A stretch of DNA of 46,266 nucleotides from a virus (taxonomy: Duplodnaviria; Heunggongvirae; Uroviricota; Caudoviricetes), in the IMG/VR virus record IMGVR_UViG_2671180743_000008; one strand, written 5' to 3'. Positions within the stretch are counted from its first letter, which is position 1, and each line of letters opens with the position of its first letter. Shown here one piece after another: positions 1-46,266 of this stretch. The notes beneath the pieces were generated by a model. The model was not told where the DNA came from. It searched no databases and saw nothing but the letters and a program-made list of their open reading frames with translations. Both the position numbers and the translations under genes were made by a program.

Positions 1-32
1 CCTCAAAGTGATCTACTATTCCGCGCAGCTAT

Positions 33-497
33 TTAGATTCGTCTCGCCTGCCAGAAATTTTTCTGCCAATAGACATTATCAAGTGAGGAACGCATCACTC
101 CCTTGCTGGTAGAGGCGTGGATAAATTGGTTGTTGGTATCGTAAATACCTACATGCAAACCATTTTGTCCGGAACCCGTTTTGAAAAAGACCAGGTCACC
201 AGGCAGCAACTCGTCTTTATCAATTTGCGTGCCGATAGAGGCTTGTTCTTTGGTTTCTCGGGGCAGCTGCAAATCGAAACGATCGCGCATCGTTACAACC
301 ACAAATCCCGAACAGTCCACACCGCGCCGCGTCATGCCACCATAACGATACGGCGTGCCATGCCAGCTTTGTAGCTGGTCGTTCAAACCGGCAATAACGG
401 TAATCGAATCAGAAAGTCTGGCATTTGGCGGCGGTGCTTTATGGTGGCTACACCCGGCCAGAAACAGTGCTGTGATCAAAATAAGGCAGAAACGCAT
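33..497 (-). CDS. nlpC: NlpC/P60-family lipoprotein (peptidoglycan endopeptidase)
   Basis: 154 aa; lipobox LAGC near N-terminus; translation matches what I recall of E. coli NlpC almost residue for residue; sits downstream of btuD as in E. coli. Confidence 0.9.
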   Translation of the reverse strand: MRFCLILITALFLAGCSHHKAPPPNARLSDSITVIAGLNDQLQSWHGTPYRYGGMTRRGVDCSGFVVVTMRDRFDLQLPRETKEQASIGTQIDKDELLPGDLVFFKTGSGQNGLHVGIYDTNNQFIHASTSKGVMRSSLDNVYWQKNFWQARRI

Positions 498-574
498 TCC
501 GTACGGTTCCTCTGTTTTTTATTCTTGCATTAATTTAGCGTCGTAATTACCCGATTTTCAAGATACTAATGAAA

Positions 575-1324
575 TCAGATGGTCGAAATCAGCATTCTGT
601 GACCTTCGATATCCAGACGGCGAAAATTCATCCCATAGGCCTGCGCCAGATTTGGCGGCGTGAGCACCTCTTCTCTGCGTCCACTGGCCAGCATTTTTCC
701 ACCTTTTAGCAACCACGCCCGATGCGCATGACGCAATGTGTGGTTGAGATCGTGACTGCTCATCACAATCGCCAGTCCTTGCTGACACAGAGCGCTCAGA
801 ATTTTGTCTAACGCACTTTGTTGCGCAACATCAAGACTGTTCATCGGCTCATCAAGAAGCAGCAATTGGCCTGCGGGATTGGCTTGTGGTGTGATTTGCA
901 GCACCACCGCAGCAAGACGTACGCGTTGCCATTCACCGCCGGAAAGTTGATTGGTGCTACGTCCGAGTTTGTCATCAAGAGCCAGCGCCCCTGCGACATC
1001 ATTCAGTAGTTCGGTACGCGTTTTATCGTGCTGATGCAGTGTCAGATAGTGCCAGACCGGCATTGCAAACGGCGGCGTCTGCTGTTGTGAAAGATAGGCG
1101 CGATGCAGCGCGAGTTTTGTTGCGGACCATGCTTCCAGTGGTTGCCCCGCGAACTGAATACTTCCCTTACCGCTGGTCATTCCGGCCATTCGTGCCAGTA
1201 AGGTACTCTTACCCGCGCCATTCGGCCCCACCAGGTGCAGGATCTCCCCAGCCCGAACCTCGCCAGAAAGTGGCCCCAGGCGGGTAGATTCCGCAACATC
1301 CTGTAACTGCATCACAATAGACAT
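575..1324 (-). CDS. btuD: Vitamin B12 ABC transporter ATP-binding subunit
   Basis: 249 aa; Walker [13 protein letters not shown] signature LSGGEWQR, Walker B LLLLDEP; position between btuE and nlpC. Confidence 0.93.
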
Positions 1325-1875
1325 TATTTTGCCAACGCCAGTTTAATGCTTTCCATCACAATGGGGTCTTCCGGCGTCATATCCGGGGAAAAACGCTGGA
1401 TGACCAATCCGTCCCTGCCAACTAAAAATTTCTCAAAATTCCATAAAATATCATCAGGGTACAGCGGTGCACGACCTTTGCTGACCATACGGGCATAGAA
1501 TCCGCTCTCTTCCGGCGCGACTGCGGTCGGCGCTGCGGCAATCAATTTTTGATACAGCGGATGGCGTCCTTCGCCGTTAACTTCAATCTTACTGAACATC
1601 GGGAACGTCACCCCCCATGTGGTGGTACAGTAAGTTTTAATCTCTTCATCGCTGCCCGGTTCTTGTTCCAGAAACTGGTTGCACGGGAATCCCAGCACCA
1701 CAAAACCTCGATCGGCCCAGGCTTTCTGAATATTCTCCAACTGCTCATATTGCGGCGTTAAGCCACACTTTGAGGCGACATTGACAATCAACAGCACATT
1801 ACCGGCGTACTTCTCCAGCGTGGTCACTTCACCGTCGATATCTTTCACTACGGTCGTCAGAATGGAATCTTGCAT
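1324..1875 (-). CDS. btuE: Glutathione peroxidase-family protein
   Basis: 183 aa; GPx-type motifs ([18 protein letters not shown]); start overlaps btuD stop; canonical btuC-btuE-btuD order. Confidence 0.92.
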
Positions 1876-1937
1876 CGTTTCTCCTGGGTGTGGTCAGTAA
1901 AAATCTTAGCTTTTAATCATAGACCGTCTTTTTGCGG

Positions 1938-2918
1938 CTAACGTCCTGCTTTTAACAATAACCAGATAAACACCGGCGCACCCAACGTTGCGGTGACCAC
2001 GCCAATAGGCAGCTCTGCGGCAGCTAATGCCAGGCGCGCTACAATATCGGCCAGCAGCACTGCGCTCGCCCCTGCCAGCGCGCAGCCGGGAAGTAATACG
2101 CGATGATCGGTTAAACCACACAACCGAAGAATATGTGGGATCACCAGACCAATAAAGCCGATAGCACCCGCCAGCGCCACACTGACGCCAACCATCCAGC
2201 CGGTCGCTGCCACCAGCACATTGCGCCAGAACCACAGGGGTAAACCCAGTTGCCGCGCCGAGATCTCGCCAAGTGCTAACATATTCATCGGCCTGGACTG
2301 ACAACAGATCCACAACAACACGGGGATCAATGCCAGCATCAGCCAGCTTTGCCGCCAGTCTACGCCGCCAAAACCGCCCATCATCCAGTACATCAGCTGA
2401 CGTAAATCAACAGAGGTGGAAAAGTAGATAGCCCACGTCATTAGTGCGCTACAGATAATCCCTAATGCAACGCCAGCCAGCAATAACCGACTGGTCGAAA
2501 GATGACGACGGGCGAAACGTAAGAGTATTAAAGTGATGATAAGCGCGCCAGCAATCGCACACAGCCCTAGCGCCCAGTTGGGGAGTTGCCCTTGCCCAAG
2601 CAATACCGCGGCGATAAGCCCCACGCCTGCGCCGTTAGAGACGCCAAGTAGTCCAGGTTCTGCCAGAGGATTTTCAAACAACGCCTGCATTACAGCGCCG
2701 GATATAGCCAGCGCCGCACCAACCAGCAATACAGCCAGCGTACGTGGCAGGCGAATTTGCCAGACGAACAGTTCGCCACGAGGAGTAAACCAGTCACCTG
2801 GCGAAATCCATTGTTCACCGGCGCAAAGGCTTAAGAGAAGCGCCAGCAGCATCAAAACTGACAGGCATAATAACCAGCGAATATTTTGTCGCTGTTGTTG
2901 GCGGGCAAGTGTCAGCAT
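1938..2918 (-). CDS. btuC: Vitamin B12 ABC transporter permease
   Basis: 326 aa, highly hydrophobic multi-pass membrane protein of FecCD/BtuC type; first gene of the btuCED operon. Confidence 0.92.
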
Positions 2919-3110
2919 GGTATCCGTTCTGCTGAAGTGTCATGGCGTTGATTTTACGGTGACTCTTCGACAGTGAAAAGAAAAAAGGCCGCAGAGCGGC
3001 CATAAACACAAACAAAAATCAATAAGTTAGGTAATTATCAAAGACTTACAGACACACAAAAACACAGCCAACCACAACAAATAACAGAGATGTGGTCAAT
3101 TTGTGGATCA

Positions 3111-3665
3111 TCAGCCAACAAATTTAGCAACAAATACAGCAACCGCCGCTGTGAAAATGGTTGTGCACACTGGCACAATAATGCCACTCCAACGCCACTT
3201 CGTATTATCATCAACCTTGTCAAACCGCCGATTCATCTCATCCATAATCTTGTCAAAGCGTTTATCCATCGCTTCGGTAAGCTCACCCTTCAGGCTGTTA
3301 ATGTCTGATTTGAGCTGCTCTTTCAGGTTAGCTGTATCAGATTTAAGCTCACCTTTCAGATTCGCAATATCGCATTCAAGATCACCTTTCAGATGTGCTA
3401 TGTCTGCTTTGAGTTCACCTTTCACCTCACCAACATCGGCTTTAGTTGAGAGGTTTGTAGTGCGTTCAGCAAGCGTCGCAAGGTCGTTTCTTGTTAGCGA
3501 TAAATCACCTTCGAGCCGCTCAATTCGCCTTTCAAGTTTATCTGACATTCCGCCTCCACTACTGCCGCCATCGCCACCATGATAAAGCACATCACGCTCA
3601 GAATGCGACACACTACCTGCTGAATTACCGAAAAGATTTCTTGCTACATTACCCATTATCACCAT
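3111..3665 (-). CDS. Hypothetical coiled-coil protein with C-terminal transmembrane anchor (prophage cargo)
   Basis: 184 aa; Gly/Ser-rich N-terminus, repeated LKGELKxDIAxLKG-type heptad/11-mer repeats, single C-terminal hydrophobic helix (IIVPVCTTIFTAAVAVFVAKFV); overlaps upstream ORF by 17 nt; no family recognised. Confidence 0.6.
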   Translation of the reverse strand: MVIMGNVARNLFGNSAGSVSHSERDVLYHGGDGGSSGGGMSDKLERRIERLEGDLSLTRNDLATLAERTTNLSTKADVGEVKGELKADIAHLKGDLECDIANLKGELKSDTANLKEQLKSDINSLKGELTEAMDKRFDKIMDEMNRRFDKVDDNTKWRWSGIIVPVCTTIFTAAVAVFVAKFVG

Positions 3666-4149
3666 CCTGCGCTTTGTCTTTCTCCAACCACTTCAGCACC
3701 GCAGACGTACGATAAAGGCTCAGGTAACCACAATTCAGGCAATGCAGCGTGTAATAAGTTTTGCGCATATCAGGTATGCTCTTAACATCACCCAAAAAAG
3801 CATAAGATACATAATGCTTTATGTTCTCTTTAATTAACTCACTCTGTTCCTCCAGGGGTAGATTGTTAAAATTTTCTGGTTTCTTATTTTTATCCCAGCA
3901 AAGATCCATACTTTCTGGAACAGATAATCGCGACGATCCACATGAAGGGCAGACACTGGAGACCCCCTTCTCAGACAAGAAACGGAAGAAGATTTCTGGC
4001 GTAATCTCCATCAGCCGCTCTTTATGTTTTTTGACACGACTCATCGACTTCTTATTGATTTCATCAGCTTCTTCTTTGCATTTATCTTCTATATATTTCG
4101 ATAGTAAATAGTCATATAACTCTTTTTTTGTAGGTTTTTTTATTTCCAT
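3649..4149 (-). CDS. Hypothetical zinc-ribbon protein (prophage cargo)
   Basis: 166 aa; Lys/Glu-rich; CPSC ... CLNC cysteine pairs suggest a Zn ribbon; markedly AT-rich codon usage compared with flanking prophage genes; starts 3 nt after the integrase stop. Confidence 0.6.
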   Translation of the reverse strand: MEIKKPTKKELYDYLLSKYIEDKCKEEADEINKKSMSRVKKHKERLMEITPEIFFRFLSEKGVSSVCPSCGSSRLSVPESMDLCWDKNKKPENFNNLPLEEQSELIKENIKHYVSYAFLGDVKSIPDMRKTYYTLHCLNCGYLSLYRTSAVLKWLEKDKAQDGDNG

Positions 4150-4151
4150 AG

Positions 4152-5129
4152 TTACATTCCTCCCAAGGGATTAAACCTCACCGCATCCTGCAAGTAATCC
4201 GGCGCAAGATGGGCATAAATCATCGTTGTCTGAATCTTTGCGTGCCCCAGAATTTTCTGGAGCGTCAGAATATTGCCGCCGTTCATCATGAAATGACTGG
4301 CGAAGGTGTGGCGCAGCGCATGAACAGCCTGGCCGTCAGGAACATCAGGTGCGACCGTTTTGATGACATCGCGAACCAATGAATAATCCAGCGTCGGAAA
4401 CACCAGTTTCCCGCCCCGTTTTTTGATCTTTTCAAACAGGCTTTCAGAAATAGGAACGGTACGGTTTTTGCTGTTCTTCGTTTTTGAAAAAGTGATTCGA
4501 CAATGAAGAACACGGCGCTGCTCCAGTGCCGCTACCTCGCCCCATCGCGCCCCGGTCGACAGAAGGATTTCGACGGCCAGCCGTTCATCGGGATTTTCAG
4601 CCAGTGCATCCAGCAACTGAACACATTCAGACTTACTCAGATATCCCATTTCACGCTCGTTAACCTTCATTCCTTTAAGGCCTTGAACGGGGTTATCGTT
4701 AAGAAAATGGCCGGATGAGATGAGTGCGGTAAACATCGCGCTTAACGCCCCAATCTCTCGATTTATGGTGCTGGGCTGTATCCCCTGCTCTATCCTGGAC
4801 ACACGTAGCTCGGTGAGCATCGTTGTATTAAGTTTATGCACGCACGGGTCATCCATTGCCTCACTCAAGCGCAGCAATTTAAGGCGCGTGTTATGCCCTG
4901 ACTTCATTAGCTGGCCGTGGTATTTCCACCACAAGTCAATAAGCACTGACAGCGGACGGCGATCAATGGAGTTTCCTTTCCACTCATTGTTATGCTGTTG
5001 CGCCAGCACCCACCGCTCATATAAAACTGCATCCGATTTCGTTTTAAATTTTTTGCGAATGCGTTTGCCTTTACGCCCCTCAGGACGCATGTCAAGAAGA
5101 TACCCTCCCGGAATTGATTTTATGCTCAT
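4152..5129 (-). CDS. int: P2-type tyrosine integrase
   Basis: Start chosen at MSIKSIPGG (the ORF track extends to 5279); catalytic-region motifs HALRHTFASH and LGHAKIQTTMIYAHL; C-terminus FNPLGG typical of P2/186 integrases. Confidence 0.9.
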   Translation of the reverse strand: MSIKSIPGGYLLDMRPEGRKGKRIRKKFKTKSDAVLYERWVLAQQHNNEWKGNSIDRRPLSVLIDLWWKYHGQLMKSGHNTRLKLLRLSEAMDDPCVHKLNTTMLTELRVSRIEQGIQPSTINREIGALSAMFTALISSGHFLNDNPVQGLKGMKVNEREMGYLSKSECVQLLDALAENPDERLAVEILLSTGARWGEVAALEQRRVLHCRITFSKTKNSKNRTVPISESLFEKIKKRGGKLVFPTLDYSLVRDVIKTVAPDVPDGQAVHALRHTFASHFMMNGGNILTLQKILGHAKIQTTMIYAHLAPDYLQDAVRFNPLGGM

Positions 5130-5178
5130 TCGTGAAGCCCCAGCGTTACAAGACCACCATGCCCCCAGCGTTCCATGA

Positions 5179-5490
5179 TTAGCCGGGCTGTGTGCCAGTC
5201 TTGCGGGATTTTTGAGAAGACGATGTGTTTTCTGGCCCATCAGGGGAGAGAGAAGGACTGATCTGCCCAGCAGCCTCATTTGTTTCGTTACTCATCAACC
5301 ACGTAGTGTATTTTTTAAATTCCGGGTGCATTGTGATTTTCAGTAAAACCTCCGTTCCCACACCTCGAATACCAGTCTCGTATTGCTTAACCGTACCAAC
5401 CGCAATACCTATTGAATCCGCGAACTTTGCCTGACTAAGCCCCTCAGATTCTCGAATTGCTTTTAGCTTCTTTGATATCTCTATTGACAT
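5179..5490 (-). CDS. C: P2 C-type immunity repressor (HTH)
   Basis: Start chosen at MSIEISKK (103 aa); HTH segment LSQAKFADSIGIAVGTVKQYETG; C-terminal ...SSSQKSRKTG resembles the P2 C C-terminus; upstream of and co-oriented with int. Confidence 0.8.
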   Translation of the reverse strand: MSIEISKKLKAIRESEGLSQAKFADSIGIAVGTVKQYETGIRGVGTEVLLKITMHPEFKKYTTWLMSNETNEAAGQISPSLSPDGPENTSSSQKSRKTGTQPG

Positions 5491-5585
5491 GGTGTGCACC
5501 TGAATACTATATTGGTTATCAGTTGAGTACCACTTGACGCTACAAAGAGCCACAAATAGCACCAGATTGAATAGGTTATCACACC

Positions 5586-5864
5586 ATGGCAAAAGTCCTT
5601 AACACATACGAACAAGCGGATTTTGAGCGTTTGGCGGCGTTCTACCCATACCGTAATGAACATGGGCTACCGGTACTTGAAGAAAGCCTAGAGGATTATG
5701 CGAAACGCACAAATCAAAGCATTCTCGCTGTAAGAAGGCAGGCTGATAGATCGGTAATTCCCGTTACTCAAGAAGGAAGAAACACAAAACGCAAAGTAAA
5801 TCTCTTCGCAATTTTCCTGAAAACCATCAGAAACGCAGAGAAATACGTGCAGATGACAAAATAA
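5586..5864 (+). CDS. Cox/Apl-like early regulator (assigned by position)
   Basis: 92 aa ORF transcribed divergently from the repressor, first gene of the early operon as cox is in P2; sequence itself is not recognisably P2 Cox. Confidence 0.5.
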   Translation: MAKVLNTYEQADFERLAAFYPYRNEHGLPVLEESLEDYAKRTNQSILAVRRQADRSVIPVTQEGRNTKRKVNLFAIFLKTIRNAEKYVQMTK

Positions 5865-5878
5865 CGAGGTGTCATTTT

Positions 5879-6217
5879 ATGCTGAAGCAACGCCGTAATT
5901 TTTGTACCGGAACAGAACGCCACGCTAACCGTTTCACTACCAGTGCATCACGCAGCAACATCCGCTACAGCCTGAGTGATACACACGCAACGCCGGATGG
6001 CTACCCAGTAAAACAAATCGGCGAGCACGCCTGGCTGATTGAGAAAGCTGGAATCGTGATCCACAAATGCCCACGCAATCCGTTTACCGGAAACCGCATT
6101 TTTGCACTGAGCTGTGGCGACAATCAGTTCGGGCAGGATTTCACATTATACGAAGCACTTCGCACGGTTGATCGTCTGCTTCGCGGGCAAAGTTTTATTA
6201 AACAGGCTGATTTATAA
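5879..6217 (+). CDS. Hypothetical early-region protein
   Basis: 112 aa ORF in the early operon; no family recognised. Confidence 0.5.
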   Translation: MLKQRRNFCTGTERHANRFTTSASRSNIRYSLSDTHATPDGYPVKQIGEHAWLIEKAGIVIHKCPRNPFTGNRIFALSCGDNQFGQDFTLYEALRTVDRLLRGQSFIKQADL

Positions 6218-6227
6218 CAGGTGCTTT

Positions 6228-6515
6228 ATGACCAAAGACAATGCACAAGGTGTATTTATCCGTTTTATTGATTTTCGCGGTGAACTGTTATTACGTGCAT
6301 CCGCTATTGACGGAGTGACTCCGGCGGGTAAAAACGGAGCCGACGAAGCCACTTACGTTTATCTGAACGGCACGCGACTGCTTGTGGAACTTCCGTACCA
6401 GACCGTACGAGAAATCATCAGCGAAGATGAAAAGGCACGCCAGGTTAATGGCGATGAACCCTATATCGAAATTATTTGTATGGATTCAGAAGCTGAAATA
6501 CAGAAAGCAGATTAA
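6228..6515 (+). CDS. Hypothetical early-region protein
   Basis: Start chosen at MTKDNAQGV (ATG at 6228) inside the track ORF 6114..6515; 95 aa. Confidence 0.5.
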   Translation: MTKDNAQGVFIRFIDFRGELLLRASAIDGVTPAGKNGADEATYVYLNGTRLLVELPYQTVREIISEDEKARQVNGDEPYIEIICMDSEAEIQKAD

Positions 6516-6523
6516 AGGGCGTT

Positions 6524-6769
6524 GTGATGGGCAAAGAATATAAAACTCTCATTAACAAAGCACTTGAGCGTTTTTATTTTCGCTTAAGTGCATCAGGCGC
6601 TCATGCTGAACGTGCGGCCCGTGACTCATTGACCAGAGCAATCCGAAGTCTGTATGACGTGGCTTTTTACGCTGATGATCTGGATGCACTTAACGAACTT
6701 TCCGAGCTGATCTGTGCCGCAGAATGCGGGGAACATATTGAACCGTATAAGCTGGGAAATATCGCATGA
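6524..6769 (+). CDS. Hypothetical early-region protein
   Basis: 81 aa ORF packed tightly after the previous gene. Confidence 0.5.
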   Translation: MMGKEYKTLINKALERFYFRLSASGAHAERAARDSLTRAIRSLYDVAFYADDLDALNELSELICAAECGEHIEPYKLGNIA

Positions 6770-6879
6770 GTATATTTATTTCATGGCTTGTTCTGATTAT
6801 TTCGGTGGTCTGCGCCATTGGGATTATGCGAATTATTAATTCAGTAAAAAAGATTGAACGCTTTTTCACTGAAGAATAA
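6766..6879 (+). CDS. Possible small membrane protein (37 aa)
   Basis: ATG at 6766 overlaps the previous stop (ATGA); translation MSIFISWLVLIISVVCAIGIMRIINSVKKIERFFTEE is one hydrophobic helix; too short for the ORF track. Confidence 0.3.
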   Translation: MSIFISWLVLIISVVCAIGIMRIINSVKKIERFFTEE

Positions 6880-6965
6880 CCGCGCAAATAAGACCCCAGG
6901 TTAAATAAGAAAATGTGAAAACAATCCGCATTCGCGGAGGTATTCGCACACGCCAAGGAGGCGTA

Positions 6966-7169
6966 ATGGCAATTAAGCATTTTCCTGTCGTTCGTTTCAC
7001 CTCCAGAGGACGTGAATACGAAGTTGACGAACGCCTGATTACCACAATCGACAAACACCGTTCAGAAAAGGATGCACATCATATCTATCTCACTGACGGC
7101 ACTTACTTCTGCGCCACCAACGTGGTGCAGGTGAATCTTATCAGACAGGTACAGGAGTCACGCAGATGA
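6966..7169 (+). CDS. Hypothetical early-region protein
   Basis: Start at MAIKHF, preceded by GGAGG; 67 aa. Confidence 0.5.
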   Translation: MAIKHFPVVRFTSRGREYEVDERLITTIDKHRSEKDAHHIYLTDGTYFCATNVVQVNLIRQVQESRR

Positions 7170-7411
7170 CCATTCTGGACTACATCGCTGCCAATCCGGG
7201 TTGTAGCAGTGGAGAAATCGCCGCAGCACTGAATACACCAACCACAACCATTAATGCGGAGCTACGCCGTCTCTGGCGCAGCGGTTTAGTCACAAGAAAA
7301 GAGCGCAAAACAGGCGGTCGCTTTTCTTATCAGGTAAACCTGATGCCGTTTGGGTGTAGCAACCCACTAACCCAGATGTTCAACCAGCTACTGAGGGAAA
7401 TCAGAGCATGA
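7166..7411 (+). CDS. Small winged-helix DNA-binding protein
   Basis: 81 aa; SSGEIAAALNTPTTTINAELRRLWRSGLV looks like a wHTH recognition helix and wing; start overlaps previous stop. Confidence 0.55.
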   Translation: MTILDYIAANPGCSSGEIAAALNTPTTTINAELRRLWRSGLVTRKERKTGGRFSYQVNLMPFGCSNPLTQMFNQLLREIRA

Positions 7412-7552
7412 GCACCTCCAACTGCCGGAAACCACGTCGGGCTTCAGCAGCTCATCCGGCAGCAAAACAAACTCCATTAATTCCTGTTCCGGGCCTTTCC
7501 TGCACCTTGCGGCGGGAGGCCTTCGCACATCTGTAACAAGAGGATTGCCGCA

Positions 7553-7918
7553 ATGATTCTCGCCAACGACTTTCTTGAATACCTGCTCAACACAGAGCGT
7601 GATCTTGCCGCTCGCGTGCGTGATCGTTATGACATGTACCTGAAATCCCTGCCTGTACCGCAGCTCGCTGACGGAAAGATTGTTATTGATGGTCGCTACA
7701 TGATTGACAGCCACGAGGGAAATTACAGGCTTTACCGCATTGAAGGTGGCACCCCGTCCGTTATTGGCATTTACCAGCGCCCATCCTCTGCAATCGTCGA
7801 TGTGATTGCCGACAGCATCCGCATCACACATCGCCATGCCGACACAGAAGACACCGTGCTGGAAATTCAGCGGCTGGCTACAGTCTGCCGCGACACCCTG
7901 AATGGCATGACGAAGTAA
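7553..7918 (+). CDS. Hypothetical protein upstream of replication gene A
   Basis: 121 aa ORF; no family recognised. Confidence 0.5.
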   Translation: MILANDFLEYLLNTERDLAARVRDRYDMYLKSLPVPQLADGKIVIDGRYMIDSHEGNYRLYRIEGGTPSVIGIYQRPSSAIVDVIADSIRITHRHADTEDTVLEIQRLATVCRDTLNGMTK

Positions 7919-7924
7919 ATCACT

Positions 7925-10747
7925 ATGACGGCAGAGTACATCAGGGACTGGCAACAACCGCGCCACGCAGTGGGGCGTGAAGGAACGGGGATCCCCGCTC
8001 CTGAATCCGCGCTTTCCTCCTGGCTGGATGCCCACCGGGCAGAGAACGAGCGCCGCCAGGAAATGGCTGATGCGGCGTTCTCCGCCACGCCACTGGGCAA
8101 CCTGATTAATAAAAGCCTGGACGCACAGGAAAAACAGGACAAAACCATCACACTGGCAGGAGACGCCAGAAAACAGGCACGCGGCGCGGTGGATGAAGCC
8201 ATGGCCTCGCTGCGCCTGCTGCCGTCCTATCTGCGCGATCCGCTTATTCGCCACCTCTCCTTCCTGCGCAAAAAACAGGAAGCCGATCGCCGGAAAGGCA
8301 AAAAGAGCTGGCAGGCGGAACGCTATGCACGCGGAACCCTGCGCAAAATATTCGAACGTCTGGATCGCACTGACGGACACTGGCTGACACCGGGTTATCG
8401 CTCCCTTGCCGGACGTGAACGCCTGGACGATTTGCTTTACCTGCCGCAACTCAACAAACACCAGATACAGACGCTGGCCACCATGACGGCGGCGATGTTC
8501 AGCAGCACCTTCGAAAAACTCTGCGATGGTTTTGGCGCGACTGATGGCGAGCTGACCATGGATGTAACGCTGAAGGCGTATCAGATGCTGGCCCGCATGG
8601 CGTTACACTTACACGCCATGCCTCCGCATTATGACGCACTGACAACAGACAAAGACCGGAGGCACGAACCGGACACAGAACTGCTGCCGGGCGCAATCCT
8701 TCGCCTGACCTGTGCGGAATGGTGGAAACGCAAACTGTGGCTGTTACGTTGCGAGTGGAGAGAAGAACAACTTCGCGCCGCCTGTCTGGTTTCCAGAAAA
8801 ACATCGCCCTATCTGAGCCAGGACGCGTTAAGCGAGTTTCGCGCACAGCGCGAGAAAACACGCGATTTCCTGAAAAGTTTCATGCTGGAAAATGAAGACG
8901 GGTTCACGATTGATCTCGAGACGGTGTATTACGCGGGAGTAAGTAACCCGGTTCACCGTAAGGCAGAAATGATGGCCACCATGAAGGGGCTGGAACTTCT
9001 GGCCGAAGCCCGTGGCGACAAAGCGGTGTTTCTGACTGTCACCTGCCCGTCAAAATACCACGCCACAACGGAGAACGGTCATCCGAATCCCAAATGGAAC
9101 GGGGCCACAATGCGCGACTCCAGCGATTACCTGGTTAACACGTTTTTTGCGACGGTCCGCAAAAAACTGAACCGCGACGGCCTGCGCTGGTATGGCATCC
9201 GCACGGCGGAGCCTCACCATGACGGCACCGTGCACTGGCATATGATGGTCTTTGCTCATCCGGAAGAAATCGACACCATTGTGTCCCACACCCGCGATAT
9301 TGCCATTCAGGAAGATCGTCACGAGCTGGGCGATGACATAACTCCGCGCTTTAAGGCGGAGTATGTAGACGGCTCAAAAGGCACGCCAACCAGCTACATC
9401 GCCACCTACATCGGGAAAAACCTGGACAGCCGCGCCGTGGATGGCATCGACCCGAAAACGGGCAAGCCACGCGTTGACCACGAAACCGGAAAATCAATGG
9501 CCGAGAGCGTGGAACGCGCCATCGGCTGGGCGCGCCTTCACCGGGTCCGCCAGTTCCAGTTCTTTGGCATCCCCTCCCGCCAGGTATGGCGTGAACTGCG
9601 CCGCCTTGCCAGCCAGATGGCACGCAACCCGGAAGGCCCGCAACGGCTGAAGGATGACGCAATGGATGCGGTTCTTGCCGCCGCTGATGCCGGATGTTTT
9701 GCCACCTACATAGAGAAACAGGGCGGCGTACTTGTTCCACGCAAAGACTACCTGATTCGCACCGCCTACGACCTCGCCGATGAGCTGAACGATTACGGCG
9801 AACAGAGCGTACAGATTTACGGGATCTGGTCACCACTCATCGGGGAATCCTCCCGTGTGTGCACGCATCCGGATAACTGGAAGCTGGTAAGACGCAAACC
9901 GGAAGCGGAAGACAGCGCCCGCGAAAATGGTTTTGACCTTCAGGGCGGCCCTGCCGCCCCTTGGACTCGTGGCAATAACTGTCCCCGTGTACAGGAAACG
10001 GACAACAACGGGACAGAACAGCCGGAAGAACGGCCAGCACCGTGGCCGCAGCTCCCTGACGGCGTTGATGTGGATGAATGGATGCGCTCACTGAAACGGC
10101 ACGAACGCCGGGCGCTGATGCGTTCGCTTCGTGACAAACAGGCAAAAAACAGCAGTGATGAAATGCAGAGCTGGACACAGAGCCGCAAACAGCAGCGGCC
10201 TTTGCCTGATAACCACGAATTACTCGCTAAAGAATGGCGGGAGTCTGCTGAATCTCTCGGCCTGCATATCGGTGAACAACAGATGCAGCACCTGTTACGG
10301 GGCGGCAGTCTGTACGTTGACGGCAGCATCATTGCACCGCAGGGATTTGAAATTGTACGCAAACCGGATACCCGCCCGGACAGCCGAATCACGCAGCTCT
10401 GGCAGCGCCTGAGCCGTAATCATGGCGTAAGCAGCACGGAGATCCGCCATAACCCGGTCGCCAGCTATCTGACACAGCTGGGGGCATCAGACCCTGAAGC
10501 CGCCGCACGCCTGGCATCCACACTTCAGCAGGACCAGAACACCATGAAAACACCCGTTACCGTGCTTTCTGACATGCTGCGCGCCATCCGCGACGCAGAG
10601 CACGCACAGAGAATCAGTGAAACCACTGAACGCGCCCGCCGCAAAGCAGACCTGCTGCGGGGTGGCCTGACCAGTGGAAACAAAAAACAGACAGAAACGG
10701 GACTCACGAATCCCGTAAATGAGCAAAAAACGCGCAGCGATATATGA
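7925..10747 (+). CDS. A: P2 gpA-type rolling-circle replication initiator (endonuclease)
   Basis: 940 aa; HUH-type motif VHWHMMVF and tyrosine pair YIATYIGKN as in P2 A; longer than the P2 protein as I recall it, with a charged C-terminal tail. Confidence 0.85.
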   Translation: MTAEYIRDWQQPRHAVGREGTGIPAPESALSSWLDAHRAENERRQEMADAAFSATPLGNLINKSLDAQEKQDKTITLAGDARKQARGAVDEAMASLRLLPSYLRDPLIRHLSFLRKKQEADRRKGKKSWQAERYARGTLRKIFERLDRTDGHWLTPGYRSLAGRERLDDLLYLPQLNKHQIQTLATMTAAMFSSTFEKLCDGFGATDGELTMDVTLKAYQMLARMALHLHAMPPHYDALTTDKDRRHEPDTELLPGAILRLTCAEWWKRKLWLLRCEWREEQLRAACLVSRKTSPYLSQDALSEFRAQREKTRDFLKSFMLENEDGFTIDLETVYYAGVSNPVHRKAEMMATMKGLELLAEARGDKAVFLTVTCPSKYHATTENGHPNPKWNGATMRDSSDYLVNTFFATVRKKLNRDGLRWYGIRTAEPHHDGTVHWHMMVFAHPEEIDTIVSHTRDIAIQEDRHELGDDITPRFKAEYVDGSKGTPTSYIATYIGKNLDSRAVDGIDPKTGKPRVDHETGKSMAESVERAIGWARLHRVRQFQFFGIPSRQVWRELRRLASQMARNPEGPQRLKDDAMDAVLAAADAGCFATYIEKQGGVLVPRKDYLIRTAYDLADELNDYGEQSVQIYGIWSPLIGESSRVCTHPDNWKLVRRKPEAEDSARENGFDLQGGPAAPWTRGNNCPRVQETDNNGTEQPEERPAPWPQLPDGVDVDEWMRSLKRHERRALMRSLRDKQAKNSSDEMQSWTQSRKQQRPLPDNHELLAKEWRESAESLGLHIGEQQMQHLLRGGSLYVDGSIIAPQGFEIVRKPDTRPDSRITQLWQRLSRNHGVSSTEIRHNPVASYLTQLGASDPEAAARLASTLQQDQNTMKTPVTVLSDMLRAIRDAEHAQRISETTERARRKADLLRGGLTSGNKKQTETGLTNPVNEQKTRSDI
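10694..10719. repeat. Palindromic element copy 1 (AACGGGAcTcacGAATCCCGTAAA)
   Basis: Imperfect palindrome ACGGGA...TCCCGT inside the 3' end of gene A; a near-identical copy lies 73 bp downstream. Confidence 0.6.
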
Positions 10748-10766
10748 AGCGCGCACAAAACAGGCA

Positions 10767-10793
10767 AAAACGGGATTTCAGAATCCCGTAAAC
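10767..10793. repeat. Palindromic element copy 2, immediately upstream of parM
   Basis: AAAACGGGATTTCAGAATCCCGTAAA between the gene A stop and the parM start; possible operator or centromere-like site. Confidence 0.6.
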
Positions 10794-10823
10794 GATTAAT
10801 TAATCAACATAAGGAAAAGCGAC

Positions 10824-11783
10824 ATGAAAATTTGTATCGACGACGGCTCCACCAACATCAAGCTGGCATGGACTGAGAACGGCGAACGCCGCAACGCCAT
10901 CAGCCCGAACAGCTTCAAGTCGGAATGGTCTGCGCCGTTCGGTGGCATGCAGCCCGCGAACTACATGCTTGATGGCGTGCGCTATGGTTTTGATCCGGTC
11001 AGCGATCGCTTTGTCCAGACAACCGACACGCAATACCAGTACAGCGATGTAAATGTCATTGCCATTCATCACGCGCTGGTCAAATCAGGCATCACGCCAC
11101 AGGAGGTGGATGTGGTTGTCACCCTGCCACTGAGCGAGTATTTCGACACAAACGCACAGCCGGACATGGCCAACATCAACCGCAAAAAAGCGAACGTTAT
11201 GCGCCCGGTGGAGTACCAGAACGGCGAAGCATTCACTATCCGTAACGTGCGGGTTATGCCTGAATCCATTCCGGCTGGCTTTAAGGCACTGGCTGACATG
11301 AGTCCGTTTGAATCCCTGCTGATTGTGGATTTGGGCGGAACCACGCTGGATGTGGCAAAGGTTCAGGGGCAACTGGCAGGTATCAGCCAGGTGTTTTGCG
11401 ATCCACACGTAGGCGTTTCTCTGATGGCCGATGCCGTACTGTCGGTGATGGCCACTAACGGTATGCGCACCAGTCACCACATCGCCAATACCATTATCGA
11501 ACATCGCCATGATGAAGCCTGGCTGCGCCAGCACATCCACAATGACGCGCATTACGCCAGCCTGATGGCGGTTATTCGTGAAAAGGAAGAAACACTGAAA
11601 CAACGCGTGATCCGCGCGCTGGCGGGTTTTTCGGGTTACGGGCGGGTGATGGTTGTCGGTGGAGGGGCGGAGATTGTGGCACCCGCTATCCGCGAAGCCT
11701 GCGGAGTTAATGCGACTTTCATCGCGGACGGGGTGCCACAGTTTGCTCTGGTTAATGGGCTGTACGCAATGGACAAGGAGTAA
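10824..11783 (+). CDS. parM: ParM/StbA-family actin-like partition ATPase
   Basis: 319 aa; N-terminus MKICIDDGSTNIKLAW, internal YSDVNVIAIHHAL, VMPESIPAG, LIVDLGGTTLDVA, GVSL, FSGYGRVMVVGGGAE and C-terminal LVNGLYA all line up with plasmid R1 ParM as I recall it. Confidence 0.85.
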   Translation: MKICIDDGSTNIKLAWTENGERRNAISPNSFKSEWSAPFGGMQPANYMLDGVRYGFDPVSDRFVQTTDTQYQYSDVNVIAIHHALVKSGITPQEVDVVVTLPLSEYFDTNAQPDMANINRKKANVMRPVEYQNGEAFTIRNVRVMPESIPAGFKALADMSPFESLLIVDLGGTTLDVAKVQGQLAGISQVFCDPHVGVSLMADAVLSVMATNGMRTSHHIANTIIEHRHDEAWLRQHIHNDAHYASLMAVIREKEETLKQRVIRALAGFSGYGRVMVVGGGAEIVAPAIREACGVNATFIADGVPQFALVNGLYAMDKE

Positions 11784-11787
11784 ACCA

Positions 11788-12099
11788 ATGACGACACCAA
11801 CCAGACGGATAAGTTTCTATCTGAAGCCTGCGGCCGTCAAGAACGAAAGCGAAGCATGCGCCTGGCTGGGCAGCCTTACACCAGAAGCCCGCAAAAGCGG
11901 CCAACGCGTGGCTTTTCTGGCCGGGCTGGCACTTCTGAAAATGAATCCAGCAGAGGCTTACCGACTGGCTGCATGGGCTGACGATGAGGCGTTATCGGTG
12001 ACACAAACCAGGACAGAACGCCCCGTGCCACAGCCAGTACCAACCGCACAGATAACCAGTCAGATAGCAGGGAATATCCGGGCATTATTTCCTGAATGA
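11788..12099 (+). CDS. parR: ParR/StbB-like partition adaptor
   Basis: Start at MTTPTRRISFYLKP, 5 nt after the parM stop; N-terminal ribbon-helix-helix-like segment and C-terminal LFPE resemble R1 ParR; follows parM as in the parMR operon. Confidence 0.65.
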   Translation: MTTPTRRISFYLKPAAVKNESEACAWLGSLTPEARKSGQRVAFLAGLALLKMNPAEAYRLAAWADDEALSVTQTRTERPVPQPVPTAQITSQIAGNIRALFPE

Positions 12100-12159
12100 C
12101 GAATTTGACGGCTTTTAATTTTATCGGGGTGCACTGTCGCCCCGCACGAGGAAAACACG

Positions 12160-12684
12160 ATGAAAAAATACGAATACATGCTAATGAAAGAAGCACTGCG
12201 GGCTGGTCTGGCTCCCTGTCCTGTATCCGTAGAAGCTGTTGTTGGGAACACGATTTTCCGAACGCTGCGAAATCGCGTATCCGTGAAGATGGTTCACCAA
12301 CCACCCAAATCTACCAGCATGATCTATCTGCCGCTGCCCGAGGCTATCAAACTTATGCGTTCGCTGAAATTTGCGATTTGGATGCAGACACAAATCAACA
12401 AAGCGGTGCAAAACACCTTCGTTAAGAGACTAATACCGGAGCTTGCTGCCAGATGTGCAAAATGTACCAGACCCGCACTTCAATTTGATCTGTCATTGAT
12501 TCAACAAGCTACGGAGGCAGAACTGTACCGCCTGTCACCTATCCGTGATGCTCACACGGAAGCATCAGAAATGTTCCGGCTCATGTTTCAATTTAATTTT
12601 GCCGTTCGACGCACACGCGTTCAGGTCAATCGCATGATGCAGGAGCAGGAAGAGTTAACACAGTACAAAGGGGGCAGCCAGTGA
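12160..12684 (+). CDS. Hypothetical protein (hotspot cargo)
   Basis: 174 aa; good RBS (GAGG) upstream; no family recognised. Confidence 0.55.
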   Translation: MKKYEYMLMKEALRAGLAPCPVSVEAVVGNTIFRTLRNRVSVKMVHQPPKSTSMIYLPLPEAIKLMRSLKFAIWMQTQINKAVQNTFVKRLIPELAARCAKCTRPALQFDLSLIQQATEAELYRLSPIRDAHTEASEMFRLMFQFNFAVRRTRVQVNRMMQEQEELTQYKGGSQ

Positions 12685-12920
12685 GTAATTCAGCACGACT
12701 ACAGCTTGGTTTTTCACCGCTATCAAAAACCATCGTATTGGCAAAAATGCGTGACTTAGGAGACGGAACAAAACGCCGCGTAGGAAATGATCGCGGTCGC
12801 GATGTAACCAACGAGGCCGCTCAACTCGTTTGGCATCTAGTCATGGCAGAAGGCGGTGAAATTAATTGGGAGCTGGATGATGGTTCTCGTATGATTTTGA
12901 GGGCCGAGAAGAGTAAATAG
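12681..12920 (+). CDS. Hypothetical protein (hotspot cargo)
   Basis: 79 aa; start overlaps the previous stop by 4 nt, suggesting translational coupling. Confidence 0.5.
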   Translation: MSNSARLQLGFSPLSKTIVLAKMRDLGDGTKRRVGNDRGRDVTNEAAQLVWHLVMAEGGEINWELDDGSRMILRAEKSK

Positions 12921-12934
12921 CTCAAGGGGGATTA

Positions 12935-13120
12935 ATGCTAAATGATGATGAAGAAGAGCTGCTTATGCAGGAATGGTCGCTCGGTGATTATGATAATGGT
13001 GAAAATGGGTGCCCGCATTGTGGCCGTTATCGTTTATGTATCTGCCAGAATGGAAAACACAGATGTGAAAAGTGCAATTGGTCTCCGGAACTTAATGACT
13101 ACGTGCCGATCGAGTGGTAG
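12935..13120 (+). CDS. Small cysteine-rich (zinc-finger-like) protein
   Basis: 61 aa; acidic N-terminus then CPHCGRYRLCICQNGKHRCEKCNW (four Cys pairs). Confidence 0.5.
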   Translation: MLNDDEEELLMQEWSLGDYDNGENGCPHCGRYRLCICQNGKHRCEKCNWSPELNDYVPIEW

Positions 13121-13160
13121 AGGTAAGTCACACTAGGTGTTTTTTAGTTGATTTTATAAA

Positions 13161-13190
13161 TGCACAATAGTGCACAAATTTGCACAATTT
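13161..13190. repeat. Three TGCACAA direct repeats at exact 10-bp spacing
   Basis: TGCACAAtag TGCACAAatt TGCACAAttt, directly after the last early-region ORF in the non-coding gap that should contain cos. Confidence 0.6.
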
Positions 13191-13611
13191 TTTTGAACGA
13201 CTTTTTGCCCTTCCGGCCCGCGTGGCGGCTGGATCCGTCAAGGATCCGTGCATGCACAAAAAAACGCGTTTTTTCTGCGCGCAGGTGACGGGGGAACAGC
13301 CCGCGTTTCAGGGGGTAAATAGCATTCCCTGAACGATGTCGCAGAGATACAACAGAATGGCTGTATTTCTCACGCTGAGCGTGAAAAAGACGTGAGGGCT
13401 TTTGATTTGATGGGGTGAAAGGTAAGGCCGTCAAAATCGCACTGAGACGGCGAGAATATGCAGTCAACGAGGTGGGATTGCGTAAGAGTCTGACTGTCGA
13501 TGATGGCAATCAGCAGGAAAGCGTCGTGAAATTATCTGACTGATACAGGAGCTGGAGAGTCGGGGCATAAATTTTTTATGCCCCGGCGAAGCAGCAGACA
13601 AGCGAAGCGCG

Positions 13612-14658
13612 TCAGGATGTGGGCTGGGTGTCTAACAGTGCGTAAGGGTTAAAGCGGATCACCTCTTCGCCAAGCCAGTCATTGATGTGCTTCATGGCCT
13701 CCATGACGGGCATCAGCTCGTTAATTGCGTAAACCCGCGCGGCCTTCTCCACATCACCAAACGCACTTTTTTCGCCCGGCATCGCCCCCATCAGTTGCGG
13801 CGGAACGCGGTGCGCAGCCAGCACATCATCACGGGATGCCGCCTTAACATTCATGAACTCATCCTTTGCGGTGATCTGCTGGAACGGCAAAATTTGCACC
13901 CCCTCTTTGCCCCCGTTGGGCGCATGAATGAGCACGTTTTTAAACGCACCACCACCACGTGCCCCCTGTAGCGTTTCTTTCAGGGAGTCCATGCTTTCGC
14001 GGTTTACCTGCGCTGCACCGATGTAGATGATGCACCCGGCGTGGGATCCGTTGTCGTAGTACAGTTTTCTGAACATGTCCGCCGAATGAGAAAGGCTGGC
14101 CGAGAGTAATGCGCCAAGATATTCCGGCATGCCGTAGATTTCCTGGTTAATATCCGGATTCATCAGGTGGCACACTTTGCCAGGACGAAACTGAAACGCA
14201 TCCTTGCCATCCTGCACATACCACCATGATTCAAGATCGCTTCCGCGTCGCATGTATTTCGCCAGGGCGTGCCGTAATTTAAGCGGTTCGCCGAGCATAT
14301 TGCTCCGAAGCTCAAGGAATGCGTTACCGAACACAAACCAGTCCAGCGCCAGCGCCGAGAAATCCTGCCGGGAAAGCAGCGGGTGCGGAATATAGCAGCC
14401 GAGCAATACATTGCGCTTAAAGTAAAGCGCAGACTGATGCCAGGACGTTTGCCGGGCAGCTCTTGCCAGACCGTACCAGTCCACCGGGGTTTCATACCAC
14501 CGCCCGTTATCAGCACAGTACATATTGTCCAGCAGGTCATGCCCGGTCAGGCGGTAAGGACCATCAAATGTGAATGCACTGAGCGACGATTCTTTCCTGA
14601 GCGCATCAGCGAGATCAATGCGTGAACTCATGCGCACTTTTTTATTTTTTCTGCTCAT
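13612..14658 (-). CDS. Q: Portal protein
   Basis: 348 aa; size and position match P2 gpQ; transcribed leftward with P. Confidence 0.85.
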   Translation of the reverse strand: MSRKNKKVRMSSRIDLADALRKESSLSAFTFDGPYRLTGHDLLDNMYCADNGRWYETPVDWYGLARAARQTSWHQSALYFKRNVLLGCYIPHPLLSRQDFSALALDWFVFGNAFLELRSNMLGEPLKLRHALAKYMRRGSDLESWWYVQDGKDAFQFRPGKVCHLMNPDINQEIYGMPEYLGALLSASLSHSADMFRKLYYDNGSHAGCIIYIGAAQVNRESMDSLKETLQGARGGGAFKNVLIHAPNGGKEGVQILPFQQITAKDEFMNVKAASRDDVLAAHRVPPQLMGAMPGEKSAFGDVEKAARVYAINELMPVMEAMKHINDWLGEEVIRFNPYALLDTQPTS

Positions 14659-16409
14659 CAGAACTCCATAACCGTGAAACGCTCGTTTTCTCCTTCGCCG
14701 CCAATCGGTTCGTTAATGACAGCAAGCATGGTTGCCCACGCAAGGTCGCCGTGGCTGATCCCCCTCGCGCGGTCCGTTTCGTAAGTGATAAAACCGCCCG
14801 GTGTTTTCACCTTACGCACGGCGTTAAAGGCCGCAACCAGCTCGCGTTCGGCGCGATCGTATTCCCACCGCCCGGCACGCATTATTTGCAGCATTTTCAG
14901 TACCAGCGACCGTTTTGATGACAGCGTGAAGGTGTAAGGGATGGCGGCGGGAAAAAACCGTTTCACTATCTGATAGACGGCATCCCCGTGCCCTCCCGTC
15001 GCATCAATGCCGATGTGTTCCACGTTGTAGCGATACGTGAACTCTTCAATAACTCTGGCCTGCTCTTCAAATTCCAGCCCCTGAACGCGTCGCGTCTCCA
15101 CCGTTCTGAAACGACCACCAGGAACAGCCGGAGGAACCACCACGGACACAGCGCCGCTGTCGCCGTTACCACTGCTGCCGTTTGCGTCATACCCAATCCA
15201 TACCGGACGATTCCCCATCGGGCGGGGGGCAAAGGGTTTCCAGTCTTTCCAGTCGTCGTATCCGTCAACACCGCAGCCAATCAGGATATTCAGGTTAAAT
15301 GCCGATTCCCCTTCGCGGACAAACTCACACATATAGAGATTGCGGAACTCGTCTTCGGTGTTTTCATCACGAATTTCATCAATATCGGTGTGTTTCCAGC
15401 CGTGATTAACCACATCTTCCAGCGTGACAATTTGCCGCCACGTCCGGTCAGGGCAGATAAGCCCGTTATGCAGCGTTTTCCAGTCCACAGAAAAACGCTG
15501 GCGTTTATGCGCGGCCTTTTTCTCGTTCCAGCGGTCGCCGTTCCAGTAGGCGTATGCCTCGTGCGTTTCGGTGGATGGCGTGGAGAAGCAGGTGCGCCGC
15601 AGTCCGCTGAGGGTTGCCATAGCGCCAGCCACCTTGCGCAGTTCAGCAAAGCGACTGACCCAGAAAAATTCATCAAAATAAAAATTGCCCGTGTAAGATT
15701 GCGCCGTCGCAGCAGAAGTGCCGAGAAAATGCATCTCTGCGCCGTTGGAGAGGATGATTTTATCGCCCCCTTTCAGCTCCACATCGACTTCAGCCGCGGC
15801 CTTCTGAATAATGCTTTTAAACTGGAACGCCTGACGACGCGACGCAGACAAAAAAATCTGGTTACGCTGGTAAGGTTGTGCCACATCGTCACGCAGCGCC
15901 ATCAGCAGTGCTTCCTGTGCAAAATACCAGGTCGCCCCAATCTGTCGGGATTTCAGGATCATCCTGTTACGTATCCCGGCTTCCCTGCAAAGCGTCAGGG
16001 AGTCAAACCAGCCCCGCTGATGCCACTCCAGCCTGCTGATGATTTTTTCCCGCAGTGCGGCAATCTGTTCCGGCGTGAAATGATTTTTGAGTTTTTTCGC
16101 CCGGCCTTTCTTTCCTGTGGCCGTCGCATCCGGCTGGCCATCATGCAGTTTTTTAAGCTGCCGGGTCAGCAGGTCTATTTCCTTAAAGTCACCACCTGTT
16201 TTATTCTGTTTTTCAGTAAGCTGGATGAGGCGCGCATCGATGGACTGCGTGACACGCTGCACGGGTGGCGTTTCATCCCACTGGTCGCGTTTTTTCCACG
16301 CATAAATCGTGTTCGGGTTTATTCCCATCAGACGTGATATTTCTGCGGGCGGATAACCCTGCCAGTAAAGTTGCCGCGCACGCTGGCGCACAAAAGCGTC
16401 CTGAATCAT
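14658..16409 (-). CDS. P: Terminase large (ATPase) subunit
   Basis: 583 aa; N-terminal HTH-like region, Walker A-like GKKGRAKK; start overlaps the Q stop; matches P2 gpP position. Confidence 0.85.
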   Translation of the reverse strand: MIQDAFVRQRARQLYWQGYPPAEISRLMGINPNTIYAWKKRDQWDETPPVQRVTQSIDARLIQLTEKQNKTGGDFKEIDLLTRQLKKLHDGQPDATATGKKGRAKKLKNHFTPEQIAALREKIISRLEWHQRGWFDSLTLCREAGIRNRMILKSRQIGATWYFAQEALLMALRDDVAQPYQRNQIFLSASRRQAFQFKSIIQKAAAEVDVELKGGDKIILSNGAEMHFLGTSAATAQSYTGNFYFDEFFWVSRFAELRKVAGAMATLSGLRRTCFSTPSTETHEAYAYWNGDRWNEKKAAHKRQRFSVDWKTLHNGLICPDRTWRQIVTLEDVVNHGWKHTDIDEIRDENTEDEFRNLYMCEFVREGESAFNLNILIGCGVDGYDDWKDWKPFAPRPMGNRPVWIGYDANGSSGNGDSGAVSVVVPPAVPGGRFRTVETRRVQGLEFEEQARVIEEFTYRYNVEHIGIDATGGHGDAVYQIVKRFFPAAIPYTFTLSSKRSLVLKMLQIMRAGRWEYDRAERELVAAFNAVRKVKTPGGFITYETDRARGISHGDLAWATMLAVINEPIGGEGENERFTVMEF

Positions 16410-16563
16410 TGCTCCCCCTGAGTAATTACAGGAAGATTACCCGCGCGCGAAACCGTTCTCCTTAACCCCCTGTTCTGGCCGTTTTCTTACAACAAAAGCC
16501 CTTTGTATCAGCCTGTTACGCTTTGCCATCATGACTGAAGAACCAGTCAGAGGGGCAAAAACT

Positions 16564-17400
16564 ATGGCTAATGAAAAAAAGACATCCCGCAAAAAGTTTC
16601 GCGTGGCTGTCTCCGGATCAACTGTTGATGGCCGTGAAATCAGTCCGGTGCATCTGCGTGAAGCCGCCGAGAACTTCAACCCGGATGTTTACGCTGCCCG
16701 CGTGAACGTTGAGCACTATCTCTCGCCATGCCCGTCAAGCGAATTTTCCGCAATGGGCGATGTCACCGCACTGAGTACGGAAGACATTACGGAAGGTCCG
16801 CTGGCCGGACGTACTGCGCTGTATGCAGAAATCGAACCGACCGAGCGCATGAAGCAGCTTGTCGCGGACGGCAAGAAAATCTATTCCAGTATCGAACTGC
16901 ACCCGCAGTTCTCCGTTAACGGGCGCGCCTATCTGGTCGGGCTGGCGATGACCGACACCCCGGCAAGCCTGGGCACTGAGCGCCTGAAATTCACGGCACA
17001 GCAACGTCAGGCGGTGATGACGTTCAACAGTATCCAGGGTGAAGCACCGCTTATCTCCGAAGCCATCGAGTCTGAAATCATCGAAATGGCAGAACAACGC
17101 CAGGAAGAAGGCACCCAGTGGTTTAACCGCGTAATGGGGATTATTGGTCGTGGCCGCAAAGCGGATGACGCCAGTTTCTCCCGTATTCAGGAAGCGGTGG
17201 AAAGCGTCGCAACGTCACAGGCCGACATTATCGACCGTTTTAATGCGCTGGAAACACGCCATCAGCAGGACAGCCAGAAAATCACTTTACTGACCACGGA
17301 GCTGACAGCACTGAAGGAAAAACTGCGCACGCAGGACGGCGATCCGCAGAACCGGTTCACCGCAACGGGCGCAGCCTCCGACCAGCTGGCTGACTTCTGA
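16564..17400 (+). CDS. O: Capsid scaffolding protein
   Basis: Start at MANEKK; N-terminus KKFRVAVSGSTVDGREISPVHLREAAENFNPDVYAARVNVEH resembles P2 gpO; transcribed divergently from Q-P. Confidence 0.85.
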   Translation: MANEKKTSRKKFRVAVSGSTVDGREISPVHLREAAENFNPDVYAARVNVEHYLSPCPSSEFSAMGDVTALSTEDITEGPLAGRTALYAEIEPTERMKQLVADGKKIYSSIELHPQFSVNGRAYLVGLAMTDTPASLGTERLKFTAQQRQAVMTFNSIQGEAPLISEAIESEIIEMAEQRQEEGTQWFNRVMGIIGRGRKADDASFSRIQEAVESVATSQADIIDRFNALETRHQQDSQKITLLTTELTALKEKLRTQDGDPQNRFTATGAASDQLADF

Positions 17401-17423
17401 TAAGACAAAGGAGCAAATTTTTT

Positions 17424-18476
17424 ATGAATCTGGTGATGTCAGATATTACCCGCAACAAGCTGGGTTGCTATATGGCGCAGCAGGCGTCGCTTAACAATAT
17501 CCCGGTTTCTGCACTGGTATCGCGATTTACCGTGGAACCTGCGGTGCAGCAACGTTTTGAAAACGCCTCAAAGGATAGCACCGAACTTACAAAAAAAATT
17601 AACGTGATCGGCGTGACCGACCAGAAAGGCGAAAAAATCCTCCTGGACACCACAGGACCGATTGCACGCACAAATACCAGTTATGACGGAACAAAACGCC
17701 GTAACCCGAATAACGTGGTTGATCTGAAAAACCGCAAATACCAGTGCGAACAGGTGAACTACGACACGTTTATTTCGTATCCGCAGCTTGATGCCTGGTC
17801 GGCACACAGCGATTTTCAGTCCCGCATCAGCGCACAGATTGCCCGACAGGTGGCACTTGACCGCATCATGATCGGTTTCAACGGCACATCTCACGCGGAT
17901 GAGTCCAACTTCAGCACCAACAAGCTGCTTCAGGACGTTAACGTGGGGTGGCTGGAGCACATCAGAACCAATGCCAGCGAGCGCGTAATGAATGACGTGA
18001 CGCTGACTTCCCGCAACATGGACAACACCGTGGCGCACGCGGGTAAATACGCGAACCCTGATGCACTGGTACAGGACGCGCGCTCATCTCTGCTGGATGA
18101 ATGGCACAAGGAAGCTGACGACCTCGTGGTGATTATGGGGCGCAACCTGTTTAACTCGCTGCGTCTGCCAGTGCTGAACAGCATCAGCGGCCAGAATCCC
18201 AATGCGGAATTACTTGCCGGGCAGCTCATCCTGTCATCGCGCACCATTGGCGGGCTGGGTGTGTTCCTTGCACCGTTCTTCCCGGATGCAACGATGCTGA
18301 TCACCTCATTCAACAACCTGTCGATTTACTGGCAGAAAGGTTCAATGCGTCGTCTGATGAAAGACGAACCGGAATACAACCGCATCGCCACCTACCAGTC
18401 CATCAATGACGCTTATGTCGTTGAAGACTATGGCAAGTGCGCGATGGTCACTGGCCTGAAGTTCGCCGACAGCTAA
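17424..18476 (+). CDS. N: Major capsid protein
   Basis: 350 aa; long colinear similarity to P2 gpN as I recall it (FTVEP, YQCEQVNYDTF, GFNGTS, VGWLE, DLVVIMGR, NLSIYW, YVVEDYG). Confidence 0.9.
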   Translation: MNLVMSDITRNKLGCYMAQQASLNNIPVSALVSRFTVEPAVQQRFENASKDSTELTKKINVIGVTDQKGEKILLDTTGPIARTNTSYDGTKRRNPNNVVDLKNRKYQCEQVNYDTFISYPQLDAWSAHSDFQSRISAQIARQVALDRIMIGFNGTSHADESNFSTNKLLQDVNVGWLEHIRTNASERVMNDVTLTSRNMDNTVAHAGKYANPDALVQDARSSLLDEWHKEADDLVVIMGRNLFNSLRLPVLNSISGQNPNAELLAGQLILSSRTIGGLGVFLAPFFPDATMLITSFNNLSIYWQKGSMRRLMKDEPEYNRIATYQSINDAYVVEDYGKCAMVTGLKFADS

Positions 18477-18521
18477 TCAACTCACGGCGGGCATCATGCC
18501 CGCCTGTAACGGAGAGAAAAA

Positions 18522-19322
18522 ATGATTACTCCTGCACAGCAACACTGGCAGAACGTGATGGCACAGCGCGCAGGCCGGGCGAATGAAGGTGTGGACCACG
18601 CCGCGCGTACCGCGCATGAAGAGGTGCTGTATCGTCTGCGTCTGGCACAGGCCCGGCTTAAGGGCGTACAGGCCAGAAGCGCGAAAGCCGACATCAAAAA
18701 AGCGTTGTTGCCGGACTTTTCCGGCTGGATTGAGGGAACGCTGGAGGCTGACGGCGGGCAACAGGACGAAGTGATTGCCACGCTGATGGTGTGGGCGATT
18801 GACTGCGGCGATCTTCCGCTTGCGCTGCGTATTGGTGCGTATGCGGTCCGTCACAACCTCATCATGCCGGATAACTTTGGCCGTACTGCTGCCACAGTGC
18901 TGACCGAAGAAATCTGCAATCCGGTACTGACGCAGGCCGGGACGGATGCCGACGCGGATTTGTCCGTCTTTATCGAACCACTGGACACACTTTGGGAAAT
19001 TGTCGCCAACCAGGATATGCCGGACGAAGTGCGCGCCAAATTATGCAAGGCGTGCGCCTTTGCCCGCCGTGGCCTGAGCGATGCGGACAGCATGGCCTCA
19101 TCACTGAAGCTGCTGCGCGAAGCGATGCATCTGAACCAGAACGCAGGTGTGAAACGCGAGATTGCAACCCTTTCCCGCGCCCTGAAAAAAGCCGATTCCG
19201 CAGCCGCACCAGAAGACGCCAGCGCACAGCAGGCGCAGGACGAAAGCAGCGAAAGTAAAAAGACAACGCGGAAGCCTGCAACACGAAAAACCACCGCGAC
19301 GCAGAAGGCGAAGCGCGGTTAA
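18522..19322 (+). CDS. M: Terminase small (endonuclease) subunit
   Basis: 266 aa; position after N and size match P2 gpM. Confidence 0.8.
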   Translation: MITPAQQHWQNVMAQRAGRANEGVDHAARTAHEEVLYRLRLAQARLKGVQARSAKADIKKALLPDFSGWIEGTLEADGGQQDEVIATLMVWAIDCGDLPLALRIGAYAVRHNLIMPDNFGRTAATVLTEEICNPVLTQAGTDADADLSVFIEPLDTLWEIVANQDMPDEVRAKLCKACAFARRGLSDADSMASSLKLLREAMHLNQNAGVKREIATLSRALKKADSAAAPEDASAQQAQDESSESKKTTRKPATRKTTATQKAKRG

Positions 19323-19414
19323 CGACTGACCCCGTCAGCGGGCGGCGTGCGCGGTGTTCCGGTTTGGCTCCGTGACCGTTTACACCGCGCACCCACCGCC
19401 CGATTTTTTCAGGA

Positions 19415-19918
19415 GTGAACCCCATGAGTATGGTTGCCAGAACTGAACCCGGACCCGCAGAGGACGACATCACCGACACCGAAGATGGCGATACCCGTAT
19501 TTCAGCGGGTGCATTCTGGCCGGATATTGTGCTGCGCGAGCTGCGTCTGGCGGTACGACTGCCGGGCCGCGTGACCACCTCCCGCCTGCTGCATACCGCC
19601 ACCGGGGCCGTGGCACACGTTACCCGCGAGCTGGAAGCATGGCAGCAGGAACAGCAGGCGGCTGGCCATCAGACGCTGGCCGATGTTCCGGCACCTGTAA
19701 TTAACGGAGAAAGCGTCAATCTCTGGCACTGGCGCAATGCTGTTTATACCGCCACACGCGCCCTGATTCTGGAGCGTTACCGCGATGCGGACACAACGGA
19801 CAAGGGCGACCGCCGGGCGGACGCACTGGATATACAGACATCGGATTTGTGGCGCGATGTGAGCTGGGCCATCTCTGACATTCTGTGCCGCCCGCGAATC
19901 TTTGCGGAGTTGTGCTGA
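19415..19918 (+). CDS. L: Head completion/stabilisation protein
   Basis: 167 aa; position and size match P2 gpL. Confidence 0.8.
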   Translation: MNPMSMVARTEPGPAEDDITDTEDGDTRISAGAFWPDIVLRELRLAVRLPGRVTTSRLLHTATGAVAHVTRELEAWQQEQQAAGHQTLADVPAPVINGESVNLWHWRNAVYTATRALILERYRDADTTDKGDRRADALDIQTSDLWRDVSWAISDILCRPRIFAELC

Positions 19919-20115
19919 TGAAAGTGAAGACACTGGAAGGCGACACCGTGGATTCGCTCTGTTTCCGGTACTACGGCACGACGCAGGGCGTCACCGAAAA
20001 GGTGCTGGATGCCAACCCCGGACTCTGCCGACAGGTATTTCTGGAAGCCGGACAGGAGGTGGAAATGCCGGAGCCGGAGAAGAAAAAACAACGAGAGATG
20101 ATACAGCTATGGTAA
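19918..20115 (+). CDS. X: Tail protein X
   Basis: Start at MKVKTLEGD (ATG at 19918, overlapping the L stop); 65 aa; matches P2 gpX size and position. Confidence 0.8.
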   Translation: MKVKTLEGDTVDSLCFRYYGTTQGVTEKVLDANPGLCRQVFLEAGQEVEMPEPEKKKQREMIQLW

Positions 20116-20411
20116 CAGGTTTTTTTCAGCGGGTGAGTGACTGGATCACCTTCTGGGCATCAGTCACAGCCACCACAATAGGCGTGATGACCATCAGTGA
20201 AAAAATCGCCCTTGCCGGGTTGTTACTCGGTTCTCTGTCTGCATTACATGCCTGGCGACATCGCCGCCTGATGGAAACCGCCATGCAGCGTCGCAATGAA
20301 CTCATCGCCAGTATCCTGGCGCAGTCAGACGCACGGCCACTTCACGACAGTGAGCGTCAGGCTCTGAACATTCTGCGGGATAACGATACACATGATAAAG
20401 CTGCCCGTTAA
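20109..20411 (+). CDS. Putative holin
   Basis: Start at MVTGFF; about 100 aa with hydrophobic helices followed by a charged C-terminus; lies directly upstream of the lysozyme, at the P2 Y position. Confidence 0.65.
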   Translation: MVTGFFQRVSDWITFWASVTATTIGVMTISEKIALAGLLLGSLSALHAWRHRRLMETAMQRRNELIASILAQSDARPLHDSERQALNILRDNDTHDKAAR

Positions 20412-20940
20412 ACGTTACGCCGTAGCCGCCATTGTGGCGCTGGGGTTCTCCATTGCCCCTCACAAACTCCGGACCAGCCCGGAAGCGCAAATCCGCATTG
20501 CCACATGGGAGGACTGTCGCGCAACGCCTTACCGGGATATTGCCGGGGTAATGACCGTGGGGTGCGGCTCGACCGGGCATGTGGAAAATCGTCTGTACAC
20601 CGAAACGGAAGTCGCCGGGCGCTGGGTTAATGATATGCAACATGCAGAAAACTGCATAAATCAGAACTTCAGCGGCAACGCCATGCCACAGTCCGCGTTT
20701 GAGGCAATGACAGATGCCGCCTTTAATCTTGGATGCAGAAATCTTATGTGGTTCAGGGATAAGAACCGTAACTACCACCGCACCACTATCTGGAAACATG
20801 CACAGGCGCACAACTGGCCTGACATGTGCAACAGACTGACTGACTTCGTGAACAGCGGCGGCGAACGCTCACAGGGACTGGTTAACCGTCGTACTGATTT
20901 TCGTGCATGGTGCTTACGTGACACCGGAGGCCAGTCATGA
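20392..20940 (+). CDS. Endolysin, T4-lysozyme-like fold, probable signal-anchor (SAR) type
   Basis: 182 aa; N-terminal hydrophobic stretch AVAAIVALGFSIA then the catalytic E-8-D-5-T pattern (EDCRATPYRDIAGVMT). Confidence 0.8.
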   Translation: MIKLPVKRYAVAAIVALGFSIAPHKLRTSPEAQIRIATWEDCRATPYRDIAGVMTVGCGSTGHVENRLYTETEVAGRWVNDMQHAENCINQNFSGNAMPQSAFEAMTDAAFNLGCRNLMWFRDKNRNYHRTTIWKHAQAHNWPDMCNRLTDFVNSGGERSQGLVNRRTDFRAWCLRDTGGQS

Positions 20941-21410
20941 AAGTGCGTTACATCCTGATGATGGCACTGACCGTCCTCACGCTGCTGACCATAACACTCT
21001 GGCAGACATTCAGACTGGGGCAGGAAGACGGACACAACCGTTATACACAGGCGCAACTGGACGATTACAGCCGGACCCTGAAAGAGGCCGGCACCATCAT
21101 CAGCACCGCATCCGGTGTACTGCGTGACGTCATGACAGCGCGCCAGAACCGACAACAGGAAGGGGAAATCCGACGTGAACAGCTACGCAACGATATCACG
21201 ACAGATGCATGTGCCCGCGCTGTTCCTGACGCTCGCTTTACTGAGCGGTTGCACCAGCACGCAGAACGCGTCCGCGCCGCCGCCGTCGTTCCGTTTCATC
21301 CCGGAAGGGCTGACCGCCCCCGTACTTCCCCCGCCGTTTCCGGTGACGCCATCATGGGGAAACATCGGGATATGGAGCGACAGCCTCATGGACGCACTGG
21401 AAACCTGTAA
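20937..21410 (+). CDS. lysB: LysB-like inner-membrane spanin component (Rz-like)
   Basis: N-terminal transmembrane helix then coiled-coil region; the ORF's 3' part overlaps lysC in another frame, so the true stop is uncertain. Confidence 0.6.
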   Translation: MKVRYILMMALTVLTLLTITLWQTFRLGQEDGHNRYTQAQLDDYSRTLKEAGTIISTASGVLRDVMTARQNRQQEGEIRREQLRNDITTDACARAVPDARFTERLHQHAERVRAAAVVPFHPGRADRPRTSPAVSGDAIMGKHRDMERQPHGRTGNL

Positions 21411-21495
21411 CGCCGATAAGCGGGCCATTGAATTACTGGAACAGCGCAGGCTGCAACGACTGAACAACGAGGACAACAACCATGCTGAAAACTGA
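21205..21495 (+). CDS. lysC: LysC-like outer-membrane lipoprotein spanin (Rz1-like)
   Basis: Start at MHVPALFLTLALLSGCT (signal peptide plus lipobox LSGC); Pro-rich; embedded in and overlapping lysB in a different frame. Confidence 0.65.
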   Translation: MHVPALFLTLALLSGCTSTQNASAPPPSFRFIPEGLTAPVLPPPFPVTPSWGNIGIWSDSLMDALETCNADKRAIELLEQRRLQRLNNEDNNHAEN

Positions 21496-21949
21496 TTCCC
21501 TGCGTGAAGCCATGACCCGTTCATGCCGGTGGTGTCATGCCAACCCGGAAAAATTCACCATTTTCGTGGAGAGCGGCAACATTGAAACGACCGGAGAAAC
21601 CCCATCGTTTGTTTACCGCTATCAGATAGTGATGTTTGTCATGGATTACGCCGGAGAGCTGGACGACCTCACGCTGCCGCTGCTGGCGTGGTTATCCGAA
21701 AATCAGCCACAGTTGTTGCTCAATCCGGAGCGTAATCAGGACATCAAATTTTCCGCCGTTATCAATGACGATGACAGCGCCGATCTCCTGTTTACGCTCC
21801 CCCTGCGGGAACGCGTTCGCATCACGCGCAGCAGTCAGGGCACACCGCAGGCAGAACACCTGCCGGAGCCAAAACCCCGCCTGCCCTCTTCCGAAGGCGA
21901 CTGGTCGCATGTATTCCAGGATGTGACGTGGGGGGAAAGCGATGGATAA
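21482..21949 (+). CDS. R: Tail completion protein R
   Basis: 155 aa; size and position match P2 gpR. Confidence 0.8.
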   Translation: MLKTDSLREAMTRSCRWCHANPEKFTIFVESGNIETTGETPSFVYRYQIVMFVMDYAGELDDLTLPLLAWLSENQPQLLLNPERNQDIKFSAVINDDDSADLLFTLPLRERVRITRSSQGTPQAEHLPEPKPRLPSSEGDWSHVFQDVTWGESDG

Positions 21950-22577
21950 GGCATTCACCCGCGTGGATGAAACCTTTGAGGCTATCCGCGACAGCCTGAA
22001 TCAGCAGGCCATTAATAACATCGCCAGAAAGCTGGCACAGGATTTACGCCGCGCCCAGCAGGCGCGTATCCGGTCACAGAAAGCGCCGGACGGGACCGCA
22101 TGGACACCACGCAGACGCCGCGTAACCCGGATACAGGAGCGCATTCGCTTTATCTGGAATAACGAAGCACGCACGCTGAAAAACTGGCATCACGACACGG
22201 GGAAATACGGGCGAACCATCACCGGGTGGGATGAGGATAAAAACAATATCCGCACGTTTTACCGGGATGACATCGACCGTTTTCTGGAAATACGCACCCG
22301 GCGCATCAACCAGGACAGCACCAGGCGCGTCTCCATGTTCGTAAAACTGCGCACCGCCCGCTACCTGAAAGCCCGTGCAGATGCTTCCGGTGTGACGGTG
22401 GGTTACAGCGGCGTGGCCGCACGTATTGCACGCGTTCATCAGTTCGGTGAGCGCGATCAGGTTGCGCCGGGCATTTTCACCGATTACCCGGTACGTGAGC
22501 TGCTGGGTATCAGCCAGGCAGATGAGCGCCTGATTTATAACACGGTGCTGGGCCGGATTGCGGAGGCTGTACGATGA
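21942..22577 (+). CDS. S: Tail completion / virion morphogenesis protein S
   Basis: 211 aa; overlaps the R stop; P2 gpS position. Confidence 0.75.
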   Translation: MDKAFTRVDETFEAIRDSLNQQAINNIARKLAQDLRRAQQARIRSQKAPDGTAWTPRRRRVTRIQERIRFIWNNEARTLKNWHHDTGKYGRTITGWDEDKNNIRTFYRDDIDRFLEIRTRRINQDSTRRVSMFVKLRTARYLKARADASGVTVGYSGVAARIARVHQFGERDQVAPGIFTDYPVRELLGISQADERLIYNTVLGRIAEAVR

Positions 22578-23155
22578 GCGCAGAACTCATGCGACTGCTG
22601 AGCAATATCATCCGCACCGGGATCATCTCTGAAGTTGATGAGGAATCCTGGTGCGTGCGCGTTCGCAGCGGCGAACTGGAAACAGGCTGGCTGCGCTGGA
22701 ACACCACGCGCGCGGGAGACTTCAACGTGTGGTTTCCGCCATCACCAGGCGAACAGGTGGCAATTGCCTGCATCGGCGGCAACCCGGAAACCGCCATGAT
22801 AATCGGCAGCCTGTGGAGTGATGCCATTCCGGCACCCGGCAAAAGCCTGAAAGAAATCGTGGTCAGCGCGCCGGACGGCGCGGTGTTCCGCTACGACGCG
22901 GACGCAGGCGCACTGAGCGCAAGCGGCATGAAAACGGCCACTTTGCAGGCATCCATCAGCGTGACACTGAACACGCCTGTCGTGGAATGCACAGACCTTC
23001 TGAGAACAGCGACGCTTGACGTCACAAAAGGGGGAACGATGAGCGGCAATATCACGCACAGCGGCGGCGATTTCACCTCAAACGGCATCACAGTGCATAC
23101 GCATAAGCACGGTGGCGTTAAAGGTGGCAGCGATTCGACAGGAGGCCCGCAGTGA
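22574..23155 (+). CDS. V: Baseplate assembly protein V (spike)
   Basis: 193 aa; start overlaps S; P2 gpV position. Confidence 0.85.
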   Translation: MSAELMRLLSNIIRTGIISEVDEESWCVRVRSGELETGWLRWNTTRAGDFNVWFPPSPGEQVAIACIGGNPETAMIIGSLWSDAIPAPGKSLKEIVVSAPDGAVFRYDADAGALSASGMKTATLQASISVTLNTPVVECTDLLRTATLDVTKGGTMSGNITHSGGDFTSNGITVHTHKHGGVKGGSDSTGGPQ

Positions 23156-23502
23156 CAACCCGCTACACAGGAATGAACCCGGACGGGACGGGAAACCTGA
23201 ACGATATGGCGCACCTGAAACAGTCAGTCAGGGACATCCTGACCACCCCGCTGGCAAGCCGGGTTATGCGACGGGAATATGGCAGCCTTGTGCCTGATTT
23301 GATTGACGAACCCATGAATAACACCACGCGTCTGCAATGCATGAGTGCTACCGTGATTGCACTGACACGATGGGAACCACGCATTGCCCTGAACGCCATC
23401 GACGTTGTCTGGAAGGCAGGAGGCCACGCCGGGGTGACGCTGTCGGGCACTGTCATGCAGACCATGCAGAATGTTGAATTAACCATCACGCTGAGGGAGT
23501 AA
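23152..23502 (+). CDS. W: Baseplate protein W (gp25-like)
   Basis: 116 aa; start overlaps V; P2 gpW position. Confidence 0.85.
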   Translation: MTTRYTGMNPDGTGNLNDMAHLKQSVRDILTTPLASRVMRREYGSLVPDLIDEPMNNTTRLQCMSATVIALTRWEPRIALNAIDVVWKAGGHAGVTLSGTVMQTMQNVELTITLRE

Positions 23503-23505
23503 ATC

Positions 23506-24402
23506 ATGCCTGCCGTTGACCTTTCCCAGTTACCGGAACCCGCCATCATCGCGGAGCCTGACTTTGAGGCAATTCTGGCTGACACAAAGGCCATGATGAT
23601 TGCAGCTTATCCCGCCGAACAGCGTGAAGTCGTCTCCGCCGCACTGGAACTGGAATCGGAACCCCTGAACGTTATCGCTCAAACCATGTCGTTTCGTGAA
23701 ATGCTGTTACGCCAGCGGGTCAATGAGGCCGCACGCGCCTGCATGTTGAGCCACAGCGCCGGAACAGACCTGGACAACCTCGCGGGCAATATGAACACAA
23801 AGCGCCTGGTTATCACTCCGGCAACGGATACCACCGACGTGGTGATGGAGAACGACACCTCGCTGAGACTGCGGGCGCAGCGGGCGTATGACGGCCTGAG
23901 TGTTGCAGGCCCGTCAGGCGCATACGAGTATTTTGCCCGCAGCGCCAGCGGTCTGGTGCGCGATGCGCGGGCCATCAGTCCGTCTCCGGCAAATGTGACG
24001 GTTTCCATCCTGTCCACTGAGGGCGACGGCACAGCAACGGAGGCGTTGCTTAATACCGTTCGCGCCGTTCTGAATGCAGAGGATACCCGCCCGGTGGCCG
24101 ACCGCCTGACCGTACAGAGTGCCAGAATCGTGACATGGCGGCTGAATGCAAAACTGTACTTTTACCCCGGTCCGGAATCCGAACCTATTCTGGCTGCGGC
24201 TGAATCGTCGTTCAGGAAGTGGCTGGCTGAGCAGGGGCTTATCGGTCAGGACGTGGCGTTGTCCGCCATTGCTGCCGCACTGCATGTGCACGGTGTGCAA
24301 CGCGTGGAGATAATCGAACCCACACAGAATATGGCCATCAGCGACATACAGGCGGCGCGCTGTGAGTCATTCACCATCAGCGAAGGTGGGCGTAATGAGT
24401 AA
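23506..24402 (+). CDS. J: Baseplate assembly protein J
   Basis: 298 aa; P2 gpJ size and position. Confidence 0.85.
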   Translation: MPAVDLSQLPEPAIIAEPDFEAILADTKAMMIAAYPAEQREVVSAALELESEPLNVIAQTMSFREMLLRQRVNEAARACMLSHSAGTDLDNLAGNMNTKRLVITPATDTTDVVMENDTSLRLRAQRAYDGLSVAGPSGAYEYFARSASGLVRDARAISPSPANVTVSILSTEGDGTATEALLNTVRAVLNAEDTRPVADRLTVQSARIVTWRLNAKLYFYPGPESEPILAAAESSFRKWLAEQGLIGQDVALSAIAAALHVHGVQRVEIIEPTQNMAISDIQAARCESFTISEGGRNE

Positions 24403-24925
24403 TTCACTGTTACCACCATCAGCCAGCAATTTCATGCGTTGTGCCGAAGCCGTCGGAACACGCATTACAGACATTCCGGCAGACCTCAACACGCTGTGGT
24501 CGCCGGACACCTGCCCGGTGCATCTGCTGCCTTATCTCGCCTGGGCGTTTTCCGTTGACCGCTGGGATCGCAACTGGCCGGAAGAGACAAAGCGACAGGT
24601 GATTCGTGATGCATGGCTGATACACCGACACAAAGGAACCATCAGCGCCCTGCGACGGGCCATTGAGCCGCTGGGATACCTCATTCGCGTGTCTGAGTGG
24701 TGGGAGTTCAACGGCGAACCCGGAACATTCAAGATTGATGTTGGCACGCTGGACAGTGGCGTGACGGAGGAAATGTATCTGGAAATGGAGCGGTTGATTG
24801 CTGATGCCCGCCCGGTCAGCCGCCACATGACAGGGCTGAATATCATTCAGGAGATTCAGGGAGATATTTTCGCGGCAGCAGCAACTTACGACGGTGAAGT
24901 CATTACCATTTATCCGGACGATTAA
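24395..24925 (+). CDS. I: Baseplate/tail protein I
   Basis: Start at MSNSLLPP (ATG at 24395, overlapping J); 176 aa, the size of P2 gpI. Confidence 0.85.
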   Translation: MSNSLLPPSASNFMRCAEAVGTRITDIPADLNTLWSPDTCPVHLLPYLAWAFSVDRWDRNWPEETKRQVIRDAWLIHRHKGTISALRRAIEPLGYLIRVSEWWEFNGEPGTFKIDVGTLDSGVTEEMYLEMERLIADARPVSRHMTGLNIIQEIQGDIFAAAATYDGEVITIYPDD

Positions 24926-24927
24926 GC

Positions 24928-26964
24928 ATGAGTACCACAACACGAAAATTTAAAACCATTATCACCGATACGGGTGCAAAAAAATTAGCGCAGGCAACCG
25001 CGCCAGATGGGAAACCTGTCCGCCTGACACATATGGCCGTGGGTGACGGCGGCGGTACTTTACCCACGCCAGACAGTAAGCAGACCCGTCTTGTGCATGA
25101 GGTGTGGCGACATACCGTTAATCGCGTCACCCTGGACGCAACACATCAGAACCACATTATTGCGGAGCTGGTTATTCCTCCTGAAACGGGCGGATTCTGG
25201 ATCCGGGAAATTGGTGTGTTTGATGAGCACGGCGATTTGATCGCGGTAGGCAATACTGCCGAAAGTTACAAGCCAACCGTTGCCGAAGGATCCGGACGTG
25301 CACAAACATTTCGCACCATTCTGACCGTATCCAGCACTGCCACTGTGGCGCTTACCGTGGATAACACCATGGTGATGGCCACAGTGAATTACGTGGATGA
25401 CAAACTGAAAGAGCATGAACAGTCACGACGTCACCCGGACGCCTCGCTGACCGCAAAAGGCCTTGTCCAGCTCAGCAACGCCACCAACAGCACGTCTGAA
25501 ACGCTGGCAGCGACACCAAAAGCCGTTAAGGCAGTAATGGATGAAACGAACAAGAAAGCCCCATTAAACAGCCCGGCACTGACCGGAACGCCAACAACAC
25601 CAACTGCGCGACAGGGAACGAATAATACCCAAATCGCAAGCACGGCTTTCGTTATGGCTGCGATTGCCGCACTTGTAGACTCTTCGCCTGATGCACTGAA
25701 CACACTGAACGAGCTGGCGGCGGCGCTGGGCAACGACCCGAATTTTGCGACCACCATGACTAACGCGCTTGCGGGTAAGCAACCGAAAGATGCCACTCTG
25801 ACGGCGCTGGCGGGGCTTGCTACTGCGGCAGACAGGTTTCCGTATTTTACGGGGAATGATGTCGCCAGCCTGGCAACCCTGACAAAAGTCGGGCGGGATA
25901 TTCTTGCGAAATCGACCGTTGCCGCCGTTATCGAATACCTCGGTTTACAGGAAACGGTAAACAAGGCTGGTAACGCCGTGCAAAAAAATGGCGATACGTT
26001 GTCCGGTGGACTTACTTTTGAAAACGACTCAATCCTTGCCTGGATTCGAAATACTGACTGGGCAAAGATTGGGTTTAAAAATAATTCGGATGCAGACACC
26101 GATTCCTACATGTGGTTTGAAACAGGCAACAACGGCAATGAATATTTCAAATGGAGACACCGCATCATTGGCACCCGGCCTAAAGACCTGATGAATCTTA
26201 AATGGAATGCTTTGTCTGTTCTTGTTGAAGCCCTTTTCAGCAGTGAAGTGAAAATATCGACAGTCAATGCACTGAGGATATTTAATTCATCTTTTGGTGC
26301 CATTTTTCGTCGTTCTGAAGAATGCCTGCATATCATCCCTACACGAGAGAATGAAGGGGAAAATGGTAATATAGGGCCACTACGCCCCTTTACGCTTAAT
26401 CTCAGAACTGGCCGGATAAGCATGGGGCATGGTCTTGATGTTACAGGGGATATATTTGCAAACCGTTTTGCAATTAACAGTAGTACCGGCATGTGGATTC
26501 ATATGCGTGACCAGAATGTTATTTTGGGACGTAATGCGGTATCCACTGATGGTGCTCAGGCTTTGCTCCGTCAGGACCATGCCGACCGCAAATTTATGAT
26601 TGGCGGTCTGGGAAATAAGCAATTTGGCATCTACATGATTAATAACTCAAGGACAGCCAATGGCACCGATGGTCAGGCGTACATGGATAATAACGGGAAC
26701 TGGCTTTGCGGCTCGCAAGTTATTCCCGGCAACTATGGCAATTTTGATTCCAGATATGTGAAAGATGTTCGACTTGGTTCACAGCAATATTATGGAGTGA
26801 ACAACTGGCAAACATGGAATTTTCAGTGCCCGTCAGGCTATGTACTGACGGGGATTAACGTACAGGATACCGGAAAAAACTCTGCCGATAATATTGCAGG
26901 CGTTCATTACAGGCCAGTGCAAAAGTATATAAATGGCACTTGGTATAATGTGGCGAGTATTTAA
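24928..26964 (+). CDS. H: Tail fibre protein H, copy 1 (constant N-terminus plus tip variant A)
   Basis: 678 aa; conserved fibre shaft motifs ([62 protein letters not shown]); contains a gix-like site at 25928..25953. Confidence 0.9.
25928..25953. other. gix/pix-like invertase crossover site inside H copy 1
   Basis: TTATCGAATACCTCGGTTTACAGGAA; differs at 2 of 26 positions from the reverse complement of the invertase-proximal sites; lies exactly where the constant and variable parts of H meet. Confidence 0.75.
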
Positions 26965-26965
26965 T

Positions 26966-27493
26966 ATGATGCACTTAAAGAACATAAAAGCAGGTAATGC
27001 TAAAACAGTGGAGCAGTATGAGTTAACAAAGAAGCACGGAGTCATCTGGCTTTACTCTGAGGACGGAAAAAACTGGTATGAGGAAGTGAAGAACTTTCAG
27101 CCAGACACAATAAAGATTGTTTACGATGCAAATAATATTATTGTCGCCATCACCAAAGATGCCTCCACGCTTAACCCTGAAGGTTATAGCGTCGTTGAGG
27201 TTCCTGATATTACAGCTAATCGTCGTGCTGATGATTCCGGTAAGTGGATGTTTAAGGACGGAGCTGTGGTTAAACGGATTTATACGGCTGACGAACAGCA
27301 ACAACAGGCCGAATCACAAAAGGCCGCATTGCTTTCCGAAGCTGAATCAGTCATCCAGCCGCTGGAACGCGCTGTCAGGCTGAATATGGCGACGGACGAG
27401 GAACGCACACGACTGGAAGCATGGGAACGCTACAGTGTTCTGGTCAGCCGTGTGGATACGGCAAAGCCAGAATGGCCACAAAAGCCTGAGTAA
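26966..27493 (+). CDS. G: Tail fibre assembly protein G/Tfa (partner of tip A)
   Basis: Start at [10 protein letters not shown], 2 nt after the H stop; 175 aa; C-terminal 60 residues identical to those of the tfa at 34453..34980. Confidence 0.85.
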
Positions 27494-27498
27494 AAATT

Positions 27499-27518
27499 AA
27501 GGCCCGATATCGGGCCTT
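27499..27518. terminator. Hairpin terminator after G
   Basis: AAGGCCCGATATCGGGCCTT perfect hairpin; a near-identical hairpin recurs at 34985..35004. Confidence 0.6.
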
Positions 27519-27525
27519 ACGCAGT

Positions 27526-28632
27526 GTGAACACCGTTGGCAAATCGGCATTCGTGGAGGCTGTCGGTCGGGCGAGCGATGATGCGGAAGGTTACTTGGAT
27601 TTTTTCAAAGGAGAGATAGGGAAAACACATCTGGCTCAGGAGCTGTGGACGCAGATTGATAACGGTCAGCTTGCGCCTGACCTGGCTGAAATCAGGACGT
27701 CCATTACGGATGTCAGCAATGAAATCACGCAGACCGTCAATAAGAAACTGGAAGACCAGAGTGCGGCAATTCAGCAGATACAGAAGGTTCAGGTTGATAC
27801 AAATAATAATCTGAACAGCATGTGGGCTGTGAAGCTGCAACAGATGAAGGACGGACGCCTTTATATTGCGGGTATCGGTGCCGGTATTGAGAATACGCCA
27901 GCAGGAATGCAGAGTCAGGTGCTGCTGGCGGCAGACAGGATTGCGATGATTAATCCTGCGAATGGCAACACAAAGCCGATGTTTGTTGGTCAGGGCGATC
28001 AGATATTCATGAACGACGTGTTCCTGAAACGCCTGACGGCTCCCACCATTACCAGCGGCGGTAATCCTCCGGCATTTTCCCTGACACCGGACGGAAAACT
28101 GACCGCTAAAAATGCAGATATCAGTGGCAGTGTGAATGCGAACGCCGGGACGCTCAACAATGTCACAATTAATGAGAACTGTCAGATTAAGGGGAAACTG
28201 TCAGCCAACCAGATTGAAGGCGATATAGTCAAAACAGTGGGTAAGGCTTTTCCGCGGGACTCCCGGGCACCGGAGCGGTGGCCATCAGGGACCATTACCG
28301 TCAGGATTTATGACGATCAGCCTTTTGACAGGCAAATTGTTATTCCGGCGGTGGCATTCAGCGGCGCTAAACATGAGCGGGAGAATAACGATATTTATTC
28401 GTCATGCCGCCTGATAGTACGGAAAAACGGTGCTGAAATTTATAACCGTACCGCGCTGGATAATACGCTGATTTACAGTGGTGTTATTGATATGCCAGCT
28501 GGTCGCGGCCACATGACGCTGGAGTTTTCGGTGTCAGCATGGCTGGTGAATAACTGGTATCCCACAGCAAGTATCAGCGATTTGCTGGTTGTGGTGATGA
28601 AGAAAGCCACCGCAGGCATCAGTATCAGCTGA
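27526..28632 (+). pseudogene. Lambdoid host-specificity protein J, C-terminal fragment
   Basis: Open frame starts abruptly right after the G terminator with no plausible start or RBS (first codon GTG); followed by lom, stf and tfa in the lambda order J-lom-stf-tfa; family call from memory of lambda J. Confidence 0.6.
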
Positions 28633-28699
28633 ATTTTATAACCCATATACGGGCGCCAGAAATGGCGCCTTTTTTATTGCAGAAAAGCGAGAGGTAATT

Positions 28700-29299
28700 A
28701 TGCGTAAAGTTTGTGCAGCCATTTTGTCCGCAGCCATTTGCCTGGCCGTATCCGGTGCGCCTGCATGGGCGTCTGAACATCAGTCCACACTGAGCGCGGG
28801 GTATCTTCATGCCCGTACGAACGCTCCCGGCAGCGATAATCTGAACGGGATTAACGTGAAATACCGTTATGAGTTTACGGACGCGCTGGGGCTGATTACG
28901 TCCTTCAGTTATGCCAATGCTGAGGATGAGCAAAAAACGCACTACAGCGATACCCGCTGGCATGAAGATTCCGTGCGTAACCGCTGGTTCAGCGTGATGG
29001 CGGGGCCGTCTGTACGCGTGAATGAATGGTTCAGCGCGTATGCGATGGTGGGTGTGGCTTACAGCCGTGTGTCGACTTTCTCCGGGGATTATCTCCGCGT
29101 AACTGACAACAAGGGGAAAACGCACGATGTGCTGACCGGAAGTGATGACGGTCGCCACAGCAACACGTCTCTGGCGTGGGGGGCTGGCGTGCAGTTTAAC
29201 CCGACCGAATCCGTGACCATTGACCTTGCTTATGAAGGTTCCGGTAGTGGTGACTGGCGAACGGATGCATTTATTGTTGGTATCGGATACCGTATCTGA
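28700..29299 (+). CDS. lom: Lom (Ail/PagC/Lom-family outer-membrane beta-barrel protein)
   Basis: 199 aa with signal peptide; INVKYRYEFTD, VMAGP, SAYAMVGVA and C-terminal AYEGSGSGDWRTDAFIVGIGYRI line up with lambda Lom. Confidence 0.9.
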   Translation: MRKVCAAILSAAICLAVSGAPAWASEHQSTLSAGYLHARTNAPGSDNLNGINVKYRYEFTDALGLITSFSYANAEDEQKTHYSDTRWHEDSVRNRWFSVMAGPSVRVNEWFSAYAMVGVAYSRVSTFSGDYLRVTDNKGKTHDVLTGSDDGRHSNTSLAWGAGVQFNPTESVTIDLAYEGSGSGDWRTDAFIVGIGYRI

Positions 29300-29404
29300 C
29301 AACAGACGCCGATTTATCTTCTGTAAATATTGTTATGATACGCAGGTTCATCCACCTTATGGGGTGAACTGCGTTTGAGGAAACGTAAAGTTACACTGTC
29401 CTGA

Positions 29405-29437
29405 AGCCCGTGGCGTCACTGCTGCGGGCTTTTTTTA
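29405..29437 (+). terminator. Rho-independent terminator after lom
   Basis: AGCCCG ... CGGGCT stem followed by TTTTTTT. Confidence 0.65.
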
Positions 29438-29450
29438 TTGGTGGAAAAGT

Positions 29451-32207
29451 ATGACAGTAAAAATTTCTGGCGTGCTTAAAGATGGCACAGGAAAACCAGT
29501 ACAGAACTGCACCATTGTGCTGAAGGCCAGACGAACCAGCAGCACGATGGTGGTGAACACGGTGGCCTCTGAAAATCCGGATGAAGCCGGACGTTACAGC
29601 ATGGATGTTGAGCATGGTCAGTACAGCGTCACCCTGCTGGTTGAAGGTTTTCCGCCTTCACATGCCGGGACCATTACCGTCTATGAAGGTTCCAGACCAG
29701 GTACGCTGAATGATTTTCTCGGTGCCATGACGGAGGATGATGTCCGACCGGAGGCACTGCGCCGCTTTGAGCAGATGGTGGAAGAGGTGTCACGTAACGC
29801 CTCCGCGGTTGCACAGAATACGGCAGCCGCGAAAAAATCAGCCAGCGAGGCGGCAACTCATGCAACCGATGCTGCAGCCTCAGCACGTGCCGCCAGCACG
29901 TCAGCCGGACAGGCCGCGTCGTCGGCTCAGTCAGCGTCTTCCAGCGCAGGAACGGCATCGACAAAGGCCCGTGAAGCAGCAAAAAGTGCTGCTGCAGAGT
30001 CATCAAAAAGCGCGGCAGCTACCAGCGCCAGTGCCGCGAAAACGTCAGAAACGAATGCCGCAGCATCACAAAAATCGGCAGCCACTTCTGCATCCACAGC
30101 GACCACGAAGGCGTCAGAAGCTGCCACCTCGGCACGGGGTGCGGCGGCCTCAAAAGAGGCAGCGAAATCTTCAGAAACGAATGCATCATCAAGTGCCAGT
30201 AGTGCAGCTTCCTCGGCAACGGCGGCAGGAAATTCCGCGAAGGCGGCAAAAACGTCCGAGACGAACGCTAAGTCTTCTGAAACAGCAGCGGGACAGAGCG
30301 CCTCAGCTGCGGCAGGTTCAAAAACAGCGGCTGCATTATCTGCCAGTGCCGCGTCAACAAGTGCCGGGCAGGCCTCAGCCAGTGCCACCGCCGCCGGAAA
30401 ATCGGCAGAAAGCGCCGCATCATCCGCTTCAACAGCCACAACGAAGGCTGGCAAAGCCACTGAGCAAGCCACTGCAGCAGCGAGGTCTGCTTCTGCAGCA
30501 AAAACCTCTGAAACAAATGCAAAGACTTCAGCAGACAATGCTGCTTCCTCTAAGGCAGCAGCCGCATCGTCAGCCAGTTCAGCGGCGTCATCGGCATCAT
30601 CTGCGTCTGCTTCAAAAGATGAGGCGACCAGACAAGCGTCAGCAGCGAAAGGTAGTGCCACGACAGCAACAACGAAAGCATCAGAGGCGGCAGGCAGTGC
30701 GACGGCTGCATCTCAGAGCAAAGTTGCTGCTGAATCCGCGGCAACGCGCGCCGAGACAGCAGCAAAACGGGCAGAGGATATTGCATCCGCCGTGGCGCTG
30801 GAGGATGCGAGCACGACGAAAAAGGGGATAGTACAGCTCAGCAGTGCGACCAACAGCACTTCCGAGTCACTGGCGGCAACGCCAAAAGCGGTTAAGGCGG
30901 TAATGGGTGAAACGAACAAGAAAGCGCCCTTAAATAGTCCTGCACTGACCGGAACGCCAACAACACCAACTGCGCGACAGGGAACGAATAATACCCAAAT
31001 CGCAAGCACGGCTTTCGTTATGGCTGCGATTGCCGCCCTTGTAGATTCGTCACCTGATGCACTGAACACGCTGAACGAGCTGGCTGCGGCGCTGGGCAAC
31101 GACCCGAATTTTGCGACCACCATGACTAACGCGCTTGCGGGTAAGCAACCGAAAGATGCCACCCTGACGGCGCTGGCCGGACTTACTACTGCGGCAGGCA
31201 AGTTTCCGTATTTTACGGGGAATGATGTCGCCAGCCTGGCAACCCTGACAAAAGTCGGGCGGGATATTCTTGCGAAATCGACCGTTGCTGCCGTTATCGA
31301 ATACCTCGGTTTACAGGAAACGGTAAACAAGGCTGGTAACGCCGTTCAGCGTTCCGGCGATAAAATGACCGGAGAACTGAAAATTGGCACGGTGAATGCG
31401 CTGCGAATTTTCAATGATACCTTCGGTCTAATTTTCCGTCGTTCAGAAGATTTTCTTCATTTCATTCCGACGGCTGAAGGACAAGGCGAAAACGGTAATA
31501 TCGGCCCATTAAGGCCATTCGCTATAAATCTGAGAACAGGTGCTATATCTGTCAGCCACGGGGCCAAAATTAAAGGAGGTCTAGCTATTGGAGCTACTGA
31601 TAACGCACTGGGTGAAAACTCCATTGTTCTGGGAGATAACGACACCGGATTTAGGCAAGATGGAGATGGTATTATTAGCTTCTATTCAAATGGTTCGCGC
31701 ATCGGACATATTGATGAGTTAGGATTACATCTTTATAAAGATATTGAATCTAATGGCAGCAATTTTAGATTAAAAAGTAATTACCGCCACCACATTACAT
31801 TCGCCAACGAAGACGGAAGAATTCGTATGTTTTTGTGGAAAGATAACGGTGGTGATGGTGTTCATATTAATAACGGTTCAGATGGTGGTGGTGATTTCAT
31901 TTTTAAAACAGATGGGGGATTTGCGCTGGGAAGTGGTGCGCAAGTTGCGTCTAGTGGCGATATTTATGGTTCAGTGTGGGAAAACAACTGGTTAAGCACA
32001 TGGCTGCATAATCATGTCGTTCGGGATATTCGTCTTGGCAGCATTGAATATAAAAACGTATGGCGCGACTACGGCTTTGGCGATGCGTCAGGTTATGTTT
32101 TAACAGCCGCAATTAACAGCAATGCGGATGATATTGTCGACACTGTTGCCAGAAGGCCAATTCAGAAATTGATTGGGGGAATATGGTACAACGTGGGGAG
32201 TGTTTAA
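29451..32207 (+). CDS. stf: Lambdoid side tail fibre protein Stf (tip variant B)
   Basis: 918 aa; long Ala/Ser/Thr-rich repetitive shaft; C-terminal half homologous to H but not identical to copy 1 in the shaft (GIVQLSSATNSTSES versus [15 protein letters not shown]); contains a gix-like site. Confidence 0.85.
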   Translation: MTVKISGVLKDGTGKPVQNCTIVLKARRTSSTMVVNTVASENPDEAGRYSMDVEHGQYSVTLLVEGFPPSHAGTITVYEGSRPGTLNDFLGAMTEDDVRPEALRRFEQMVEEVSRNASAVAQNTAAAKKSASEAATHATDAAASARAASTSAGQAASSAQSASSSAGTASTKAREAAKSAAAESSKSAAATSASAAKTSETNAAASQKSAATSASTATTKASEAATSARGAAASKEAAKSSETNASSSASSAASSATAAGNSAKAAKTSETNAKSSETAAGQSASAAAGSKTAAALSASAASTSAGQASASATAAGKSAESAASSASTATTKAGKATEQATAAARSASAAKTSETNAKTSADNAASSKAAAASSASSAASSASSASASKDEATRQASAAKGSATTATTKASEAAGSATAASQSKVAAESAATRAETAAKRAEDIASAVALEDASTTKKGIVQLSSATNSTSESLAATPKAVKAVMGETNKKAPLNSPALTGTPTTPTARQGTNNTQIASTAFVMAAIAALVDSSPDALNTLNELAAALGNDPNFATTMTNALAGKQPKDATLTALAGLTTAAGKFPYFTGNDVASLATLTKVGRDILAKSTVAAVIEYLGLQETVNKAGNAVQRSGDKMTGELKIGTVNALRIFNDTFGLIFRRSEDFLHFIPTAEGQGENGNIGPLRPFAINLRTGAISVSHGAKIKGGLAIGATDNALGENSIVLGDNDTGFRQDGDGIISFYSNGSRIGHIDELGLHLYKDIESNGSNFRLKSNYRHHITFANEDGRIRMFLWKDNGGDGVHINNGSDGGGDFIFKTDGGFALGSGAQVASSGDIYGSVWENNWLSTWLHNHVVRDIRLGSIEYKNVWRDYGFGDASGYVLTAAINSNADDIVDTVARRPIQKLIGGIWYNVGSV
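31294..31319. other. gix/pix-like crossover site inside stf
   Basis: TTATCGAATACCTCGGTTTACAGGAA, same sequence and orientation as the site in H. Confidence 0.75.
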
Positions 32208-32208
32208 G

Positions 32209-32535
32209 ATGATGCACCTGAAAAATATTAAGGCCGGGAATCCGAAAACACCGGAACAATACCAGCTAACTAAAAAACCGCTGGGATACCTCATTCGCGT
32301 GTCTGAGTGGTGGGAGTTCAACGGCGAACCCGGAACATTCAAGATTGATGTTGGCACGCTGGACAGTGGCGTGACGGAGGAAATGTATCTGGAAATGGAG
32401 CGGTTGATTGCTGATGCCCGCCCGGTCAGCCGCCACATGACAGGGCTGAATATCATTCAGGAGATTCAGGGAGATATTTTCGCGGCAGCAGCAACTTACG
32501 ACGGTGAAGTCATTACCATTTATCCGGACGATTAA
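32209..32535 (+). pseudogene. Chimeric ORF: tfa N-terminus (23 codons) fused in frame to the C-terminal part of gene I
   Basis: [23 protein letters not shown] then PLGYLIRVSEWWEF...ITIYPDD, which is identical to the end of gene I at about 24665..24925; junction at about 32277/32278. Confidence 0.75.
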
Positions 32536-32537
32536 GC

Positions 32538-34451
32538 ATGAGTACCACAACACGAAAATTTAAAACCATTATCACCGATACGGGTGCAAAAAAATTAGCG
32601 CAGGCAACCGCGCCAGATGGGAAACCTGTCCGCCTGACACATATGGCCGTGGGTGACGGCGGCGGTACTTTACCCACGCCAGACAGTAAGCAGACCCGTC
32701 TTGTGCATGAGGTGTGGCGACATACCGTTAATCGCGTCACCCTGGACGCAACACATCAGAACCACATTATTGCGGAGCTGGTTATTCCTCCTGAAACGGG
32801 CGGATTCTGGATCCGGGAAATTGGTGTGTTTGATGAGCACGGCGATTTGATCGCGGTAGGCAATACTGCCGAAAGTTACAAGCCAACCGTTGCCGAAGGA
32901 TCCGGACGTGCACAAACATTTCGCACCATTCTGACCGTATCCAGCACTGCCACTGTGGCGCTTACCGTGGATAACACCATGGTGATGGCCACAGTGAATT
33001 ACGTGGATGACAAACTGAAAGAGCATGAACAGTCACGACGTCACCCGGACGCCTCGCTGACCGCAAAAGGCCTTGTCCAGCTCAGCAACGCCACCAACAG
33101 CACGTCTGAAACGCTGGCAGCGACACCAAAAGCCGTTAAGGCAGTAATGGATGAAACGAACAAGAAAGCCCCATTAAACAGCCCGGCACTGACCGGAACG
33201 CCAACAACACCAACTGCGCGACAGGGAACGAATAATACCCAAATCGCAAGCACGGCTTTCGTTATGGCTGCGATTGCCGCACTTGTAGACTCTTCGCCTG
33301 ATGCACTGAACACACTGAACGAGCTGGCGGCGGCGCTGGGCAACGACCCGAATTTTGCGACCACCATGACTAACGCGCTTGCGGGTAAGCAACCGAAAGA
33401 TGCCACTCTGACGGCGCTGGCGGGGCTTGCTACTGCGGCAGACAGGTTTCCGTATTTTACGGGGAATGATGTCGCCAGCCTGGCAACCCTGACAAAAGTC
33501 GGGCGGGATATTCTTGCGAAATCGACCGTTGCCGCCGTTATCGAATACCTCGGTTTACAGGAAACGGTAAACAAGGCTGGTAACGCCGTTCAGCGTTCCG
33601 GCGATAAAATGACCGGAGAACTGAAAATTGGCACGGTGAATGCGCTGCGAATTTTCAATGATACCTTCGGTCTAATTTTCCGTCGTTCAGAAGATTTTCT
33701 TCATTTCATTCCGACGGCTGAAGGACAAGGCGAAAACGGTAATATCGGCCCATTAAGGCCATTCGCTATAAATCTGAGAACAGGTGCTATATCTGTCAGC
33801 CACGGGGCCAAAATTAAAGGAGGTCTAGCTATTGGAGCTACTGATAACGCACTGGGTGAAAACTCCATTGTTCTGGGAGATAACGACACCGGATTTAGGC
33901 AAGATGGAGATGGTATTATTAGCTTCTATTCAAATGGTTCGCGCATCGGACATATTGATGAGTTAGGATTACATCTTTATAAAGATATTGAATCTAATGG
34001 CAGCAATTTTAGATTAAAAAGTAATTACCGCCACCACATTACATTCGCCAACGAAGACGGAAGAATTCGTATGTTTTTGTGGAAAGATAACGGTGGTGAT
34101 GGTGTTCATATTAATAACGGTTCAGATGGTGGTGGTGATTTCATTTTTAAAACAGATGGGGGATTTGCGCTGGGAAGTGGTGCGCAAGTTGCGTCTAGTG
34201 GCGATATTTATGGTTCAGTGTGGGAAAACAACTGGTTAAGCACATGGCTGCATAATCATGTCGTTCGGGATATTCGTCTTGGCAGCATTGAATATAAAAA
34301 CGTATGGCGCGACTACGGCTTTGGCGATGCGTCAGGTTATGTTTTAACAGCCGCAATTAACAGCAATGCGGATGATATTGTCGACACTGTTGCCAGAAGG
34401 CCAATTCAGAAATTGATTGGGGGAATATGGTACAACGTGGGGAGTGTTTAA
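32538..34451 (+). CDS. H: Tail fibre protein H, copy 2 (recombinant: H copy 1 N-terminus plus stf tip B)
   Basis: 637 aa; identical to copy 1 up to [11 protein letters not shown], then identical to the stf C-terminus ([13 protein letters not shown]...WYNVGSV); the switch coincides with the gix-like site. Confidence 0.85.
33538..33563. other. gix/pix-like crossover site inside H copy 2
   Basis: TTATCGAATACCTCGGTTTACAGGAA, same orientation as the other two intragenic sites. Confidence 0.75.
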
Positions 34452-34452
34452 G

Positions 34453-34980
34453 ATGATGCACCTGAAAAATATTAAGGCCGGGAATCCGAAAACACCGGAA
34501 CAATACCAGCTAACTAAAAAAGCGGGCGTGGTATGGCTCTTTTGCGAAGATGGCAAAAACTGGTATGAGGAACAAAAGAATTTTCAGCCAGACACCATAA
34601 AAATTGCTTACGATGAGAACAACATCATCGTTGCTGTCAGTAAAGACGTTTCAACTATTAATCCTGAAGGGCTAAGCATAGTTGAAGTTCCTGATATTAC
34701 GGCAAATCGTCACGCAGACAATAACGGAAAATGGATGTTTCTGGATGGTAAAGTAGTAAAGAGGGAATATACAGAACAGGAACTGCAACAACAGGCCGAA
34801 TCACAAAAGGCCGCATTGCTTTCCGAAGCTGAATCAGTCATCCAGCCGCTGGAACGCGCTGTCAGGCTGAATATGGCGACGGACGAGGAACGCACACGAC
34901 TGGAAGCATGGGAACGCTACAGTGTTCTGGTCAGCCGTGTGGATACGGCAAATCCTGAATGGCCACAAAAGCCTGAATAA
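34453..34980 (+). CDS. tfa: Tail fibre assembly protein Tfa (partner of tip B)
   Basis: Start at [23 protein letters not shown]; 175 aa; follows H copy 2 with a 1-nt gap. Confidence 0.85.
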
Positions 34981-34984
34981 AAAT

Positions 34985-35004
34985 TAAGGCCCGATAGCGG
35001 GCCT
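34985..35004. terminator. Bidirectional hairpin terminator between convergent tfa genes
   Basis: AAGGCCCGATAGCGGGCCTT lying between the stops of the plus-strand tfa (34980) and the minus-strand tfa (35009). Confidence 0.6.
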
Positions 35005-35008
35005 TCTC

Positions 35009-35542
35009 TCATTCTGGTTGTTCGGGAAACGTTACTGGCAGGCTGGAGGTGTCTGTGGATTCGACCTTCTGCGCATAGAGCATCCACTCGGTTAATTTTT
35101 GTTTATTCTCATCGGAAATGATGCCCAGCTGTAGCTGAGAGTCCCACAGCTGGGTTTTATCCCTGACGAGCTGCAGCAGGCTCTGCTTTTCATTTTCCGC
35201 TTGTTGCCTTTGCTCTTCCTCGGTATAAGTTCGCTTTATCACCGCACCATCTTTGAACATCCAGTTGCCCGAAATATCAGCCCGGCGATTTGCTGTAATA
35301 TCAGGCAACTCAACGACACTTAAACCTTCTGGATTAATTGCTGATACATCCTTGTCTATAGCAATAATTATTCCCTCAACTGTGTAAGCCAGTTTTATTG
35401 TATCCTCCTGAAAGTTTTTTAATTCCTCATGCCAATTTTTTCCATCTTCGGACCATAACCAGATAACATCAAAATTCTTTGTTAGCTGGTATTGTTCAAC
35501 GGTTTTTGGATTACCTGCGACAATGTTTTTTAAATGCTGCAT
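35009..35542 (-). CDS. Tail fibre assembly protein Tfa (inverted orientation, partner of tip C)
   Basis: 177 aa; [23 protein letters not shown]-terminus typical of Tfa; opposite strand to the expressed fibre genes, as in Mu G / e14 P invertible segments. Confidence 0.8.
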
Positions 35543-35694
35543 GATTATACCTGCGATACGTTATACCATGTTCCGTTAATTAACTTTTGTATTGGTCTGA
35601 ATACTGCCGGATCATCACCATCGACTTCACCGATAATACCAAGCCCCGTGATTACATGGCCTGATTTTTCATACATCACGCCTTTCTTCATGGT

Positions 35695-36306
35695 CTAAAC
35701 AACTCGTGTGCCAAGTCTGACATCTCTCACATAGCGGGAATCAAAGTTACCGTAATCCGAGGGATTAACACGTCCCGTAATATTTATGGTTTTATTACTT
35801 TGAATGCTTCCGGAGACAAAGCGCATAACATGGACGTTATTAGCATAAACATCCAGATTACCATCGCCTTTTTGTTTAAAGCCCGTGTCATTATCACCCA
35901 ATACAATCGAATTACCGCCAAGAGCACTGGATGTTCCGATACCCAGTGCACCATTCAGTTGACCACCAGATAACGGCAGTGCACCAACATCTCCTGCTGA
36001 AGGTTTTCTGGTGGTGTAAAATTCGGACCAGTCGGCTTCAAAACCATAACCATCACGGGCTGAACGATAAAAAATACCGCCATTTTTATAATTAATCCGA
36101 AACTGAGCTGCAGGACAACTTCCTTCTCCCATATAAAAATGAATAATTAACGTTGATGCACCACTAATAGTTGCGTTATAGGCTCCGCTACTCCAGTTCC
36201 ATCCAACTGCTTTATCATTCGCAACGGTGCTTCCTGTTTTCCCTAAGGCAAACGCACCAACATGACTTGCTTTTAATGTGATATCGGAGGAACCATCAAA
36301 AGCCAC
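35695..36306 (-). pseudogene. Alternative tail-fibre tip segment (variant C), promoterless and probably frameshifted
   Basis: Fibre C-terminal domain motifs ([26 protein letters not shown]); the frame ends prematurely at ...DVRLGTRVV*, while the expected fibre end (...[17 protein letters not shown]) is encoded in another frame at about 35543..35690. Confidence 0.65.
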
Positions 36307-36453
36307 ATTGCTTATTTTCCTGGCAGTTTTTAATTTTGCAGCTGTAGAAGCATTGCCGGATAGTTCACCAGAAAGGCCACCGCTGAATGTTTGTCGATTA
36401 GTCCAGGTATTCGCTGTACTGAGTAACGGTATTTTCTCCCCGCTTGTGCCGAG

Positions 36454-36479
36454 TTCTCGTAAACCGAGGTTTTAGATAA
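36454..36479. other. gix/pix-like crossover site (inverted orientation), next to the truncated invertase
   Basis: TTCTCGTAAACCGAGGTTTTAGATAA, close to the Mu gix sequence as I recall it (TTCCTGTAAACCGAGGTTTTGGATAA); inverted relative to the three intragenic sites. Confidence 0.75.
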
Positions 36480-36533
36480 TGGCGGTTTCTGGCCTGCATG
36501 GCATGATTTGCGCTTTTGGACGGGAGATTCAGC

Positions 36534-36716
36534 GTGCTGATTGGCTATGTAAGGGTATCAACAAATGACCAGAATACAGACCTGCAACGAAACGCTCTTG
36601 TTTGTGCAGGATATGAACAAATATTTGAAGATAAATTAAGCGGAACAAGGACAGGCCGACCTGGATTAAAACGTGCTTTAAAGCGCCTTCAAAAAGGTGA
36701 CGCACTGGTTGTCTGA
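36534..36716 (+). pseudogene. Truncated Gin/Pin-family serine DNA invertase (N-terminal about 60 codons)
   Basis: GTG start then VLIGYVRVSTNDQNTDLQRNALVCAGYEQIFEDKLSG...KGDALVV*; versus the intact copy a TGG to TGA change gives a premature stop, after which the sequence diverges. Confidence 0.8.
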
Positions 36717-36914
36717 AAACTGGACTGACTGGGTCACTGTATGCGGCATCTTGTCGTGCTGGTGGTGGAAGCCTAGAAAAAGTATCGGGTGTTGCTGAAC
36801 CGTGTTGATACATCAACTGCACCTGATATTGAGTGGCCTACGAACCCTGTCAGGGAGTAATCATTGGGATTATGCCGCAGCACGTCTTAAGCAAGAACGT
36901 GCTGCGGTTGGATG

Positions 36915-37583
36915 CTATTTTTTCCCTGAAGCGGAAAACATTACTACAGTACCTTGAACCCTGGTTTTAACATTCTCGAAATGCTCTGAGAGTATATGTG
37001 TTAAGCCTTCTTCGGAATCTTTTGTGTTTGAAAAGATGCCTTTCTGATTGTAAATGCGCATCAGTTTTTGACCGAAGCTATTGTGCACAACTCCATCGCC
37101 AAGAATTGTGGCTCCGTATAGAGTTCCATCAATTAATTTTTGTTTATTCTCGTCGGAAATAATGCCCAGCCGTAGCTGTGAGTCCCATAGCTGGGTTTTA
37201 TCCCTGACGAGCTGTAGCAGGCTTTGCTTTTCATTTTCCGCTTGTTGCCTCTGCTCTTCCCCGGTATAAGTTCGCTTTATCACTACGCCATCTTTGAACA
37301 TCCATTTACCTGAAATATCAGCCCGGCGATTTGCTGTAATATCAGGAACCTCAACGACGCTTGCGCCTTCCGGATTAATTGCTGAAACATCCTTTTCAAT
37401 ACAAATAATAACGCCGTTGTGGTCATAGACCATTTTCAACGTATCAGGCTGAAAGTTCTTTTGTTCCTCATACCAGTTTTTCCCATCCTCTGTATAAAGC
37501 CATTTGATGTTAAATTGTTTCGTTAGCTGGTATTGCTCTTTTGTTTCAGGATTACCAGCAGAAATGTTTTTTAAGTGCATCAT
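36915..37583 (-). CDS. Tail fibre assembly protein Tfa (inverted orientation, partner of tip D), atypical C-terminus
   Basis: 222 aa; the first 160 or so residues are Tfa-like ([22 protein letters not shown]...); the last 45 or so are unrelated to other Tfa ends and run into the deletion scar next to the truncated invertase. Confidence 0.7.
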
Positions 37584-37585
37584 CG

Positions 37586-38329
37586 TTAAATACTCCCCGC
37601 GTTATACCACGTCCCATTAATGCAATACTGAATTGGCCTTGCCTGAGTTGTATCAATTAGTTCATCTCTGTTTGAGTTAACGGAACCGGTAACAACATAA
37701 CCTGACCTGTCAGACCATCCGGGACCATTCCATGTCTGAACAGATAACAGACCACCAAGGCGAATACCTGTAATAAACCTTGAGTTACATTCTGCCTGCG
37801 TATATGCACCAACATCTCCCGCAGAGGGTTTGCGGGTTGTGGTGTAAAACTCTGACCAGTCAGCTTCAAAGCCATAACCATCACGCGCTGAACGATAAAA
37901 AATACCGCCGTTCCTGTAATTCACGCGGAACTGTACAGCAGGGCAGCTCCCCGTATTCATATTGAAGTGGAGGATTAATGTCGATGCGCCACCAATGTTT
38001 GCGTTATAGACCCCGCTATTCCAGTTCCAGCCAACAGCTTTATCATTTCCGACAGTGCTTCCTGTTTGCCCTAAAGCAAATGCAGGTTGTTGATTTTTCG
38101 TGTTGTAGTCTCGTCGCCAGCCAGGAGCGTAAGCATCACCATGATTAATATAAGTGAATTGAGCGTTAGTAATTCCGCCACCGCTGGACGTGCTCGGCGT
38201 GGTAACGCGTATGGTCATTGCGCCGCGAGTGCCAATAACTTCCACCACAGCACCTGCAAGACAAATATTTCCGCAACCTGTATCTGTAATGACCTTATTA
38301 TTTGCATAAGCCCATGAGCCTTTGCACAT
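37586..38329 (-). CDS. Alternative tail-fibre tip segment (variant D), promoterless
   Basis: 247 aa listed; fibre tip ending ...[17 protein letters not shown] immediately upstream of its tfa; the open frame probably continues up to the crossover site at about 38530. Confidence 0.7.
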
Positions 38330-38530
38330 CCAGTAAGGATGGTTAAATGCTCCCTGACTCTCCAGCCACGAAATAAATTGCGCGGTTGTCCAGACCTGAC
38401 TATCGCCACCAATATTCAGCCATGAGCTATATGCGCGGCAGGCACCAATATTTTTGGTGAAGGTATCTTTCCCCGGAATATCTGCGCCGTTCTGGTTTTT
38501 CTGTAATGCGCCAGAAGCCTGATTTACCGT

Positions 38531-38556
38531 TTCCTGTAAACCGAGGTTTTAGATAA
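38531..38556. other. gix/pix-like crossover site (inverted orientation), next to the intact invertase
   Basis: TTCCTGTAAACCGAGGTTTTAGATAA; the 55 bp that follow match the leader of the truncated invertase copy. Confidence 0.8.
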
Positions 38557-38610
38557 TGGCCGTTTCCGGCCTGCATGGCATGATTTGCGCTTTTGGACGG
38601 GAGATTCAGC

Positions 38611-39198
38611 GTGCTGATTGGCTATGTAAGGGTATCAACAAATGACCAGAATACAGACCTGCAACGAAACGCTCTTGTTTGTGCAGGATGTGAACAAATA
38701 TTTGAAGATAAATTAAGCGGGACAAAGACAGACCGACCGGGATTAAAACGCGCTTTAAAGCGCCTTCAAAAAGGTGACACGCTGGTTGTCTGGAAACTGG
38801 ATCGCCTCGGGCGAAGCATGAAACATCTGATTTCTCTCGTCGGGGAACTACGGGAGCGAGGAATTAATTTTCGCAGTCTGACCGACAGCATAGATACATC
38901 TTCTCCAATGGGGCGTTTTTTCTTCCACGTGATGGGTGCCCTGGCTGAAATGGAACGTGAATTAATTGTTGAACGTACACTGGCCGGACTGGCGGCAGCA
39001 CGCGCACGGGGGCGCACAGGCGGACGTCGACCGAAGCTGACAAAAGAACAGCATGAGCAAATAGCAAGGCTGATCAAAAACGGGCACGACAGAAAACAAC
39101 TGGCAATAATTTACGGCATTGGTATATCGACGATTTATCGTTACCACCCCGCAGGAGAATCAATCGGAACAATAGAGAAGAGTCAGGAAACAAAATAA
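38611..39198 (+). CDS. pin: Gin/Pin/Hin-family serine DNA invertase
   Basis: GTG start; VLIGYVRVSTNDQNTDLQRNALVCAGCEQIFEDKLSGTKTDRPGLKRALKRLQKGDTLVVWKLDRLGRS with the catalytic Ser in the YVRVST motif; C-terminal HTH; closely resembles Mu Gin / e14 Pin. Confidence 0.9.
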   Translation: MLIGYVRVSTNDQNTDLQRNALVCAGCEQIFEDKLSGTKTDRPGLKRALKRLQKGDTLVVWKLDRLGRSMKHLISLVGELRERGINFRSLTDSIDTSSPMGRFFFHVMGALAEMERELIVERTLAGLAAARARGRTGGRRPKLTKEQHEQIARLIKNGHDRKQLAIIYGIGISTIYRYHPAGESIGTIEKSQETK

Positions 39199-39226
39199 CC
39201 GCTAATCTGACCATTAGCGGTTTTTG
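39198..39226. terminator. Bidirectional terminator between pin and U
   Basis: ACCGCTAAT ctgacc ATTAGCGGT hairpin followed by TTTTT on the plus strand and an A-rich run on the other side. Confidence 0.7.
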
Positions 39227-39233
39227 TGTTAAA

Positions 39234-39728
39234 TCAGAACAACCCTTTAACTGAACTGGCCGCGCTGTTAAGGGATGATGTTACCTTATCTTTGAAGCCG
39301 GACAGCATATCGCTGAACGATGAGGATTGCAGGCGCTCCCGCAAATCCTCATCACAGCGTTCAAGAGTCAGTGAAAATTCTATCTTTTTCGCCTTACCGT
39401 AGCGATCAAACTCGGAGCGGGTCGTATTCGTTTCGGTCAGGACATACATGCCGTAAATCTGCCCGACGCCATCAATCAGAGGCCAGGGTCGTCCTGTATA
39501 CGCCTGCGTGGTCAGCAGCGACAGCGACACTTCGCCACCTGTAATTTCAGGATAAAGCACACCAGAAAGAACGATGCGCTCATCACCTGCACCGATATAC
39601 TGCCAGCTTGCCGAACGGTTAACGCGTTCATTTTTCACATGCCGCCAGCTTTTGTTTTGCTGTAACTGCTGATGCGGCAATGTACGCAGCTCAAAAACAA
39701 ACATGCCGTAGATCATCATCATGGCCAT
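39234..39728 (-). CDS. U: Tail protein U
   Basis: 164 aa; N-terminus (IYGMFVFELRTLPHQQLQQNKSWRH ... LSGVLYPEITGG) resembles P2 gpU. Confidence 0.8.
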   Translation of the reverse strand: MAMMMIYGMFVFELRTLPHQQLQQNKSWRHVKNERVNRSASWQYIGAGDERIVLSGVLYPEITGGEVSLSLLTTQAYTGRPWPLIDGVGQIYGMYVLTETNTTRSEFDRYGKAKKIEFSLTLERCDEDLRERLQSSSFSDMLSGFKDKVTSSLNSAASSVKGLF

Positions 39729-39734
39729 GACTCC

Positions 39735-42578
39735 TCAATCTTTATCGTAAAAACTGCCACGCCCGGCACGGGCGCGCCGTTCCATTTCTGCCCTGACCAT
39801 TTCACCGACCAGTTTCGCCAGTTCGCGGGGATTCTGCGTAACAACGTTATGCAGATGAACATGAATTTCACCACCAAATCCGGAGGCAACAGGCTCCCGG
39901 TTACGGGAAGTTACAGGAACTGATGCCACTGGAGAGCGTATGGCCTCCGCCACCGGGCGGGAGCTGGCCGCAACAACAGGGACCAGCGCCGGAGGCAGCG
40001 GAGCCGGGACCACGGGTGTGATATTAATTGCGGGGGCAGGCTTACTGACCTGCGCAATCTTCCGCTCCTGCCACTCCCCACGAACAGCAAGTGCGCGGGG
40101 CAGGTTCTTAAAGACAATATCGCCGGGGCCAATGCGTTTTTTCGTCTCATCAACCAGCTTACCTGTGTTATCAGCAATTTTGCTGAGTCTGCGTAGCGTC
40201 CCGGTATTGCTGTCTGTGAGCGGTTTGTTGTCTTTGGGTTTATCACCTCCGGTGCCATTGCCATTTTCCACAGGCTTCGGCGGATTGATTTTCGCCAGGT
40301 CCCCCTGAAGCAAGGCAACCTTGTCCTGAAGAATGGCCGCACGCTGTGCGTCTTCGATTTTCTTGCGCGCCCTTTCCGCTTCATCCGGAAGGACGCCAAG
40401 TTTTTCAAGTATCCACGCCAGCGTATCCAGTAGCATTTTTGCAGGTGTCAGAACAAGTTGTAACGCACCGCCAAGAACGTTACCGAATATCTCGCCAGCA
40501 CTGGCACATTTATCCAGCGTTTCCTTGCTGGACTCCATCGGTGACAGCAGCGATTTAAACCAGTTAAAGACCTGAATAATCCCATCGCGCACGACATCAA
40601 AAACAGGGCCAAACCGTTCAAAGGTTTCGCGCAACGGGGTCAGCCTTTCCATAATCCCGCTGAACACCCCGGCAAAAAATGCCCTGATGGGATCCCAGTA
40701 TTTCCAGATAAGAACGGCAGCTCCGGCAAGCGCAGCCACGATAAGACTAACCGGACTGAACAGCGCCCCGATAGCGCCACCAAGTAAAGAAACGGAACCC
40801 GTCACCATTCCCCATAATGCAGGCAGAACCCTGACAACATTCATTGATTCGGTCAGGAGAGAAAAACCGAGACGCAACGTAGCCAGCTTCCCGTGAAGCA
40901 CCCCAATAACCAGAGACAACGAACCAACCGTTGCTGTTGTCGCCAGCAGTGCGCCTCCCGCTATCAGTAACTGGCGCGTCAGTGCCGGGTGGGCCTGCGC
41001 CAGCGCCGTCACCTTTGAGACAACCCGCGTGAGCCACTGCGTGACAGAACGCAGCGGACCGTCAACCAGATCACTGATGCGAATACGCAGACCTTCCCAT
41101 GCACTGCCGAGTGATTTCAGGTTGCCATCAAGGTTATTGGCCATAACCTTTGCCGTGCGTTCTGCCTCACCGCGCGCGCCTTCAAGTTCTTTTCTCAGTT
41201 TGGCTAAGAAGCCGTCACCTGCCGCATCAACGAGGCCCATAAATGATGTGAAAGCCTCTTCTCCGGCAATGTCCTTAAAGAACGATACCCGGTCAACCTC
41301 CCCGTATTTGCGGGTGGCTTTATAGAGATCGGCCAGCACATTCTCCATCGGGCGCATTTTGCCTTTGGCGTCAGCAACTGACACCCCCAGCTCTTTCAGT
41401 GCTTCTGCCGCTGCCTTTGGCGGTGATGACAGATTGGCCAGGCTTTTACGCAACGCTGTACCTGCATCACTCCCCCTGATACCCATCTTCGCCAGCACGC
41501 CCGCCATCGCTGCGGCCTGCTCCAGCGATATTCCCAGCTTACCCGCCACCGGACCTGCATATTTCATGGTTTCGCCCAGTGCGCGAAGGTCAGTGTTGGT
41601 ACGGGTAAACGCTGCGGTAAGTGTGTCACCGACCCGGTCCATCTGGTCAGCAGAGAGGCCGAACTGCGTCAGGATATTGGAACCAATATCCGCCGTCTCG
41701 CCGAGGTCCATACCGCCAGCCGTTGCCATGCTCAGCACGCCGGGAAGCGCAGCCTGAATGGCCTGCGGTGTGAAACCAGCCATTGCAAGAAATGCCTGTC
41801 CACTGGCGGCATCGCCTGCGGTGAACTGCGTTTCAGAGCCAAGTTTTAACGCCTGCTCACGCAGCGCCTTAAACTGCGGGCTGTTTTTATCGATTCGCGT
41901 CAGTGCCTGAACACGGGACATCTCTTTCCCGAACCCGATAGCGGGCTGCAAAAAACGCCCGGCAGCATAGCCGCCCGCTGCCGCCGCACCTGTTGCCAGC
42001 GCACCACCTGTTTTCAGTTTTCCCGCTGTTTCCTGCGCGCGTGAATACCGCTCACGCGCCTGCGTTACACGCGCAAGCGCCCGCCGTTCGCGTTCAAGCT
42101 GGTTGTTGTATTGTCCGGTGCGTCTGATGGCCTGCTGGATGGTGTTATCGCTGCCTGTCAGGGAAATGCCGTGGCGTTTCAGCTCTCCGCCAAGTTCCCG
42201 CATTTTCTGAATTTCCCGTGTGCGCGATTCATTCAGGCGTTCAAGCCGGGTGCTTAACTGCTGCATCAGCTTTTGTTGTTTTTCGCTGAGCACTGTACCC
42301 GTGCGTTGTAACTGATTAAGGGCGTTAAGCTGGCGTCGTGCTTTCACGATGCCCGCATCCGCTTTACTGACAGCGTCACGGGCGCGCTCAAATGAACGCG
42401 CCTGACGCTCGAGATTTTTGATCGCCCCCTGCGTTCGCTGGATGGAGTCACCAAACTGCCCCATCAGGCGGCGGGCGTTTTCGGCAGGCCGGGTCAGCCT
42501 GTCAACGGCGCTGAAAGCGACCCGGATATCAAGAGTCTTCATTGTCTGCATTCCCGCTGCGAAGTGCCGCCCGCTCAC
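39735..42578 (-). CDS. T: Tail tape-measure protein T
   Basis: 947 aa; long alpha-helical, Ala/Gly-rich with hydrophobic central segments; lies between E and U as in P2. Confidence 0.85.
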   Translation of the reverse strand: MSGRHFAAGMQTMKTLDIRVAFSAVDRLTRPAENARRLMGQFGDSIQRTQGAIKNLERQARSFERARDAVSKADAGIVKARRQLNALNQLQRTGTVLSEKQQKLMQQLSTRLERLNESRTREIQKMRELGGELKRHGISLTGSDNTIQQAIRRTGQYNNQLERERRALARVTQARERYSRAQETAGKLKTGGALATGAAAAGGYAAGRFLQPAIGFGKEMSRVQALTRIDKNSPQFKALREQALKLGSETQFTAGDAASGQAFLAMAGFTPQAIQAALPGVLSMATAGGMDLGETADIGSNILTQFGLSADQMDRVGDTLTAAFTRTNTDLRALGETMKYAGPVAGKLGISLEQAAAMAGVLAKMGIRGSDAGTALRKSLANLSSPPKAAAEALKELGVSVADAKGKMRPMENVLADLYKATRKYGEVDRVSFFKDIAGEEAFTSFMGLVDAAGDGFLAKLRKELEGARGEAERTAKVMANNLDGNLKSLGSAWEGLRIRISDLVDGPLRSVTQWLTRVVSKVTALAQAHPALTRQLLIAGGALLATTATVGSLSLVIGVLHGKLATLRLGFSLLTESMNVVRVLPALWGMVTGSVSLLGGAIGALFSPVSLIVAALAGAAVLIWKYWDPIRAFFAGVFSGIMERLTPLRETFERFGPVFDVVRDGIIQVFNWFKSLLSPMESSKETLDKCASAGEIFGNVLGGALQLVLTPAKMLLDTLAWILEKLGVLPDEAERARKKIEDAQRAAILQDKVALLQGDLAKINPPKPVENGNGTGGDKPKDNKPLTDSNTGTLRRLSKIADNTGKLVDETKKRIGPGDIVFKNLPRALAVRGEWQERKIAQVSKPAPAINITPVVPAPLPPALVPVVAASSRPVAEAIRSPVASVPVTSRNREPVASGFGGEIHVHLHNVVTQNPRELAKLVGEMVRAEMERRARAGRGSFYDKD

Positions 42579-43058
42579 GCCAGCTAACCACTTCGCCGGG
42601 CGTCATCATGAAGATTTCGGCGGGCGACCAGTTAAAAATGGCGGCAATATCCGCCACAAAGTCTTCTATGTGCTCAAAGCACACAACCGTGATCAGGCTT
42701 CCGTCGCCTGTTCGTTCTTCTCGCCAGAGTCCGCACCGCTCAAAAAATTTACGGCAACCACACATAACTGAATAAAGTCACGGGATGCCATTTTTTTGAT
42801 CGTCACTTCATCCAGTCGCGGTGATGTCACGCGTGACAGCAGCGTAAACATGGATTCCGCTTTCAAATTCAGCACATCAGACAGCGACAAATCTCGCAGA
42901 GATCCAGCCTGCTCAATAGCCCCGGTGATCTCCACATACGTGATTTTTTCGCCGCCTCGCTCAATTGGTTGGGTAAGTTTTACGCCACGCTCACTGGTTT
43001 CTTTCACAGTGTCAGCAACGACCGTGTTTTCGGTATCGATGTTTTTCGTCTCTTTCAT
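42529..43058 (-). CDS. E': Tail assembly chaperone E+E' (-1 programmed frameshift product)
   Basis: The -1 frame is open from the slippery site at 42741..42747 to the stop at 42529; by coordinate arithmetic the frame relationship is -1; same heptamer as I recall for P2 E/E'. Confidence 0.6.
42693..43058 (-). CDS. E: Tail assembly chaperone E
   Basis: 121 aa; ends ...AVNFLSGADSGEKNEQATEA; contains the slippery heptamer U UUU UUG (minus strand, 42747..42741). Confidence 0.8.
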   Translation of the reverse strand: MKETKNIDTENTVVADTVKETSERGVKLTQPIERGGEKITYVEITGAIEQAGSLRDLSLSDVLNLKAESMFTLLSRVTSPRLDEVTIKKMASRDFIQLCVVAVNFLSGADSGEKNEQATEA

Positions 43059-43112
43059 CAGGAAACTCCTTTCAGTCAGAGGCGACGCACTGCGCCGCCT
43101 GCATATTACTTA

Positions 43113-43625
43113 TCAGCCAAGCCCGAGCGCGGAACGGATGCGATCGGGCACAATGTCCCTGCCGTCCTTCCGGTAAATGAAGTTCAGCAGGTCAATCTCC
43201 CACAACGGGCGATCGTTAACACTCAGCTTGTAGTAGGTGTTTTTAATGGCGTAAGTGTGTGATGTGGCTTCGCCCTGTTTGGCTTCCCCCATATCAATTT
43301 CCGTCACACGTCCGCGCATTTCGACTTCATACAGGTCGCTTTCAGCGTCGGTGTAGTATTCACCCGCAAAACGCAGCAGCGTACCGTCAATCGTGCCGCC
43401 ATACTTAAGGAACAGCTCACGAACTGCGCCCCCCATGACAAAGCTCGCATCAAGCGCGGAGTCATCCAGGCCGAGATCAATACTTACCGCTCCCATCATG
43501 CCACCACCCCGGTAGCTGTCGGTTTTGCGCGTCAGCTTAGGCAGAGTGACGGACGTCACCTTACCCACTTCGTTTTCACCATCCACAAACAGCGTAAAAA
43601 AGCGAAGATGTTTTGGTACAGCCAT
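43113..43625 (-). CDS. FII: Tail tube protein FII
   Basis: 170 aa; immediately downstream of FI; P2 gpFII size. Confidence 0.85.
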   Translation of the reverse strand: MAVPKHLRFFTLFVDGENEVGKVTSVTLPKLTRKTDSYRGGGMMGAVSIDLGLDDSALDASFVMGGAVRELFLKYGGTIDGTLLRFAGEYYTDAESDLYEVEMRGRVTEIDMGEAKQGEATSHTYAIKNTYYKLSVNDRPLWEIDLLNFIYRKDGRDIVPDRIRSALGLG

Positions 43626-44809
43626 CAGGCACCTCCCAGCACCGCAAATGCGGGACCAAAGAATTCATCAGTAAACGACTGGTAAAGCTCCATGTCTTCC
43701 AGCGGGGGAACAGGCGTATATTTGTAGCGAATACGCACGCGCCCCTGACGTAAATTCGTGGTGCCGTTATCCACCACGTCATACCAGCACGACGCCCCAA
43801 TCAGTTTCCCGGCAGTAACCAGTGAATCCAGTTTTGCCCTGATGGCACCGATAACATCCTTCACGTTCGCAGGCGTCAGTGGACTGTCGATGGTTTCAAA
43901 CTGCGCTTCCGCAATTGAATCAGCCAGCACCTGTGCGGTTCGGGTATACACCTCAAAGATGTAGGCGTTCGTTTCCGGTGTGCGGTTGCCCCAGAAGCGG
44001 AACCCGTTGCGACGAATAATGGTCGTGATTTCTTTGTTGTTGAGGCTGTTGGCATCACTGTCTTCGGCCTGCAACGACCAGAACACATGCCTGGACATCC
44101 CCAGCACATTTTTAACCGGAACGTTGGACAGCGATTTGTGCCAGCCCTGCTCATGGTCAATGTACGCACGAAGGCCGCACGCATAGGCAGGCGCGGGGAA
44201 CGTTTCGTTTTTGCCACTTTTCGGGTTGTAGGCGATGAAGTCCGGCCATAAGAGCATCACCTCACGTTCGTTGAATTTCTGGCGGTAGGTAATTGCCTCA
44301 GCCATCGTGTTACAGTCATGACATGAGGCATACACAAACGCGCGCAGTTTACCCGCAATCACGCACAGGGATTTTGTCACCGCCTCCGTGTCCAGCTCCG
44401 GCGCGGCCAGAATACGCGGACGGTATCCGATGCTTTCATCCTGCTCTGCAACAAGCAGCGCATACATCCCCGTATAGCTGCCGTCAGATTCAGAACCACC
44501 GATAACCAGTTGATCCTGCGTTTTTCCGTCTTCTTCTTTGTGTTCAGCCACGCGAACGACGATCACCTTTGTGCTCACCTGGTCTGCGATGGCCTTAAGC
44601 GCACGATAAAGCGTCCCCGTTGTTCCGCATTTTCCCAGCACGTCATTGACGCGGGGCAGCAGTGTGGGCTTGTTCAGCGGGAACAGCTCCGCGTCCGCAT
44701 CATCCGCCGTTGCCACGATACCGATAACGCTGGAATCAACATCGTTAATCGCTGTTACCAGGTCGGTATTTTCCGTAACACGGGCACCATGAAAACGAGT
44801 TTCACTCAT
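43625..44809 (-). CDS. FI: Tail sheath protein FI
   Basis: 394 aa; P2 gpFI size; first gene of the FI-FII-E-T-U block. Confidence 0.88.
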   Translation of the reverse strand: MSETRFHGARVTENTDLVTAINDVDSSVIGIVATADDADAELFPLNKPTLLPRVNDVLGKCGTTGTLYRALKAIADQVSTKVIVVRVAEHKEEDGKTQDQLVIGGSESDGSYTGMYALLVAEQDESIGYRPRILAAPELDTEAVTKSLCVIAGKLRAFVYASCHDCNTMAEAITYRQKFNEREVMLLWPDFIAYNPKSGKNETFPAPAYACGLRAYIDHEQGWHKSLSNVPVKNVLGMSRHVFWSLQAEDSDANSLNNKEITTIIRRNGFRFWGNRTPETNAYIFEVYTRTAQVLADSIAEAQFETIDSPLTPANVKDVIGAIRAKLDSLVTAGKLIGASCWYDVVDNGTTNLRQGRVRIRYKYTPVPPLEDMELYQSFTDEFFGPAFAVLGGA

Positions 44810-44966
44810 AGCTTCAACCCCTTGTATCCGTTAAATGATTCGGCAACAATCATCACCCACCACGCGCGTAATCTCACCCCTGCGCCATTCTCCCGCCACG
44901 GCGACAACAAAAAGCAGTAACCCCCTCCGCACGCACATGCGACCATGCCACACAGGGAGGGAGCAG

Positions 44967-46076
44967 ATGACCGACACCACCATGCAATTGCTCAGTCAGG
45001 GCACAGACCCCGTGAAAATGCCGGATTTTGATATTCTCGCGGAGGGTAAAACGCTGTCAGGCGTGGCAGAGCGCCTGATGAGCCTGTCACTGACCGACAA
45101 CCGGGGATTTGAGGCGGACCAGCTCACCATCACGCTGGATGATGCGGATGGTCAGTTGCAGCTACCGCCACGGGGCGCGCGCCTGACGGTTCTCATTGGC
45201 TGGAAGGGAGAACCGCTGACAGAAAAAGGCACTTACATTGTTGATGAAATCGCTCACGAAGGACCGCCGGACAGGCTGACTGTTTCAGCCAGAAGCGCAG
45301 ATTTTCGGGCTGAATTTAACGTTAAACGTGAGGTGTCCTGGCATGATGTGACCGTTGAGCGTGTGGTATCCGCCATCGCTCATCGGTATGGTCTGAAACC
45401 GCAAATCAGCGAAATGCTGATGGATATCGAAATCGACCACGCCGACCAGACCGAAGAAAGCGACATGTCCTTCCTTACGCGCATGGCGGAAATGCTGGGC
45501 GCAATCACCACGGTAAAAAGCGGTAATCTGTTATTCATCATGCCCGGTGGTGGCGTGAACGCACAGGGCCAGCCGTTGCCCTCGTTCGCCATCACACGCA
45601 GCAGCGGCGATCGCCATCAGTTCCGCATTGCTGACCGCGAAGCGTATACGGGGGTACGCGCTTACTGGCTTGATCTTAATTACGGGAAAAAGAAAAAAGT
45701 CAGCGTGAAACGCCGCAAACCGTCAAAACCAAAAAAGGAGAAAAGCAGCAGCCGGGAAGGCGACTATATGGAAGGTGCGGAAGGCAACGTGTTTGTGTTA
45801 CGCAAAACTTATCAGAACGAGCAGGCAGCAAGACGTGCAGCGGCGGCAAAGTGGCAGCAGCTACAACGCGGAGCCGCATCATTCTCCATCACACTGGCGC
45901 ATGGACGTGCAGAACTCTACCCCGAAATGCATGGCACGGTAACAGGATTTAAAAGCGAGATTGATAATCAGGACTGGATTATTGCAAAAGCCGAGCACAC
46001 CATTGATAACAGCGGCTTTACCACGCAGCTTGAGCTTGAGGCAAAAATCCCGGAATGGATAGCAGAAACAGAGTGA
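44967..46076 (+). CDS. D: Tail protein D (late gene D)
   Basis: Start at MTDTTMQ, preceded by GGGAGGGAG; 369 aa; position matches P2 gpD except that it is divergent from FI here. Confidence 0.8.
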   Translation: MTDTTMQLLSQGTDPVKMPDFDILAEGKTLSGVAERLMSLSLTDNRGFEADQLTITLDDADGQLQLPPRGARLTVLIGWKGEPLTEKGTYIVDEIAHEGPPDRLTVSARSADFRAEFNVKREVSWHDVTVERVVSAIAHRYGLKPQISEMLMDIEIDHADQTEESDMSFLTRMAEMLGAITTVKSGNLLFIMPGGGVNAQGQPLPSFAITRSSGDRHQFRIADREAYTGVRAYWLDLNYGKKKKVSVKRRKPSKPKKEKSSSREGDYMEGAEGNVFVLRKTYQNEQAARRAAAAKWQQLQRGAASFSITLAHGRAELYPEMHGTVTGFKSEIDNQDWIIAKAEHTIDNSGFTTQLELEAKIPEWIAETE

Positions 46077-46266
46077 GCAACTTAAATGTATTAACTCAGA
46101 ACGGATCAACACACTCACAACATAGAGTCAATATAGCTGCTCGCTTTGTTCCAGCAAGGATGCCTATTTCTAAGGAAAAACAGAGCAGAAACATATGGTG
46201 TTTTCCTACCTGACATCAGGGGTGGTAGACTGGCCCCCTGAATCTCCAGACAACCAGTATCACTTA

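Follow-up and report, generated by a model that had tools for sequence, protein, structure and literature searches.

An apparent tandem duplication of tail-fibre genes is best explained by mis-joined contigs of a P2-like and a lambdoid prophage

The closest described systems are the invertible tail-fibre switches of Mu (G segment, Gin), P1 (C segment, Cin) and e14 (P segment, Pin), in which the invertase gene lies close by and the 26-bp crossover sites have inverted partners (PMC12529663). An invertase of one prophage can also act on the segment of another, as documented for PinQ on e14 (PMC12529663). In these switches, each alternative fibre C-terminus is paired with its own tfa chaperone gene. 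Invertases of the Gin family have a strong preference for inverted sites in cis, and mosaic tail-fibre genes have reportedly been described among P2, P1, Mu and lambdoid phages, by Haggard-Ljungquist et al. in 1992 and by Sandmeier et al. in 1992 and 1994.

A second relevant comparison is with short-read mis-joins of the Velvet, SSPACE and GapFiller type. In the paper on the Sanger pipeline, joins made from read pairs receive N gaps, SSPACE and GapFiller are greedy and capable of false joins, and no assemblies were more fragmented than the 299 of S. sonnei, which averaged 405 contigs (PMC5320598). Such mis-joins leave placeholders of 1 to 2 Ns between flanks from different loci (PMC5320598), double repeats at contig ends and recur in sister assemblies of repeat-rich species. 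These traits are shared by the window studied here (the whole stretch of 46,266 nucleotides), which is in its entirety draft record CXDL01000021.1 of assembly GCA_001253115.1. We hold with high confidence that the region is a scaffold of four short-read contigs rather than contiguous DNA, and that its apparent duplication and tfa::I fusion are artefacts. It is directly observed that the record carries Ns, that every piece is collinear with complete genomes and that the junction is absent elsewhere. As a literature search found no paper citing the assembly accession, we infer the Velvet/SSPACE/GapFiller origin of this assembly from the style of its accession and the pattern of its Ns, a difference from the usual cases.

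A Gin-type switch and its lambdoid counterpart

The P2-like part of the window carries a tail-fibre switch of the Mu, P1 and e14 kind. The adjoining gene at 38611-39198 (plus strand) encodes a 195-aa Gin-like small serine DNA invertase with the Pfam domains Resolvase and HTH_7, and residues 1-182 match PDB 4m6f/3uj3 'DNA-invertase' (E ~1e-100), presumably Mu Gin. One 26-bp Gin/Cin-type crossover site, TTATCGAATACCTCGGTTTACAGGAA, lies at 25928..25953 (plus strand) inside the fibre gene H, at the boundary between its constant and variable parts, and its inverted partner on the other side of the invertible segment, at 38531..38556 (minus strand), differs from it at 2 bases. Here too, the alternative fibre C-termini are accompanied by tfa chaperone genes of their own. 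Both orientations were seen, although in different isolates and not in one population: 25924-27518 is direct in the window, in draft L016 and in the prophage of E. coli FDAARGOS_943, and reversed in L005, L008 and L010. Because the segment is flipped in these three relative to the window, inversion occurs in this lineage. A Gin-like invertible switch is in itself already known and textbook phage biology.

Unlike in Mu, P1 and e14, the switch belongs to a P2-like prophage, where it is placed between tfa and the U-T-E-FII-FI block, and the same chromosome harbours, in a lambdoid prophage, a second copy of the module that lacks an invertase. The lambdoid stf gene contains a site identical to that of H (31294..31319, plus strand), and the inverted site of its segment (36454..36479, minus strand; 4 mismatches) is followed by a truncated 5' remnant of an invertase gene near 36491-36716. 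Beside the crossover site, the N-terminal parts of H and stf are 93.6% identical over 515 bp, and the tfa genes share an exact block of 168 bp. The stf C-terminus and the start of tfa also match, at 100%, records of ~90-134 kb, which we take to be likely P1-like plasmids. This agrees with the mosaic fibres of P2, P1, Mu and lambdoid phages and is nothing new; it is the known mosaic pattern that makes the assembly ambiguous.

Gaps in the deposited record and the four pieces

We compared 21.9 kb of the window with the deposited record (CXDL01000021.1 22538-44451), and the two differed only at 27519, 32277, 37131 and 37132, where the record has N and the window A. The window itself contains no N, so the Ns of the record were rewritten as A, which, unlike in the usual mis-joins, hides the gaps. 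When the flanks were compared with finished genomes, a switch between loci coincided exactly with each N. At the first gap (N at 27519), the left flank continues in FDAARGOS_943 (locus L001), whereas the right flank picks up midway through gene J in S. sonnei 53G (locus L007, 8070). At the third (NN at 37131..37132), the left flank runs on in 53G and the right one in FDAARGOS_943. The second (N at 32277) is the supposed tfa::I junction. That the Ns are single ambiguous base calls in truly contiguous sequence would fit their length of just 1 or 2 bases, but we find this scarcely credible, since all four lie exactly at abrupt switches between unrelated reference loci, in sister drafts the equivalent switches are marked by Ns too (one a run of 8), and N gaps at read-pair joins are what the pipeline paper describes (PMC5320598).

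The scaffold chains four contigs over gaps of 1 to 2 Ns. Piece 1 (1-27518) is a P2-like arm with gene I (24395-24925, plus strand; TIGR01634 match) and, both recognised by Pfam families, H (24928-26964, plus strand; 678 aa) and tfa/G (26966-27493, plus strand). It terminates 25 bp past the tfa stop, inside a terminator hairpin, and its part from 15000 to 27518 is 99.95% identical to the FDAARGOS_943 prophage (L001 1-12519). Piece 4 (37133..46266), the P2-like right arm, holds tfa and a tail-fibre segment (37586-38329) on the minus strand, the invertase gene, minus-strand U/T/E/FII/FI and plus-strand D. The match of 37112-44208 to L001 12583-19675 is at 97.6% identity; the first 19 bases of this match still lie in piece 3. 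In the sister draft L016, tfa (27518) is followed by 63 bp and then by the equivalent of 37112, with no N between and identical to L001. Pieces 1 and 4 together form both arms of a single, ordinary P2-like prophage that lacks only ~86 bp between the two pieces and is laid out as I-H-tfa, inverted tfa, inverted fibre segment and invertase. The inverted FI-U block relative to D was also considered as an extra rearrangement and dropped, as this arrangement is common to 209 complete E. coli genomes.

Piece 2 (27520..32276, plus strand) comes from a lambdoid prophage; it is 99.87% identical to S. sonnei 53G (L007 8070-12827) and also collinear with other complete genomes. It carries, all on the plus strand, the C-terminal 368 codons of J (27526-28632; NF049904 lambda_TipJ, profile positions 792-1163), lom (28700-29299), the 918-aa stf (29451-32207) and the first 23 codons of tfa, which reach its end at 32276. 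Piece 3 (32278..37130, plus strand) consists of gene I from codon 92 onward (I'), a second H gene (H2; 32538-34451, plus strand, 637 aa), a plus-strand tfa (34453-34980), a minus-strand tfa (35009-35542) and a minus-strand tail-fibre C-terminal segment, followed by the inverted site and the invertase remnant. Its collinearity with 53G starts at 33534, and in the match of 33075-37130 to L007 11381-15436 the mismatches comprise 33 H-type bases left of 33534 and 4 others. Joined, 27520-32277 and 34522-37130 make up one unbroken stretch of 53G (L007 8070-15436, ~99.9%), and the same J-lom-stf-tfa stretch is collinear with two more complete genomes (L009 and L012). Pieces 2 and 3 represent the lambdoid J-lom-stf-tfa region adjoining the trp operon in Shigella sonnei. 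A 222-aa minus-strand ORF at 36915-37583 is also an artefact, because gap 3 lies within it.

The supposed duplication and its fusion gene

The original prediction described an identical repeat at about 24665-25955 and 32278-33565, and this was borne out: 24668-25979 and 32278-33589, both on the plus strand, are 100% identical over 1312 bp. The first copy covers the C-terminal part of I and the N-terminal part of H, and the second begins directly 3' of the N. A second repeat, on the same strand, pairs 31290-32277 with 33534-34521; in the longer alignment of 30831-32277 with 33075-34521 (97.7%), all 33 mismatches are at or left of 31289. The first copy, which contains the crossover site, the stf C-terminus and tfa codons 1-23, ends at the N at 32277, and the second lies within piece 3. 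We read this repeat as a true overlap of ~988 bp between pieces 2 and 3, left unmerged because piece 3, to the left of the crossover repeat, follows the P2-like H/I rather than the stf N-terminus. The unmerged overlap gives the appearance of a second I'-H copy and of a tfa::I fusion.

The junction at 32277/32278 had been taken as contiguous sequence, which fails at base 32277, an N in the deposited record. A chimeric ORF was, as predicted, indeed read there (32209-32535, plus strand, 108 aa), with 23 tfa codons followed by the last 85 codons of gene I, but its frame runs through the placeholder: base 32277 occupies the third position of tfa codon 23, so whether the frame is kept past the join hinges on a gap of arbitrary length. 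This ORF, reading through a gap base, is an artefact. The junction was absent from 5426 complete E. coli genomes, its 40-mers occurred in no other fetched locus, and scans of metagenome contigs and of GTDB species representatives gave 0 matches each, so that it was not independently recovered in any collection searched. Every complete genome retrieved by way of the stf look-up carries the 40-mer of the normal tfa continuation. An exact-protein look-up of the chimeric ORF returned no match, as expected, because residue 23 is ambiguous in the record. A quasi-site or secondary crossover at 32277/32278 had also been considered; the half-site likeness was weak (GGATAC only), and the idea was dropped when the record proved to have an N there.

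The main reading of the original prediction was a true tandem duplication with later deletion; the unit would be the 7.6-kb I'-H-tfa-J'-lom-stf-tfa', and the deletion would lie between the direct sites in copy 2. As the order stands in the window, copy 2 does equal copy 1 minus the 5366 bp that separate the direct sites at 25928 and 31294, in agreement with the ~5.3 kb first estimated. This reading is nevertheless very improbable. Its junction is an N rather than uninterrupted determined sequence, shows no microhomology and is found nowhere else; it requires a true insertion of the lambdoid block in the P2-like prophage, although that block has Ns at either border; and in all complete genomes examined the two loci are separate and single-copy. 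Among the matches listed for the exact 678-aa H, 7/7 places show one I-H-tfa unit with the P2-like right arm after it, and 0/7 a J-lom-stf block between or a second I-H copy.

Sister drafts pointed the same way. In L005, L006, L010 and L016, extra I/H blocks follow directly after Ns at varied positions, starting at the window equivalents of 21866, 24414, ~24666, 24668 and 24997, and the duplicates do not differ from one another before the crossover site. Two of the starts are only 2 bp apart, those of the I' block in the window and in L016, two independent drafts; this agreement fits our reading less well and hints at a fixed boundary in the assembly graph. Two distinct P2-like genomic copies were considered for L005 and L006 and rejected, as no SNPs separate the I-H blocks up to the crossover site.

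In the mis-join reading, the cause was presumably an assembly graph tangled by exact stretches of 56 to 168 bp near the Gin-type sites and in the tfa genes (the two prophages share stretches of 168, 122, 95, 87, 77 and 56 bp). Greedy scaffolding and gap filling of the Velvet/SSPACE/GapFiller kind would then have produced false joins, and a population mixed for the inversion state may have added to the tangle. The original prediction had kept an assembly problem linked to the invertase system as a fallback. This points in the right direction, but we favour another mechanism than the collapse of a mixed population: contigs of a P2-like and a lambdoid prophage seem to have been joined across gaps of 1 to 2 Ns and threaded through a shared site. 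That the scaffolder made these joins implies that some read pairs linked the pieces, which may be truly adjacent across a short unsequenced gap.

The hybrid H gene

H2 is the only gap-free novelty of the region. The earlier description of a second H gene that follows the first to the crossover site and then takes the stf C-terminus is correct as sequence: H and H2 share their first 352 residues and part immediately after the site, and H2 and stf share their last 335. The switch falls somewhere within 33534-33589 (25924-25979 in H). Over these 56 bp H and stf do not differ, and the stretch includes the 26-bp site, present in H2 at 33538..33563 (plus strand).

H2 is probably a repeat-threading error, in which the repeat at the shared crossover site would have let one contig connect the H N-terminus with the stf C-terminus, and less probably a real recombinant. 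In the latter case, an inter-prophage H-stf recombinant would exist in part or all of the culture, formed by the P2-like Gin-like invertase or by homologous recombination over the 515-bp repeat, and H2 and genuine read-pair links between the prophages would have misled the scaffolder; the tandem layout would still be an artefact. We consider this unlikely, although several observations are in its favour. The switch interval holds a site identical in H and stf, in three other drafts H2 follows without a break on complete I, J and upstream genes, the flipped segment in L005, L008 and L010 speaks for active inversion, and PinQ on e14 is a precedent for an invertase acting across prophages (PMC12529663). 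P2-type H genes that end in this stf-type C-terminus moreover occur in complete genomes, such as that of E. coli 4238 (97.6% over the switch).

Against it, exact H2 is confined to 4 draft scaffolds of 20-50 kb and occurs in no complete genome, whereas exact copies of the 678-aa H are found in 228 blocks of the collection (18 with contigs >1 Mb) and of the 918-aa stf in 272 (6 with contigs >1 Mb). The shared stretches of 56-95 bp are interrupted by single SNPs and would let a de Bruijn assembler or gap filler cross between loci. The reciprocal product (stf N-terminus with H C-terminus) was not seen among the matches listed for any fetched locus, and the general preference of Gin-family invertases for inverted sites in cis also speaks against such a recombinant. 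More doubtful again is the specific proposal that the invertase of the P2-like prophage recombines the H site with the identical lambdoid stf site at another place on the S. sonnei chromosome.

Neither the tandem duplication nor the tfa::I fusion protein should be believed or annotated, and both carry little biological weight. Replacement of N by A in such windows can create false junctions and false in-frame ORFs, and any finding of a chimeric junction should first be compared with the deposited record. The real content of the region is a Gin-type switch in a P2-like prophage together with a homologous, invertase-less lambdoid module. The exchange of fibre C-termini between prophages at identical crossover sites is the one point worth attention at the read level: if H2 were real, two unrelated prophages would exchange tail-fibre C-termini, with a large chromosomal rearrangement as a by-product, and it would be the mixed population arising from this that tangles the assemblies.

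Repeats and the second H gene in the window

As letters in the window, the features of the original prediction, namely an I/H repeat, a recombinant second H gene and a tfa::I ORF, were borne out by self-comparison of the window and by protein comparison. The repeats are real in this sense: 24668-25979 was 100% identical to 32278-33589 over 1312 bp, 30831-32277 matched 33075-34521 at 97.7%, and 25465-25979 matched 30831-31345 at 93.6%. All 33 mismatches in the second of these pairs were found at or left of position 31289, and the block 32278-34521 therefore corresponds exactly to 24668-25979 followed by 31346-32277. The switch from H (the 678-aa P2-like fibre gene) to stf (the 918-aa lambdoid fibre gene) fell within 56 bp (25924-25979, equal to 31290-31345) in which the two genes do not differ. 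At the level of protein sequence, the second H gene (H2; 32538-34451, 637 aa) had its N-terminal 352 residues in common with H and its C-terminal 335 residues in common with stf. The ORF at 32209-32535 was composed of 23 tfa codons followed by the 3'-terminal 85 codons of gene I, and no microhomology was found in the window sequence at the 32277/32278 join.

Gap placeholders and the origin of the four pieces

We compared the deposited record (CXDL01000021.1) with the window base by base over window positions 22538-44451. Only four differences were observed, at 27519, 32277, 37131, and 37132; the record has N at all four, whereas the window has A there and no N anywhere. The placeholders for gaps have thus been turned into A, and further positions of this kind may lie outside the compared range. 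Since base 32277 is N in the record, the supposed tfa::I junction is a one-N gap, and since this N occupies the third position of tfa codon 23, the in-frame fusion hangs on a placeholder. In an exact-protein look-up, H2 was found in CXDL01000021.1, a contig of assembly GCA_001253115.1 with the window's length of 46,266 bp, at the same coordinates as in the window, and the chimeric tfa::I protein had no entry on record, because its codon 23 holds an N in the deposited sequence. Two more ORFs are gap artefacts: a 222-aa ORF on the minus strand (36915-37583), in which lambdoid sequence is fused across the NN at 37131-2 to the P2-like tfa, and a 368-aa ORF on the plus strand (27526-28632), which is the C-terminal third of a lambda-type J and starts where a contig starts.

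The Ns divide the window into four pieces (1-27518, 27520-32276, 32278-37130, and 37133-46266). Window 15000-27518 was 99.95% identical to a P2-like prophage in the complete Escherichia coli FDAARGOS_943 genome, and the match picked up again at 37112 with 97.6% identity; about 86 bp of that prophage, 12520-12605 of the fetched locus, were absent between the end of the first piece and the start of the fourth. The order in this reference is J-I-H(678)-tfa, inverted tfa, inverted fibre segment, recombinase and U-T-E-FII-FI. In one sister draft (L016), the tfa end (27518) was followed by 63 bp identical to FDAARGOS_943 and then by the equivalent of window 37112, with no intervening N. Window 27520-32277 and 34522-37130 together made up a single unbroken stretch of the Shigella sonnei 53G chromosome (HE616528.1; PMC10673971), at 8070-15436 of the fetched locus and with ~99.9% identity. 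This stretch is lambdoid, has the order J-lom-stf-tfa-(inverted tfa)-(inverted fibre segment) and lies next to the trp operon; it was also present in two further complete genomes (L009 and L012). At every N, the left flank was collinear with one of the two references and the right flank with the other. From these alignments, the contig reads as a P2-like arm, an N, lambdoid part 1, an N, an I'-H-N block (I' being a partial second copy of gene I) with lambdoid part 2, an NN and a P2-like arm.

The U-T-E-FII-FI tail block (39234-44809, minus strand) lies on the strand opposite to D (44835-46076, plus strand) and H/G. In phage P2, this block is not opposed in strand to D and H/G. The opposed layout was common to 209 complete E. 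coli genomes, and it is therefore normal for this prophage group.

We also looked for the junction elsewhere. A 301-bp probe across 32277 had no match of at least 80% coverage in 5426 complete E. coli genomes, where its matches ended at the join or within 3 bases of it, and the junction pattern, with any base allowed at the N, was found neither in the metagenome collection nor in the GTDB species representatives. In every fetched locus with this tfa, complete genomes included, the usual tfa continuation followed codon 23. The protein-position index had the exact 678-aa H in 228 blocks, of which 18 were on contigs >1 Mb. All seven places shown had a single I-H-tfa unit and then the P2-like right arm, some with inverted segments or the invertase lost or with IS insertions; a second I-H copy or an intervening J-lom-stf block was seen in none of the seven.

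The sister drafts, i.e., other assemblies with the same accession style, interleaved the two prophages in differing ways, with joins at Ns. After eight Ns, L005 had a second I-H block starting at the window equivalent of 24414; after an N, L006 had a second S-V-W-J-I-H block (from 21866), L010 an H block (from 24997) and L016 an I'-H block (from ~24666, at most 2 bp from the start in the window), and in L008 an N separated lambdoid from P2-like parts. Apart from the near-coincidence of the window and L016, such varied starts next to Ns fit greedy extension of contig ends into a repeat rather than a fixed biological breakpoint. Both I-H copies in L005 and L006 were identical as far as the crossover site, and these drafts therefore do not support the presence of two separate copies in the genome.

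Together, a genuine I/H tandem duplication with a tfa::I ORF is not upheld, as the junction base is N in the record, each flank comes from a different locus and the junction was not found elsewhere in the collections searched. We conclude that the duplication and its chimeric ORF arose because contigs were scaffolded across gaps and the Ns were converted to A, and that they are not a real feature.

Assembly of the homologous fibre modules and the status of H2

The P2-like and lambdoid prophages carry homologous tail-fibre modules. Their tfa genes had an exact 168 bp in common (27298-27465 and 34785-34952), the prophages shared an exact 122 bp beside the inverted crossover site and the invertase 5' end, and the N-terminal parts of H and stf had exact common stretches of 95, 87, 77, and 56 bp. 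Outside the 168-bp block, the two tfa genes were ~82% identical; the block looks like a patch that was recently exchanged, or copied by gene conversion, between the chaperone genes of the two prophages. We infer that the assembly was made by the Sanger high-throughput pipeline; no paper citing its accession was found in a literature search. In that pipeline, Velvet is run with k at 66-90% of read length, contig joins made from read pairs receive N gaps, and SSPACE and GapFiller are greedy and may join contigs wrongly; among the species listed, S. sonnei had the most fragmented assemblies (299 assemblies, mean of 405 contigs) (PMC5320598). The second and third pieces would truly overlap by ~988 bp (31290-32277 and 33534-34521), and would have stayed unmerged because the third piece, left of the shared 56 bp, runs along H/I sequence instead of stf.

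The second H gene follows H up to the crossover site and then takes the stf C-terminus; this description stood, while the second I-H copy, which follows an N, did not stand as a real tandem duplication. H2 could still be a real recombinant: it is gap-free, it is contiguous with the full P2-like left arm in L003, L005, and L006, the crossover site lies inside its switch interval, and comparable H genes with this stf-type C-terminus occur in complete genomes. One example is E. coli 4238 (NZ_CP103533.1; 97.6% over an 801-bp probe), where such a P2-like H is followed by tfa and then by only the remnant of the invertase HTH (6207-8997 of the fetched locus), a module that appears to be a fixed version in which inversion is no longer possible. 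However, exact H2 was limited to four draft scaffolds of 20 to 50 kb and was found in no complete genome (exact-protein look-up), and the exact stretches common to both prophages could give rise to it by technical means alone. We therefore regard a real recombinant as unlikely and favor an assembly product.

The invertible tail-fibre switch

The ORF at 38611-39198 matched the solved "DNA-invertase" structures 4m6f and 3uj3 (E ~1e-100), which we take to be phage Mu Gin. A 26-bp crossover site, TTATCGAATACCTCGGTTTACAGGAA, was the same in H, stf, and H2, and presumably differs from Mu gix at two positions only; inverted partner sites were found at 38531 (2 mismatches) and 36454 (4 mismatches). 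That P2-like, P1-like, and lambdoid phages have fibre modules in common has long been known. The stf C-terminus and tfa start (32130-32277) were 99 to 100% identical to tail-fibre/tfa genes in E. coli records of ~90-134 kb, which from their size we assume to be P1-like phage-plasmids. A truncated 5' invertase remnant adjoins the inverted crossover site in the lambdoid region (36491-36716), with 122 bp identical to 38568-38689. The lambdoid region of 53G has no intact invertase, and inversion there would therefore need one in trans, e.g., that of the P2-like prophage.

The P2-like invertible segment (25924-27518 and 37118-38560) had one orientation in the window, L016, and FDAARGOS_943 and the opposite one in L005, L008, and L010; in the latter three, H is joined to the 247-aa-type segment and the C1-tfa unit is inverted. 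The tail-fibre switch of the P2-like prophage is of an already known type, that of the Gin/Cin/Pin switches (PMC12529663). The finding as a whole is of low biological interest; the opposite segment orientations in assemblies of different isolates indicate that a Gin-like invertase is active in this lineage.

Follow-up and report, generated by a model that had tools for sequence, protein, structure and literature searches.

We report that the apparent array of five gix-like crossover sites in the 46,266-nucleotide viral sequence analysed here (the window) is very probably a scaffold artefact, in which two ordinary two-site tail-fibre switches from separate S. sonnei loci have been joined. A reading of the window from sequence alone had proposed a single nested, shufflon-like system with five sites on one continuous molecule. 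Neither claim survived comparison with deposited genomes: the array exists only across scaffold gaps, and closed chromosomes split its pieces into two prophages.

The sites were found at the positions and in the orientations originally claimed. Searching with the Mu gix site and allowing up to three mismatches returned exactly five 26-bp matches in the window (chance expectation in shuffled sequence, 0.00), all with the central dinucleotide GA:

25928..25953, minus strand: gix1, left crossover of the P88-like segment, in frame within H1; 2 mismatches to Mu gix
31294..31319, minus strand: gix2, left crossover of the lambdoid segment, in frame within stf
33538..33563, minus strand: gix3, within a duplicated I'-H block
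36454..36479, plus strand: gix4, right crossover of the lambdoid segment; 3 mismatches to Mu gix
38531..38556, plus strand: gix5, right crossover of the P88-like segment; 1 mismatch to Mu gix

Paired per locus as in closed genomes, gix1 with gix5 and gix2 with gix4 form inverted pairs of Din type, 26 bp long with the same central GA. Each of the three left sites lies, as had been noted, at a shaft/tip boundary inside a fibre gene, and each is in frame. Both right sites do lie upstream of an invertase gene, but one of the two genes is a mere remnant:

38611..39198, plus strand: pin, intact pin/gin-like DNA invertase gene, 195 aa, GTG start, Pfam Resolvase and HTH_7
36534..36731, plus strand: pin', invertase remnant with a stop after 65 codons, annotated as an incomplete recombinase in E. 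coli NCTC86

The window is the deposited contig CXDL01000021.1 (46266 bp) in the same coordinates, and the sole differences between them are bases that the deposit gives as N and the window as A:

27519: scaffold gap, N in the deposit
32277: scaffold gap, N in the deposit
37131..37132: scaffold gap, NN in the deposit

Because the deposit has N there, the region 25928..38556 spans three scaffold gaps, and these are precisely the joins that build the five-site array. The window does not represent a single sequenced molecule; it is a scaffold built from four short-read contigs, c1 (1..27518), c2 (27520..32276), c3 (32278..37130) and c4 (37133..46266), and appears to interleave two unrelated prophage regions that have gix sites, the 5' ends of invertase genes and tfa genes in common. 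All three joins fall mid-gene, the first in the middle of J, the second leading from about codon 23 of a tfa gene into the middle of gene I and the third from a methyltransferase into another tfa gene. Among 5426 complete E. coli genomes, no record reached at least 80% query coverage for the c1-c2 junction, the c2-c3 junction or contig c3 itself. Seven other drafts encoding the same proteins (L005, L007, L008, L013, L015, L020 and L021) have conflicting gene orders, and the odd junctions coincide with Ns in all six of those scanned for Ns. A model derived from self-BLAST and comparison with E. coli FDAARGOS_943, comprising a real 9.6-kb lambdoid insertion, a 7610-bp tandem duplication and a direct-gix deletion generating a second H gene, was dropped because all three non-homologous junctions are Ns. 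The c3-c4 join also yields a chimeric ORF (36915..37583, 222 aa) combining the C-terminal 72 aa of the methyltransferase with the N-terminal ~150 aa of Tfa; we considered whether it might be a naturally occurring Tfa with an extended C-terminus and rejected this, as it is a methyltransferase/Tfa chimera over the NN gap. The true methyltransferase also has 222 aa, a coincidence, the DNA identity of the non-shared parts being 24%. Elsewhere, the apparent four-tfa array of E. coli ST131 strain 4993 consists of two tfa genes repeated as a palindrome, probably an effect of mixed orientations on assembly.

In closed genomes, the outer contigs c1 and c4 belong together at a P2-type prophage, with the following features:

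24928..26964, plus strand: H1 tail fibre, 678 aa, Pfam Phage_tail_fib and Phage_fiber_2; shaft to ~25940, then tip A
26966..27493, plus strand: tfaA, assembly protein for tip A, Pfam Caudo_TAP
37133..37583, minus strand: tfaE, 5' 451 nt of a 534-nt assembly gene of the silent P88-like cassette, matching tfa' of FDAARGOS_943
37586..38543, minus strand: tip E cassette, complete and open in frame from gix5

A terminator hairpin follows tfaA and ends at 27518, the position up to which identity to FDAARGOS_943 is 99.9%. In closed CP026836.1, window positions 14928..27518 are followed by 63 bp, by window positions 37112..38549 and then by pin and the tail genes; FDAARGOS_943 has the same c1-to-c4 arrangement. 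Closed (>1 Mb) records contain the exact H1 protein in 18 blocks; the order in the contexts shown is always I-H-tfa-...-pin, with tfa' and tip' present unless deleted or IS-interrupted. The closed contexts shown for the exact Pin protein always hold one H...pin segment and no lambdoid insert, mostly in the intact two-cassette form, some being IS-interrupted. Contigs c1 and c4 (system 1) very probably form the usual invertible fibre segment of a P88-like P2-type prophage in the btuC/ihfA interval, ordered as H shaft, gix1, tip A and tfaA, the opposed tfaE' and tip E', gix5 and pin. Pin would synapse the two inverted 26-bp sites and flip the ~2.9-kb segment, swapping tip A/tfaA for tip E/tfaE on a constant shaft; the H shaft with tip E makes a 656-aa fibre, a form present in draft L007 and closed CP032523.1.

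The inner contigs, in turn, match the end of a lambdoid prophage:

27526..28632 (block 27520..29299), plus strand: C-terminal part of lambdoid J, Pfam Ig_GpJ_C and Phage_Tail_Tip, at the start of c2
28700..29299, plus strand: lom, Pfam Ail_Lom
29451..32207, plus strand: stf side tail fibre, 918 aa, Pfam phage_tail_N; N-terminal domain, shaft and tip C
34453..34980, plus strand: tfaC, assembly protein for tip C, Pfam Caudo_TAP, directly after stf in closed genomes
35009..35542, minus strand: tfaD, assembly protein of the silent lambdoid cassette, Pfam Caudo_TAP
35545..36466, minus strand: tip D cassette, in frame from gix4, amber-interrupted
36915..37130, minus strand: class I SAM methyltransferase, 3' 216 nt, at the end of c3

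In S. sonnei 53G the J'-lom block is continuous with a full set of lambdoid tail genes, and positions 8070..15436 of its record (HE616528.1) correspond to window positions 27520..32277 running directly into 33590..37130, the last 216 nt (36915..37130) aligning to the 53G methyltransferase; the rest of that gene, IS1 and trpA/B/C come next. The methyltransferase end is 99.5% identical and contiguous in NCTC86 and 410 E. coli genomes, NCTC86 carries the same lambdoid end near ompW/yciE/trpA, and the exact stf protein adjoins trpA in closed chromosomes. Both switches can be placed on one closed S. sonnei chromosome, UGZB01000001.1 (4.959 Mb), in which the stf locus (6-29 kb) and the pin locus (4.415-4.428 Mb) are on the same strand, ~0.54 Mb apart. 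The amber codon of tip D (TAG, 35695..35697) is shared with 53G and is CAG/Gln in NCTC86; with one tip reduced to an amber pseudogene and with a split J, the lambdoid prophage is defective in S. sonnei. Contig c2 together with c3 from 33590 onwards (system 2) very probably represents the right end of this defective prophage adjoining the trp operon, in the order stf shaft, gix2, tip C and tfaC, the opposed tfaD' and amber-bearing tip D', gix4, the truncated pin' and the methyltransferase.

What remains of the array is gix3 and the second H gene, the latter having been taken as consistent with a deletion between direct sites:

32278..33589, plus strand: duplicated block, gene I 3' 258 nt and H shaft, 100% identical to 24668..25979
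32538..34451, plus strand: 'H2', a mosaic 637-aa chimeric ORF of H shaft and tip C

The deletion account is not supported: this gene is a perfect mosaic of sequence found elsewhere in the scaffold, beginning directly after a gap; beyond gix3, 33534..34521 is 100% identical to 31290..32277. Its exact 637-aa protein was found only in four draft contigs of 20-50 kb and in no closed record, as against 228 blocks for the parental H1 and 272 for stf. All four drafts have a second identical H shaft in the stretch examined, beginning right after an N in three of them, and in sister drafts the second copy begins at other points, always after Ns. Draft L008, with seemingly two distinct P2-type modules, was considered as support for a real second H and rejected: its two H copies are to be taken as identical, since they differ by only three mismatches, all at the gix junction. 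H and stf share exactly a 56-nt stretch around gix. The most likely origin of gix3 and the second H gene is assembly itself: the system 1 H shaft would have been written twice, through repeat resolution or gap filling, and the assembly path may have crossed the 56-nt identity around gix into tip C.

Some observations nonetheless speak against an artefact. The closed genomes belong to different isolates of this species, and a single-N gap can also mark true adjacency, presumably with read-pair support for each join. Moreover, c3 has no Ns between the H shaft and tip C, gix3 included, and the same chimera recurs in four independent drafts; if the k-mer of the assembler exceeded the 56-nt shared stretch, real molecules joining H shaft to tip C would be needed. 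It is thus conceivable, if unlikely, that the scaffold order is wrong while c3, running from H shaft through gix3 and tip C to pin' and the methyltransferase, represents genuine molecules in the culture, produced when the H site was recombined with the stf site, either by Pin or by RecA through the shaft ends (518 nt, 93% identical), leaving four parental sites plus a hybrid junction in the cell. A crossover within the 56-nt identity, which contains the 26-bp site, would agree with this, as would the tip C-like tips carried by P2-type H genes of certain closed E. coli genomes (97.5% across the junction) and the ability of invertases of this family to act in trans on other prophages, PinQ inverting the P segment of e14 (PMC12529663). 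The H and stf sites are, however, direct repeats ~0.54 Mb apart in the closed S. sonnei chromosome, so that for the c3 junction to exist, 0.54 Mb would have to be excised as a circle or duplicated in tandem. Directly repeated sites are disfavoured as substrates by invertases of the Gin type, the reciprocal stf-tipA junction was not seen, and both the lack of the chimera in closed records and the repeated H shaft in all four drafts point to assembly. That Pin joins gix sites at this distance, with a transient circle or tandem duplication in part of the culture, is a decidedly doubtful proposition. Were it true, a myovirus fibre shaft would gain a siphovirus side-fibre tip, and the four chromosomal sites would form a dispersed, cell-wide network of multi-site tip exchange. 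Very improbable indeed is a correct scaffold, that is, a true five-site composite resembling the Min multiple inversion system in which lambdoid J'-lom-stf...pin' and a partial I-H duplication were inserted into the P88-like invertible segment: it has in its favour the order chosen by the scaffolder, six shaft-by-cassette inversions that are all in frame, an intact invertase and two putative enhancer-bearing 5' regions, but every junction that it requires is an N placed mid-gene and found in no closed genome, and the sister drafts are mutually incompatible in order.

The intactness asserted for the invertase at 38611..39198 was borne out by its full ORF. Pin is 86% identical to Mu Gin, matches the Gin structure 4m6f at E=4e-101 (best PDB hits 4m6f and 3uj3) and has the hallmarks of small serine recombinases, with a Resolvase domain (1.3e-50), a C-terminal HTH_7 and a YVRVST motif. 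Over their first ~110 nt pin and pin' do not differ from Mu gin, and over the following ~90 nt they are nearly identical to it. The recombinational enhancer of Mu reportedly lies within gin, and by analogy Pin would use a Fis-bound enhancer located in the 5' portion of its own gene.

Simulated inversions gave in-frame fusions for all combinations of shaft and cassette, in agreement with the proposal that the minus-strand tip-plus-tfa cassettes have no 5' ends of their own and are fused in frame on inversion. Of the two cassettes first delimited, 35009..36306 is real, with the amber codon in its tip; 36915..38329 is in part an artefact, its ORF crossing the NN gap in which the 3' end of tfaE is lost. 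Both orientations of the alternative 3' tips, with their cognate assembly genes, are represented among isolates and in closed genomes. For system 1, H joined to tip A is found in the window, in L021 and in CP026836.1, and H joined to tip E with tip A' beside pin in L007, L015 and closed CP032523.1; L013 also has tip A' beside pin. For system 2, draft L015 contains stf-tipC plus the flipped junctions tipD'-gix-rc(stf) and rc(tipC)-gix-pin', and NCTC86 has the stf-tipD orientation. Lacking its own invertase, system 2 has to rely on an enzyme acting in trans, for which the Pin of system 1 is the simplest candidate, and the orientation polymorphism despite a truncated invertase leads us to infer such inversion of the lambdoid segment by Pin. 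The occurrence of this segment in both orientations agrees with an invertase supplied in trans by a P2-type prophage in the same cell, which is a mildly useful observation.

Both underlying switches are classical two-site systems of the Mu G or e14 P type and already known; host-range switches of this kind are textbook knowledge and are found across hundreds of genomes of E. coli and Shigella. Our results rather serve as a caution, namely that short-read scaffolders go astray where segments are invertible, gix/pin sequences duplicated and tfa genes conserved, and that once Ns are swapped for bases the joins mimic exotic rearrangements such as nested cassettes, 'recombinant' genes and chimeric ORFs.

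Compared with known systems, the window resembles the R64 shufflon only in the shuffling of cassettes at the 3' end of an adhesin gene. That shufflon uses the tyrosine recombinase Rci and sfx sites at the 3' end of pilV, whereas the window encodes a serine resolvase/invertase whose targets are phage tail fibre genes. Min of p15B is reportedly a Din-family serine invertase acting on sites in both orientations within one contiguous 3.5-kb region, and its overlapping invertible segments carry fibre-tip cassettes. It is the system that the sequence-only reading most resembled, with at least three sites in both orientations on one contiguous segment; unlike in Min, contiguity is refuted here by the N gaps and by two loci ~0.54 Mb apart, each with two sites. 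System 2 is 96-99.5% identical to lambdoid stf segments with a truncated pin (NCTC86, EC31 and 53G) and shares with these and with the e14 P/Pin system the order J-lom-stf(N-term)-gix, tip and tfa opposed to tfa' and tip', gix, recombinase remnant, tfa fragment and methyltransferase; the S. sonnei version differs in its amber tip, its split J and its probable dependence on an invertase encoded elsewhere. PinQ of the Qin prophage, through its action on e14, offers a precedent for the serine invertase of one prophage flipping the fibre segment of another (PMC12529663), as may happen here. System 1 closely parallels Escherichia phage P88 (Xuanwuvirus, Peduoviridae), in which I-H-tfa-(tfa' tip')-invertase-U-T-E-FII-FI are arranged in the same way on the opposite strand. 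Identity of c1 is 95-96% to P88 and 99.9% to the FDAARGOS_943 prophage, and once the scaffold insert is removed there is no difference of substance from P88. Finally, the logic already recognized in the Mu G, P1 C and e14 P segments, with gix-type sites, holds for both switches. As in the Mu G segment (Gin with gixL/gixR; also the P1/P7 C segment with Cin), the invertase is Gin-like and its gene starts as gin does, the sites lie one to three bases from Mu gix with the same central GA, a site sits in frame at the shaft/tip boundary, the tip-plus-tfa cassettes are opposed and the invertase gene lies just outside the right site; in contrast to Mu, the system here resides in a P2-type (Xuanwuvirus/P88-like) prophage, with P2 H in place of Mu S as the constant part and with different tips.

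A search of the whole window with the Mu gix query (up to three mismatches) returned exactly five sites, three on the minus strand (gix1 to gix3, at 25928, 31294 and 33538) and two on the plus strand (gix4 and gix5, at 36454 and 38531), against 0.00 expected by chance in shuffled sequence. All five share an asymmetric central GA. The five gix-like sites of the sequence-only reading were therefore correctly placed and oriented, but their arrangement into a nested, shufflon-like array does not hold. It seems very probable that the scaffold interleaves two ordinary two-site fibre switches from separate prophages. The ORF map of the region is as follows:

24928..26964, plus strand: H
26966..27493, plus strand: tfa (tfaA)
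27526..32207, plus strand: C-terminal part of lambdoid J, lom and stf
32538..34451, plus strand: second H-like ORF (H2)
34453..34980, plus strand: tfa (tfaC)
35009..36466, minus strand: tfa and tip (tfaD, tip D)
36534..36731, plus strand: invertase remnant (pin')
36915..38543, minus strand: 222-aa ORF and tip (tip E)
38611..39198, plus strand: intact invertase gene (pin)
3' of 39198, last in the map, minus strand: P2-type tail genes

The window is the complete contig CXDL01000021.1 (46,266 bp) of draft assembly GCA_001253115.1. Compared base by base, window and deposit differ at only four positions (27519, 32277, 37131 and 37132), each an N in the deposit and an A in the window, and all three non-homologous junctions coincide exactly with these positions:

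27519: junction 1, terminator of tfaA to mid-J
32277: junction 2, tfa (codon ~23) to mid-I
37131-37132: junction 3, methyltransferase 3' end to tfaE

The 222-aa ORF, a methyltransferase/Tfa chimera, is a product of the third join. The replacement of N by A was silent and hid the joins from a reader of the sequence alone. The scaffold junctions between the first and second and the second and third of the four contigs (c1-c2 and c2-c3) were absent from 5426 complete E. coli genomes, where no record covered 80% or more of either junction query or of c3, and seven drafts with the same proteins (L005, L007, L008, L013, L015, L020 and L021) show various, mutually incompatible gene orders. Odd junctions fell on Ns in all six drafts scanned for Ns, and the extra H-shaft block starts immediately after an N in three of the four drafts carrying H2. 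In draft L020 (FTTI01000078.1) the tip D/methyltransferase region appears twice in one scaffold, together with an ipaH-like (LRR plus NEL) gene, which adds to the evidence that S. sonnei drafts routinely mis-scaffold this repeat family.

Closed chromosomes hold two separate loci. The exact 918-aa stf occurs in S. sonnei 53G (HE616528.1) and four other closed records, all five in the order lambdoid tail genes, split J, lom, stf, tfa, tfa'(-), tip'(-), invertase remnant, methyltransferase, tfa fragment, IS1, trpA/B/C, with tip'(-) in two pieces (203 + 48 aa). Positions 8070..15436 of 53G equal window 27520..32277 joined directly to 33590..37130, the I/H block being absent, and E. coli NCTC86 has the same lambdoid end (99.5%) adjoining ompW/yciE/trpA. 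The exact 678-aa H1 (the H of 24928..26964) and the exact Pin protein are found in many closed records, and every closed context shown for them has a single H ... pin segment without lambdoid insert, mostly an intact I-H-tfa-tfa'(-)-tip'(-)-pin-U-T and in a few cases broken by IS elements or deletions; in CP026836.1, 63 bp lie between the equivalents of 27518 and 37112. Both loci are present in UGZB01000001.1 (closed, 4.96 Mb), on the same strand and about 0.54 Mb apart, in agreement with the trp-to-btuC distance expected from the window flanks nlpC-btuDEC. The five-site nested array, joined only across N positions, is thus a scaffolding product, and the multi-site feature is not real.

The second H gene and gix3 are most likely artefacts as well, the assembler or gap filler having put the H shaft into the sequence a second time. 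Self-BLAST showed that 32278..33589 (the end of gene I and the H shaft) is identical to 24668..25979 and that 33534..34521 (gix and tip plus 70 nt from the start of a tfa gene) is identical to 31290..32277; H2 is therefore a mosaic, matching base for base two sequences that the window contains elsewhere. Around gix, H and stf are identical over 56 bases only, and 36459..36724 repeats the gix5/pin 5' region at 96% identity. That part of the culture instead carries H2 as a true recombinant of H and stf is improbable: c3 crosses gix3 without an N and the identical chimera recurs in four drafts, but the H copy is perfect and begins at a gap, the second copies in sister drafts begin at differing points, and the chimera is missing from closed genomes although the parental H and stf proteins are abundant there. 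Moreover, 0.54 Mb separates the H and stf sites, which are in direct repeat, so that such a junction would imply either a circle excised from the chromosome or a large duplication, direct-repeat events that Gin-type enzymes disfavour. Our first reading, a real insertion with later duplication and deletion, came from self-BLAST and from a closely related prophage in E. coli FDAARGOS_943 (99.9% over 12660..27518), in which 63 bp of canonical segment stand in place of window 27519..37111, and was dropped because all three non-homologous junctions are Ns.

The first of the two switches (c1 plus c4, 1..27518 and 37133..46266) would belong to a P88-like P2-type prophage and read H shaft - gix1 - [tip A, tfaA / tfaE', tip E'] - gix5 - pin. 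The invertase that had been taken as intact from sequence is borne out: Pin has 195 aa, Resolvase plus HTH_7 domains and 86% identity to Mu Gin, and its best PDB matches are Gin structures. Simulated gix1/gix5 inversion yields an in-frame 656-aa fibre with tip E complete. A 656-aa H with tip A' beside pin is found in draft L007 and closed CP032523.1, and the opposite orientation, with tip A on H, in the window, L021 and CP026836.1; judged from these sequences, the presence of both orientations indicates that the switch has flipped within this lineage. In several closed S. sonnei chromosomes (L023, L026, L031, L034) an IS with a 385-aa IS3-family-type transposase lies inside the pin-proximal gix, with the equivalent of 38546..38549 (in gix5) duplicated on each side, an insertion expected to inactivate the right crossover site and so lock the segment. 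These copies occur in both orientations (678-aa H in L023 and L034, 656-aa H in L031); gix5 of the window's isolate has no IS.

Between its replication and portal genes (10824..12099) the same prophage has ParM-like and plasmid-partition-like genes, as called from annotation of the near-identical FDAARGOS_943 and O26 RM8426 regions; such genes are not usual in an integrated P2-type prophage. A sister prophage in E. coli O26 RM8426 (L004), at the same btuC-ihfA site and with the same integrase region, has neither invertible segment nor invertase, and a serine O-acetyltransferase gene comes after its H-tfa. Within this prophage family, then, the fibre-switch module can itself be exchanged as a cassette. 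In closed E. coli ST131 strain 4993 (L011, NZ_CP103557.1 3401962-3404932) the order is H-tfa1-tfa2'(-)-tip fragment(-)-tfa2(+)-tfa1'(-)-tip'(-)-recombinase, each of two tfa proteins appearing twice in mirror arrangement. This pattern suggests a palindrome misassembled from an invertible segment of mixed orientation, or else a genuine inverted duplication.

The second switch (c2, 27520..32276, plus c3 from 33590) would read lambdoid stf shaft - gix2 - [tip C, tfaC / tfaD', tip D'] - gix4 - pin'. A stop ends pin' after 65 codons, and an amber at 35695..35697 (TAG vs CAG, Gln, in NCTC86) cuts the silent lambdoid tip D 48 codons short of its natural end; the same amber in 53G makes the mutation old within the lineage. 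At closed S. sonnei loci (L012/L014/L017) J is split upstream of the equivalent of 27520 into ORFs of 547 and 513 aa, with IS1 copies bordering the prophage end beside trpA, so the lambdoid element with gix2 and gix4 is a defective remnant. The orientation in NCTC86 is stf-tipD, and draft L015 holds stf-tipC plus the flipped junctions tipD'-gix-rc(stf) and rc(tipC)-gix-pin'. The simplest explanation for both orientations despite a truncated pin' may be inversion in trans by the Pin of the P88-like prophage, for which PinQ acting on the e14 P segment is a precedent (PMC12529663).

Each real locus has the testable features of the Gin/Pin/Cin/Hin systems, namely the enzyme, the cassette logic and inverted 26-bp sites whose cores match. 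Over its first ~110 nt, pin is identical to gin. In Mu this 5' region bears the Fis-dependent enhancer, and by this likeness the same role is putative in pin. Min-type multiple inversion requires at least three sites on one contiguous segment, which neither locus has, and a strict shufflon (Rci, sfx, pilV) is excluded. The sites, cassettes and invertase are real and ordinary, of a kind already known.

What the first reader, a model, noticed from the sequence alone, without database searches (positions are those of the whole stretch)
28700..29299. lom moron: Ail/Lom-family outer-membrane protein carried by the prophage
Lom/Ail/PagC-family proteins are expressed from lysogens and have been linked to adhesion and serum resistance. 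Here lom has its own strong terminator (29405..29437) and lies between a dead J fragment and stf, so it is probably expressed independently of phage late transcription.
Basis: partly seen in the sequence, partly recalled or inferred. Interest (0 to 1): 0.4.

Follow-up and report, generated by a model that had tools for sequence, protein, structure and literature searches.

The report
Ordinary lom gene, misassembled surroundings
The gene is a genuine, intact copy of the long-known phage outer-membrane protein Lom, but its apparent position beside a 'dead' J fragment inside a P2-like prophage is almost certainly a scaffolding artefact of this draft assembly, so nothing new is shown.

Summary
ORF 28700-29299(+) is a real Ail/Lom-family gene (Pfam PF06316, E 1e-125, full length). 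It is 41% identical to lambda Lom and 99% identical to Lom of lambdoid prophages in closed E. coli genomes. The hairpin plus U-run after it (29403-29440) is real. Both are conserved at lambdoid J-lom-stf loci, lambda included.

The context does not hold up. The window is a whole draft contig named Shigella sonnei. Its backbone is a P2-like prophage between btuC and ihfA. Block 27520-37130 (J 3' end, lom, stf and beyond) is bounded by abrupt joins. These joins coincide to the base with the two ends of a stand-alone sister contig. They carry 0-2 orphan bases, where sister scaffolds have runs of N. They are absent from closed genomes and from IMG/VR. In closed genomes this lom allele follows a full-length J.

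Independent expression in the lysogen is plausible only by analogy with lambda; no promoter was found.

One small oddity: the protein ends in Ile, whereas every other family member sampled ends in Phe. This allele is widespread in S. sonnei-named records.

Verdict: already known, low interest.

The parts
27520..28632 (+). 3' 1.1 kb of a lambdoid tail-tip gene J (ORF 27526-28632, 368 aa). The left edge is an abrupt join to the P2-like tfa terminator.
   Evidence: Pfam Phage_Tail_Tip, Ig_GpJ_C. Equals residues 786-1159 of full-length J at 98.9%. Sister contigs L007 and L010 start exactly at 27520. L006, L002, L109 and L111 continue with J sequence upstream of that point.
28651..28678 (+). Intrinsic-terminator-like hairpin plus U-run between J and lom, ending 21 nt before the lom ATG
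   Evidence: -15.7 kcal/mol, z -3.9. Conserved in 77 related loci. On the 7 distinct variants, 100% of cells pair and 2 of 8 pairs show compensatory changes. Lambda has a hairpin at the same place.
28689..28694 (+). Shine-Dalgarno GAGAGG, 5 nt before the ATG
   Evidence: Read from the sequence. Invariant in lambda and PhiR40_1 and in the IMG/VR loci.
28700..29299 (+). lom coding sequence, 199 aa. Predicted Sec signal peptide is residues 1-24 (MRKVCAAILSAAICLAVSGAPAWA, 28700-28771). The last codon is ATC (Ile, 29294-29296), where relatives have TTC (Phe).
   Evidence: Pfam PF06316 1e-125. PDB lambda Lom 9wso_C 1e-47, OmpX and Ail about 1e-19. 41% identical to lambda Lom. 197/199 identical to WP_001233154.1 of E. 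coli VR50. Terminal residue.
29403..29440 (+). Intrinsic-terminator-like hairpin plus U-run after lom, 10 nt before the stf ATG
   Evidence: -20.5 kcal/mol. The same intergenic type occurs in 23 of 77 related loci. The other (lambda-like) type has its own hairpin plus U-run.
29451..32207 (+). Side tail fibre gene stf (918 aa) with an Ala/Ser-rich middle region
   Evidence: Pfam phage_tail_N 3.6e-69, gp37_trimer.
32278..34521 (+). P2-derived sub-block (3' part of gene I, then tail-fibre gene H2). It is set into the lambdoid arm 68 nt into tfa and is absent from sister contigs L004-L007 and L111.
   Evidence: Self-repeat 32278-33592 = 24668-25982 at 99.9%. The join has no homology. Sister contigs run from 32277 straight to 34522.
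34522..37130 (+). Rest of the lambdoid arm: tfa, inverted tfa', alternative fibre C-terminus, a copy of the crossover repeat, and the 3' part of a SAM-methyltransferase gene. The right edge is an abrupt join back into the P2-like tfa'.
   Evidence: L007 ends exactly at 37130. L006 continues into the methyltransferase. Closed genomes VR50 and 755 have stf-tfa-methyltransferase(-).
27519..27519 (.). Orphan base A at join A. It matches neither the P2-like sequence (G) nor either J allele (T or C).
   Evidence: Sister scaffold L016 has a single N at an analogous stf|P2 join.
37131..37132 (.). Two orphan bases AA at join C
   Evidence: window compared with L006, L007 and L018.

Best explanation
What it is. 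28700-29299 encodes an ordinary Lom-type outer-membrane protein of the Ail/Lom/OmpX family of small beta-barrels. It belongs to the J-lom-stf region of a lambda-like prophage.

How it most likely works. Shown here: homology, an N-terminal Sec-type signal peptide, a strong ribosome-binding site, and an intrinsic terminator on each side. Inferred: the protein is exported through Sec and inserted into the outer membrane by the BAM machinery. During lytic growth it would be transcribed as part of the Q-antiterminated late operon, which reads through both terminators. In the lysogen it is probably made at a low level, as reported for lambda lom, from a start site that cannot be identified in the sequence.

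The context. Its apparent location inside a P2-like prophage, next to a J gene cut to its last 368 codons, is an artefact of scaffolding and gap closing in this draft assembly. Block 27520-37130 is a separate contig of a lambdoid prophage that was dropped into the 63-nt spacer between tfa and tfa' of the P2-like prophage's invertible tail-fibre segment. A further P2-derived piece (32278-34521) was dropped inside that block.

The terminal Ile. It is a single TTC-to-ATC change typical of S. sonnei-named records. It may lower the efficiency of outer-membrane assembly. This is inferred and untested.
For: Identity of the gene.

Flanking terminators and their conservation.

What the contig is: the window is the whole of contig CXDL01000021.1, and the exact protein is named Shigella sonnei by its sources.

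Evidence for the artefact:
- Closed chromosome CP026836.1 is 99.99% identical over window 16928-27518. After a 63-nt spacer it continues with the tfa' sequence the window resumes at 37133 (the BLAST match is reported from 37112). L022, L024 and L025 do the same.
- Sister contig L007 (7367 bp) starts at window 27520 and ends at 37130.
- L006 carries J sequence upstream of 27520 and a methyltransferase gene beyond 37130.
- There are orphan bases at joins A and C.
- Sister records carry N runs of 1-21 at analogous P2|lambdoid joins: L002 3614 (11 N), L016 4938 (1 N), L003 8593 (11 N), L004 7642 (1 N), L009 1669 (1 N), L015 12441 (8 N).
- No closed E. coli genome out of 5426 spans join A.
- None of the three joins is found in IMG/VR, whereas the natural tfa-to-tfa' join is, in 5 contigs.

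Natural context: G-T-H-M-L-K-I-J(1157 aa)-lom-stf-tfa-methyltransferase in closed genomes VR50 and 755. IMG contigs L109 and L111 show a lambdoid tail module upstream of the Ile-ending allele.

Expression in lambda lysogens: PMC1151598, PMC7067206.
Against: - No reads were available, so the artefact is inferred and not demonstrated.
- The window itself contains no N.
- Join B (32277|32278) has no orphan base and does not coincide with a contig end seen elsewhere.
- The hybrid fibre gene H2 recurs in four draft contigs, so some of the P2/lambdoid mosaicism is real biology.
- No promoter for lom was found. The upstream terminator leaves only about 21 nt before the ATG, so transcription in the lysogen rests entirely on analogy with a 41%-identical homologue.
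- The structure model was too poor to use (pLDDT 38.6).
Confidence: 0.85

Rival explanations
1. The joins are real. A lambdoid J'-lom-stf-tfa block was captured by illegitimate recombination into the invertible tail-fibre segment of the P2-like prophage. In that case lom really does sit beside a truncated J and is carried by a P2-like element.
For: The contig contains no N. The joins share no k-mer, so a plain de Bruijn path cannot have produced them. Tail-fibre genes of P2-like and lambdoid phages share 93-98% identical stretches here and are known hot spots of exchange. H2 is a genuine P2/lambdoid-type hybrid seen in four drafts.
Against: It needs three separate illegitimate joins within 10 kb. 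Two of them fall exactly on the two ends of an independent sister contig. Orphan bases sit where sister scaffolds have N. Each sister assembly shows a different P2|lambdoid join, which is unexpected among such close relatives: the lom block is 99.6-99.98% identical at the DNA level. The joins are absent from closed genomes and IMG/VR, while the natural join is present.
Confidence: 0.08
2. lom here is a decaying passenger of a dead prophage, not a working conversion gene. The Phe-to-Ile change at the family-invariant C-terminal residue weakens recognition by BAM, so little or no Lom reaches the outer membrane.
For: All 100 sampled homologues and cluster members that reach the natural C-terminus end in F. 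F199 is nearly invariant in a 38-sequence alignment, the query being the exception. 74 of 77 IMG/VR relatives end in F. The C-terminal Phe/Tyr is part of the signal bound by BamA (review PMC3706956). In contigs with the Ile allele, the neighbouring J has a stop at codon 68 and a frameshift, so the prophage is defective.
Against: The ORF is otherwise intact: 197/199 identical to the common E. coli allele. The Ile allele is on at least 754 contigs (743 + 11), so it has persisted without further damage. Ile is hydrophobic, and from general knowledge of porin mutants such changes reduce assembly rather than abolish it. No experiment bears on this protein.
Confidence: 0.25
3. lom is a self-contained moron with its own promoter and terminator, transcribed in the lysogen independently of late transcription because the J upstream is dead.
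For: Terminators lie on both sides. Lambda lom is transcribed in lysogens (PMC1151598, PMC7067206). G+C content is slightly higher than the neighbours: 54.8% against 50-52%.
Against: No promoter-like site is found on the + strand. There is only about 21 nt between the upstream U-run and the ATG. The truncated J is probably an artefact. The hairpin-RBS-lom-hairpin layout is shared by phages with intact J, so it owes nothing to the death of J.
Confidence: 0.35

Closest known systems
Lom of lambdoid prophages of E. coli (e.g. WP_001233154.1 in strains VR50 and 755; Lom of phage PhiR40_1 and of Stx-converting phages)
   Same: 197/199 residues identical. The same J-hairpin-RBS-lom-hairpin-stf layout, with 93-99% DNA identity.
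   Different: A16 instead of S16 in the signal peptide. Ile instead of Phe as the last residue.
Bacteriophage lambda Lom (NP_040601; PDB 9wso chain C)
   Same: Same family, same position between J and the side-tail-fibre gene, a hairpin plus U-run on both sides, and a conserved GAGAGG ribosome-binding site. Reported in the outer membrane and transcribed in lysogens (PMC1151598).
   Different: Only 41% identical. Lambda Lom is 7 residues longer and has different loops. The lom-stf spacer is 151 nt here against 64 nt in lambda.
OmpX (E. coli), Ail (Yersinia), and by family PagC/Rck (Salmonella)
   Same: Full-length sequence homology to the solved 8-stranded barrels: OmpX 1qj8/2m06 and Ail 3qra, E about 1e-19. 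Both match Pfam OMP_b-brl.
   Different: Those are chromosomal or plasmid genes with their own regulation. Lom has longer extracellular loops (about 175 against 148 mature residues). Serum resistance and invasion are shown for Ail and Rck, not for Lom (my own knowledge; PMC1151598 credits serum resistance in lambda to Bor).
Lom of podovirus phi24B and the 24B_1 small RNA downstream of it
   Same: An Ail/Lom-family gene in a Stx phage.
   Different: Only weak similarity, confined to the 3' end of the coding sequence (68.8% over 125 nt). The 428-nt region that encodes 24B_1 has no counterpart in 29300-29450 (PMC4426718).

Membership tests
Ail/Lom family (Pfam PF06316) | Match to the family profile above the curated cut-off, over its full length | tested here: met
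   417.5 bits against a cut-off of 23, E 1e-125, profile positions 1-198 of 199.
Ail/Lom family (Pfam PF06316) | Homology to solved 8-stranded beta-barrels (OmpX, Ail, lambda Lom) | tested here: met
   phmmer against PDB: 9wso_C 1e-47, OmpX 1.1e-19, Ail 1.8e-19, all covering the mature protein.
Ail/Lom family (Pfam PF06316) | Predicted 8-stranded barrel fold | tested here: inconclusive
   AlphaFold2 on a shallow 38-sequence alignment gave mean pLDDT 38.6. The model was not used and no fold search was run.
Ail/Lom family (Pfam PF06316) | N-terminal Sec signal peptide | tested here: met
   By inspection only: MRK, then a hydrophobic core, then AWA|SE. It aligns with the lambda Lom leader. No signal-peptide predictor was available.
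Ail/Lom family (Pfam PF06316) | C-terminal beta-signal ending in an aromatic residue (Phe) | tested here: not met
   The protein ends ...GIGYRI. All 100 sampled relatives that reach the natural C-terminus end in F, as do 74 of 77 IMG/VR relatives. The difference from PhiR40_1 is TTC to ATC.
Ail/Lom family (Pfam PF06316) | Localisation in the outer membrane | not testable with these tools
   Needs cell fractionation.
lom locus of lambdoid phages | Lies between the tail-tip gene J and the side-tail-fibre gene stf, on the same strand | tested here: met
   J C-terminal domains lie upstream and phage_tail_N downstream. The order is the same in lambda, PhiR40_1, VR50 and 755.
Moron (extra gene with its own signals, expressed from the prophage) | Own terminator downstream | tested here: met
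   29403-29440.
Moron (extra gene with its own signals, expressed from the prophage) | Own promoter upstream | tested here: not met
   No sigma-70-like site on the + strand in 27000-30000. A consensus scan cannot exclude weak or other-sigma promoters.
Moron (extra gene with its own signals, expressed from the prophage) | Base composition differing from its neighbours | tested here: inconclusive
   lom 54.8% G+C, J fragment 50.4%, stf 52.5%, window 52%.
Moron (extra gene with its own signals, expressed from the prophage) | Absent from the same position in related phages | not tested
   All loci gathered here were selected for having lom.
Moron (extra gene with its own signals, expressed from the prophage) | Transcribed in the uninduced lysogen | not testable with these tools
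   Reported for lambda lom only (PMC1151598, PMC7067206).

The most novel reading that the evidence does not exclude
The three abrupt joins are genuine. In that case a lambda-type J'-lom-stf-tfa block, with its own remnant of an invertible segment, has been captured inside the Gin/Pin-type invertible tail-fibre segment of a P2-like prophage. That would move a lysogenic-conversion gene between two unrelated phage families. A lesser novelty that is also not excluded: the S. sonnei-wide Phe-to-Ile change at the last residue is a natural loss-of-assembly (pathoadaptive) allele of Lom.
Probability: 0.07. Interest if true: 0.4.

Novelty: already known. Interest (0 to 1): 0.08.

Why it matters
As biology it matters little. 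lom between J and stf, bracketed by terminators and expressed from lambda lysogens, is textbook, and this copy is 99% identical to alleles in about a thousand E. coli records.

The useful result is a warning. In this family of draft assemblies, prophage tail-fibre regions are stitched together by scaffolding. 'Truncated' genes, tandem J'-lom copies, and mosaic P2/lambda prophages read from these contigs should not be taken as real.

The Ile-for-Phe terminal residue gives a cheap natural test of how strictly a small barrel needs its C-terminal Phe, but it is a minor point.

Tried and rejected
1) The 24B_1 micro-RNA described between lom and vb_24B_43 of phi24B (PMC4426718). That region has no homology to 29300-29450. 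Rejected.

2) Rfam, on the whole window at gathering scores and on 28400-29600 at E <= 1. No hit.

3) Promoter search. Nothing on the + strand. By eye, TATAAC at 28637-28642 has no usable -35 and lacks the final T. Not claimed.

4) AlphaFold2 with 38 close homologues gave pLDDT 38.6. It was unusable, so I ran no fold search and could not retrieve the description of PDB 9wso. Paper searches for 9WSO and 'Lom protein' found nothing relevant.

5) Exact look-ups of the two ORFs that span joins B and C (32209-32535, 36915-37583) returned 'not on record', although the same tool lists them as called genes on this contig. Uninformative.

6) I first took the joins for de Bruijn mis-paths. This was rejected because the two sides share no k-mer. 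Scaffolding with gap closing fits better.

7) I first thought the Ile allele was confined to 11 contigs. A second allele with Ile is on 743 contigs. The tool had numbered the two proteins in the reverse of my input order, which I checked against the sequences themselves.

8) PMC3718152 (ribosome profiling of lambda) and PMC4424060 (lambda review) are not held.

Full report
**1. The observation.**
ORF 28700-29299(+) is present as described, at 199 aa. It matches Pfam PF06316 (Ail_Lom) at E 1e-125 over profile positions 1-198 of 199. It also matches the general outer-membrane barrel model PF13505. Against solved structures it matches lambda Lom (9wso_C, 1e-47), OmpX and Ail (about 1e-19), each over the whole mature protein.

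The N-terminus reads MRKVCAAILSAAICLAVSGAPAWA|SEHQ, which looks like a Sec signal peptide by inspection. A GAGAGG Shine-Dalgarno sequence lies 5 nt before the ATG. The 225-aa ORF on the opposite strand (28625-29302) is the usual shadow of a coding region.

The hairpin after lom is real. The stem is 29403-29432 (13 pairs) and is followed by TTTTTTTATT. It folds at -20.5 kcal/mol, z = -3.0. Upstream, ORF 27526-28632 carries only the C-terminal domains of the tail-tip protein J and equals residues 786-1159 of a full-length J. Downstream, 29451-32207 is a side-tail-fibre gene (phage_tail_N, 3.6e-69).

**2.
A second hairpin plus U-run lies between J and lom at 28651-28678 (8 pairs, 6 G-C; -15.7 kcal/mol, z = -3.9). 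The U-run ends 21 nt before the ATG.

In 77 related loci from IMG/VR this hairpin is always present. On the seven distinct variants every cell pairs. Two of the eight pairs show compensatory double changes (G-C to A-U, C-G to U-A). Sliding the partners drops pairing to 37-64%. This is modest evidence, because there are few variants.

Lambda itself, whose Lom is only 41% identical, has a hairpin plus U-run at the same two positions and the same GAGAGG. The lom-stf spacer comes in two types: the 151-nt type seen here (23 of 77 loci) and the 64-nt lambda type. Each has its own terminator-like hairpin.

The layout 'J, terminator, RBS, lom, terminator, stf' is therefore generic to lambdoid phages and owes nothing to the state of J. 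No sigma-70-like promoter is found on the + strand anywhere in 27000-30000. There is no room for one between the U-run and the ATG.

**3. What the window is.**
The window is the whole of contig CXDL01000021.1 of assembly GCA_001253115.1. Sources name the exact Lom protein Shigella sonnei. The left end (nlpC, btuD, btuE, btuC) is 99.7% identical to E. coli O26 chromosomes.

The backbone is a P2-like prophage between btuC and ihfA. It has the same gene order as in closed O26 strain RM8426: integrase, replication genes, portal and terminase (-), capsid, lysis, baseplate V-W-J-I, fibre H, tfa, then U-T-E-tube-sheath on the minus strand, then D.

Closed genomes that carry the identical H protein (678 aa) show what follows tfa: an inverted tfa', an alternative fibre C-terminus, and a Gin/Pin-type invertase. 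That is an invertible tail-fibre segment.

**4. The context is not trustworthy.**
Closed chromosome CP026836.1 is 99.99% identical to window 16928-27518. After a 63-nt spacer it continues with the tfa' sequence that the window resumes at 37133 (BLAST reports the match from 37112). L022, L024 and L025 do the same. Relative to these genomes the window carries an extra 9.6 kb, 27520-37130.

The extra block has three abrupt joins with no shared sequence:
- Join A, 27519|27520: P2 tfa terminator | J codon about 790.
- Join B, 32277|32278: 68 nt into the lambdoid tfa | middle of P2 gene I.
- Join C, 37130|37131: inside a SAM-methyltransferase gene | inside P2 tfa'.

Sister contig L007, from another assembly of the same series, is 7367 bp long. 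It starts exactly at window 27520 and ends exactly at 37130. It is the inserted block minus the sub-block 32278-34521. L010 also starts at 27520. L006 has J sequence upstream of that point and continues past 37130 into the methyltransferase gene.

Join A carries one orphan base and join C two. These bases match neither side.

The sister records are scaffolds. They hold N runs of 1 to 21 exactly at their own odd P2|lambdoid or J'|J' joins: L002 3614 (11 N), L016 4938 (1 N), L003 8593 (11 N), L004 7642 (1 N), L009 1669 (1 N), L015 12441 (8 N). Each sister assembly joins P2 and lambdoid pieces at a different place.

No closed E. coli genome out of 5426 spans join A; every match breaks at the join. 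None of the three joins occurs in 2.9 million IMG/VR contigs. The natural tfa-to-tfa' join occurs in five.

The simplest reading is that a scaffolder placed a lambdoid contig into the P2-like prophage through shared tail-fibre repeats (93-98% identical stretches), and that gap closing then removed the Ns. I put this at about 0.9. It is an inference: I had no reads, the window has no N, and join B has no orphan base.

**5. The natural home of this lom.**
In closed genomes VR50 and 755 a Lom that is 197/199 identical lies in a lambdoid tail module next to ompW'/yciE/trpA. The order is G, T, tape measure, M, L, K, I, J (1157 aa, intact), lom, stf, tfa, SAM-methyltransferase(-). The methyltransferase is what L006 runs into.

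In sister contig L005 the same lom-stf-tfa leads to hok, pgsA and uvrC. In IMG contigs L109 and L111 and in L003, a full-extent lambdoid J has a stop at codon 68 and a frame change near codon 630. L109 and L111 carry the Ile-ending allele directly downstream of that J. In L003 the Ile-ending lom lies further downstream, beyond a scaffold gap.

J may therefore well be dead in this lineage, but as a point-mutated pseudogene, not as the stump seen in the window.

**6. The one unusual residue.**
The protein ends ...GIGYRI. Its closest phage relative has TTC (Phe) where the window has ATC.

All 100 sampled homologues and cluster members that reach the natural C-terminus end in Phe. F199 is nearly invariant in a 38-sequence alignment, the query being the exception. 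74 of 77 IMG/VR relatives end in Phe.

The window's exact protein is on 11 contigs. A second Ile-ending allele (A16S) is on 743 contigs, including whole chromosomes, with S. sonnei among its names. The Phe-ending allele (A16S, I199F) is on at least 998 contigs.

The C-terminal Phe/Tyr is part of the signal recognised by BamA (PMC3706956). The change could therefore lower assembly efficiency. However, Ile is hydrophobic, the allele has persisted, and nothing has been tested.

**7. Mechanism.**
Shown: family membership, export signal, ribosome-binding site, and flanking terminators. Inferred from established knowledge of lambda and of small barrels: Sec export, BAM insertion, and transcription with the Q-antiterminated late operon during lytic growth. 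Low-level transcription in the lysogen is reported for lambda lom (PMC1151598, PMC7067206). Adhesion to buccal cells is reported for lambda Lom (Vica Pacheco 1997, as cited in those papers). Serum resistance in lambda is attributed to Bor, not Lom (PMC1151598). Where transcription starts in the lysogen is unknown here.

**8. Comparison and verdict.**
This is a member of the Ail/Lom family and of the lambdoid lom locus type. One family feature is not met: the terminal Phe. As a 'moron' it meets the terminator criterion. It fails a consensus promoter scan. On expression it cannot be judged here.

Nothing lies outside what is known. The finding is ordinary, and part of its stated rationale (dead J fragment, carriage by 'the prophage') rests on an assembly artefact. 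Interest 0.08; novelty: already known.

**9. Dead ends.**
These were the phi24B 24B_1 small RNA, Rfam, the structure model, literature on PDB 9wso, and exact look-ups of the join-spanning ORFs.

Noticed in passing
window 25924-27518 and 37133-39198: The P2-like prophage has a Gin/Pin-type invertible tail-fibre segment. The parts are a constant H N-terminus, H1 C-terminus plus tfa (+), tfa' and an alternative fibre C-terminus (-), and an invertase at 38611-39198 (Resolvase + HTH_7). Draft L015 shows the flipped orientation. Mixed orientations in the culture probably helped to tangle the assemblies.
   Followed up: partly
window 36459-36724 vs 38536-38801: A 266-bp repeat (95.9%) covers the inversion crossover region and the start of the invertase gene. 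The first copy belongs to the lambdoid arm, which therefore carries a remnant of its own stf-tfa/tfa'-stf'/pin-type invertible segment.
   Followed up: partly
window 32209-32535(+) and 36915-37583(-): Two ORFs span the suspect joins and are chimeras: tfa N-terminus (23 aa) fused to the P2 gpI C-terminus, and tfa' N-terminus fused to a SAM-methyltransferase C-terminus. Gene callers list both as ordinary genes on this contig.
   Followed up: yes
window 32538-34451: Fibre gene H2 (637 aa). Its N-terminus is 99.9% identical to the prophage's H. Its C-terminus is 97.7% identical to the C-terminus of the lambdoid stf. It is found only in four draft contigs. I could not tell whether it is a real third fibre copy or another product of the tangle.
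   Followed up: partly
L109 6482-9933, L111 6483-9934, L003 4377-7846: In these contigs the lambdoid J gene has an in-frame stop at codon 68 and a frame change near codon 630, so the prophage is defective. L109 and L111 carry the Ile-ending lom directly downstream of this J. In L003 the gene directly downstream is a partial 91.5% lom copy, and the Ile-ending lom lies beyond a scaffold gap.
   Followed up: yes
window 28661-28668 and related loci: The top of the J-lom terminator hairpin occurs in two forms that are reverse complements of each other (CAGAAATG in most loci, CATTTCTG in five). It looks as if the loop had been flipped.
   Followed up: no
window 29780-30900: The middle of stf is a roughly 370-residue Ala/Ser/Thr-rich low-complexity stretch. 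It throws long spurious ORFs in other frames (29737-30831 +, 29927-30661 -).
   Followed up: no
window 10824-12099: The P2-like prophage carries ParM-like segregation and partition genes, annotated as such in the O26 homologue. This hints at a possible plasmid-like stage or a stabilisation module.
   Followed up: no
PDB 9wso chain C: A solved structure of lambda Lom exists: one entry, in which two chains have this sequence, the example being chain C. I could find no paper for it and do not know what it is in complex with. It may hold new information on what Lom does.
   Followed up: partly
L003, L004, L009 (sister scaffolds): Apparent tandem J'-lom-J'-lom duplications in these records all sit across N runs (L003 8593, L004 7642 and 9021, L009 1669). 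They are scaffold joins between two J-lom alleles about 92% identical, not tandem repeats.
   Followed up: yes

Follow-up and report, generated by a model that had tools for sequence, protein, structure and literature searches.

The three apparent marks of decay in this fibre-inversion locus, namely a truncated invertase, an interrupted fibre tip and a tfa gene with a foreign tail, are real, and they are mostly the scars of a lambdoid tail-fibre module spliced into the flip-flop fibre region of a P2-like prophage. The window, i.e. the whole 46,266-nucleotide stretch that was analysed, is an entire short-read draft contig (CXDL01000021.1) from assembly GCA_001253115.1 and represents a P88-like prophage (Xuanwuvirus, Peduoviridae, P2 family) situated between btuC and ihfA of an Escherichia-type chromosome. 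A segment map traces two collinear parentages: phage P88 for positions 5915..27518 and 37112..46084 (87–98% identity), and a lambdoid prophage of E. coli NCTC86 (L001, 2003..9441) for positions 27520..31314 and 34428..37130 (89–97%), the latter pair including unit 1 on the right-hand side (35009..37130). About 9.6 kb of DNA bearing a lambdoid J'-lom-stf inversion module is thereby located within the invertible segment of the P88-like prophage, which is ~9.6 kb (~27%) longer than P88. This nested splice is ordinary prophage mosaicism and not a new type of system. We consider it probable that the whole locus is explained by insertion of the lambdoid module into the P88-like inversion locus, with the invertase remnant formed beforehand and an amber codon and a local duplication added later. 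The features on which this reading draws are collected in Table 1.

Table 1. Features of the fibre-inversion locus, in window coordinates
Feature	Position	Strand	Remarks
Crossover site sL1	25928..25953	+	Within fibre gene H1
Junction L	27519..27520		Terminator past tfa-alpha / middle of lambdoid J gene; 1 nt filler; left end of inserted lambdoid module
Crossover site sL2	31294..31319	+	Within lambdoid stf gene
Junction M	32277..32278		Codon 35 of tfa-beta joined in frame to gpI C-terminal part (Tail_P2_I); novel joint of 2,244-bp duplication
Crossover site sL3	33538..33563	+	Within fibre gene H2
tfa-gamma	35009..35542	-	Intact gene for a 177-aa tail fibre assembly protein, in the silent cassette adjoining sR1; ORF; full-length alignment to P88 Tfa'
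tip-gamma ('tip C')	35545..36453	-	Silent C-terminal fibre cassette reaching sR1; Pfam gp37_C; one frame, one amber
Amber codon of tip-gamma	35695..35697	-	In-frame TAG for CAG (Gln); last 49 residues cut off, including conserved RPIQ..INGTWYN end
Crossover site sR1	36454..36479	listed +	TTCTCGTAAACCGAGGTTTTAGATAA; inverted relative to the three fibre-gene sites
Leader of truncated invertase	36480..36533	+	Leader plus coding part ~96% identical to intact copy
Truncated invertase	36534..36716	+	60 codons of Resolvase N-terminal domain from GTG 36534, then TGA for TGG
Further invertase-derived codons	36717..36766	+	pinE-like (...MRHLVVLV...); second TGA at 36726-28; ends at old deletion joint
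Lambda-type tfa gene, 3' fragment	36767..36860	+	TAG for TGG at 36774-76; alignment with tfa fragments
Hairpin	36876..36910		11-bp stem (CCGCAGCACGT...ACGTGCTGCGG), then T-run; read directly from sequence
Methyltransferase 3' end	36915..37130	-	Class I SAM-dependent; 71 codons + stop; gene type common at lambdoid prophage ends
Junction R	37131..37132		Methyltransferase fragment / tfa-delta; 2 nt (AA) of neither parent, in imperfect-similarity patch (ATAGAG..TCCA.TC)
tfa-delta'	37133..37583	-	First 150 codons of P88-type Tfa'; native last 26 residues gone; ORF 36915..37583 continues in frame into methyltransferase fragment
tip-delta	37586..38530	-	Apparently intact silent cassette for a fibre C-terminus, belonging to the P88-like prophage; 96% identical to P88
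Crossover site sR2	38531..38556	listed +	TTCCTGTAAACCGAGGTTTTAGATAA; identical to P88 site
Intact DNA invertase	38611..39198	+	Gin/Pin family; 195 aa from GTG start; Pfam Resolvase + HTH_7; P88 invertase of same length

Pairwise alignment of the two invertase copies reveals a block (36459..36724 versus 38536..38801) that is 95.9% identical and comprises crossover site, leader and 60 codons. This bears out the preliminary description as regards the shared leader, the ~60 common codons and the TGA (36714-16) standing where the intact copy has TGG. The divergence and deletion that it placed at this TGA are ruled out: the codon is a nonsense point substitution, and pinE-like codons run on for ~50 nt beyond it up to the real joint. 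Codons 62-77 of the truncated copy match K-12 pinE, with ATGCGGCATCTTGTCGTGCTGGTGG identical, and are closer to it than to the intact copy. The deletion joint itself lies at ~36760-36766, is marked by a GCTGG microhomology, and is where a tfa 3' end begins on the + strand. The stretch past the joint was also considered as diverged invertase and rejected, as it encodes the C-terminus of a lambda-type Tfa; its NCTC86 equivalent is annotated as 'tail fiber assembly protein, missing N-terminus'. The truncated copy covers only positions 2-69 of the 145 in the PF00239 profile and lacks the HTH; as it is also interrupted by two TGA codons in frame and has its 3' half deleted, it does not encode a full invertase domain and is a pseudogene.

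This remnant is by no means private to the present prophage. Over 36454..37131 the window differs from the NCTC86 lambdoid prophage at 4 of 678 positions, and both TGA codons and the TAG are shared. A query centred on the invertase/tfa joint detects it in 538 of 5,426 complete E. coli genomes, those without it matching the query only from position 65-71 onward. An initial figure of 3,076 genomes was discarded as a measure of the prevalence of the truncated invertase, the query having consisted mostly of the tfa fragment and the methyltransferase. Because of the near-identity with NCTC86, the common stop codons and the presence of the joint in so many genomes, it appears that the remnant was inherited and did not decay in this prophage. 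The hairpin that follows lies between the convergent 3' ends of the tfa fragment and the methyltransferase gene and is likely to be a bidirectional terminator; a terminator scan did not call it at 36876-36910.

In the case of tip-gamma, the break in the ORF is real, and the frameshift that had been thought to cause it is ruled out. Translation of the - strand over 35545..36480 gives one frame with a single internal TAG, through which it reads on to the fibre C-terminus. The homopolymer error suspected near ~35690 is likewise replaced by this amber codon, which is also found in assemblies GCA_900158275.1 and GCA_001250835.1; since these two sister assemblies carry the same TAG, it is a real allele. 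An 81-mer containing it was found in 0 of the 5,426 complete E. coli genomes, the best matches being 1 nt off. The tip-gamma and tfa-gamma homologues in the NCTC86 lambdoid prophage are 94% identical, the tfa homologue lying in inverted orientation, and there the tip is intact with Gln at the amber position (...RVVQTMKKG...). A search of the PDB aligned the C-terminal part of tip-gamma to the Mu fibres S and S' (5yvq_A, 8ju3_A). The residues lost past the amber correspond to the distal end of these fibres (Mu S 424-502, Mu S' 422-486); with the TAG 49 codons from its end, tip-gamma does not retain the uninterrupted distal domain of Mu S/S'-type tips. The Mu S' entry, retrieved here with tip-gamma as the query, closely resembles the translation of tip-delta.

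The chimeric tfa (ORF 36915..37583) is a genuine reading frame, but it does not divide into ~160 Tfa residues and a 45-residue tail as had been proposed: residues 1-150 are Tfa, residue 151 spans the junction, and residues 152-222 correspond to the C-terminal end of a class I SAM methyltransferase of 222 aa, from which they depart by one K-to-R change. Many E. coli genomes have methyltransferase genes that match the fragment at 100% identity. The tail had also been assigned to the same deletion scar as the invertase; it is instead the methyltransferase 3' end, and the recombination that attached it is a distinct event seen in no other isolate. Junction R (~37130-37133) lies ~370 bp from the invertase deletion joint and is spanned in none of the 5,426 complete E. 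coli genomes and in none of the GTDB representatives; in the sister assembly L014 tfa-delta is native and intact.

Neither parent protein survives whole in the chimera. The Tfa part matches only positions 2-105 of the 131 in the PF02413 (Caudo_TAP) profile, and 71 foreign residues stand in for the 26 that natively end the protein, so that the combination of N-terminal fibre-binding domain and C-terminal helical region typical of Tfa is broken. A role in trimerisation has been reported for the conserved C-terminal helical domain (PMC9608196). The full-length NCTC86 methyltransferase matches Pfam Methyltransf_12/23/25/11, with the domain at residues 52-182; the fragment keeps only residues 152-222 and lacks a complete Rossmann-type methyltransferase domain, and a Pfam search of the chimera gave no methyltransferase match. 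An exact-protein look-up of the chimera returned no match, which is uninformative because a 222-aa gene is called at this position on the source contig itself. With one invertase a pseudogene, tip C interrupted and one tfa deprived of its native C-terminus, the earlier expectation that only part of the cassette repertoire is likely to be usable holds. In the present orientation the expressed tip/chaperone cassettes alpha and beta are intact and the silent cassettes gamma and delta defective (two of four), tip-gamma and Tfa-delta' having presumably lost their function.

The anatomy of the locus, the parentage of each piece and the nature of each lesion are read directly from these comparisons; the order of events might be reconstructed as follows. 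The P88-like fibre gene ends in a Mu-G-type invertible segment, with two convergent tip+chaperone cassettes between 26-bp crossover sites, that would be flipped by a Gin/Pin-type serine invertase. Illegitimate recombination would have placed one contiguous lambdoid piece between the two convergent tfa genes, comprising in order mid-J, lom, stf, the invertible segment of stf itself, the already truncated invertase, the tfa 3' fragment and the methyltransferase 3' end. The resident tfa-delta would in this way have lost its final 26 codons, giving rise to the Tfa-methyltransferase chimera. The truncated invertase with both its TGA codons and the tfa fragment would have arrived ready-made, as an old allele present in ~10% of complete E. 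coli genomes, and the amber in tip-gamma would be a later point mutation inherited within this lineage. Afterwards a local 2.2-kb duplication would have given rise to the second H-type fibre gene. As it stands, the locus has three crossover sites on the left and two on the right, with a single intact invertase that would work in trans.

All five 26-bp sites possess an AAACC-GA-GGTTT core and differ from Mu gix at 1-4 positions; three are in + and two in - orientation, as expected of inverted sites. The intact invertase carries both diagnostic domains (PF00239, 1.5e-50, profile positions 2-144 of 145; PF02796, 1.8e-13) and is predicted to be active in this strain. Site sR1 has an identical counterpart next to the truncated invertase of NCTC86 and of strain 4/1-1, in which the segment occurs in flipped form. 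Among near-isogenic Swedish E. coli isolates, 4/0 and 2/0 on the one side and 4/1-1 and 4/4 on the other have flanks of 100% identity and differ in a 3.1-kb segment, adjoining the same 180-nt invertase remnant, that is exactly inverted between both sites. The sequence records for the Swedish isolates are CP023826, CP023844, CP023849 and CP023853. The homologous segment beside the same truncated invertase thus flips in other strains, which makes it likely that the segment beside the dead invertase is served in trans. Pin-family invertases are known to act on the segment of another prophage (PMC12529663).

These observations raise the possibility that the truncated copy has been kept as a cis element, consisting of its crossover site and a putative enhancer inside its first ~180 bp. 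The five-site locus would in that case operate as a working multiple-inversion system, exchanging tips between two fibres of the H type and one of the Stf type. The Hin enhancer is 65 bp long and lies ~100 bp from its site (PMC3798978); by analogy with Hin, a putative enhancer position can be assigned in the invertase copies, and the remnant block covers the corresponding ~100-165 bp from the site. The sis enhancer carries no annotation in the Mu GenBank record. Retention is further favoured by the ~96% identity of the 5' 266 bp of the remnant to the intact copy as against the pinE-like codons beyond, by the flipping of the identical site in other strains and by the preservation of the core in every site. 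However, invertase enhancers work at kilobase distances (PMC3798978), and a second enhancer is not needed because that of the intact gene, only ~2.2 kb away, would be effective at such a range. Moreover, both silent cassettes are damaged, and the added length probably takes the prophage beyond the packaging capacity of a P2-type head, making selection for virion host range doubtful. On balance we regard a retained function as unlikely. Comparably doubtful is the wider proposal that the nested fusion made a working five-site system, in which one invertase shuffles four tips among two P2-type and one lambda-type side-tail-fibre genes with the remnant as cis element (site and putative enhancer), and that ~10% of complete E. 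coli genomes carry dead-invertase fibre segments reliant on the invertases of other prophages; if true, it would amount to a trans-dependency network among resident prophages.

A different concern is the assembly. The contig might mis-thread the reads of two or three prophages that share repeats, such that the chimeric tfa and the nesting would be absent from the cell. Its source is a short-read draft, and repeats of 1,315 bp (exact but for one mismatch) and 988 bp (fully exact) occur within it. The same junctions are compatible with either of two orders of the repeated blocks, and hence the long-range arrangement is not proven. Four sister assemblies present four arrangements, some joined by N gaps only, and L014 and L012 pass from H-type to stf-type sequence in another shared stretch, a pattern to be expected from path switching in an assembly graph. 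Like junction R, junctions L and M are each spanned in 0 of 5,426 complete E. coli genomes, and L014 has both tfa-delta and tfa-alpha in native form; the insertion therefore rests on one assembly. A methyltransferase-to-gpI join in L014 was considered as an alternative junction and discarded, being an 8-N scaffold gap. Against an artefact, the window is free of N, and the sequences that meet at junctions L, M and R are not homologous there, have no k-mer in common and are separated by 1-2 nt of filler; in the absence of a shared k-mer at L and R, a de Bruijn assembler would have no path across them. Between them, L and R bracket an unbroken stretch of donor DNA at one recipient point, which random mis-joins would not produce, and cost the P88 backbone only ~63 bp of intergenic DNA and 60 bp of tfa-delta. 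The features in 34522..39198 are in any case independent of how the repeats are threaded. An assembly artefact is accordingly judged improbable.

Highly improbable, and already largely refuted, is the in-situ decay implied by the preliminary description, in which a tandem-duplicated cassette+invertase unit lost the invertase and tfa 3' ends in one deletion and tip C to a frameshift: the locus does hold two direct-repeat units, each with tfa, tip, site and an invertase 5' end, and the invertase 5' blocks are 96% identical, but the tfa and tip parts of these units are only ~79-80% identical, unit 1 follows the lambdoid prophage through site, remnant and methyltransferase end with the same three stop codons, the DNA between remnant and tfa consists of other genes (tfa 3' fragment, methyltransferase) and not of deleted invertase or tfa sequence, the two joints are separate and differ in frequency (538 genomes versus none), and tip C has no frameshift.

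The main value of the lambdoid-insertion reading lies in correct annotation: the locus is a recombinant of two prophage modules and not one decaying cassette array, ORF 36915..37583 is neither a normal Tfa nor a methyltransferase, and tip C is an amber allele and not a sequencing frameshift. It also offers a clear example of the transfer of a tail-fibre module between P2-like and lambdoid prophages. Separately, segments adjoining a dead invertase still flip between near-isogenic isolates. Such flips suggest that host-range switches of prophages can depend on the invertases of other resident prophages.

Among known systems, the e14 P segment is inverted in trans by PinQ of the Qin prophage, and an anti-phage phenotype has been demonstrated via the chimeric StfE2 (PMC12529663). 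The present locus is similar in that an invertible fibre segment lies in one prophage module and the invertase is encoded elsewhere; the anti-phage phenotype belongs to the PinQ/e14 case. The fibre inversion module of Escherichia phage P88 shares a backbone collinear at 87-98% and the order gpI, fibre, tfa, tfa', tip', invertase, followed on the other strand by gpU and the tape measure gene; the window differs in having ~9.6 kb extra between the two tfa genes and in the loss of the tfa' 3' end. The lambdoid prophage at ompW/trp in NCTC86 and the Swedish isolates has the order J, lom, stf, invertible segment, truncated invertase, tfa fragment, methyltransferase, with the same truncated invertase and stops, joint, tfa fragment and methyltransferase 3' end as here. 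There, however, the lambdoid tail operon is complete and the methyltransferase full-length, whereas here the module begins in mid-J and breaks off within the methyltransferase, and tip-gamma has its amber.

The Min multiple-inversion system of plasmid p15B is an evolved six-site array in one fibre gene, with alternative fibre 3' cassettes and one Gin-family invertase. The present locus resembles it in that its crossover sites number more than two and a single Gin-family invertase accompanies several alternative cassettes for the fibre 3' end. It differs in that its extra sites would stem from the fusion of two phage modules. The basic design is also that of the Mu G segment with Gin, the P1 C segment with Cin and the e14 P segment with Pin. 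As in these, one site lies inside a fibre gene and the other adjoins the invertase gene, with two convergent tip+tfa cassettes between them, and the invertase is a 195-aa Resolvase + HTH_7 protein; the 26-bp sites are almost identical to gix, and the cassette DNA is 85-92% identical to that of Mu, D108, P1 and P7. Unlike these two-site systems, the present locus has five sites, three fibre genes with a left site and a second, truncated invertase copy, and it carries foreign J', lom, stf and a methyltransferase fragment inside the invertible segment.

Two prophage tail-fibre inversion modules, each of a known kind, have recombined to form the tail-fibre locus of the window. Its lesions comprise pseudogenes, some inherited and some created at junctions, and a single private nonsense allele. 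The preliminary description had seen a decaying inversion locus; its observation is partly confirmed and its interpretation partly supported. The window corresponds end to end to contig CXDL01000021.1 of the short-read draft assembly GCA_001253115.1, with zero Ns. Its first 5.9 kb, the chromosomal part, carry nlpC, btuD, btuE and btuC followed by a phage integrase, and are 99.7% identical to E. coli O26 strains. In O26 strains (e.g. RM8426, compared with window 1..5900) the btuC-ihfA site holds a different P2-like prophage, whose fibre module is without an inversion system and has a serine O-acetyltransferase in its place. Apart from 27520..~37131, window 5915..46084 aligns collinearly with P88, a temperate phage (Xuanwuvirus, Peduoviridae). 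The P88 gene order is gpI, fibre gene and tfa, then tfa' and tip' on the opposite strand, a DNA invertase, and gpU and the tape measure gene on the opposite strand.

Within the exceptional segment, 27520..31314, carrying the C-terminal third of J, then lom, then the constant region of stf as far as a crossover site, is 96.5% identical to the lambdoid prophage of NCTC86 (L001, 2003..5821). Further, 34428..36483 matches 7855..5797 of that locus, inverted, at 94%, and 35195..37130 matches 7483..9441 at 89%. The NCTC86 annotation reads J, Lom, tail fibre, tfa, tfa (-), tail fibre (-), 'recombinase, missing C-terminus' (180 nt), 'tail fiber assembly protein, missing N-terminus', a hypothetical protein and a class I SAM-dependent methyltransferase (-). 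Taken together, the matches and this order indicate that one uninterrupted stretch of the donor, L001 2003..9441, sits between positions 25412 and 25476 of P88. The insertion point lies inside the P88-type invertible segment, between two convergent tfa genes; at each joint (27519/27520 on the left, ~37131 on the right) 1-2 nt match neither parent, and no k-mer is shared across either. The methyltransferase gene also ends another lambdoid prophage, in E. coli FDAARGOS_943 (L005, 316518..317186), where its neighbours are tfa fragments and an ipaH-type T3SS effector gene with a frameshift. The queried part of its 3' end has matches in 3,978 of 5,426 genomes, at up to 6 places each, and the gene appears to be recurrent cargo at lambdoid prophage ends. 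A 45-aa ORF (36833..36970; RefSeq hypothetical protein WP_001309429.1) overlaps both the tfa fragment and the 3' end of the methyltransferase gene; it spans two gene remnants, on the strand opposite to one of them, and is probably spurious.

A local duplication of 2,244 bp yields a second H-type fibre gene. Window 24668..25982 differs from 32278..33592 at one base, and 30831..32280 from 33075..34524 at 34 positions, 33 of them left of 31290 and the last being the joint itself. This comparison indicates that the second gene (H2) is H-type up to a 56-bp interval holding its crossover site, sL3, and from there identical to the stf tip. At the joint (32277/8) codon 35 of tfa-beta runs in frame into the gpI C-terminal portion (Pfam Tail_P2_I), giving a chimeric ORF at 32173..32535. 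A tandem duplication and then a deletion between two direct crossover sites, an order of events that we infer, would give the H2 structure. Because the repeats are exact and the assembly short-read, two block orders fit the same junctions equally; 34522..39198, which holds all the lesions discussed here, is unchanged between them.

The prophage has three complete fibre genes on the same strand, two with an identical tip, and full-length tfa-alpha and tfa-beta' accompany the open fibre genes in the assembled orientation. Within the stretch encoding the N-terminal half of Stf there are degenerate 33-nt repeats (29826..30527; repeat family D6) that specify an Ala/Ser/Thr/Lys-rich tract. The tip-beta/tfa-beta region (31320..32280; queried 32150..32280) shows 98.5-99.2% identity to cassettes on 93-100-kb E. 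coli plasmids from O111:H11 and STEC strains. Size alone prompts the guess that these are phage-plasmids; if so, one cassette circulates among phage-plasmids, lambdoid and P2-like prophages.

Fibre genes, crossover sites and junction context in the window
Feature	Coordinates	Strand or orientation	Remarks
H1 fibre gene, tip alpha	24928..26964	+	678 aa, P2-H-type
Stf fibre gene, tip beta	29451..32207	+	918 aa, lambda-Stf-type
H2 fibre gene, tip beta	32538..34451	+	637 aa, P2-H-type
Crossover sites, three identical	25928-53, 31294-319, 33538-63	+	inside fibre genes
Crossover site	36454-79	opposite to fibre-gene sites	adjoins truncated invertase
Crossover site	38531-56	opposite to fibre-gene sites	adjoins intact invertase
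Sequence between old invertase/tfa joint and right joint	hairpin and T-run 36876-36910		tfa fragment, hairpin and T-run, convergent methyltransferase 3' end; ordinary lambdoid sequence

All five crossover sites keep the AAACC-GA-GGTTT core of Mu gix. The truncated-invertase block (36459..36724) is 95.9% identical to the intact-copy block (38536..38801). The truncated gene runs from a GTG at 36534 for 60 codons to a TGA, where the intact copy has TGG, and matches positions 2-69 of the 145 in the Pfam Resolvase profile. The truncation and its TGA were correctly noted at the outset, but the divergence and deletion placed at this codon were not borne out: codons 62-77, which contain a second TGA (36726-28), are closer to K-12 pinE than to the intact copy (ATGCGGCATCTTGTCGTGCTGGTGG is exactly that of pinE), and pinE-like codons go on to an old joint at ~36760-36766. 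There, at a GCTGG microhomology, the remnant gives way to the 3'-terminal 31 codons of a lambda-type tfa, a fragment with TAG where TGG is expected. The TGA ending the 60-codon invertase is a nonsense substitution and not a deletion point. The invertase/tfa joint occurs in 538 of 5,426 complete E. coli genomes (141-nt joint-centred query, at least 80% coverage); among the remaining matching genomes that were sampled, the alignment in most starts no earlier than query position 65-71, an independent placement of the joint. In 36454..37131 there are 4 differences between the window and NCTC86, and all three stop codons are common to both. This identity and the spread of the joint indicate that the lambdoid module brought the truncated invertase in with it, as an old and widespread allele.

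The same module and 180-nt remnant are found in four Swedish isolates (NZ_CP023844, CP023826, CP023853 and CP023849). When isolate 4/0 (UTI) is compared with the faecal isolates 4/1-1 and 4/4, the flanks (1,204 and 5,152 bp) show 100% identity and the 3.1 kb from one site to the other is an exact inversion, with the inner half-sites swapped as expected. In these near-isogenic isolates flipping thus persists without the module's own invertase. The segment matching window 33538..36479 has opposite orientations in UTI isolates 4/0 and 2/0 and in faecal isolates 4/1-1 and 4/4. The crossover site beside the window's remnant (sR1) has no differences from that of 4/1-1 and NCTC86, and the tfa-beta', tfa-gamma, tip-gamma block is inverted in the window versus NCTC86, relative to the remnant. 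Taken together, these sequence comparisons point to inversion of the segment beside the dead invertase by an invertase supplied in trans. The intact invertase gene lies 2.1 kb from sR1. That such service in trans is possible has published support: the e14 segment is inverted by PinQ, which the Qin prophage encodes (PMC12529663), and the Fis-bound enhancer acts from kilobases away (PMC3798978).

In tip-gamma, the tip of one silent cassette, the stop after ...DVRLGTRVV stands, but not the frameshift or homopolymer error suspected there: 35545..36480 (-) is one frame with a single internal stop (...DVRLGTRVV*TMKKGVMYEKSGHV...), and the NCTC86 homologue reads ...RVVQTMKKG... at this position. The lesion is an in-frame CAG to TAG change at 35695-97, with no homopolymer issue. 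An 81-mer with the TAG has no match in complete E. coli genomes, the nearest being one base off. The TAG is also present in GCA_900158275.1 (6 SNPs from the window) and GCA_001250835.1 (2 SNPs) over 4.3-4.7 kb; it is therefore inherited, and a sequencing error is not the cause. The amber removes 49 residues, among them the RPIQ..INGTWYN end common to all four tips. Aligned with the solved structures of Mu fibres S and S' (5yvq_A and 8ju3_A), these residues fall at the distal end of the fibre.

The ORF at 36915..37583 (222 codons) is a Tfa-methyltransferase chimera. Residues 1-150 are P88-type Tfa' (85% overall identity to P88 Tfa'; positions 2-105 of 131 of the Pfam Caudo_TAP profile), residue 151 straddles the joint, and residues 152-222 are, bar one K-to-R, the C-terminus of the 222-aa NCTC86 methyltransferase, which matches the Pfam families Methyltransf_12, _23, _25 and _11. 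The last 26 native Tfa residues, retained in tfa-gamma and P88 Tfa', are absent. The preliminary description had recognized a Tfa N-terminus with a foreign tail, but the tail comprises 71 residues instead of 45, and it does not run into the invertase deletion; ~370 bp separate the two joints, so they are not a single scar. The chimeric joint is spanned nowhere in 5,426 complete E. coli genomes and was not found in GTDB representatives; in the sister assembly L014 tfa-delta is intact (177 aa) and faces tfa-alpha as in P88. This joint arose recently and has been seen in this isolate alone.

Judged from sequence, tip-gamma would, barring suppression of the amber, be missing the 49 residues at its distal end, and tfa-delta', in the other silent cassette, would be without the conserved C-terminal region, which reportedly drives trimerisation in Tfa-type chaperones (PMC9608196). 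With one defect in each silent cassette, only part of the repertoire is likely to be usable, as originally proposed.

The whole locus is read from one draft contig, and the arrangement varies among four sister assemblies, with N-gap joins in L012 (458 N), L014 (8) and L015 (2); an assembly artefact, which these differences in layout would favour, is nevertheless unlikely, because the junctions are sequence-level and mutually coherent. The H2 fibre is common to L012, L014 and L015, which also show N gaps, an inverted tail-gene block and IS insertions, in which tfa-gamma or tip-delta is interrupted by an rve-type transposase. In L014 and L012 the H-type/stf-type switch falls in a different shared stretch (position 33533 = T), which could result from recombination or from assembler path switching. 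The prophage is ~9.6 kb longer than P88 (35.8 kb), and for a cos-packaging phage such a length would probably exceed head capacity.

The preferred reading is a genuine recombinant of two inversion modules. The P88 tail-fibre layout is a Mu-G-type arrangement, and Mu, D108, P1 and P7 show 85-92% identity to the window's cassette DNA.

What the first reader, a model, noticed from the sequence alone, without database searches (positions are those of the whole stretch)
39234..44966. FI-FII-E-T-U block inverted relative to canonical P2 gene order and divergent from D
In P2 as I recall it, V-W-J-I-H-G and FI-FII-E-T-U-D are all transcribed in the same direction, with D last in the F operon. Here FI, FII, E, T and U are on the minus strand, while V to G and D are on the plus strand. 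FI and D start divergently from the 157-bp region 44810..44966. One inversion endpoint abuts the pin terminator at about 39200..39233. I found no gix-like site at the FI/D end, so this is probably not Pin-mediated. If real, D must have its own promoter, and the prophage may be defective or a rearranged lineage.
Basis: partly seen in the sequence, partly recalled or inferred. Interest (0 to 1): 0.5.

Follow-up and report, generated by a model that had tools for sequence, protein, structure and literature searches.

The report
Normal tail-gene order of P88-like phages
The tail sheath-to-U gene block does point the opposite way from phage P2, but this is the fixed, standard layout of a large group of working P2-related phages (P88 and relatives), so it is ordinary and not a sign of damage.

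Summary
FI, FII, E/E', T and U lie on the minus strand (39234-44809). V-G and D lie on the plus strand. FI and D diverge from a 157-bp spacer (44810-44966), and a bidirectional hairpin terminator (39197-39222) separates U from the invertase.

The reading "defective or freshly rearranged" is not supported. The same arrangement is colinear in phage P88 (96.7% identity) and in PhiSM, both plaque-forming temperate phages. It also occurs in five Peduoviridae genera, in 19/19 informative enterobacterial genome loci, in 80/80 IMG/VR contigs, and in about 1,100-1,360 of 5,426 complete E. coli genomes. P2, Cartapus and phiCTX keep the co-directional order, so the inversion is derived, old and fixed. 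No gix site or inverted repeat flanks the block.

D most likely has its own late promoter. The spacer carries a dyad, TCT-N12-ACA. This is one mismatch from the Ogr consensus, and the exact TGT-N12-ACA sits at the same position in 26 relatives. The dyad lies midway between two -10-like elements, about 55 bp from each predicted start. P2's pP/pO pair and this prophage's own P/O spacer have the same geometry. An Ogr/Delta gene follows D in every relative where the region downstream of D could be read; here it lies beyond the window end.

Ordinary, already present in public records.

The parts
38593..39198 (+). Gin/Pin-type serine invertase. It is the neighbour of the block, not part of the inversion.
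   Evidence: Pfam Resolvase 1.5e-50 and HTH_7. Annotated as DNA invertase at the same place in P88.
39197..39222 (.). Bidirectional intrinsic terminator between the convergent invertase and U genes.
   Evidence: 10-bp stem with T-runs on both strands. Free energy -15.7 / -16.1 kcal/mol, z -3.9 / -3.7.
39234..39728 (-). U (tail protein gpU).
   Evidence: Pfam Phage_P2_GpU 7.7e-39. 47% identical to P2 U.
39735..42542 (-). T (tape measure). The longest ORF runs to 42578; the ATG at 42542 gives the P88 length.
   Evidence: Pfam PhageMin_Tail 1.4e-57. P88 CDS is 2808 nt. Sequence read.
42529..43058 (-). E (42693-43058) and the E+E' frameshift product. The slippery TTTTTTG is at 42747-42741.
   Evidence: tblastn to P2 E. 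Pfam Phage_P2_GpE on the -1 frame. Heptamer in the X_XXY_YYZ register.
43113..43625 (-). FII (tail tube).
   Evidence: Pfam Phage_tube 1.9e-46.
43625..44809 (-). FI (tail sheath).
   Evidence: Pfam Phage_sheath_1, Gp18_domIII_N and sheath_1C. 45% identical to P2 FI.
44810..44966 (.). 157-bp divergent FI/D control region.
   Evidence: Sequence. Conserved blocks in alignments of relatives.
44849..44854 (-). Predicted -10-like hexamer of the leftward FI promoter (GATGAT on the minus strand). Predicted start near 44842.
   Evidence: An AT-rich hexamer sits at a fixed offset from the dyad in 93/95 unique FI/D spacers. Same column as the P-gene hexamer in the P/O spacer. Inferred, not mapped.
44889..44906 (.). 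Ogr-type dyad TCT-N12-ACA, centre 44897.5. The candidate shared activator site. Its right half lies in the conserved box GACAACAAAAA (44903-44913).
   Evidence: Composite motif KTCTSSCC-N7-KACAACAAAA: three matches at <=3 mismatches (0.34 expected) — 16473 (P/O spacer, 0 mismatches), 44888 (FI/D spacer, 1) and one outside them at 439 (3 mismatches). T[GC]T-N12-ACA is at the homologous position in 93/95 FI/D spacers, and 26 of those are exact TGT. SEN4 has the exact TGT-N12-ACA in both of its spacers.
44938..44946 (+). Predicted extended -10 of the D promoter (TGcGACCAT). Predicted start near 44953. SD GGGAGGGAG at 44955-44963.
   Evidence: TGn-xAxxxT at a fixed offset in 90/95 unique FI/D spacers. 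Parallel to TGcCATCAT (16524-16532) upstream of O. Inferred.
44967..46076 (+). D (baseplate hub / late control D family).
   Evidence: Pfam Phage_GPD 5.1e-17. 48% identical to P2 D. 96.5-98.9% identical to Xuanwuvirus D proteins.
16410..16564 (.). P/O divergent late control region of the same prophage, used as the internal comparison. Dyad TCT-N12-ACA at 16474-16491. Leftward hexamer TAATCT (reverse complement of 16434-16439). Rightward TGcCATCAT at 16524-16532.

Best explanation
The window holds a P88-like (Xuanwuvirus, Peduoviridae) prophage. In the common ancestor of a clade of P2-related phages, the segment carrying the F promoter and FI-FII-E/E'-T-U was inverted in place. D and ogr stayed in their original orientation. 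The inverted state became fixed and is now the normal layout of that clade.

The old F operon is therefore split into two late units that diverge from one 157-bp control region. FI-U reads leftward and ends at a bidirectional terminator shared with the invertase gene. D reads rightward from its own promoter.

The control region most likely works like P2's pP/pO pair. One dyad-symmetric Ogr-type activator site (TCT-N12-ACA, centre 44897.5) lies about 55 bp from each of two divergent, activator-dependent promoters. These have recognisable -10 elements and no -35.

Shown: gene identities, orientation, conservation of the arrangement, function in relatives, and motif conservation and geometry.
Inferred: the transcription starts, dependence on Ogr, and a single ancestral inversion event.
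For: Arrangement:
- Colinear single-piece match to P88 at 96.7% identity over 98% of 38000-46266. 13 phage records cover >=80%. The annotations show the same strands.
- P88 and PhiSM are plaque-forming temperate phages.
- Every phage whose D protein is >=62% identical has FI adjacent on the opposite strand. These belong to Xuanwuvirus, Novemvirus, Reginaelenavirus, Reipivirus and Senquatrovirus, plus Serratia KSP20.
- 19/19 genome loci that hold both genes, labelled with 15 genera, have the arrangement. So do 80/80 IMG/VR contigs.
- 1,103 complete E. coli genomes carry a colinear copy covering >=80% of 38300-46266.
- The FI/D junction probe is found in 1,358 genomes, against 1,371 for an internal FI probe.

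Polarity: P2, Elveevirus Cartapus (D 52.8% identical) and Pseudomonas phiCTX are co-directional.

In-place inversion rather than a foreign module: divergence from P2 is similar inside and outside the block. FI 45, FII 42, U 47 and D 48%, against V 46, W 42, Q 47 and P 44%.

Promoter model:
- The same composite motif occurs in both divergent late spacers; one further 3-mismatch match (439) lies outside them.
- In both spacers the flanking -10-like elements sit at the same columns.
- The dyad with both flanking elements is present in 90/95 unique FI/D spacers and 46/48 unique P/O spacers, against 0.3% of random 250-nt pieces of the window.
- The geometry matches P2's annotated pP/pO site and starts: site 3057-3087, starts 3016 and 3127.
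- P2's own annotated sites are also one mismatch from TGT-N12-ACA.
- An Ogr/Delta gene lies just downstream of D, on the same strand, in all relatives where the downstream region could be read.
- Smp131 is a precedent for one dyad serving two divergent late promoters, and for late operons re-partitioned after rearrangement (PMC3931495).
Against: - No transcription start, activator binding or reporter data exist for this lineage. The promoter model rests on motif conservation and geometry.
- The related sequences are not independent, so the conservation counts overstate the support.
- The left half of the dyad is TCT, not TGT, in the window and in most relatives.
- The -10-like hexamers are weak (3-4 of 6), and the AT-rich left hexamer also reads as a -10 on the other strand.
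- The generic sigma-70 scan found nothing in the spacer. This is expected for activator-dependent promoters, but it is not positive evidence.
- The ogr gene of this particular prophage is outside the window, and an IS2 lies between D and where ogr should be.
- A single ancestral event is a parsimony argument from a few outgroups, not from a rooted phylogeny.
Confidence: 0.85

Rival explanations
1. A recent rearrangement in this strain broke the F operon and left a defective prophage.
For: The arrangement differs from P2. This prophage shows other signs of disturbance: a chimeric fibre region not seen colinear in any of 5,426 complete E. coli genomes and an IS2 downstream of D.
Against: The identical arrangement occurs in plaque-forming P88 and PhiSM, in five genera, and in all 99 surveyed loci that hold both genes. 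All genes of the block are full length, with the E/E' frameshift signal intact.
Confidence: 0.02
2. The FI-U block is a switchable segment flipped by the adjacent Gin/Pin invertase.
For: An invertase gene abuts one end of the block. The window has five gix-like sites.
Against: All gix-like sites are in the fibre region, with none near 39200-39233 or 44810-44966. No inverted repeat brackets the block. No relative has the other orientation: 0 of 99 loci. 99% of E. coli genomes with this FI gene keep the FI/D junction. Relatives without an invertase have the same orientation (SEN4 and phiT5282H).
Confidence: 0.01
3. Assembly artefact: the block was mis-oriented during assembly.
For: None for this block. 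The neighbouring fibre region is repeat-rich and unusual.
Against: Both junctions are reproduced in 13 phage genomes and in more than 1,100 complete E. coli genomes.
Confidence: 0.01
4. The sheath-to-U module was not inverted in place but acquired from another contractile-tail phage and inserted in the opposite orientation (mosaic replacement).
For: Mosaicism is common in these phages. The fibre and invertase part is 94-97% identical to Mu, D108 and P1-type sequences, and a lambdoid J'-lom-stf fragment sits in the fibre region.
Against: Divergence from P2 is uniform across the block and its flanks, 42-48%. Internal order and overlaps (FI/FII, E/E'/T) are exactly P2-like. The spacer shares its regulatory motif with the P/O spacer of the same genome.
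Confidence: 0.07
5. D is expressed from its own promoter, but not an Ogr-type one. The promoter could be constitutive or controlled by another factor, and the conserved ACAACAAAA box would have a different role.
For: The left half-site is TCT rather than TGT in most relatives. A conserved CGCGCGCG tract between the box and the -10 has no P2 counterpart. A small Zn-ribbon-like protein (12935-13120) at the end of the early operon is an untested alternative regulator.
Against: An exact TGT-N12-ACA sits at the same column in 26 unique FI/D spacers and in both SEN4 spacers. The -55 geometry matches P2. The ogr homolog is conserved next to D. The Zn-ribbon protein has no homolog in the relatives' D-flanking loci and only a sub-threshold Pfam hit.
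Confidence: 0.15

Closest known systems
Escherichia phage P88 (Xuanwuvirus P88, NC_026014) and Citrobacter phage PhiSM
   Same: Same gene content, order and strands from the invertase through U-T-E'-E-FII-FI to D. The 157-bp spacer is the same. Identity is 95-97% at the nucleotide level.
   Different: The window has a much larger, chimeric tail-fibre region: 13.4 kb against 4.4 kb. It also has a PIN-domain moron upstream region and an IS2 end after D, where P88 goes straight to ogr.
Bacteriophage P2 F operon (pF-FI-FII-E-E'-T-U-D-ogr)
   Same: The genes are homologous (32-48% identity). The internal order is the same, as is the E/E' TTTTTTG frameshift. D is followed by ogr in the relatives.
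   Different: FI-U are inverted as a block, so D is no longer the last gene of the operon. FI and D diverge from a shared spacer. In P2, U and D overlap.
P2 pP/pO divergent late promoter pair
   Same: One dyad activator site sits midway between two divergent promoters, about 55 bp from each start. Start-to-start distance is 111 bp in P2 and about 111 bp predicted here (44842 to 44953). The dyad matches TGT-N12-ACA imperfectly.
   Different: Here the pair drives tail genes (FI-U and D), not the packaging and head genes. The degenerate half-site is the left one (TCT), whereas in P2 it is the right one (CCA/CAA). There are no experimental data.
Stenotrophomonas phage Smp131 (P2-like, with rearranged late operons)
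   Same: A P2-like phage in which gene rearrangement re-partitioned the V and F operons. TGT-N12-ACA-like sites were proposed for the new units, and one dyad was read on both strands for PP'/PO' (PMC3931495).
   Different: The rearrangement is different (an exchange of members between operons, not an FI-U inversion), and the lineage is distant.
Mu G segment / P1 C segment / e14 P region (Gin, Cin, Pin invertible fibre segments)
   Same: The adjacent invertase and the fibre cassettes, with their gix-like sites, belong to this kind of system.
   Different: The FI-U block has no crossover sites and one fixed orientation. It is not part of the invertible system.

Membership tests
Peduoviridae (P2-like) late/tail gene cluster | Homologs of the P2 late proteins Q P O N M L X R S V W J I H G FI FII E T U D. 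| tested here: met
   tblastn of P2 proteins finds all of them, at 26-88% identity. Pfam confirms sheath, tube, GpE, tape measure, GpU and GPD.
Peduoviridae (P2-like) late/tail gene cluster | Tail chaperone pair E / E+E' made by a -1 frameshift at TTTTTTG. | tested here: met
   The heptamer is at 42747-42741 in the correct register. The -1 frame carries the GpE domain.
Peduoviridae (P2-like) late/tail gene cluster | Canonical P2 order with FI...U and D co-directional in one F operon. | tested here: not met
   FI-U are on (-) and D is on (+). This is a clade-wide variant, not a defect.
Peduoviridae (P2-like) late/tail gene cluster | Ogr/Delta-type zinc-finger late activator. | not testable with these tools
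   No hit inside the window. In all relatives where the region could be read the gene lies just downstream of D. Here that position is beyond the window end, after a PIN-moron leader and an IS2 end.
Genus Xuanwuvirus (P88-like) | High nucleotide identity and colinearity with P88 across the genome. | tested here: met
   96.4% identity over 68% of window 1-25000. The unmatched part includes 4.2 kb of host flank. 96.7% identity over 98% of 38000-46266. The fibre region differs.
Gin/Pin-type invertible DNA segment (applied to the FI-U block) | Inverted crossover (gix-like) sites at both ends of the segment. | tested here: not met
   The five gix-like sites are all at 25928-38556. None lies at 39199-39233 or 44810-44966. 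No bracketing inverted repeat.
Gin/Pin-type invertible DNA segment (applied to the FI-U block) | Both orientations found among close relatives or within populations. | tested here: not met
   0 of 99 loci have the alternative orientation. Junction-probe and FI-probe counts are 1,358 and 1,371 genomes. Within-population heterogeneity cannot be tested here.
Ogr-dependent late promoter (P2 pP/pO/pV/pF type) | Dyad TGT-N12-ACA centred about -55 from the start. | tested here: inconclusive
   TCT-N12-ACA at 44889-44906 is one mismatch from the consensus. The exact dyad is at the same column in 26 relatives and in SEN4. The annotated P2 sites are also one mismatch off. The distance to the start is predicted only from the -10-like elements.
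Ogr-dependent late promoter (P2 pP/pO/pV/pF type) | Transcription that depends on the activator, and a mapped start site. | not testable with these tools
   Needs RNA mapping or reporter assays.

The most novel reading that the evidence does not exclude
The FI/D spacer is a second bidirectional Ogr-type late promoter. It was created when an ancestral inversion carried pF and its dyad-symmetric activator site next to D. Because the site is symmetric, it could immediately serve a new rightward promoter, which let the F operon split without loss of late control. The clade would then be a natural example of how palindromic activator sites make operon-splitting inversions tolerable.
Probability: 0.6. 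Interest if true: 0.3.

Novelty: already known. Interest (0 to 1): 0.12.

Why it matters
Mostly as a correction. A deviation from the P2 textbook gene order should not be read as prophage decay. The inverted FI-U block is the standard layout of a widespread clade, found in about a quarter of complete E. coli genomes and in five ICTV genera.

A minor positive point is a concrete, testable prediction: D has its own late promoter, sharing one Ogr-type site with the FI promoter in the same geometry as P2's pP/pO. Annotators could also use the result. The ogr gene of P88 is unannotated, and the PhiSM record mislabels the sheath and D genes.

Tried and rejected
- An exact TGT-N12-ACA search of the window gave only two hits (13337, 26766), fewer than chance and neither near an operon start. 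The motif had to be relaxed after comparing relatives.
- The generic sigma-70 scan found no promoter in the spacer.
- tblastn with P2 Ogr and with the phiT5282H Ogr-like protein found nothing in the window. This is because D is followed here by a different sequence and the window then ends.
- I considered a 61-aa Cys-rich protein (12935-13120) as an alternative late activator. It has only a sub-threshold Zn-ribbon hit (E = 0.005, below the gathering score) and no homolog in the relatives' loci, so I dropped it.
- The 'ogr' label in the PhiSM record turned out to be a mis-annotated D gene.
- The conserved CGCGCGCG tract next to the -10 elements of P and D, and of FI in the window only, could not be given a role.
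- Literature searches found no explicit description of this inversion. The xenorhabdicin xnp1 paper (PMC3133312), which might show a similar layout, is not held.
- The D-alignment scan of IMG/VR returned only the same clade (>=67% identity), so it could not locate the boundary with co-directional phages. The boundary came instead from annotated phage records.
Full report
**What is there**

- FI sheath lies at 43625-44809, FII tube at 43113-43625 and E at 42693-43058.
- The E' extension is in the -1 frame down to 42529.
- T is the tape measure. Its ORF runs 39735-42578, and the probable start is the ATG at 42542.
- U lies at 39234-39728.
- All of these are on the minus strand.

R, S, V, W, J, I, H, G and D are on the plus strand. 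D starts at the ATG at 44967. It sits behind GGGAGGGAG, aligns with the start codon of every relative, and matches the start annotated for P88. The FI start codon occupies 44807-44809, so the spacer is 44810-44966, 157 bp.

The invertase (38593-39198) and U converge on a 10-bp-stem hairpin at 39197-39222 with T-runs on both strands. The E/E' slippery heptamer TTTTTTG is intact and in register at 42747-42741. All genes of the block have the lengths annotated for P88.

The P2 record confirms that in P2 the genes V-G and FI-FII-E-E'-T-U-D-ogr are all co-directional, and that D belongs to the F operon.

**What the element is**

The left 4.2 kb of the window is the E. coli nlpC-btuDEC region. From the integrase (4152-5279) onward it is a P2-like prophage.

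The region 38000-46266 matches phage P88 (Xuanwuvirus, Peduoviridae) in one colinear piece, at 96.7% identity over 98% of the query. Thirteen phage records cover at least 80% of it. The head and early regions match P88 at 96%. The annotations of P88 and PhiSM show the same order and strands: invertase(+), U T E' E FII FI (all -), D(+).

**Is the arrangement a defect?**

No. P88 was induced with mitomycin C, forms plaques and has been engineered through its lysogen (PMC5285337). PhiSM is released spontaneously, plaques on K-12 strains and forms immune lysogens (PMC6456863).

**How widespread and how old**

- tblastn of D and FI against 50,697 phage records shows one pattern. Every phage whose D is at least 62% identical has FI adjacent on the opposite strand. 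These phages belong to:
  - Xuanwuvirus (P88, P884B11, 500465-2, PhiR44_2, Chuche, PhiSM);
  - Novemvirus (phiT5282H);
  - Reginaelenavirus (3LV2017);
  - Reipivirus (ST16-OXA48phi5.4);
  - Senquatrovirus (SEN4, SEN5);
  - the Serratia KSP20 fragment.
- A scan of one genome per species found 22 loci. All 19 that contain both genes show V W J I (+) ... U T E FII FI (-) | D (+), with D 64-98% identical. The records are labelled with 15 genera:
  - Salmonella, Edwardsiella, Kluyvera, Erwinia and Enterobacter;
  - Mixta, Pantoea, Kosakonia, Citrobacter and Izhakiella;
  - Brenneria, Klebsiella, Rouxiella and Trabulsiella;
  - one record labelled Vagococcus, probably contamination.
- All 80 IMG/VR contigs recovered with a D alignment (67-99% identity) have the arrangement.
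- Among 5,426 complete E. coli genomes, 1,103 hold a colinear copy of at least 80% of 38300-46266.
- An 801-bp probe across the FI/D junction is found in 1,358 of those genomes. An internal FI probe is found in 1,371. About 99% of genomes with this sheath gene therefore keep the divergent junction.
- The nearest phage with the co-directional order is Elveevirus Cartapus (D 52.8% identical; invertase, FI ... U, D, ogr all on one strand).
- P2 and the distant Pseudomonas phage phiCTX are also co-directional. HP1 has another order, but every annotated gene in the stretch read (O through the fibre and baseplate genes) is on one strand.

By parsimony, the inverted state is derived, arose once deep in this clade, and is fixed.

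**Mechanism of the inversion**

The adjacent Gin/Pin-type invertase is not responsible.
- The five gix-like 26-mers of the window all lie in the fibre region (25928, 31294, 33538, 36454, 38531).
- No inverted repeat brackets 39234-44809.
- Relatives without an invertase (SEN4, phiT5282H) have the same orientation.
- No relative has the alternative orientation.

Divergence from P2 is about the same inside the block (FI 45, FII 42, U 47%) as outside it (D 48, V 46, W 42, Q 47, P 44%). This favours inversion in place over acquisition of a foreign module.

The parts of U and D next to the old U/D junction do not align with P2: the last ~30 residues of U and the first ~15 of D. The first codons of D also vary in sequence and length among relatives. 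This is compatible with a breakpoint there, although such protein ends vary anyway.

**How D is expressed (inferred)**

An exact TGT-N12-ACA is absent from the spacer, and the sigma-70 scan is silent there. Alignment of the spacer from relatives shows islands of conservation in otherwise diverged sequence. The strongest island is GACAACAAAAA (44903-44913).

The same box occurs in the other divergent late spacer of this prophage, between the terminase gene P and the scaffold gene O (16488-16498). It is conserved there in IMG/VR relatives whose P protein is 73-92% identical.

The composite motif KTCTSSCC-N7-KACAACAAAA has three matches in the window at up to 3 mismatches, against 0.34 expected. 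Two are in the late spacers: 16473 (0 mismatches) and 44888 (1 mismatch). The third, at 439 (3 mismatches), lies in the host flank. The motif was derived from these sequences, so its value lies in the conservation among relatives.

Within it, TCT-N12-ACA (44889-44906; 16474-16491) is a one-mismatch form of the Ogr consensus.
- T[GC]T-N12-ACA occupies the homologous position in 93 of 95 unique FI/D spacers, and 26 of those are exact TGT.
- It also occupies that position in 48 of 48 unique P/O spacers.
- SEN4, the most distant genus, has the exact dyad in both of its spacers.
- P2's own annotated activator sites are also one mismatch off: TGT-N12-CCA at pP/pO and pF, and TGT-N12-CAA at pV.

The geometry also matches.
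- In P2 the pP/pO site (3057-3087) lies 55-56 bp from both annotated starts, 3016 and 3127.
- Here the dyad centre is at 44897.5. This predicts starts at about 44842 and 44953, and -10-like elements sit exactly where those starts require.
- Leftward, the element is GATGAT (reverse complement of 44849-44854).
- Rightward, it is an extended -10, TGcGACCAT (44938-44946).
- The P/O spacer has TAATCT (reverse complement of 16434-16439) and TGcCATCAT (16524-16532) at the same columns relative to its dyad.
- The O start is probably the ATG at 16565.
- The dyad with both flanking elements is present in 90/95 unique FI/D spacers and 46/48 unique P/O spacers. The same test passes in 0.3% of random 250-nt pieces of the window.
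- The relatives are not independent, so this shows constraint and is not a probability.

An Ogr/Delta zinc-finger gene lies immediately downstream of D, on the same strand, in every relative where the region downstream of D could be read.
- phiT5282H has a Pfam Ogr_Delta hit at 4.7e-17.
- P88 carries an unannotated copy at L001:20111-20359 with the motif CX2C-X24-CX4C.
- E. coli E2863 has the order D - PIN-domain gene - ogr - hok - attR.

The published description of P2 late control and a precedent come from PMC3931495. That paper sets out the four promoters, TGT-N12-ACA and the Ogr zinc finger. It also describes one dyad read on both strands for PP'/PO', in a P2-like phage with re-partitioned late operons.

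Together this supports a bidirectional, Ogr-type late control region in which the FI-U unit corresponds to pP and the D unit to pO. I put about 0.65 on Ogr dependence and 0.85 on the overall account.

**Caveats for this particular prophage**

Its ogr gene is outside the window. After D the sequence matches the leader of a PIN-domain moron (46088-46227) and then enters an IS2 end at about 46225. The fibre region is unusual (see the noticed items). These features could affect viability, but they are unrelated to the FI-U orientation.

**Verdict**

The feature is real and correctly described. It is an already-documented lineage feature of P88-like and related Peduoviridae, present in public annotated genomes. 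I found no paper that discusses it explicitly. Interest is low. The only new element is the predicted shared Ogr-type site that gives D its own late promoter.

Noticed in passing
window 24928-38329: The tail-fibre region is 13.4 kb, against 4.4 kb in P88, and it is chimeric. It starts with P2-like H and G. Then comes a lambdoid fragment: the C-terminal part of the J tip protein (27526-28632), Lom (28700-29299) and an Stf-like fibre (29451-32207). After that come fragments of G and I (32209-32526), a second P2-like H and G (32538-34980), and finally inverted G'/H' and Mu-like U'/S' cassettes. No complete E. coli genome (0 of 5,426) has a colinear copy covering >=80% of 24300-35100. It is either a unique recombinant or an assembly mis-join across shared fibre repeats.
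   Followed up: partly
window 25928-25953, 31294-31319, 33538-33563 (one orientation); 36454-36479, 38531-38556 (the other): There are five gix-like 26-mers, with none expected by chance. Three lie inside the three fibre genes and two next to the inverted cassettes. This suggests a multi-site invertible fibre system driven by the invertase at 38593-39198.
   Followed up: partly
window 46088-46266: Directly after D, the sequence diverges from P88. Positions 46088-46227 match the region upstream of a PIN-domain gene that in E. coli E2863 sits between D and ogr. An IS2 (IS3 family) end begins at about 46225 and runs off the window.
   Followed up: yes
L001:20111-20359 (P88 NC_026014, record about 34476-34724); L002 (PhiSM OR565851): P88 RefSeq does not annotate its Ogr/Delta-like gene downstream of D (MFRCPLCG..., CX2C-X24-CX4C). 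The PhiSM record labels the sheath gene 'late control gene D protein' and the D gene 'ogr/Delta-like zinc finger'.
   Followed up: yes
window 12935-13120 (+): A 61-aa Cys-rich protein (CPHC...CIC...CEKC) sits at the end of the early operon, just upstream of the portal gene. It has a weak Zn-ribbon Pfam hit (E = 0.005, below the gathering score). Its function is unknown.
   Followed up: partly
window 16433-16449 and 44868-44875; relatives' FI/D spacers: A conserved alternating CGCGCGCG tract lies immediately upstream of the predicted -10 of P, of D in most relatives, and of FI in the window. It has no counterpart in P2 late promoters and no explanation.
   Followed up: no
window 19323-19415: The M-L intergenic region contains a long GC-rich hairpin followed by TTTTTT. 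It could be an internal attenuator or terminator within the long O operon.
   Followed up: no
L006 (record labelled Vagococcus sp. WN89Y) and L023 (Planococcaceae MAG UBA3378): Assemblies labelled as Firmicutes carry this enterobacterial prophage with D 98% identical. This is most likely contamination of those assemblies.
   Followed up: no
window 1-33: The first 33 bases of the window do not match the E. coli nlpC-btu region that the next 4.2 kb matches at 99.5%. Not examined.
   Followed up: no

What the first reader, a model, noticed from the sequence alone, without database searches (positions are those of the whole stretch)
42529..43058. Programmed -1 frameshift site in the tail chaperone gene E (T TTT TTG)
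On the minus strand, gene E contains the heptamer U UUU UUG (plus-strand CAAAAAA at 42741..42747) nine codons before its stop. The -1 frame is open from there to 42529. This is the arrangement known for P2 E/E' and is analogous to lambda G/GT. The coordinate arithmetic confirms the overlapping frame is -1 relative to E.
Basis: partly seen in the sequence, partly recalled or inferred. Interest (0 to 1): 0.35.

Follow-up and report, generated by a model that had tools for sequence, protein, structure and literature searches.

The report
P2-type tail chaperone frameshift site
This is the well-known programmed -1 ribosomal frameshift that makes the long form (E+E') of the tail assembly chaperone in P2-like phages, here in a common P88-like E. 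coli prophage: an ordinary feature, although public annotations record E' as a separate small gene.

Summary
On the minus strand, gene E (43058..42693, 121 aa) contains T TTT TTG at 42747..42741 in the phase xxT TTT TTG. The -1 frame is open from 42777 to the stop at 42531..42529. The heptamer lies 15 sense codons before the E stop, not nine. The conceptual 176-aa fusion aligns end to end with P2 gpE+E' (E=3e-25), and the junctions coincide. Its C-terminal part is a Pfam Phage_P2_GpE domain (E=9.7e-12). The genes lie between tail tube (FII) and tape measure (T), and E' overlaps the T start by 14 nt. The heptamer alone is not rare. The support is comparative. E' is in the -1 frame in 221 of the 222 related viral loci where it was detected, and in 77 of 80 species genomes. 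T TTT TTN sits at the same place while the preceding amino acid varies (P, G, N, S, D) and its third base stays T. Substitution periodicity switches from frame 0 to frame -1 exactly at the heptamer. One refinement: the window carries a compound run, A AAT TTT TTG. The sister clade (active phage PhiSM) has T TTT ATG and keeps only A AAT TTT, so the shift may also occur one codon earlier. No stimulatory RNA structure was found. Verdict: a new member of a known kind, of low interest.

The parts
42693..43058 (-). Gene E, the short zero-frame tail assembly chaperone (121 aa). ATG at 43058, preceded by AGGAG at 43070..43066; stop TGA at 42695..42693.
   Evidence: ORF list; sequence; phrog_103 tail protein E=1.8e-35; aligns with P2 gpE; PF10109 Phage_TAC_7 only 17.2 bits, below the cut-off of 25.
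42741..42747 (-). P2-type slippery heptamer T TTT TTG. Zero frame is AAT TTT TTG = N104 F105 L106.
   Evidence: Same phase and same aligned position as the annotated P2 frameshift site. In phase in 101 of 117 distinct family overlap sequences as T TTT TTN.
42744..42750 (-). Overlapping in-phase heptamer A AAT TTT, one codon upstream. With the previous part it forms the 10-nt run A AAT TTT TTG (42750..42741).
   Evidence: It is the only in-phase heptamer left in the sister clade, which reads A AAT TTT ATG. Motifs of the class R_RR.U_UU.Y / H_HH.U_UU.Y are reported as efficient -1 shifters in E. coli (PMC4066793).
42529..42741 (-). E' extension in the -1 frame: 70 codons from GAG (42741..42739) to the stop TGA at 42531..42529. 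It contains the GpE domain.
   Evidence: translation; PF06528 E=9.7e-12 on fusion residues 135-170; phrog_1756 E=7.9e-39. Substitutions fall on -1-frame third positions from the heptamer onward.
42529..43058 (-). Predicted E+E' fusion product, 176 aa: 43058..42741 in frame 0, then 42741..42529 in frame -1, with base 42741 read twice.
42778..42780 (-). TGA that closes the -1 frame upstream. The shift must occur between here and the E stop (42777..42693).
   Evidence: It also rules out the upstream A7 run (42797..42791) as a productive shift site in this window.
39735..42542 (-). Tape measure gene T. The ATG at 42542 overlaps the end of E' by 14 nt.
   Evidence: PF10145 PhageMin_Tail E=1.4e-57; start as annotated in P88 and in RefSeq E. 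coli.
43113..43625 (-). Tail tube gene FII, immediately upstream of E.
   Evidence: PF04985 Phage_tube E=1.9e-46.

Best explanation
The locus is the E / E+E' tail assembly chaperone pair of a P2-like (Peduoviridae, Xuanwuvirus, P88-like) prophage. Most ribosomes translate E in frame 0 and stop at 42693, giving the 121-aa gpE. A minority slip back one nucleotide within the run A AAU UUU UUG (42750..42741) and continue in the -1 frame to 42529. This gives a 176-aa gpE+E' that shares its first 105-106 residues with gpE and ends in the conserved GpE domain. The slip can occur with tRNA-Phe in the P site and tRNA-Leu in the A site on U UUU UUG, as in P2, giving the junction ...NFL-ERCG. It can also occur one codon earlier, with tRNA-Asn in the P site and tRNA-Phe in the A site on A AAU UUU, giving ...NFF-ERCG. 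By analogy with lambda G/GT and P2 E/E+E', both proteins act as chaperones of the tape measure protein T during tail assembly, and frameshift efficiency fixes their ratio. Shown here: anatomy, homology, phase, conservation and the frame of selective constraint. Inferred: that the shift happens, its efficiency, which codon pair is used, and the chaperone role.
For: (1) The window is 98% identical to phages P88 and 500465-2 over this region. Gene order FI, FII, E, E', T, U is confirmed by Pfam. (2) The fusion aligns with P2 gpE+E' across both parts, E=3e-25, with coincident junctions. In the P2 record the site is annotated as a -1 translational frameshift. The literature places the P2 shift at TTTTTTG, giving a 91-aa E and a 142-aa E+E' (PMC3091744). 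(3) E' carries PF06528. (4) E' is in the -1 frame relative to E in 221 of the 222 viral loci where it was detected (223 loci analysed, including the window) and in 77 of 80 species-level genomes. (5) Among 117 distinct overlap sequences, 101 carry in-phase T TTT TTN (G 92, A 7, C 2). The preceding codon is CCT, GGT, AAT, AGT or GAT, so the amino acid differs but the third base is always T. With the codon usage of this operon, an F-L pair preceded by a T-ending codon would read T TTT TTG with probability about 0.012 per lineage. (6) In 95 distinct sequences of this and two neighbouring clades, variable sites peak at frame-0 third positions before the heptamer (41/33/71). They peak at -1-frame third positions both in the E/E' overlap just after it (6/3/11) and in the E'-only part (13/8/26). 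Within the heptamer only one site varies (pairwise version). (7) The sister clade, which includes the active phage PhiSM (PMC6456863), has T TTT ATG. In the three members whose -1 frame is open for only 88 nt, the only in-phase heptamer is A AAT TTT. Other lineages have C CCT TTC or G GGT TTC at the same one-codon-upstream position. (8) Other in-phase heptamers in the tail genes lead to short -1 ORFs of 3-43 codons.
Against: There is no direct evidence of the fusion protein. In one sequence the heptamer is only weakly improbable (about 0.1). No stimulatory element was found: the downstream 62 nt fold no better than shuffles (z=+1.13; the 111-nt fold gave z=-1.5) and there is no Rfam match. This agrees with what is reported for P2, but means efficiency cannot be argued from structure. 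U_UU.U_UU.G is not among the motifs listed as most efficient in E. coli (PMC4066793). Public records of P88-like phages and RefSeq E. coli annotate E' as an independent 51-aa CDS starting at GTG 42684.
Confidence: 0.9

Rival explanations
1. E' is a separate small gene, translated on its own from GTG 42684 (51 aa) as in the public annotations, with no frameshift.
For: P88, PhiR44_2 and RefSeq E. coli records annotate it this way: 'GpE family phage tail protein', 156 nt. A GTG is present at the corresponding place in the two nearest clades.
Against: No Shine-Dalgarno sequence lies at a usable distance before GTG 42684. Constraint in the -1 frame begins at the heptamer, 57 nt upstream of that GTG. 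In the overlap the -1 peptide is better conserved than the zero-frame tail: by my count from the translations, 10 of 16 positions are invariant against 5 of 15 across three clades. The heptamer and its phase are conserved in lineages whose flanks have diverged. In the homologous P2 gene the record annotates a -1 translational frameshift joining E and E' (PMC3091744).
Confidence: 0.04
2. The fusion arises by transcriptional slippage: RNA polymerase adds one U in the T6 run and the edited mRNA is read normally.
For: A homopolymeric T6 run is present. Sequence databases contain fused variants with length changes in this run and in the upstream A7 run (P0025, P0048, P0057, P0058), which shows the runs are indel-prone at least in sequencing or assembly.
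Against: From my own knowledge, not checked here, efficient polymerase slippage in bacteria usually needs longer runs than six. The sister clade has only T4 at the site (AAATTTTATG) yet keeps E' 98% identical and includes an active phage. What is conserved is the codon phase (X XXY YYZ) and not only run length, with variants T TTT TTA/C, C CCT TTC and G GGT TTC. Phase matters to the ribosome but not to the polymerase.
Confidence: 0.04
3. The prophage is defective here and the overlap is a decaying remnant, so no E+E' is made and none is needed.
For: The window's tail-fibre region is unusual (a duplicated H gene with a lambdoid insert), so this prophage copy may not be fully functional.
Against: All tail ORFs from FI to U are intact. 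The region is 98-99.5% identical to inducible phage P88 and to prophages in about a quarter of complete E. coli genomes (1374 of 5426). The -1 frame has no stop over 70 codons.
Confidence: 0.02

Closest known systems
Bacteriophage P2 gpE / gpE+E' (FETUD tail operon; Christie et al. 2002, cited in PMC3091744 and PMC5009743)
   Same: Same position between FII and T. Same heptamer T TTT TTG in the same codon phase at the aligned residue pair F-L. E' is in the -1 frame with a GpE (PF06528) domain, and its stop overlaps the T start. No downstream hairpin. The fusion proteins align end to end (31% identity, E=3e-25).
   Different: E is 121 aa against 91, with a clade-specific N-terminal extension of about 22 aa. 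There are 15 rather than 6 zero-frame codons after the heptamer. The linker is about 10 aa longer, giving a fusion of 176 aa against 142. The overlap with T is 14 nt against 8. An additional in-phase heptamer (A AAT TTT) abuts the P2-type one. In this genus the FI..U block and gene D are on opposite strands, unlike the P2 F-E-T-U-D order.
Lambda gpG / gpGT and the general tail assembly chaperone frameshift of tailed phages (Levin 1993; Xu, Hendrix and Duda 2004, 2013, 2014; as summarised in PMC5009743)
   Same: Two overlapping ORFs between the major tail gene and the tape measure gene. A -1 slip near the end of the first ORF. Short and long products share an N-terminus. The presumed role is a fixed-ratio chaperone pair for the tape measure.
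   Different: No detectable sequence similarity. The slippery sequence is different (from my own knowledge, lambda uses G GGA AAG). Here the tail is contractile, whereas lambda's is non-contractile.
P2-like Burkholderia phages KS5, KS14 and KL3 (PMC3091744)
   Same: The E/E+E' frameshift was predicted there from conservation of TTTTTTG, with no downstream hairpin. The argument and outcome are the same as here.
   Different: Different hosts and low identity. Those genomes were annotated with the joined E+E' CDS, whereas P88-like records are not.

Membership tests
P2 gpE / gpE+E' tail chaperone pair | Located between the tail tube gene (FII) and the tape measure gene (T) of a contractile-tail module. 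| tested here: met
   PF04985 on 43113..43625, PF10145 on 39735..42548, sheath domains on 43625..44809 and PF06995 GpU on 39234..39728.
P2 gpE / gpE+E' tail chaperone pair | The zero-frame protein is homologous to gpE (Pfam PF10109 Phage_TAC_7). | tested here: inconclusive
   The Pfam hit is below the cut-off (17.2 bits against 25, E=0.0053). Pairwise BLASTP to P2 gpE+E' nevertheless covers residues 23-106 of E within an alignment of E=3e-25. A 46%-identical relative (P0066) carries PF10109. phrog_103 gives E=1.8e-35. Homology is therefore accepted, although the curated Pfam threshold is not reached.
P2 gpE / gpE+E' tail chaperone pair | The extension carries the GpE domain (PF06528). | tested here: met
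   44.6 bits against a cut-off of 23, E=9.7e-12, on fusion residues 135-170.
P2 gpE / gpE+E' tail chaperone pair | The extension ORF is in the -1 frame and overlaps the 3' end of E. | tested here: met
   The same holds in 221 of 222 related viral loci and 77 of 80 species genomes.
P2 gpE / gpE+E' tail chaperone pair | An in-phase slippery heptamer T TTT TTG at the E/E' junction. | tested here: met
   42747..42741, phase AAT TTT TTG, aligned with the P2 site. Conserved across the family.
P2 gpE / gpE+E' tail chaperone pair | The end of E' overlaps the start of T. | tested here: met
   E' stop at 42531..42529 and T ATG at 42542, a 14-nt overlap; P2 has 8 nt.
P2 gpE / gpE+E' tail chaperone pair | A frameshifted fusion protein is actually produced and is needed for tail assembly. 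| not testable with these tools
   This needs proteomics, a reporter assay or genetics.
Lambda G/GT-type tail assembly chaperone frameshift (functional class) | Two overlapping ORFs between the major tail gene and the tape measure gene, joined by a programmed -1 (rarely +1) shift near the end of the first. | tested here: met
Lambda G/GT-type tail assembly chaperone frameshift (functional class) | Sequence or fold similarity to a solved or characterised tail assembly chaperone. | tested here: inconclusive
   No PDB sequence match (best E=0.7, unrelated SoxA). The AlphaFold2 model was too poor for a fold search (mean pLDDT 47).

The most novel reading that the evidence does not exclude
In this genus the frameshift site is not simply the P2 heptamer. 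The window carries a tandem, overlapping pair (A AAU UUU | U UUU UUG). A substantial share of shifts may occur on the upstream A AAU UUU, giving Phe rather than Leu at the junction. The abundant sister clade (PhiSM, 520873, 503458) has lost the P2 heptamer altogether (T TTT ATG) and relies on A AAU UUU alone. Together with the C CCU UUC and G GGU UUC variants in other lineages, this would document repeated one-codon migration of a programmed frameshift site within one gene family.
Probability: 0.5. Interest if true: 0.3.

Novelty: new member of a known kind. Interest (0 to 1): 0.15.

Why it matters
The value is mainly for annotation. This prophage family occurs in about a quarter of complete E. 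coli genomes (1374 of 5426). Both RefSeq and phage records list E' as a free-standing 51-aa 'GpE family' gene rather than as the -1 extension of E, so the real 176-aa product is missing from protein databases. Biologically it is another instance of the conserved tail chaperone frameshift. The small added value is the compound slippery run, and the natural T-to-A variant in the sister clade, which offers a ready-made comparison of two heptamers in the same context.

Tried and rejected
- Downstream stimulatory RNA: folding 62 nt after the heptamer gave z=+1.13 for the window. Seven of the eight representatives folded, the window included, were no better than shuffles; only one distant locus (L215) has a strong hairpin, z=-3.8. 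A 111-nt fold gave z=-1.5. I rejected a conserved stimulator.
- Rfam at gathering thresholds gave no match in the whole window, and no tRNAs were found.
- NCBIfam gave no hit for E or the fusion.
- PDB sequence search gave nothing relevant.
- AlphaFold2 on a 17-sequence alignment of database fusions and E homologues gave mean pLDDT 47 and pTM 0.27, which is unusable. I ran no fold search.
- The upstream A7 run (42797..42791) was considered as an alternative shift site, because database proteins P0048, P0057 and P0058 are fused there. I rejected it for this window: the -1 frame from it stops after 4 codons at TGA 42780..42778. Three sister-clade loci are also closed there.
- No promoter-like site lies inside the operon segment 42300..45000.
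A narrower one worked.
- The Christie et al. 2002 paper is not in the held library, so statements about P2 rest on the P2 record and on PMC3091744.
- An SD-like element upstream of the heptamer was looked for by eye. P2 and some relatives have AAGGTGG 5 nt upstream, but the window has nothing convincing. I did not pursue it.
Full report
**What is in the sequence**

Read on the minus strand, 43058..42693 is a 121-aa ORF, here called E. It is preceded by AGGAG at 43070..43066. Near its 3' end the sequence is GTA AAT TTT TTG AGC, with TTTTTTG at 42747..42741. In the frame of E the phase is xxT TTT TTG, which fits the X XXY YYZ rule for tandem -1 slippage.

After a TGA at 42780..42778, the -1 frame is open from 42777. 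From the last base of the heptamer it runs 70 codons to TGA at 42531..42529. The one error is the distance to the E stop: fifteen sense codons (SGADSGEKNEQATEA) follow TTG, not nine.

**Is it more than chance?**

Taken alone, it is not. TTTTTTG occurs 26 times in the window against 14.7 expected. The five tail genes contain six in-phase X XXY YYZ heptamers in about 1790 codons. One falling in the 29-codon overlap therefore has a probability of roughly 0.1. The other four in-phase heptamers lead to -1 ORFs of only 3 to 43 codons. The case rests on context and comparison.

**Context**

- The region is 98% identical to the inducible phage P88 and to phage 500465-2 (Peduoviridae, genus Xuanwuvirus).
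- Relatives occur in 1374 of 5426 complete E. coli genomes.
- Pfam identifies sheath FI (44809..43625), tube FII (43625..43113), tape measure T (from ATG 42542 to 39735) and GpU (39728..39234).
- E and the -1 ORF therefore sit exactly where tailed phages encode their frameshifted chaperone pair.

**Homology**

The conceptual fusion is E residues 1-106 plus 70 residues of the -1 frame, 176 aa in total.

- It aligns with P2 gpE+E' over both parts (31% identity, E=3e-25). The junction NFL|E lies opposite P2's GFL|V.
- The extension matches PF06528 Phage_P2_GpE (44.6 bits, cut-off 23) and phrog_1756.
- E matches phrog_103 (E=1.8e-35). It reaches only 17.2 bits against PF10109, whose cut-off is 25.
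- In the P2 record the site is annotated as a -1 translational frameshift at GGT TTT TTG, in the same phase as here.
- PMC3091744 states that the P2 shift at TTTTTTG yields a 91-aa E and a 142-aa E+E', with no downstream hairpin.

**Comparative evidence**

I fetched 218 related viral loci and 80 loci from species-representative genomes, and analysed them with scripts.

- E' is in the -1 frame relative to E in 221 of the 222 loci of the viral set where it was detected (223 analysed, including the window and annotated phage records), and in 77 of 80 genomes.
- Among 117 distinct overlap sequences, 101 carry in-phase T TTT TTN (G 92, A 7, C 2).
- The codon before the heptamer is CCT, GGT, AAT, AGT or GAT. 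The amino acid changes but the third base is always T.
- With this operon's codon usage, an F-L pair preceded by a T-ending codon would be T TTT TTG only about 1.2% of the time.

**Which frame is under selection?**

I compared 95 distinct sequences from this clade and its two nearest neighbours.

| Region | Variable sites at codon positions 1/2/3 | Frame counted |
|---|---|---|
| Before the heptamer (E only) | 41/33/71 | frame 0 |
| Overlap just after the heptamer | 6/3/11 | frame -1 |
| E'-only part | 13/8/26 | frame -1 |

Within the heptamer itself only one site varies. Pairwise comparisons show the same switch. By my count from the translations, the -1 peptide in the overlap (ERCGLWREERTGDGSL) has 10 of 16 positions invariant across three clades, against 5 of 15 for the zero-frame tail.

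This argues that translation of the -1 frame starts at the heptamer. It argues against the GTG at 42684 that P88, PhiR44_2 and RefSeq records use for a separate 51-aa 'GpE family' CDS.

**A refinement**

The window's run is A AAT TTT TTG (42750..42741). It holds two overlapping in-phase heptamers, A AAT TTT and T TTT TTG.

- The sister clade (about 87% nucleotide identity) includes phages 520873 and 503458 and the active Citrobacter phage PhiSM (PMC6456863).
- That clade reads A AAT TTT ATG, so the P2 heptamer is broken, yet E' is 98% conserved.
- In the three members whose -1 frame is open for only 88 nt, A AAT TTT is the only in-phase heptamer.
- Other lineages carry C CCT TTC or G GGT TTC at the same one-codon-upstream position.
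- Sharma et al. (PMC4066793) report that UUY in the A site shifts better than UUG or UUA in E. coli. They also report that R_RR.U_UU.Y and H_HH.U_UU.Y motifs are efficient, while U_UU.U_UU.G is not in their high-efficiency list for E. coli.

In this window the shift may therefore occur on either codon pair. The two products are both 176 aa and differ at one residue: ...NFL-ER or ...NFF-ER.

**Stimulators and alternatives**

- The 62 nt downstream fold no better than shuffled sequence (z=+1.13). Six of the seven relatives folded likewise showed nothing.
- Rfam has no match. This agrees with what is reported for P2.
- Transcriptional slippage is unlikely. The conserved property is codon phase, and the sister clade has only T4 at the site.
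- The upstream A7 run cannot serve here, because the -1 frame from it stops after four codons.

**Mechanism**

Shown:

- Two overlapping frames, with the P2-type heptamer in phase.
- Homology of both parts to P2 gpE+E'.
- Family-wide conservation of site and phase.
- A switch of coding constraint at the site.
- An overlap between E' and the T start.

Inferred:

- A minority of ribosomes slip -1 in the U-rich run and make gpE+E'.
- gpE and gpE+E' act as a fixed-ratio chaperone pair for the tape measure, by analogy with P2 and with lambda G/GT (PMC5009743).

**Verdict**

This is a new member of a well-known kind and of low surprise. Its practical value is to correct a systematic annotation gap. 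There is also a minor lead about a compound or migrating slippery site.

**Dead ends**

- NCBIfam gave no hit.
- The PDB sequence search gave nothing relevant.
- The structure model was unusable, with mean pLDDT 47.
- Christie et al. 2002 was not available in the library.

Noticed in passing
window 24928..34980: The tail-fibre region looks chimeric. Two P2-H-like fibre genes (24928..26964 and 32538..34451, both PF12571 + PF03406) are separated by a lambdoid block: a gpJ C-terminal fragment (27526..28632), lom (28700..29299, PF06316 E=1e-125) and an stf-like side tail fibre (29451..32207, PF08400). The stf C-end (about 31290..32277) repeats the H C-end (about 33534..34521). No complete E. coli genome holds 26400..33000 contiguously at 80% coverage or more, so this is a rare recombinant or an assembly artefact.
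   Followed up: partly
window 34417..39198: An invertible tail-fibre cassette system. Alternative fibre C-termini and tail-fibre-assembly genes lie on the minus strand (35009..35542, 35695..36306, 36915..37583, 37586..38329), next to a Hin/Gin-type serine invertase (38593..39198, PF00239 E=1.5e-50). Inverted repeats sharing the core TTCCTGTAAACCGAGGTTT lie at 31290-31349 and 33534-33593 against 38501-38560 and 36454-36485. These are probable crossover sites.
   Followed up: partly
window 44835..46076 (+) versus 44809..39234 (-): The gpD-like hub gene (PF05954) is on the opposite strand from FI-FII-E-E'-T-U, unlike the P2 F-E-T-U-D operon. The same arrangement is seen in P88 and in RefSeq E. 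coli prophages, so it is a feature of the genus and not of this window alone.
   Followed up: partly
window 42657..42638 (-): A terminator-like hairpin with a U-run (GTGGCGGATATTGCCGCCATTTTT) lies inside the E' coding region (peptide ADIAAIF), about 84 nt downstream of the heptamer and just before T. It may merely reflect the conserved peptide; I did not test it as an attenuator.
   Followed up: no
window 42797..42791 (-), and relatives L003, L085 and others: An A7 run (ATC AAA AAA ATG) lies 15 codons upstream of the heptamer. Several database proteins of the sister clade (P0048, P0057, P0058, the last with 15 members) are E-E' fusions created by a length change in this run. P0025 is fused by a change in the T run. 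These are probably homopolymer sequencing or assembly errors, but real indel variants are not excluded.
   Followed up: partly
window 41955..41949 (-) and 42024..42018 (-): A second in-phase T TTT TTG and a G GGA AAA lie inside the tape measure gene T. Their -1 frames stop after 20 and 43 codons with no recognisable domain, so they are probably chance.
   Followed up: partly
L004 (P2) 670..678, and L258, L260, L215: P2 and several relatives have an SD-like AAGGTGG or GAGGTGA a few nucleotides upstream of TTTTTTG, which recalls the upstream SD-like stimulator I remember from dnaX. The window (GTGGTTGCCGTA) has nothing convincing there.
   Followed up: no
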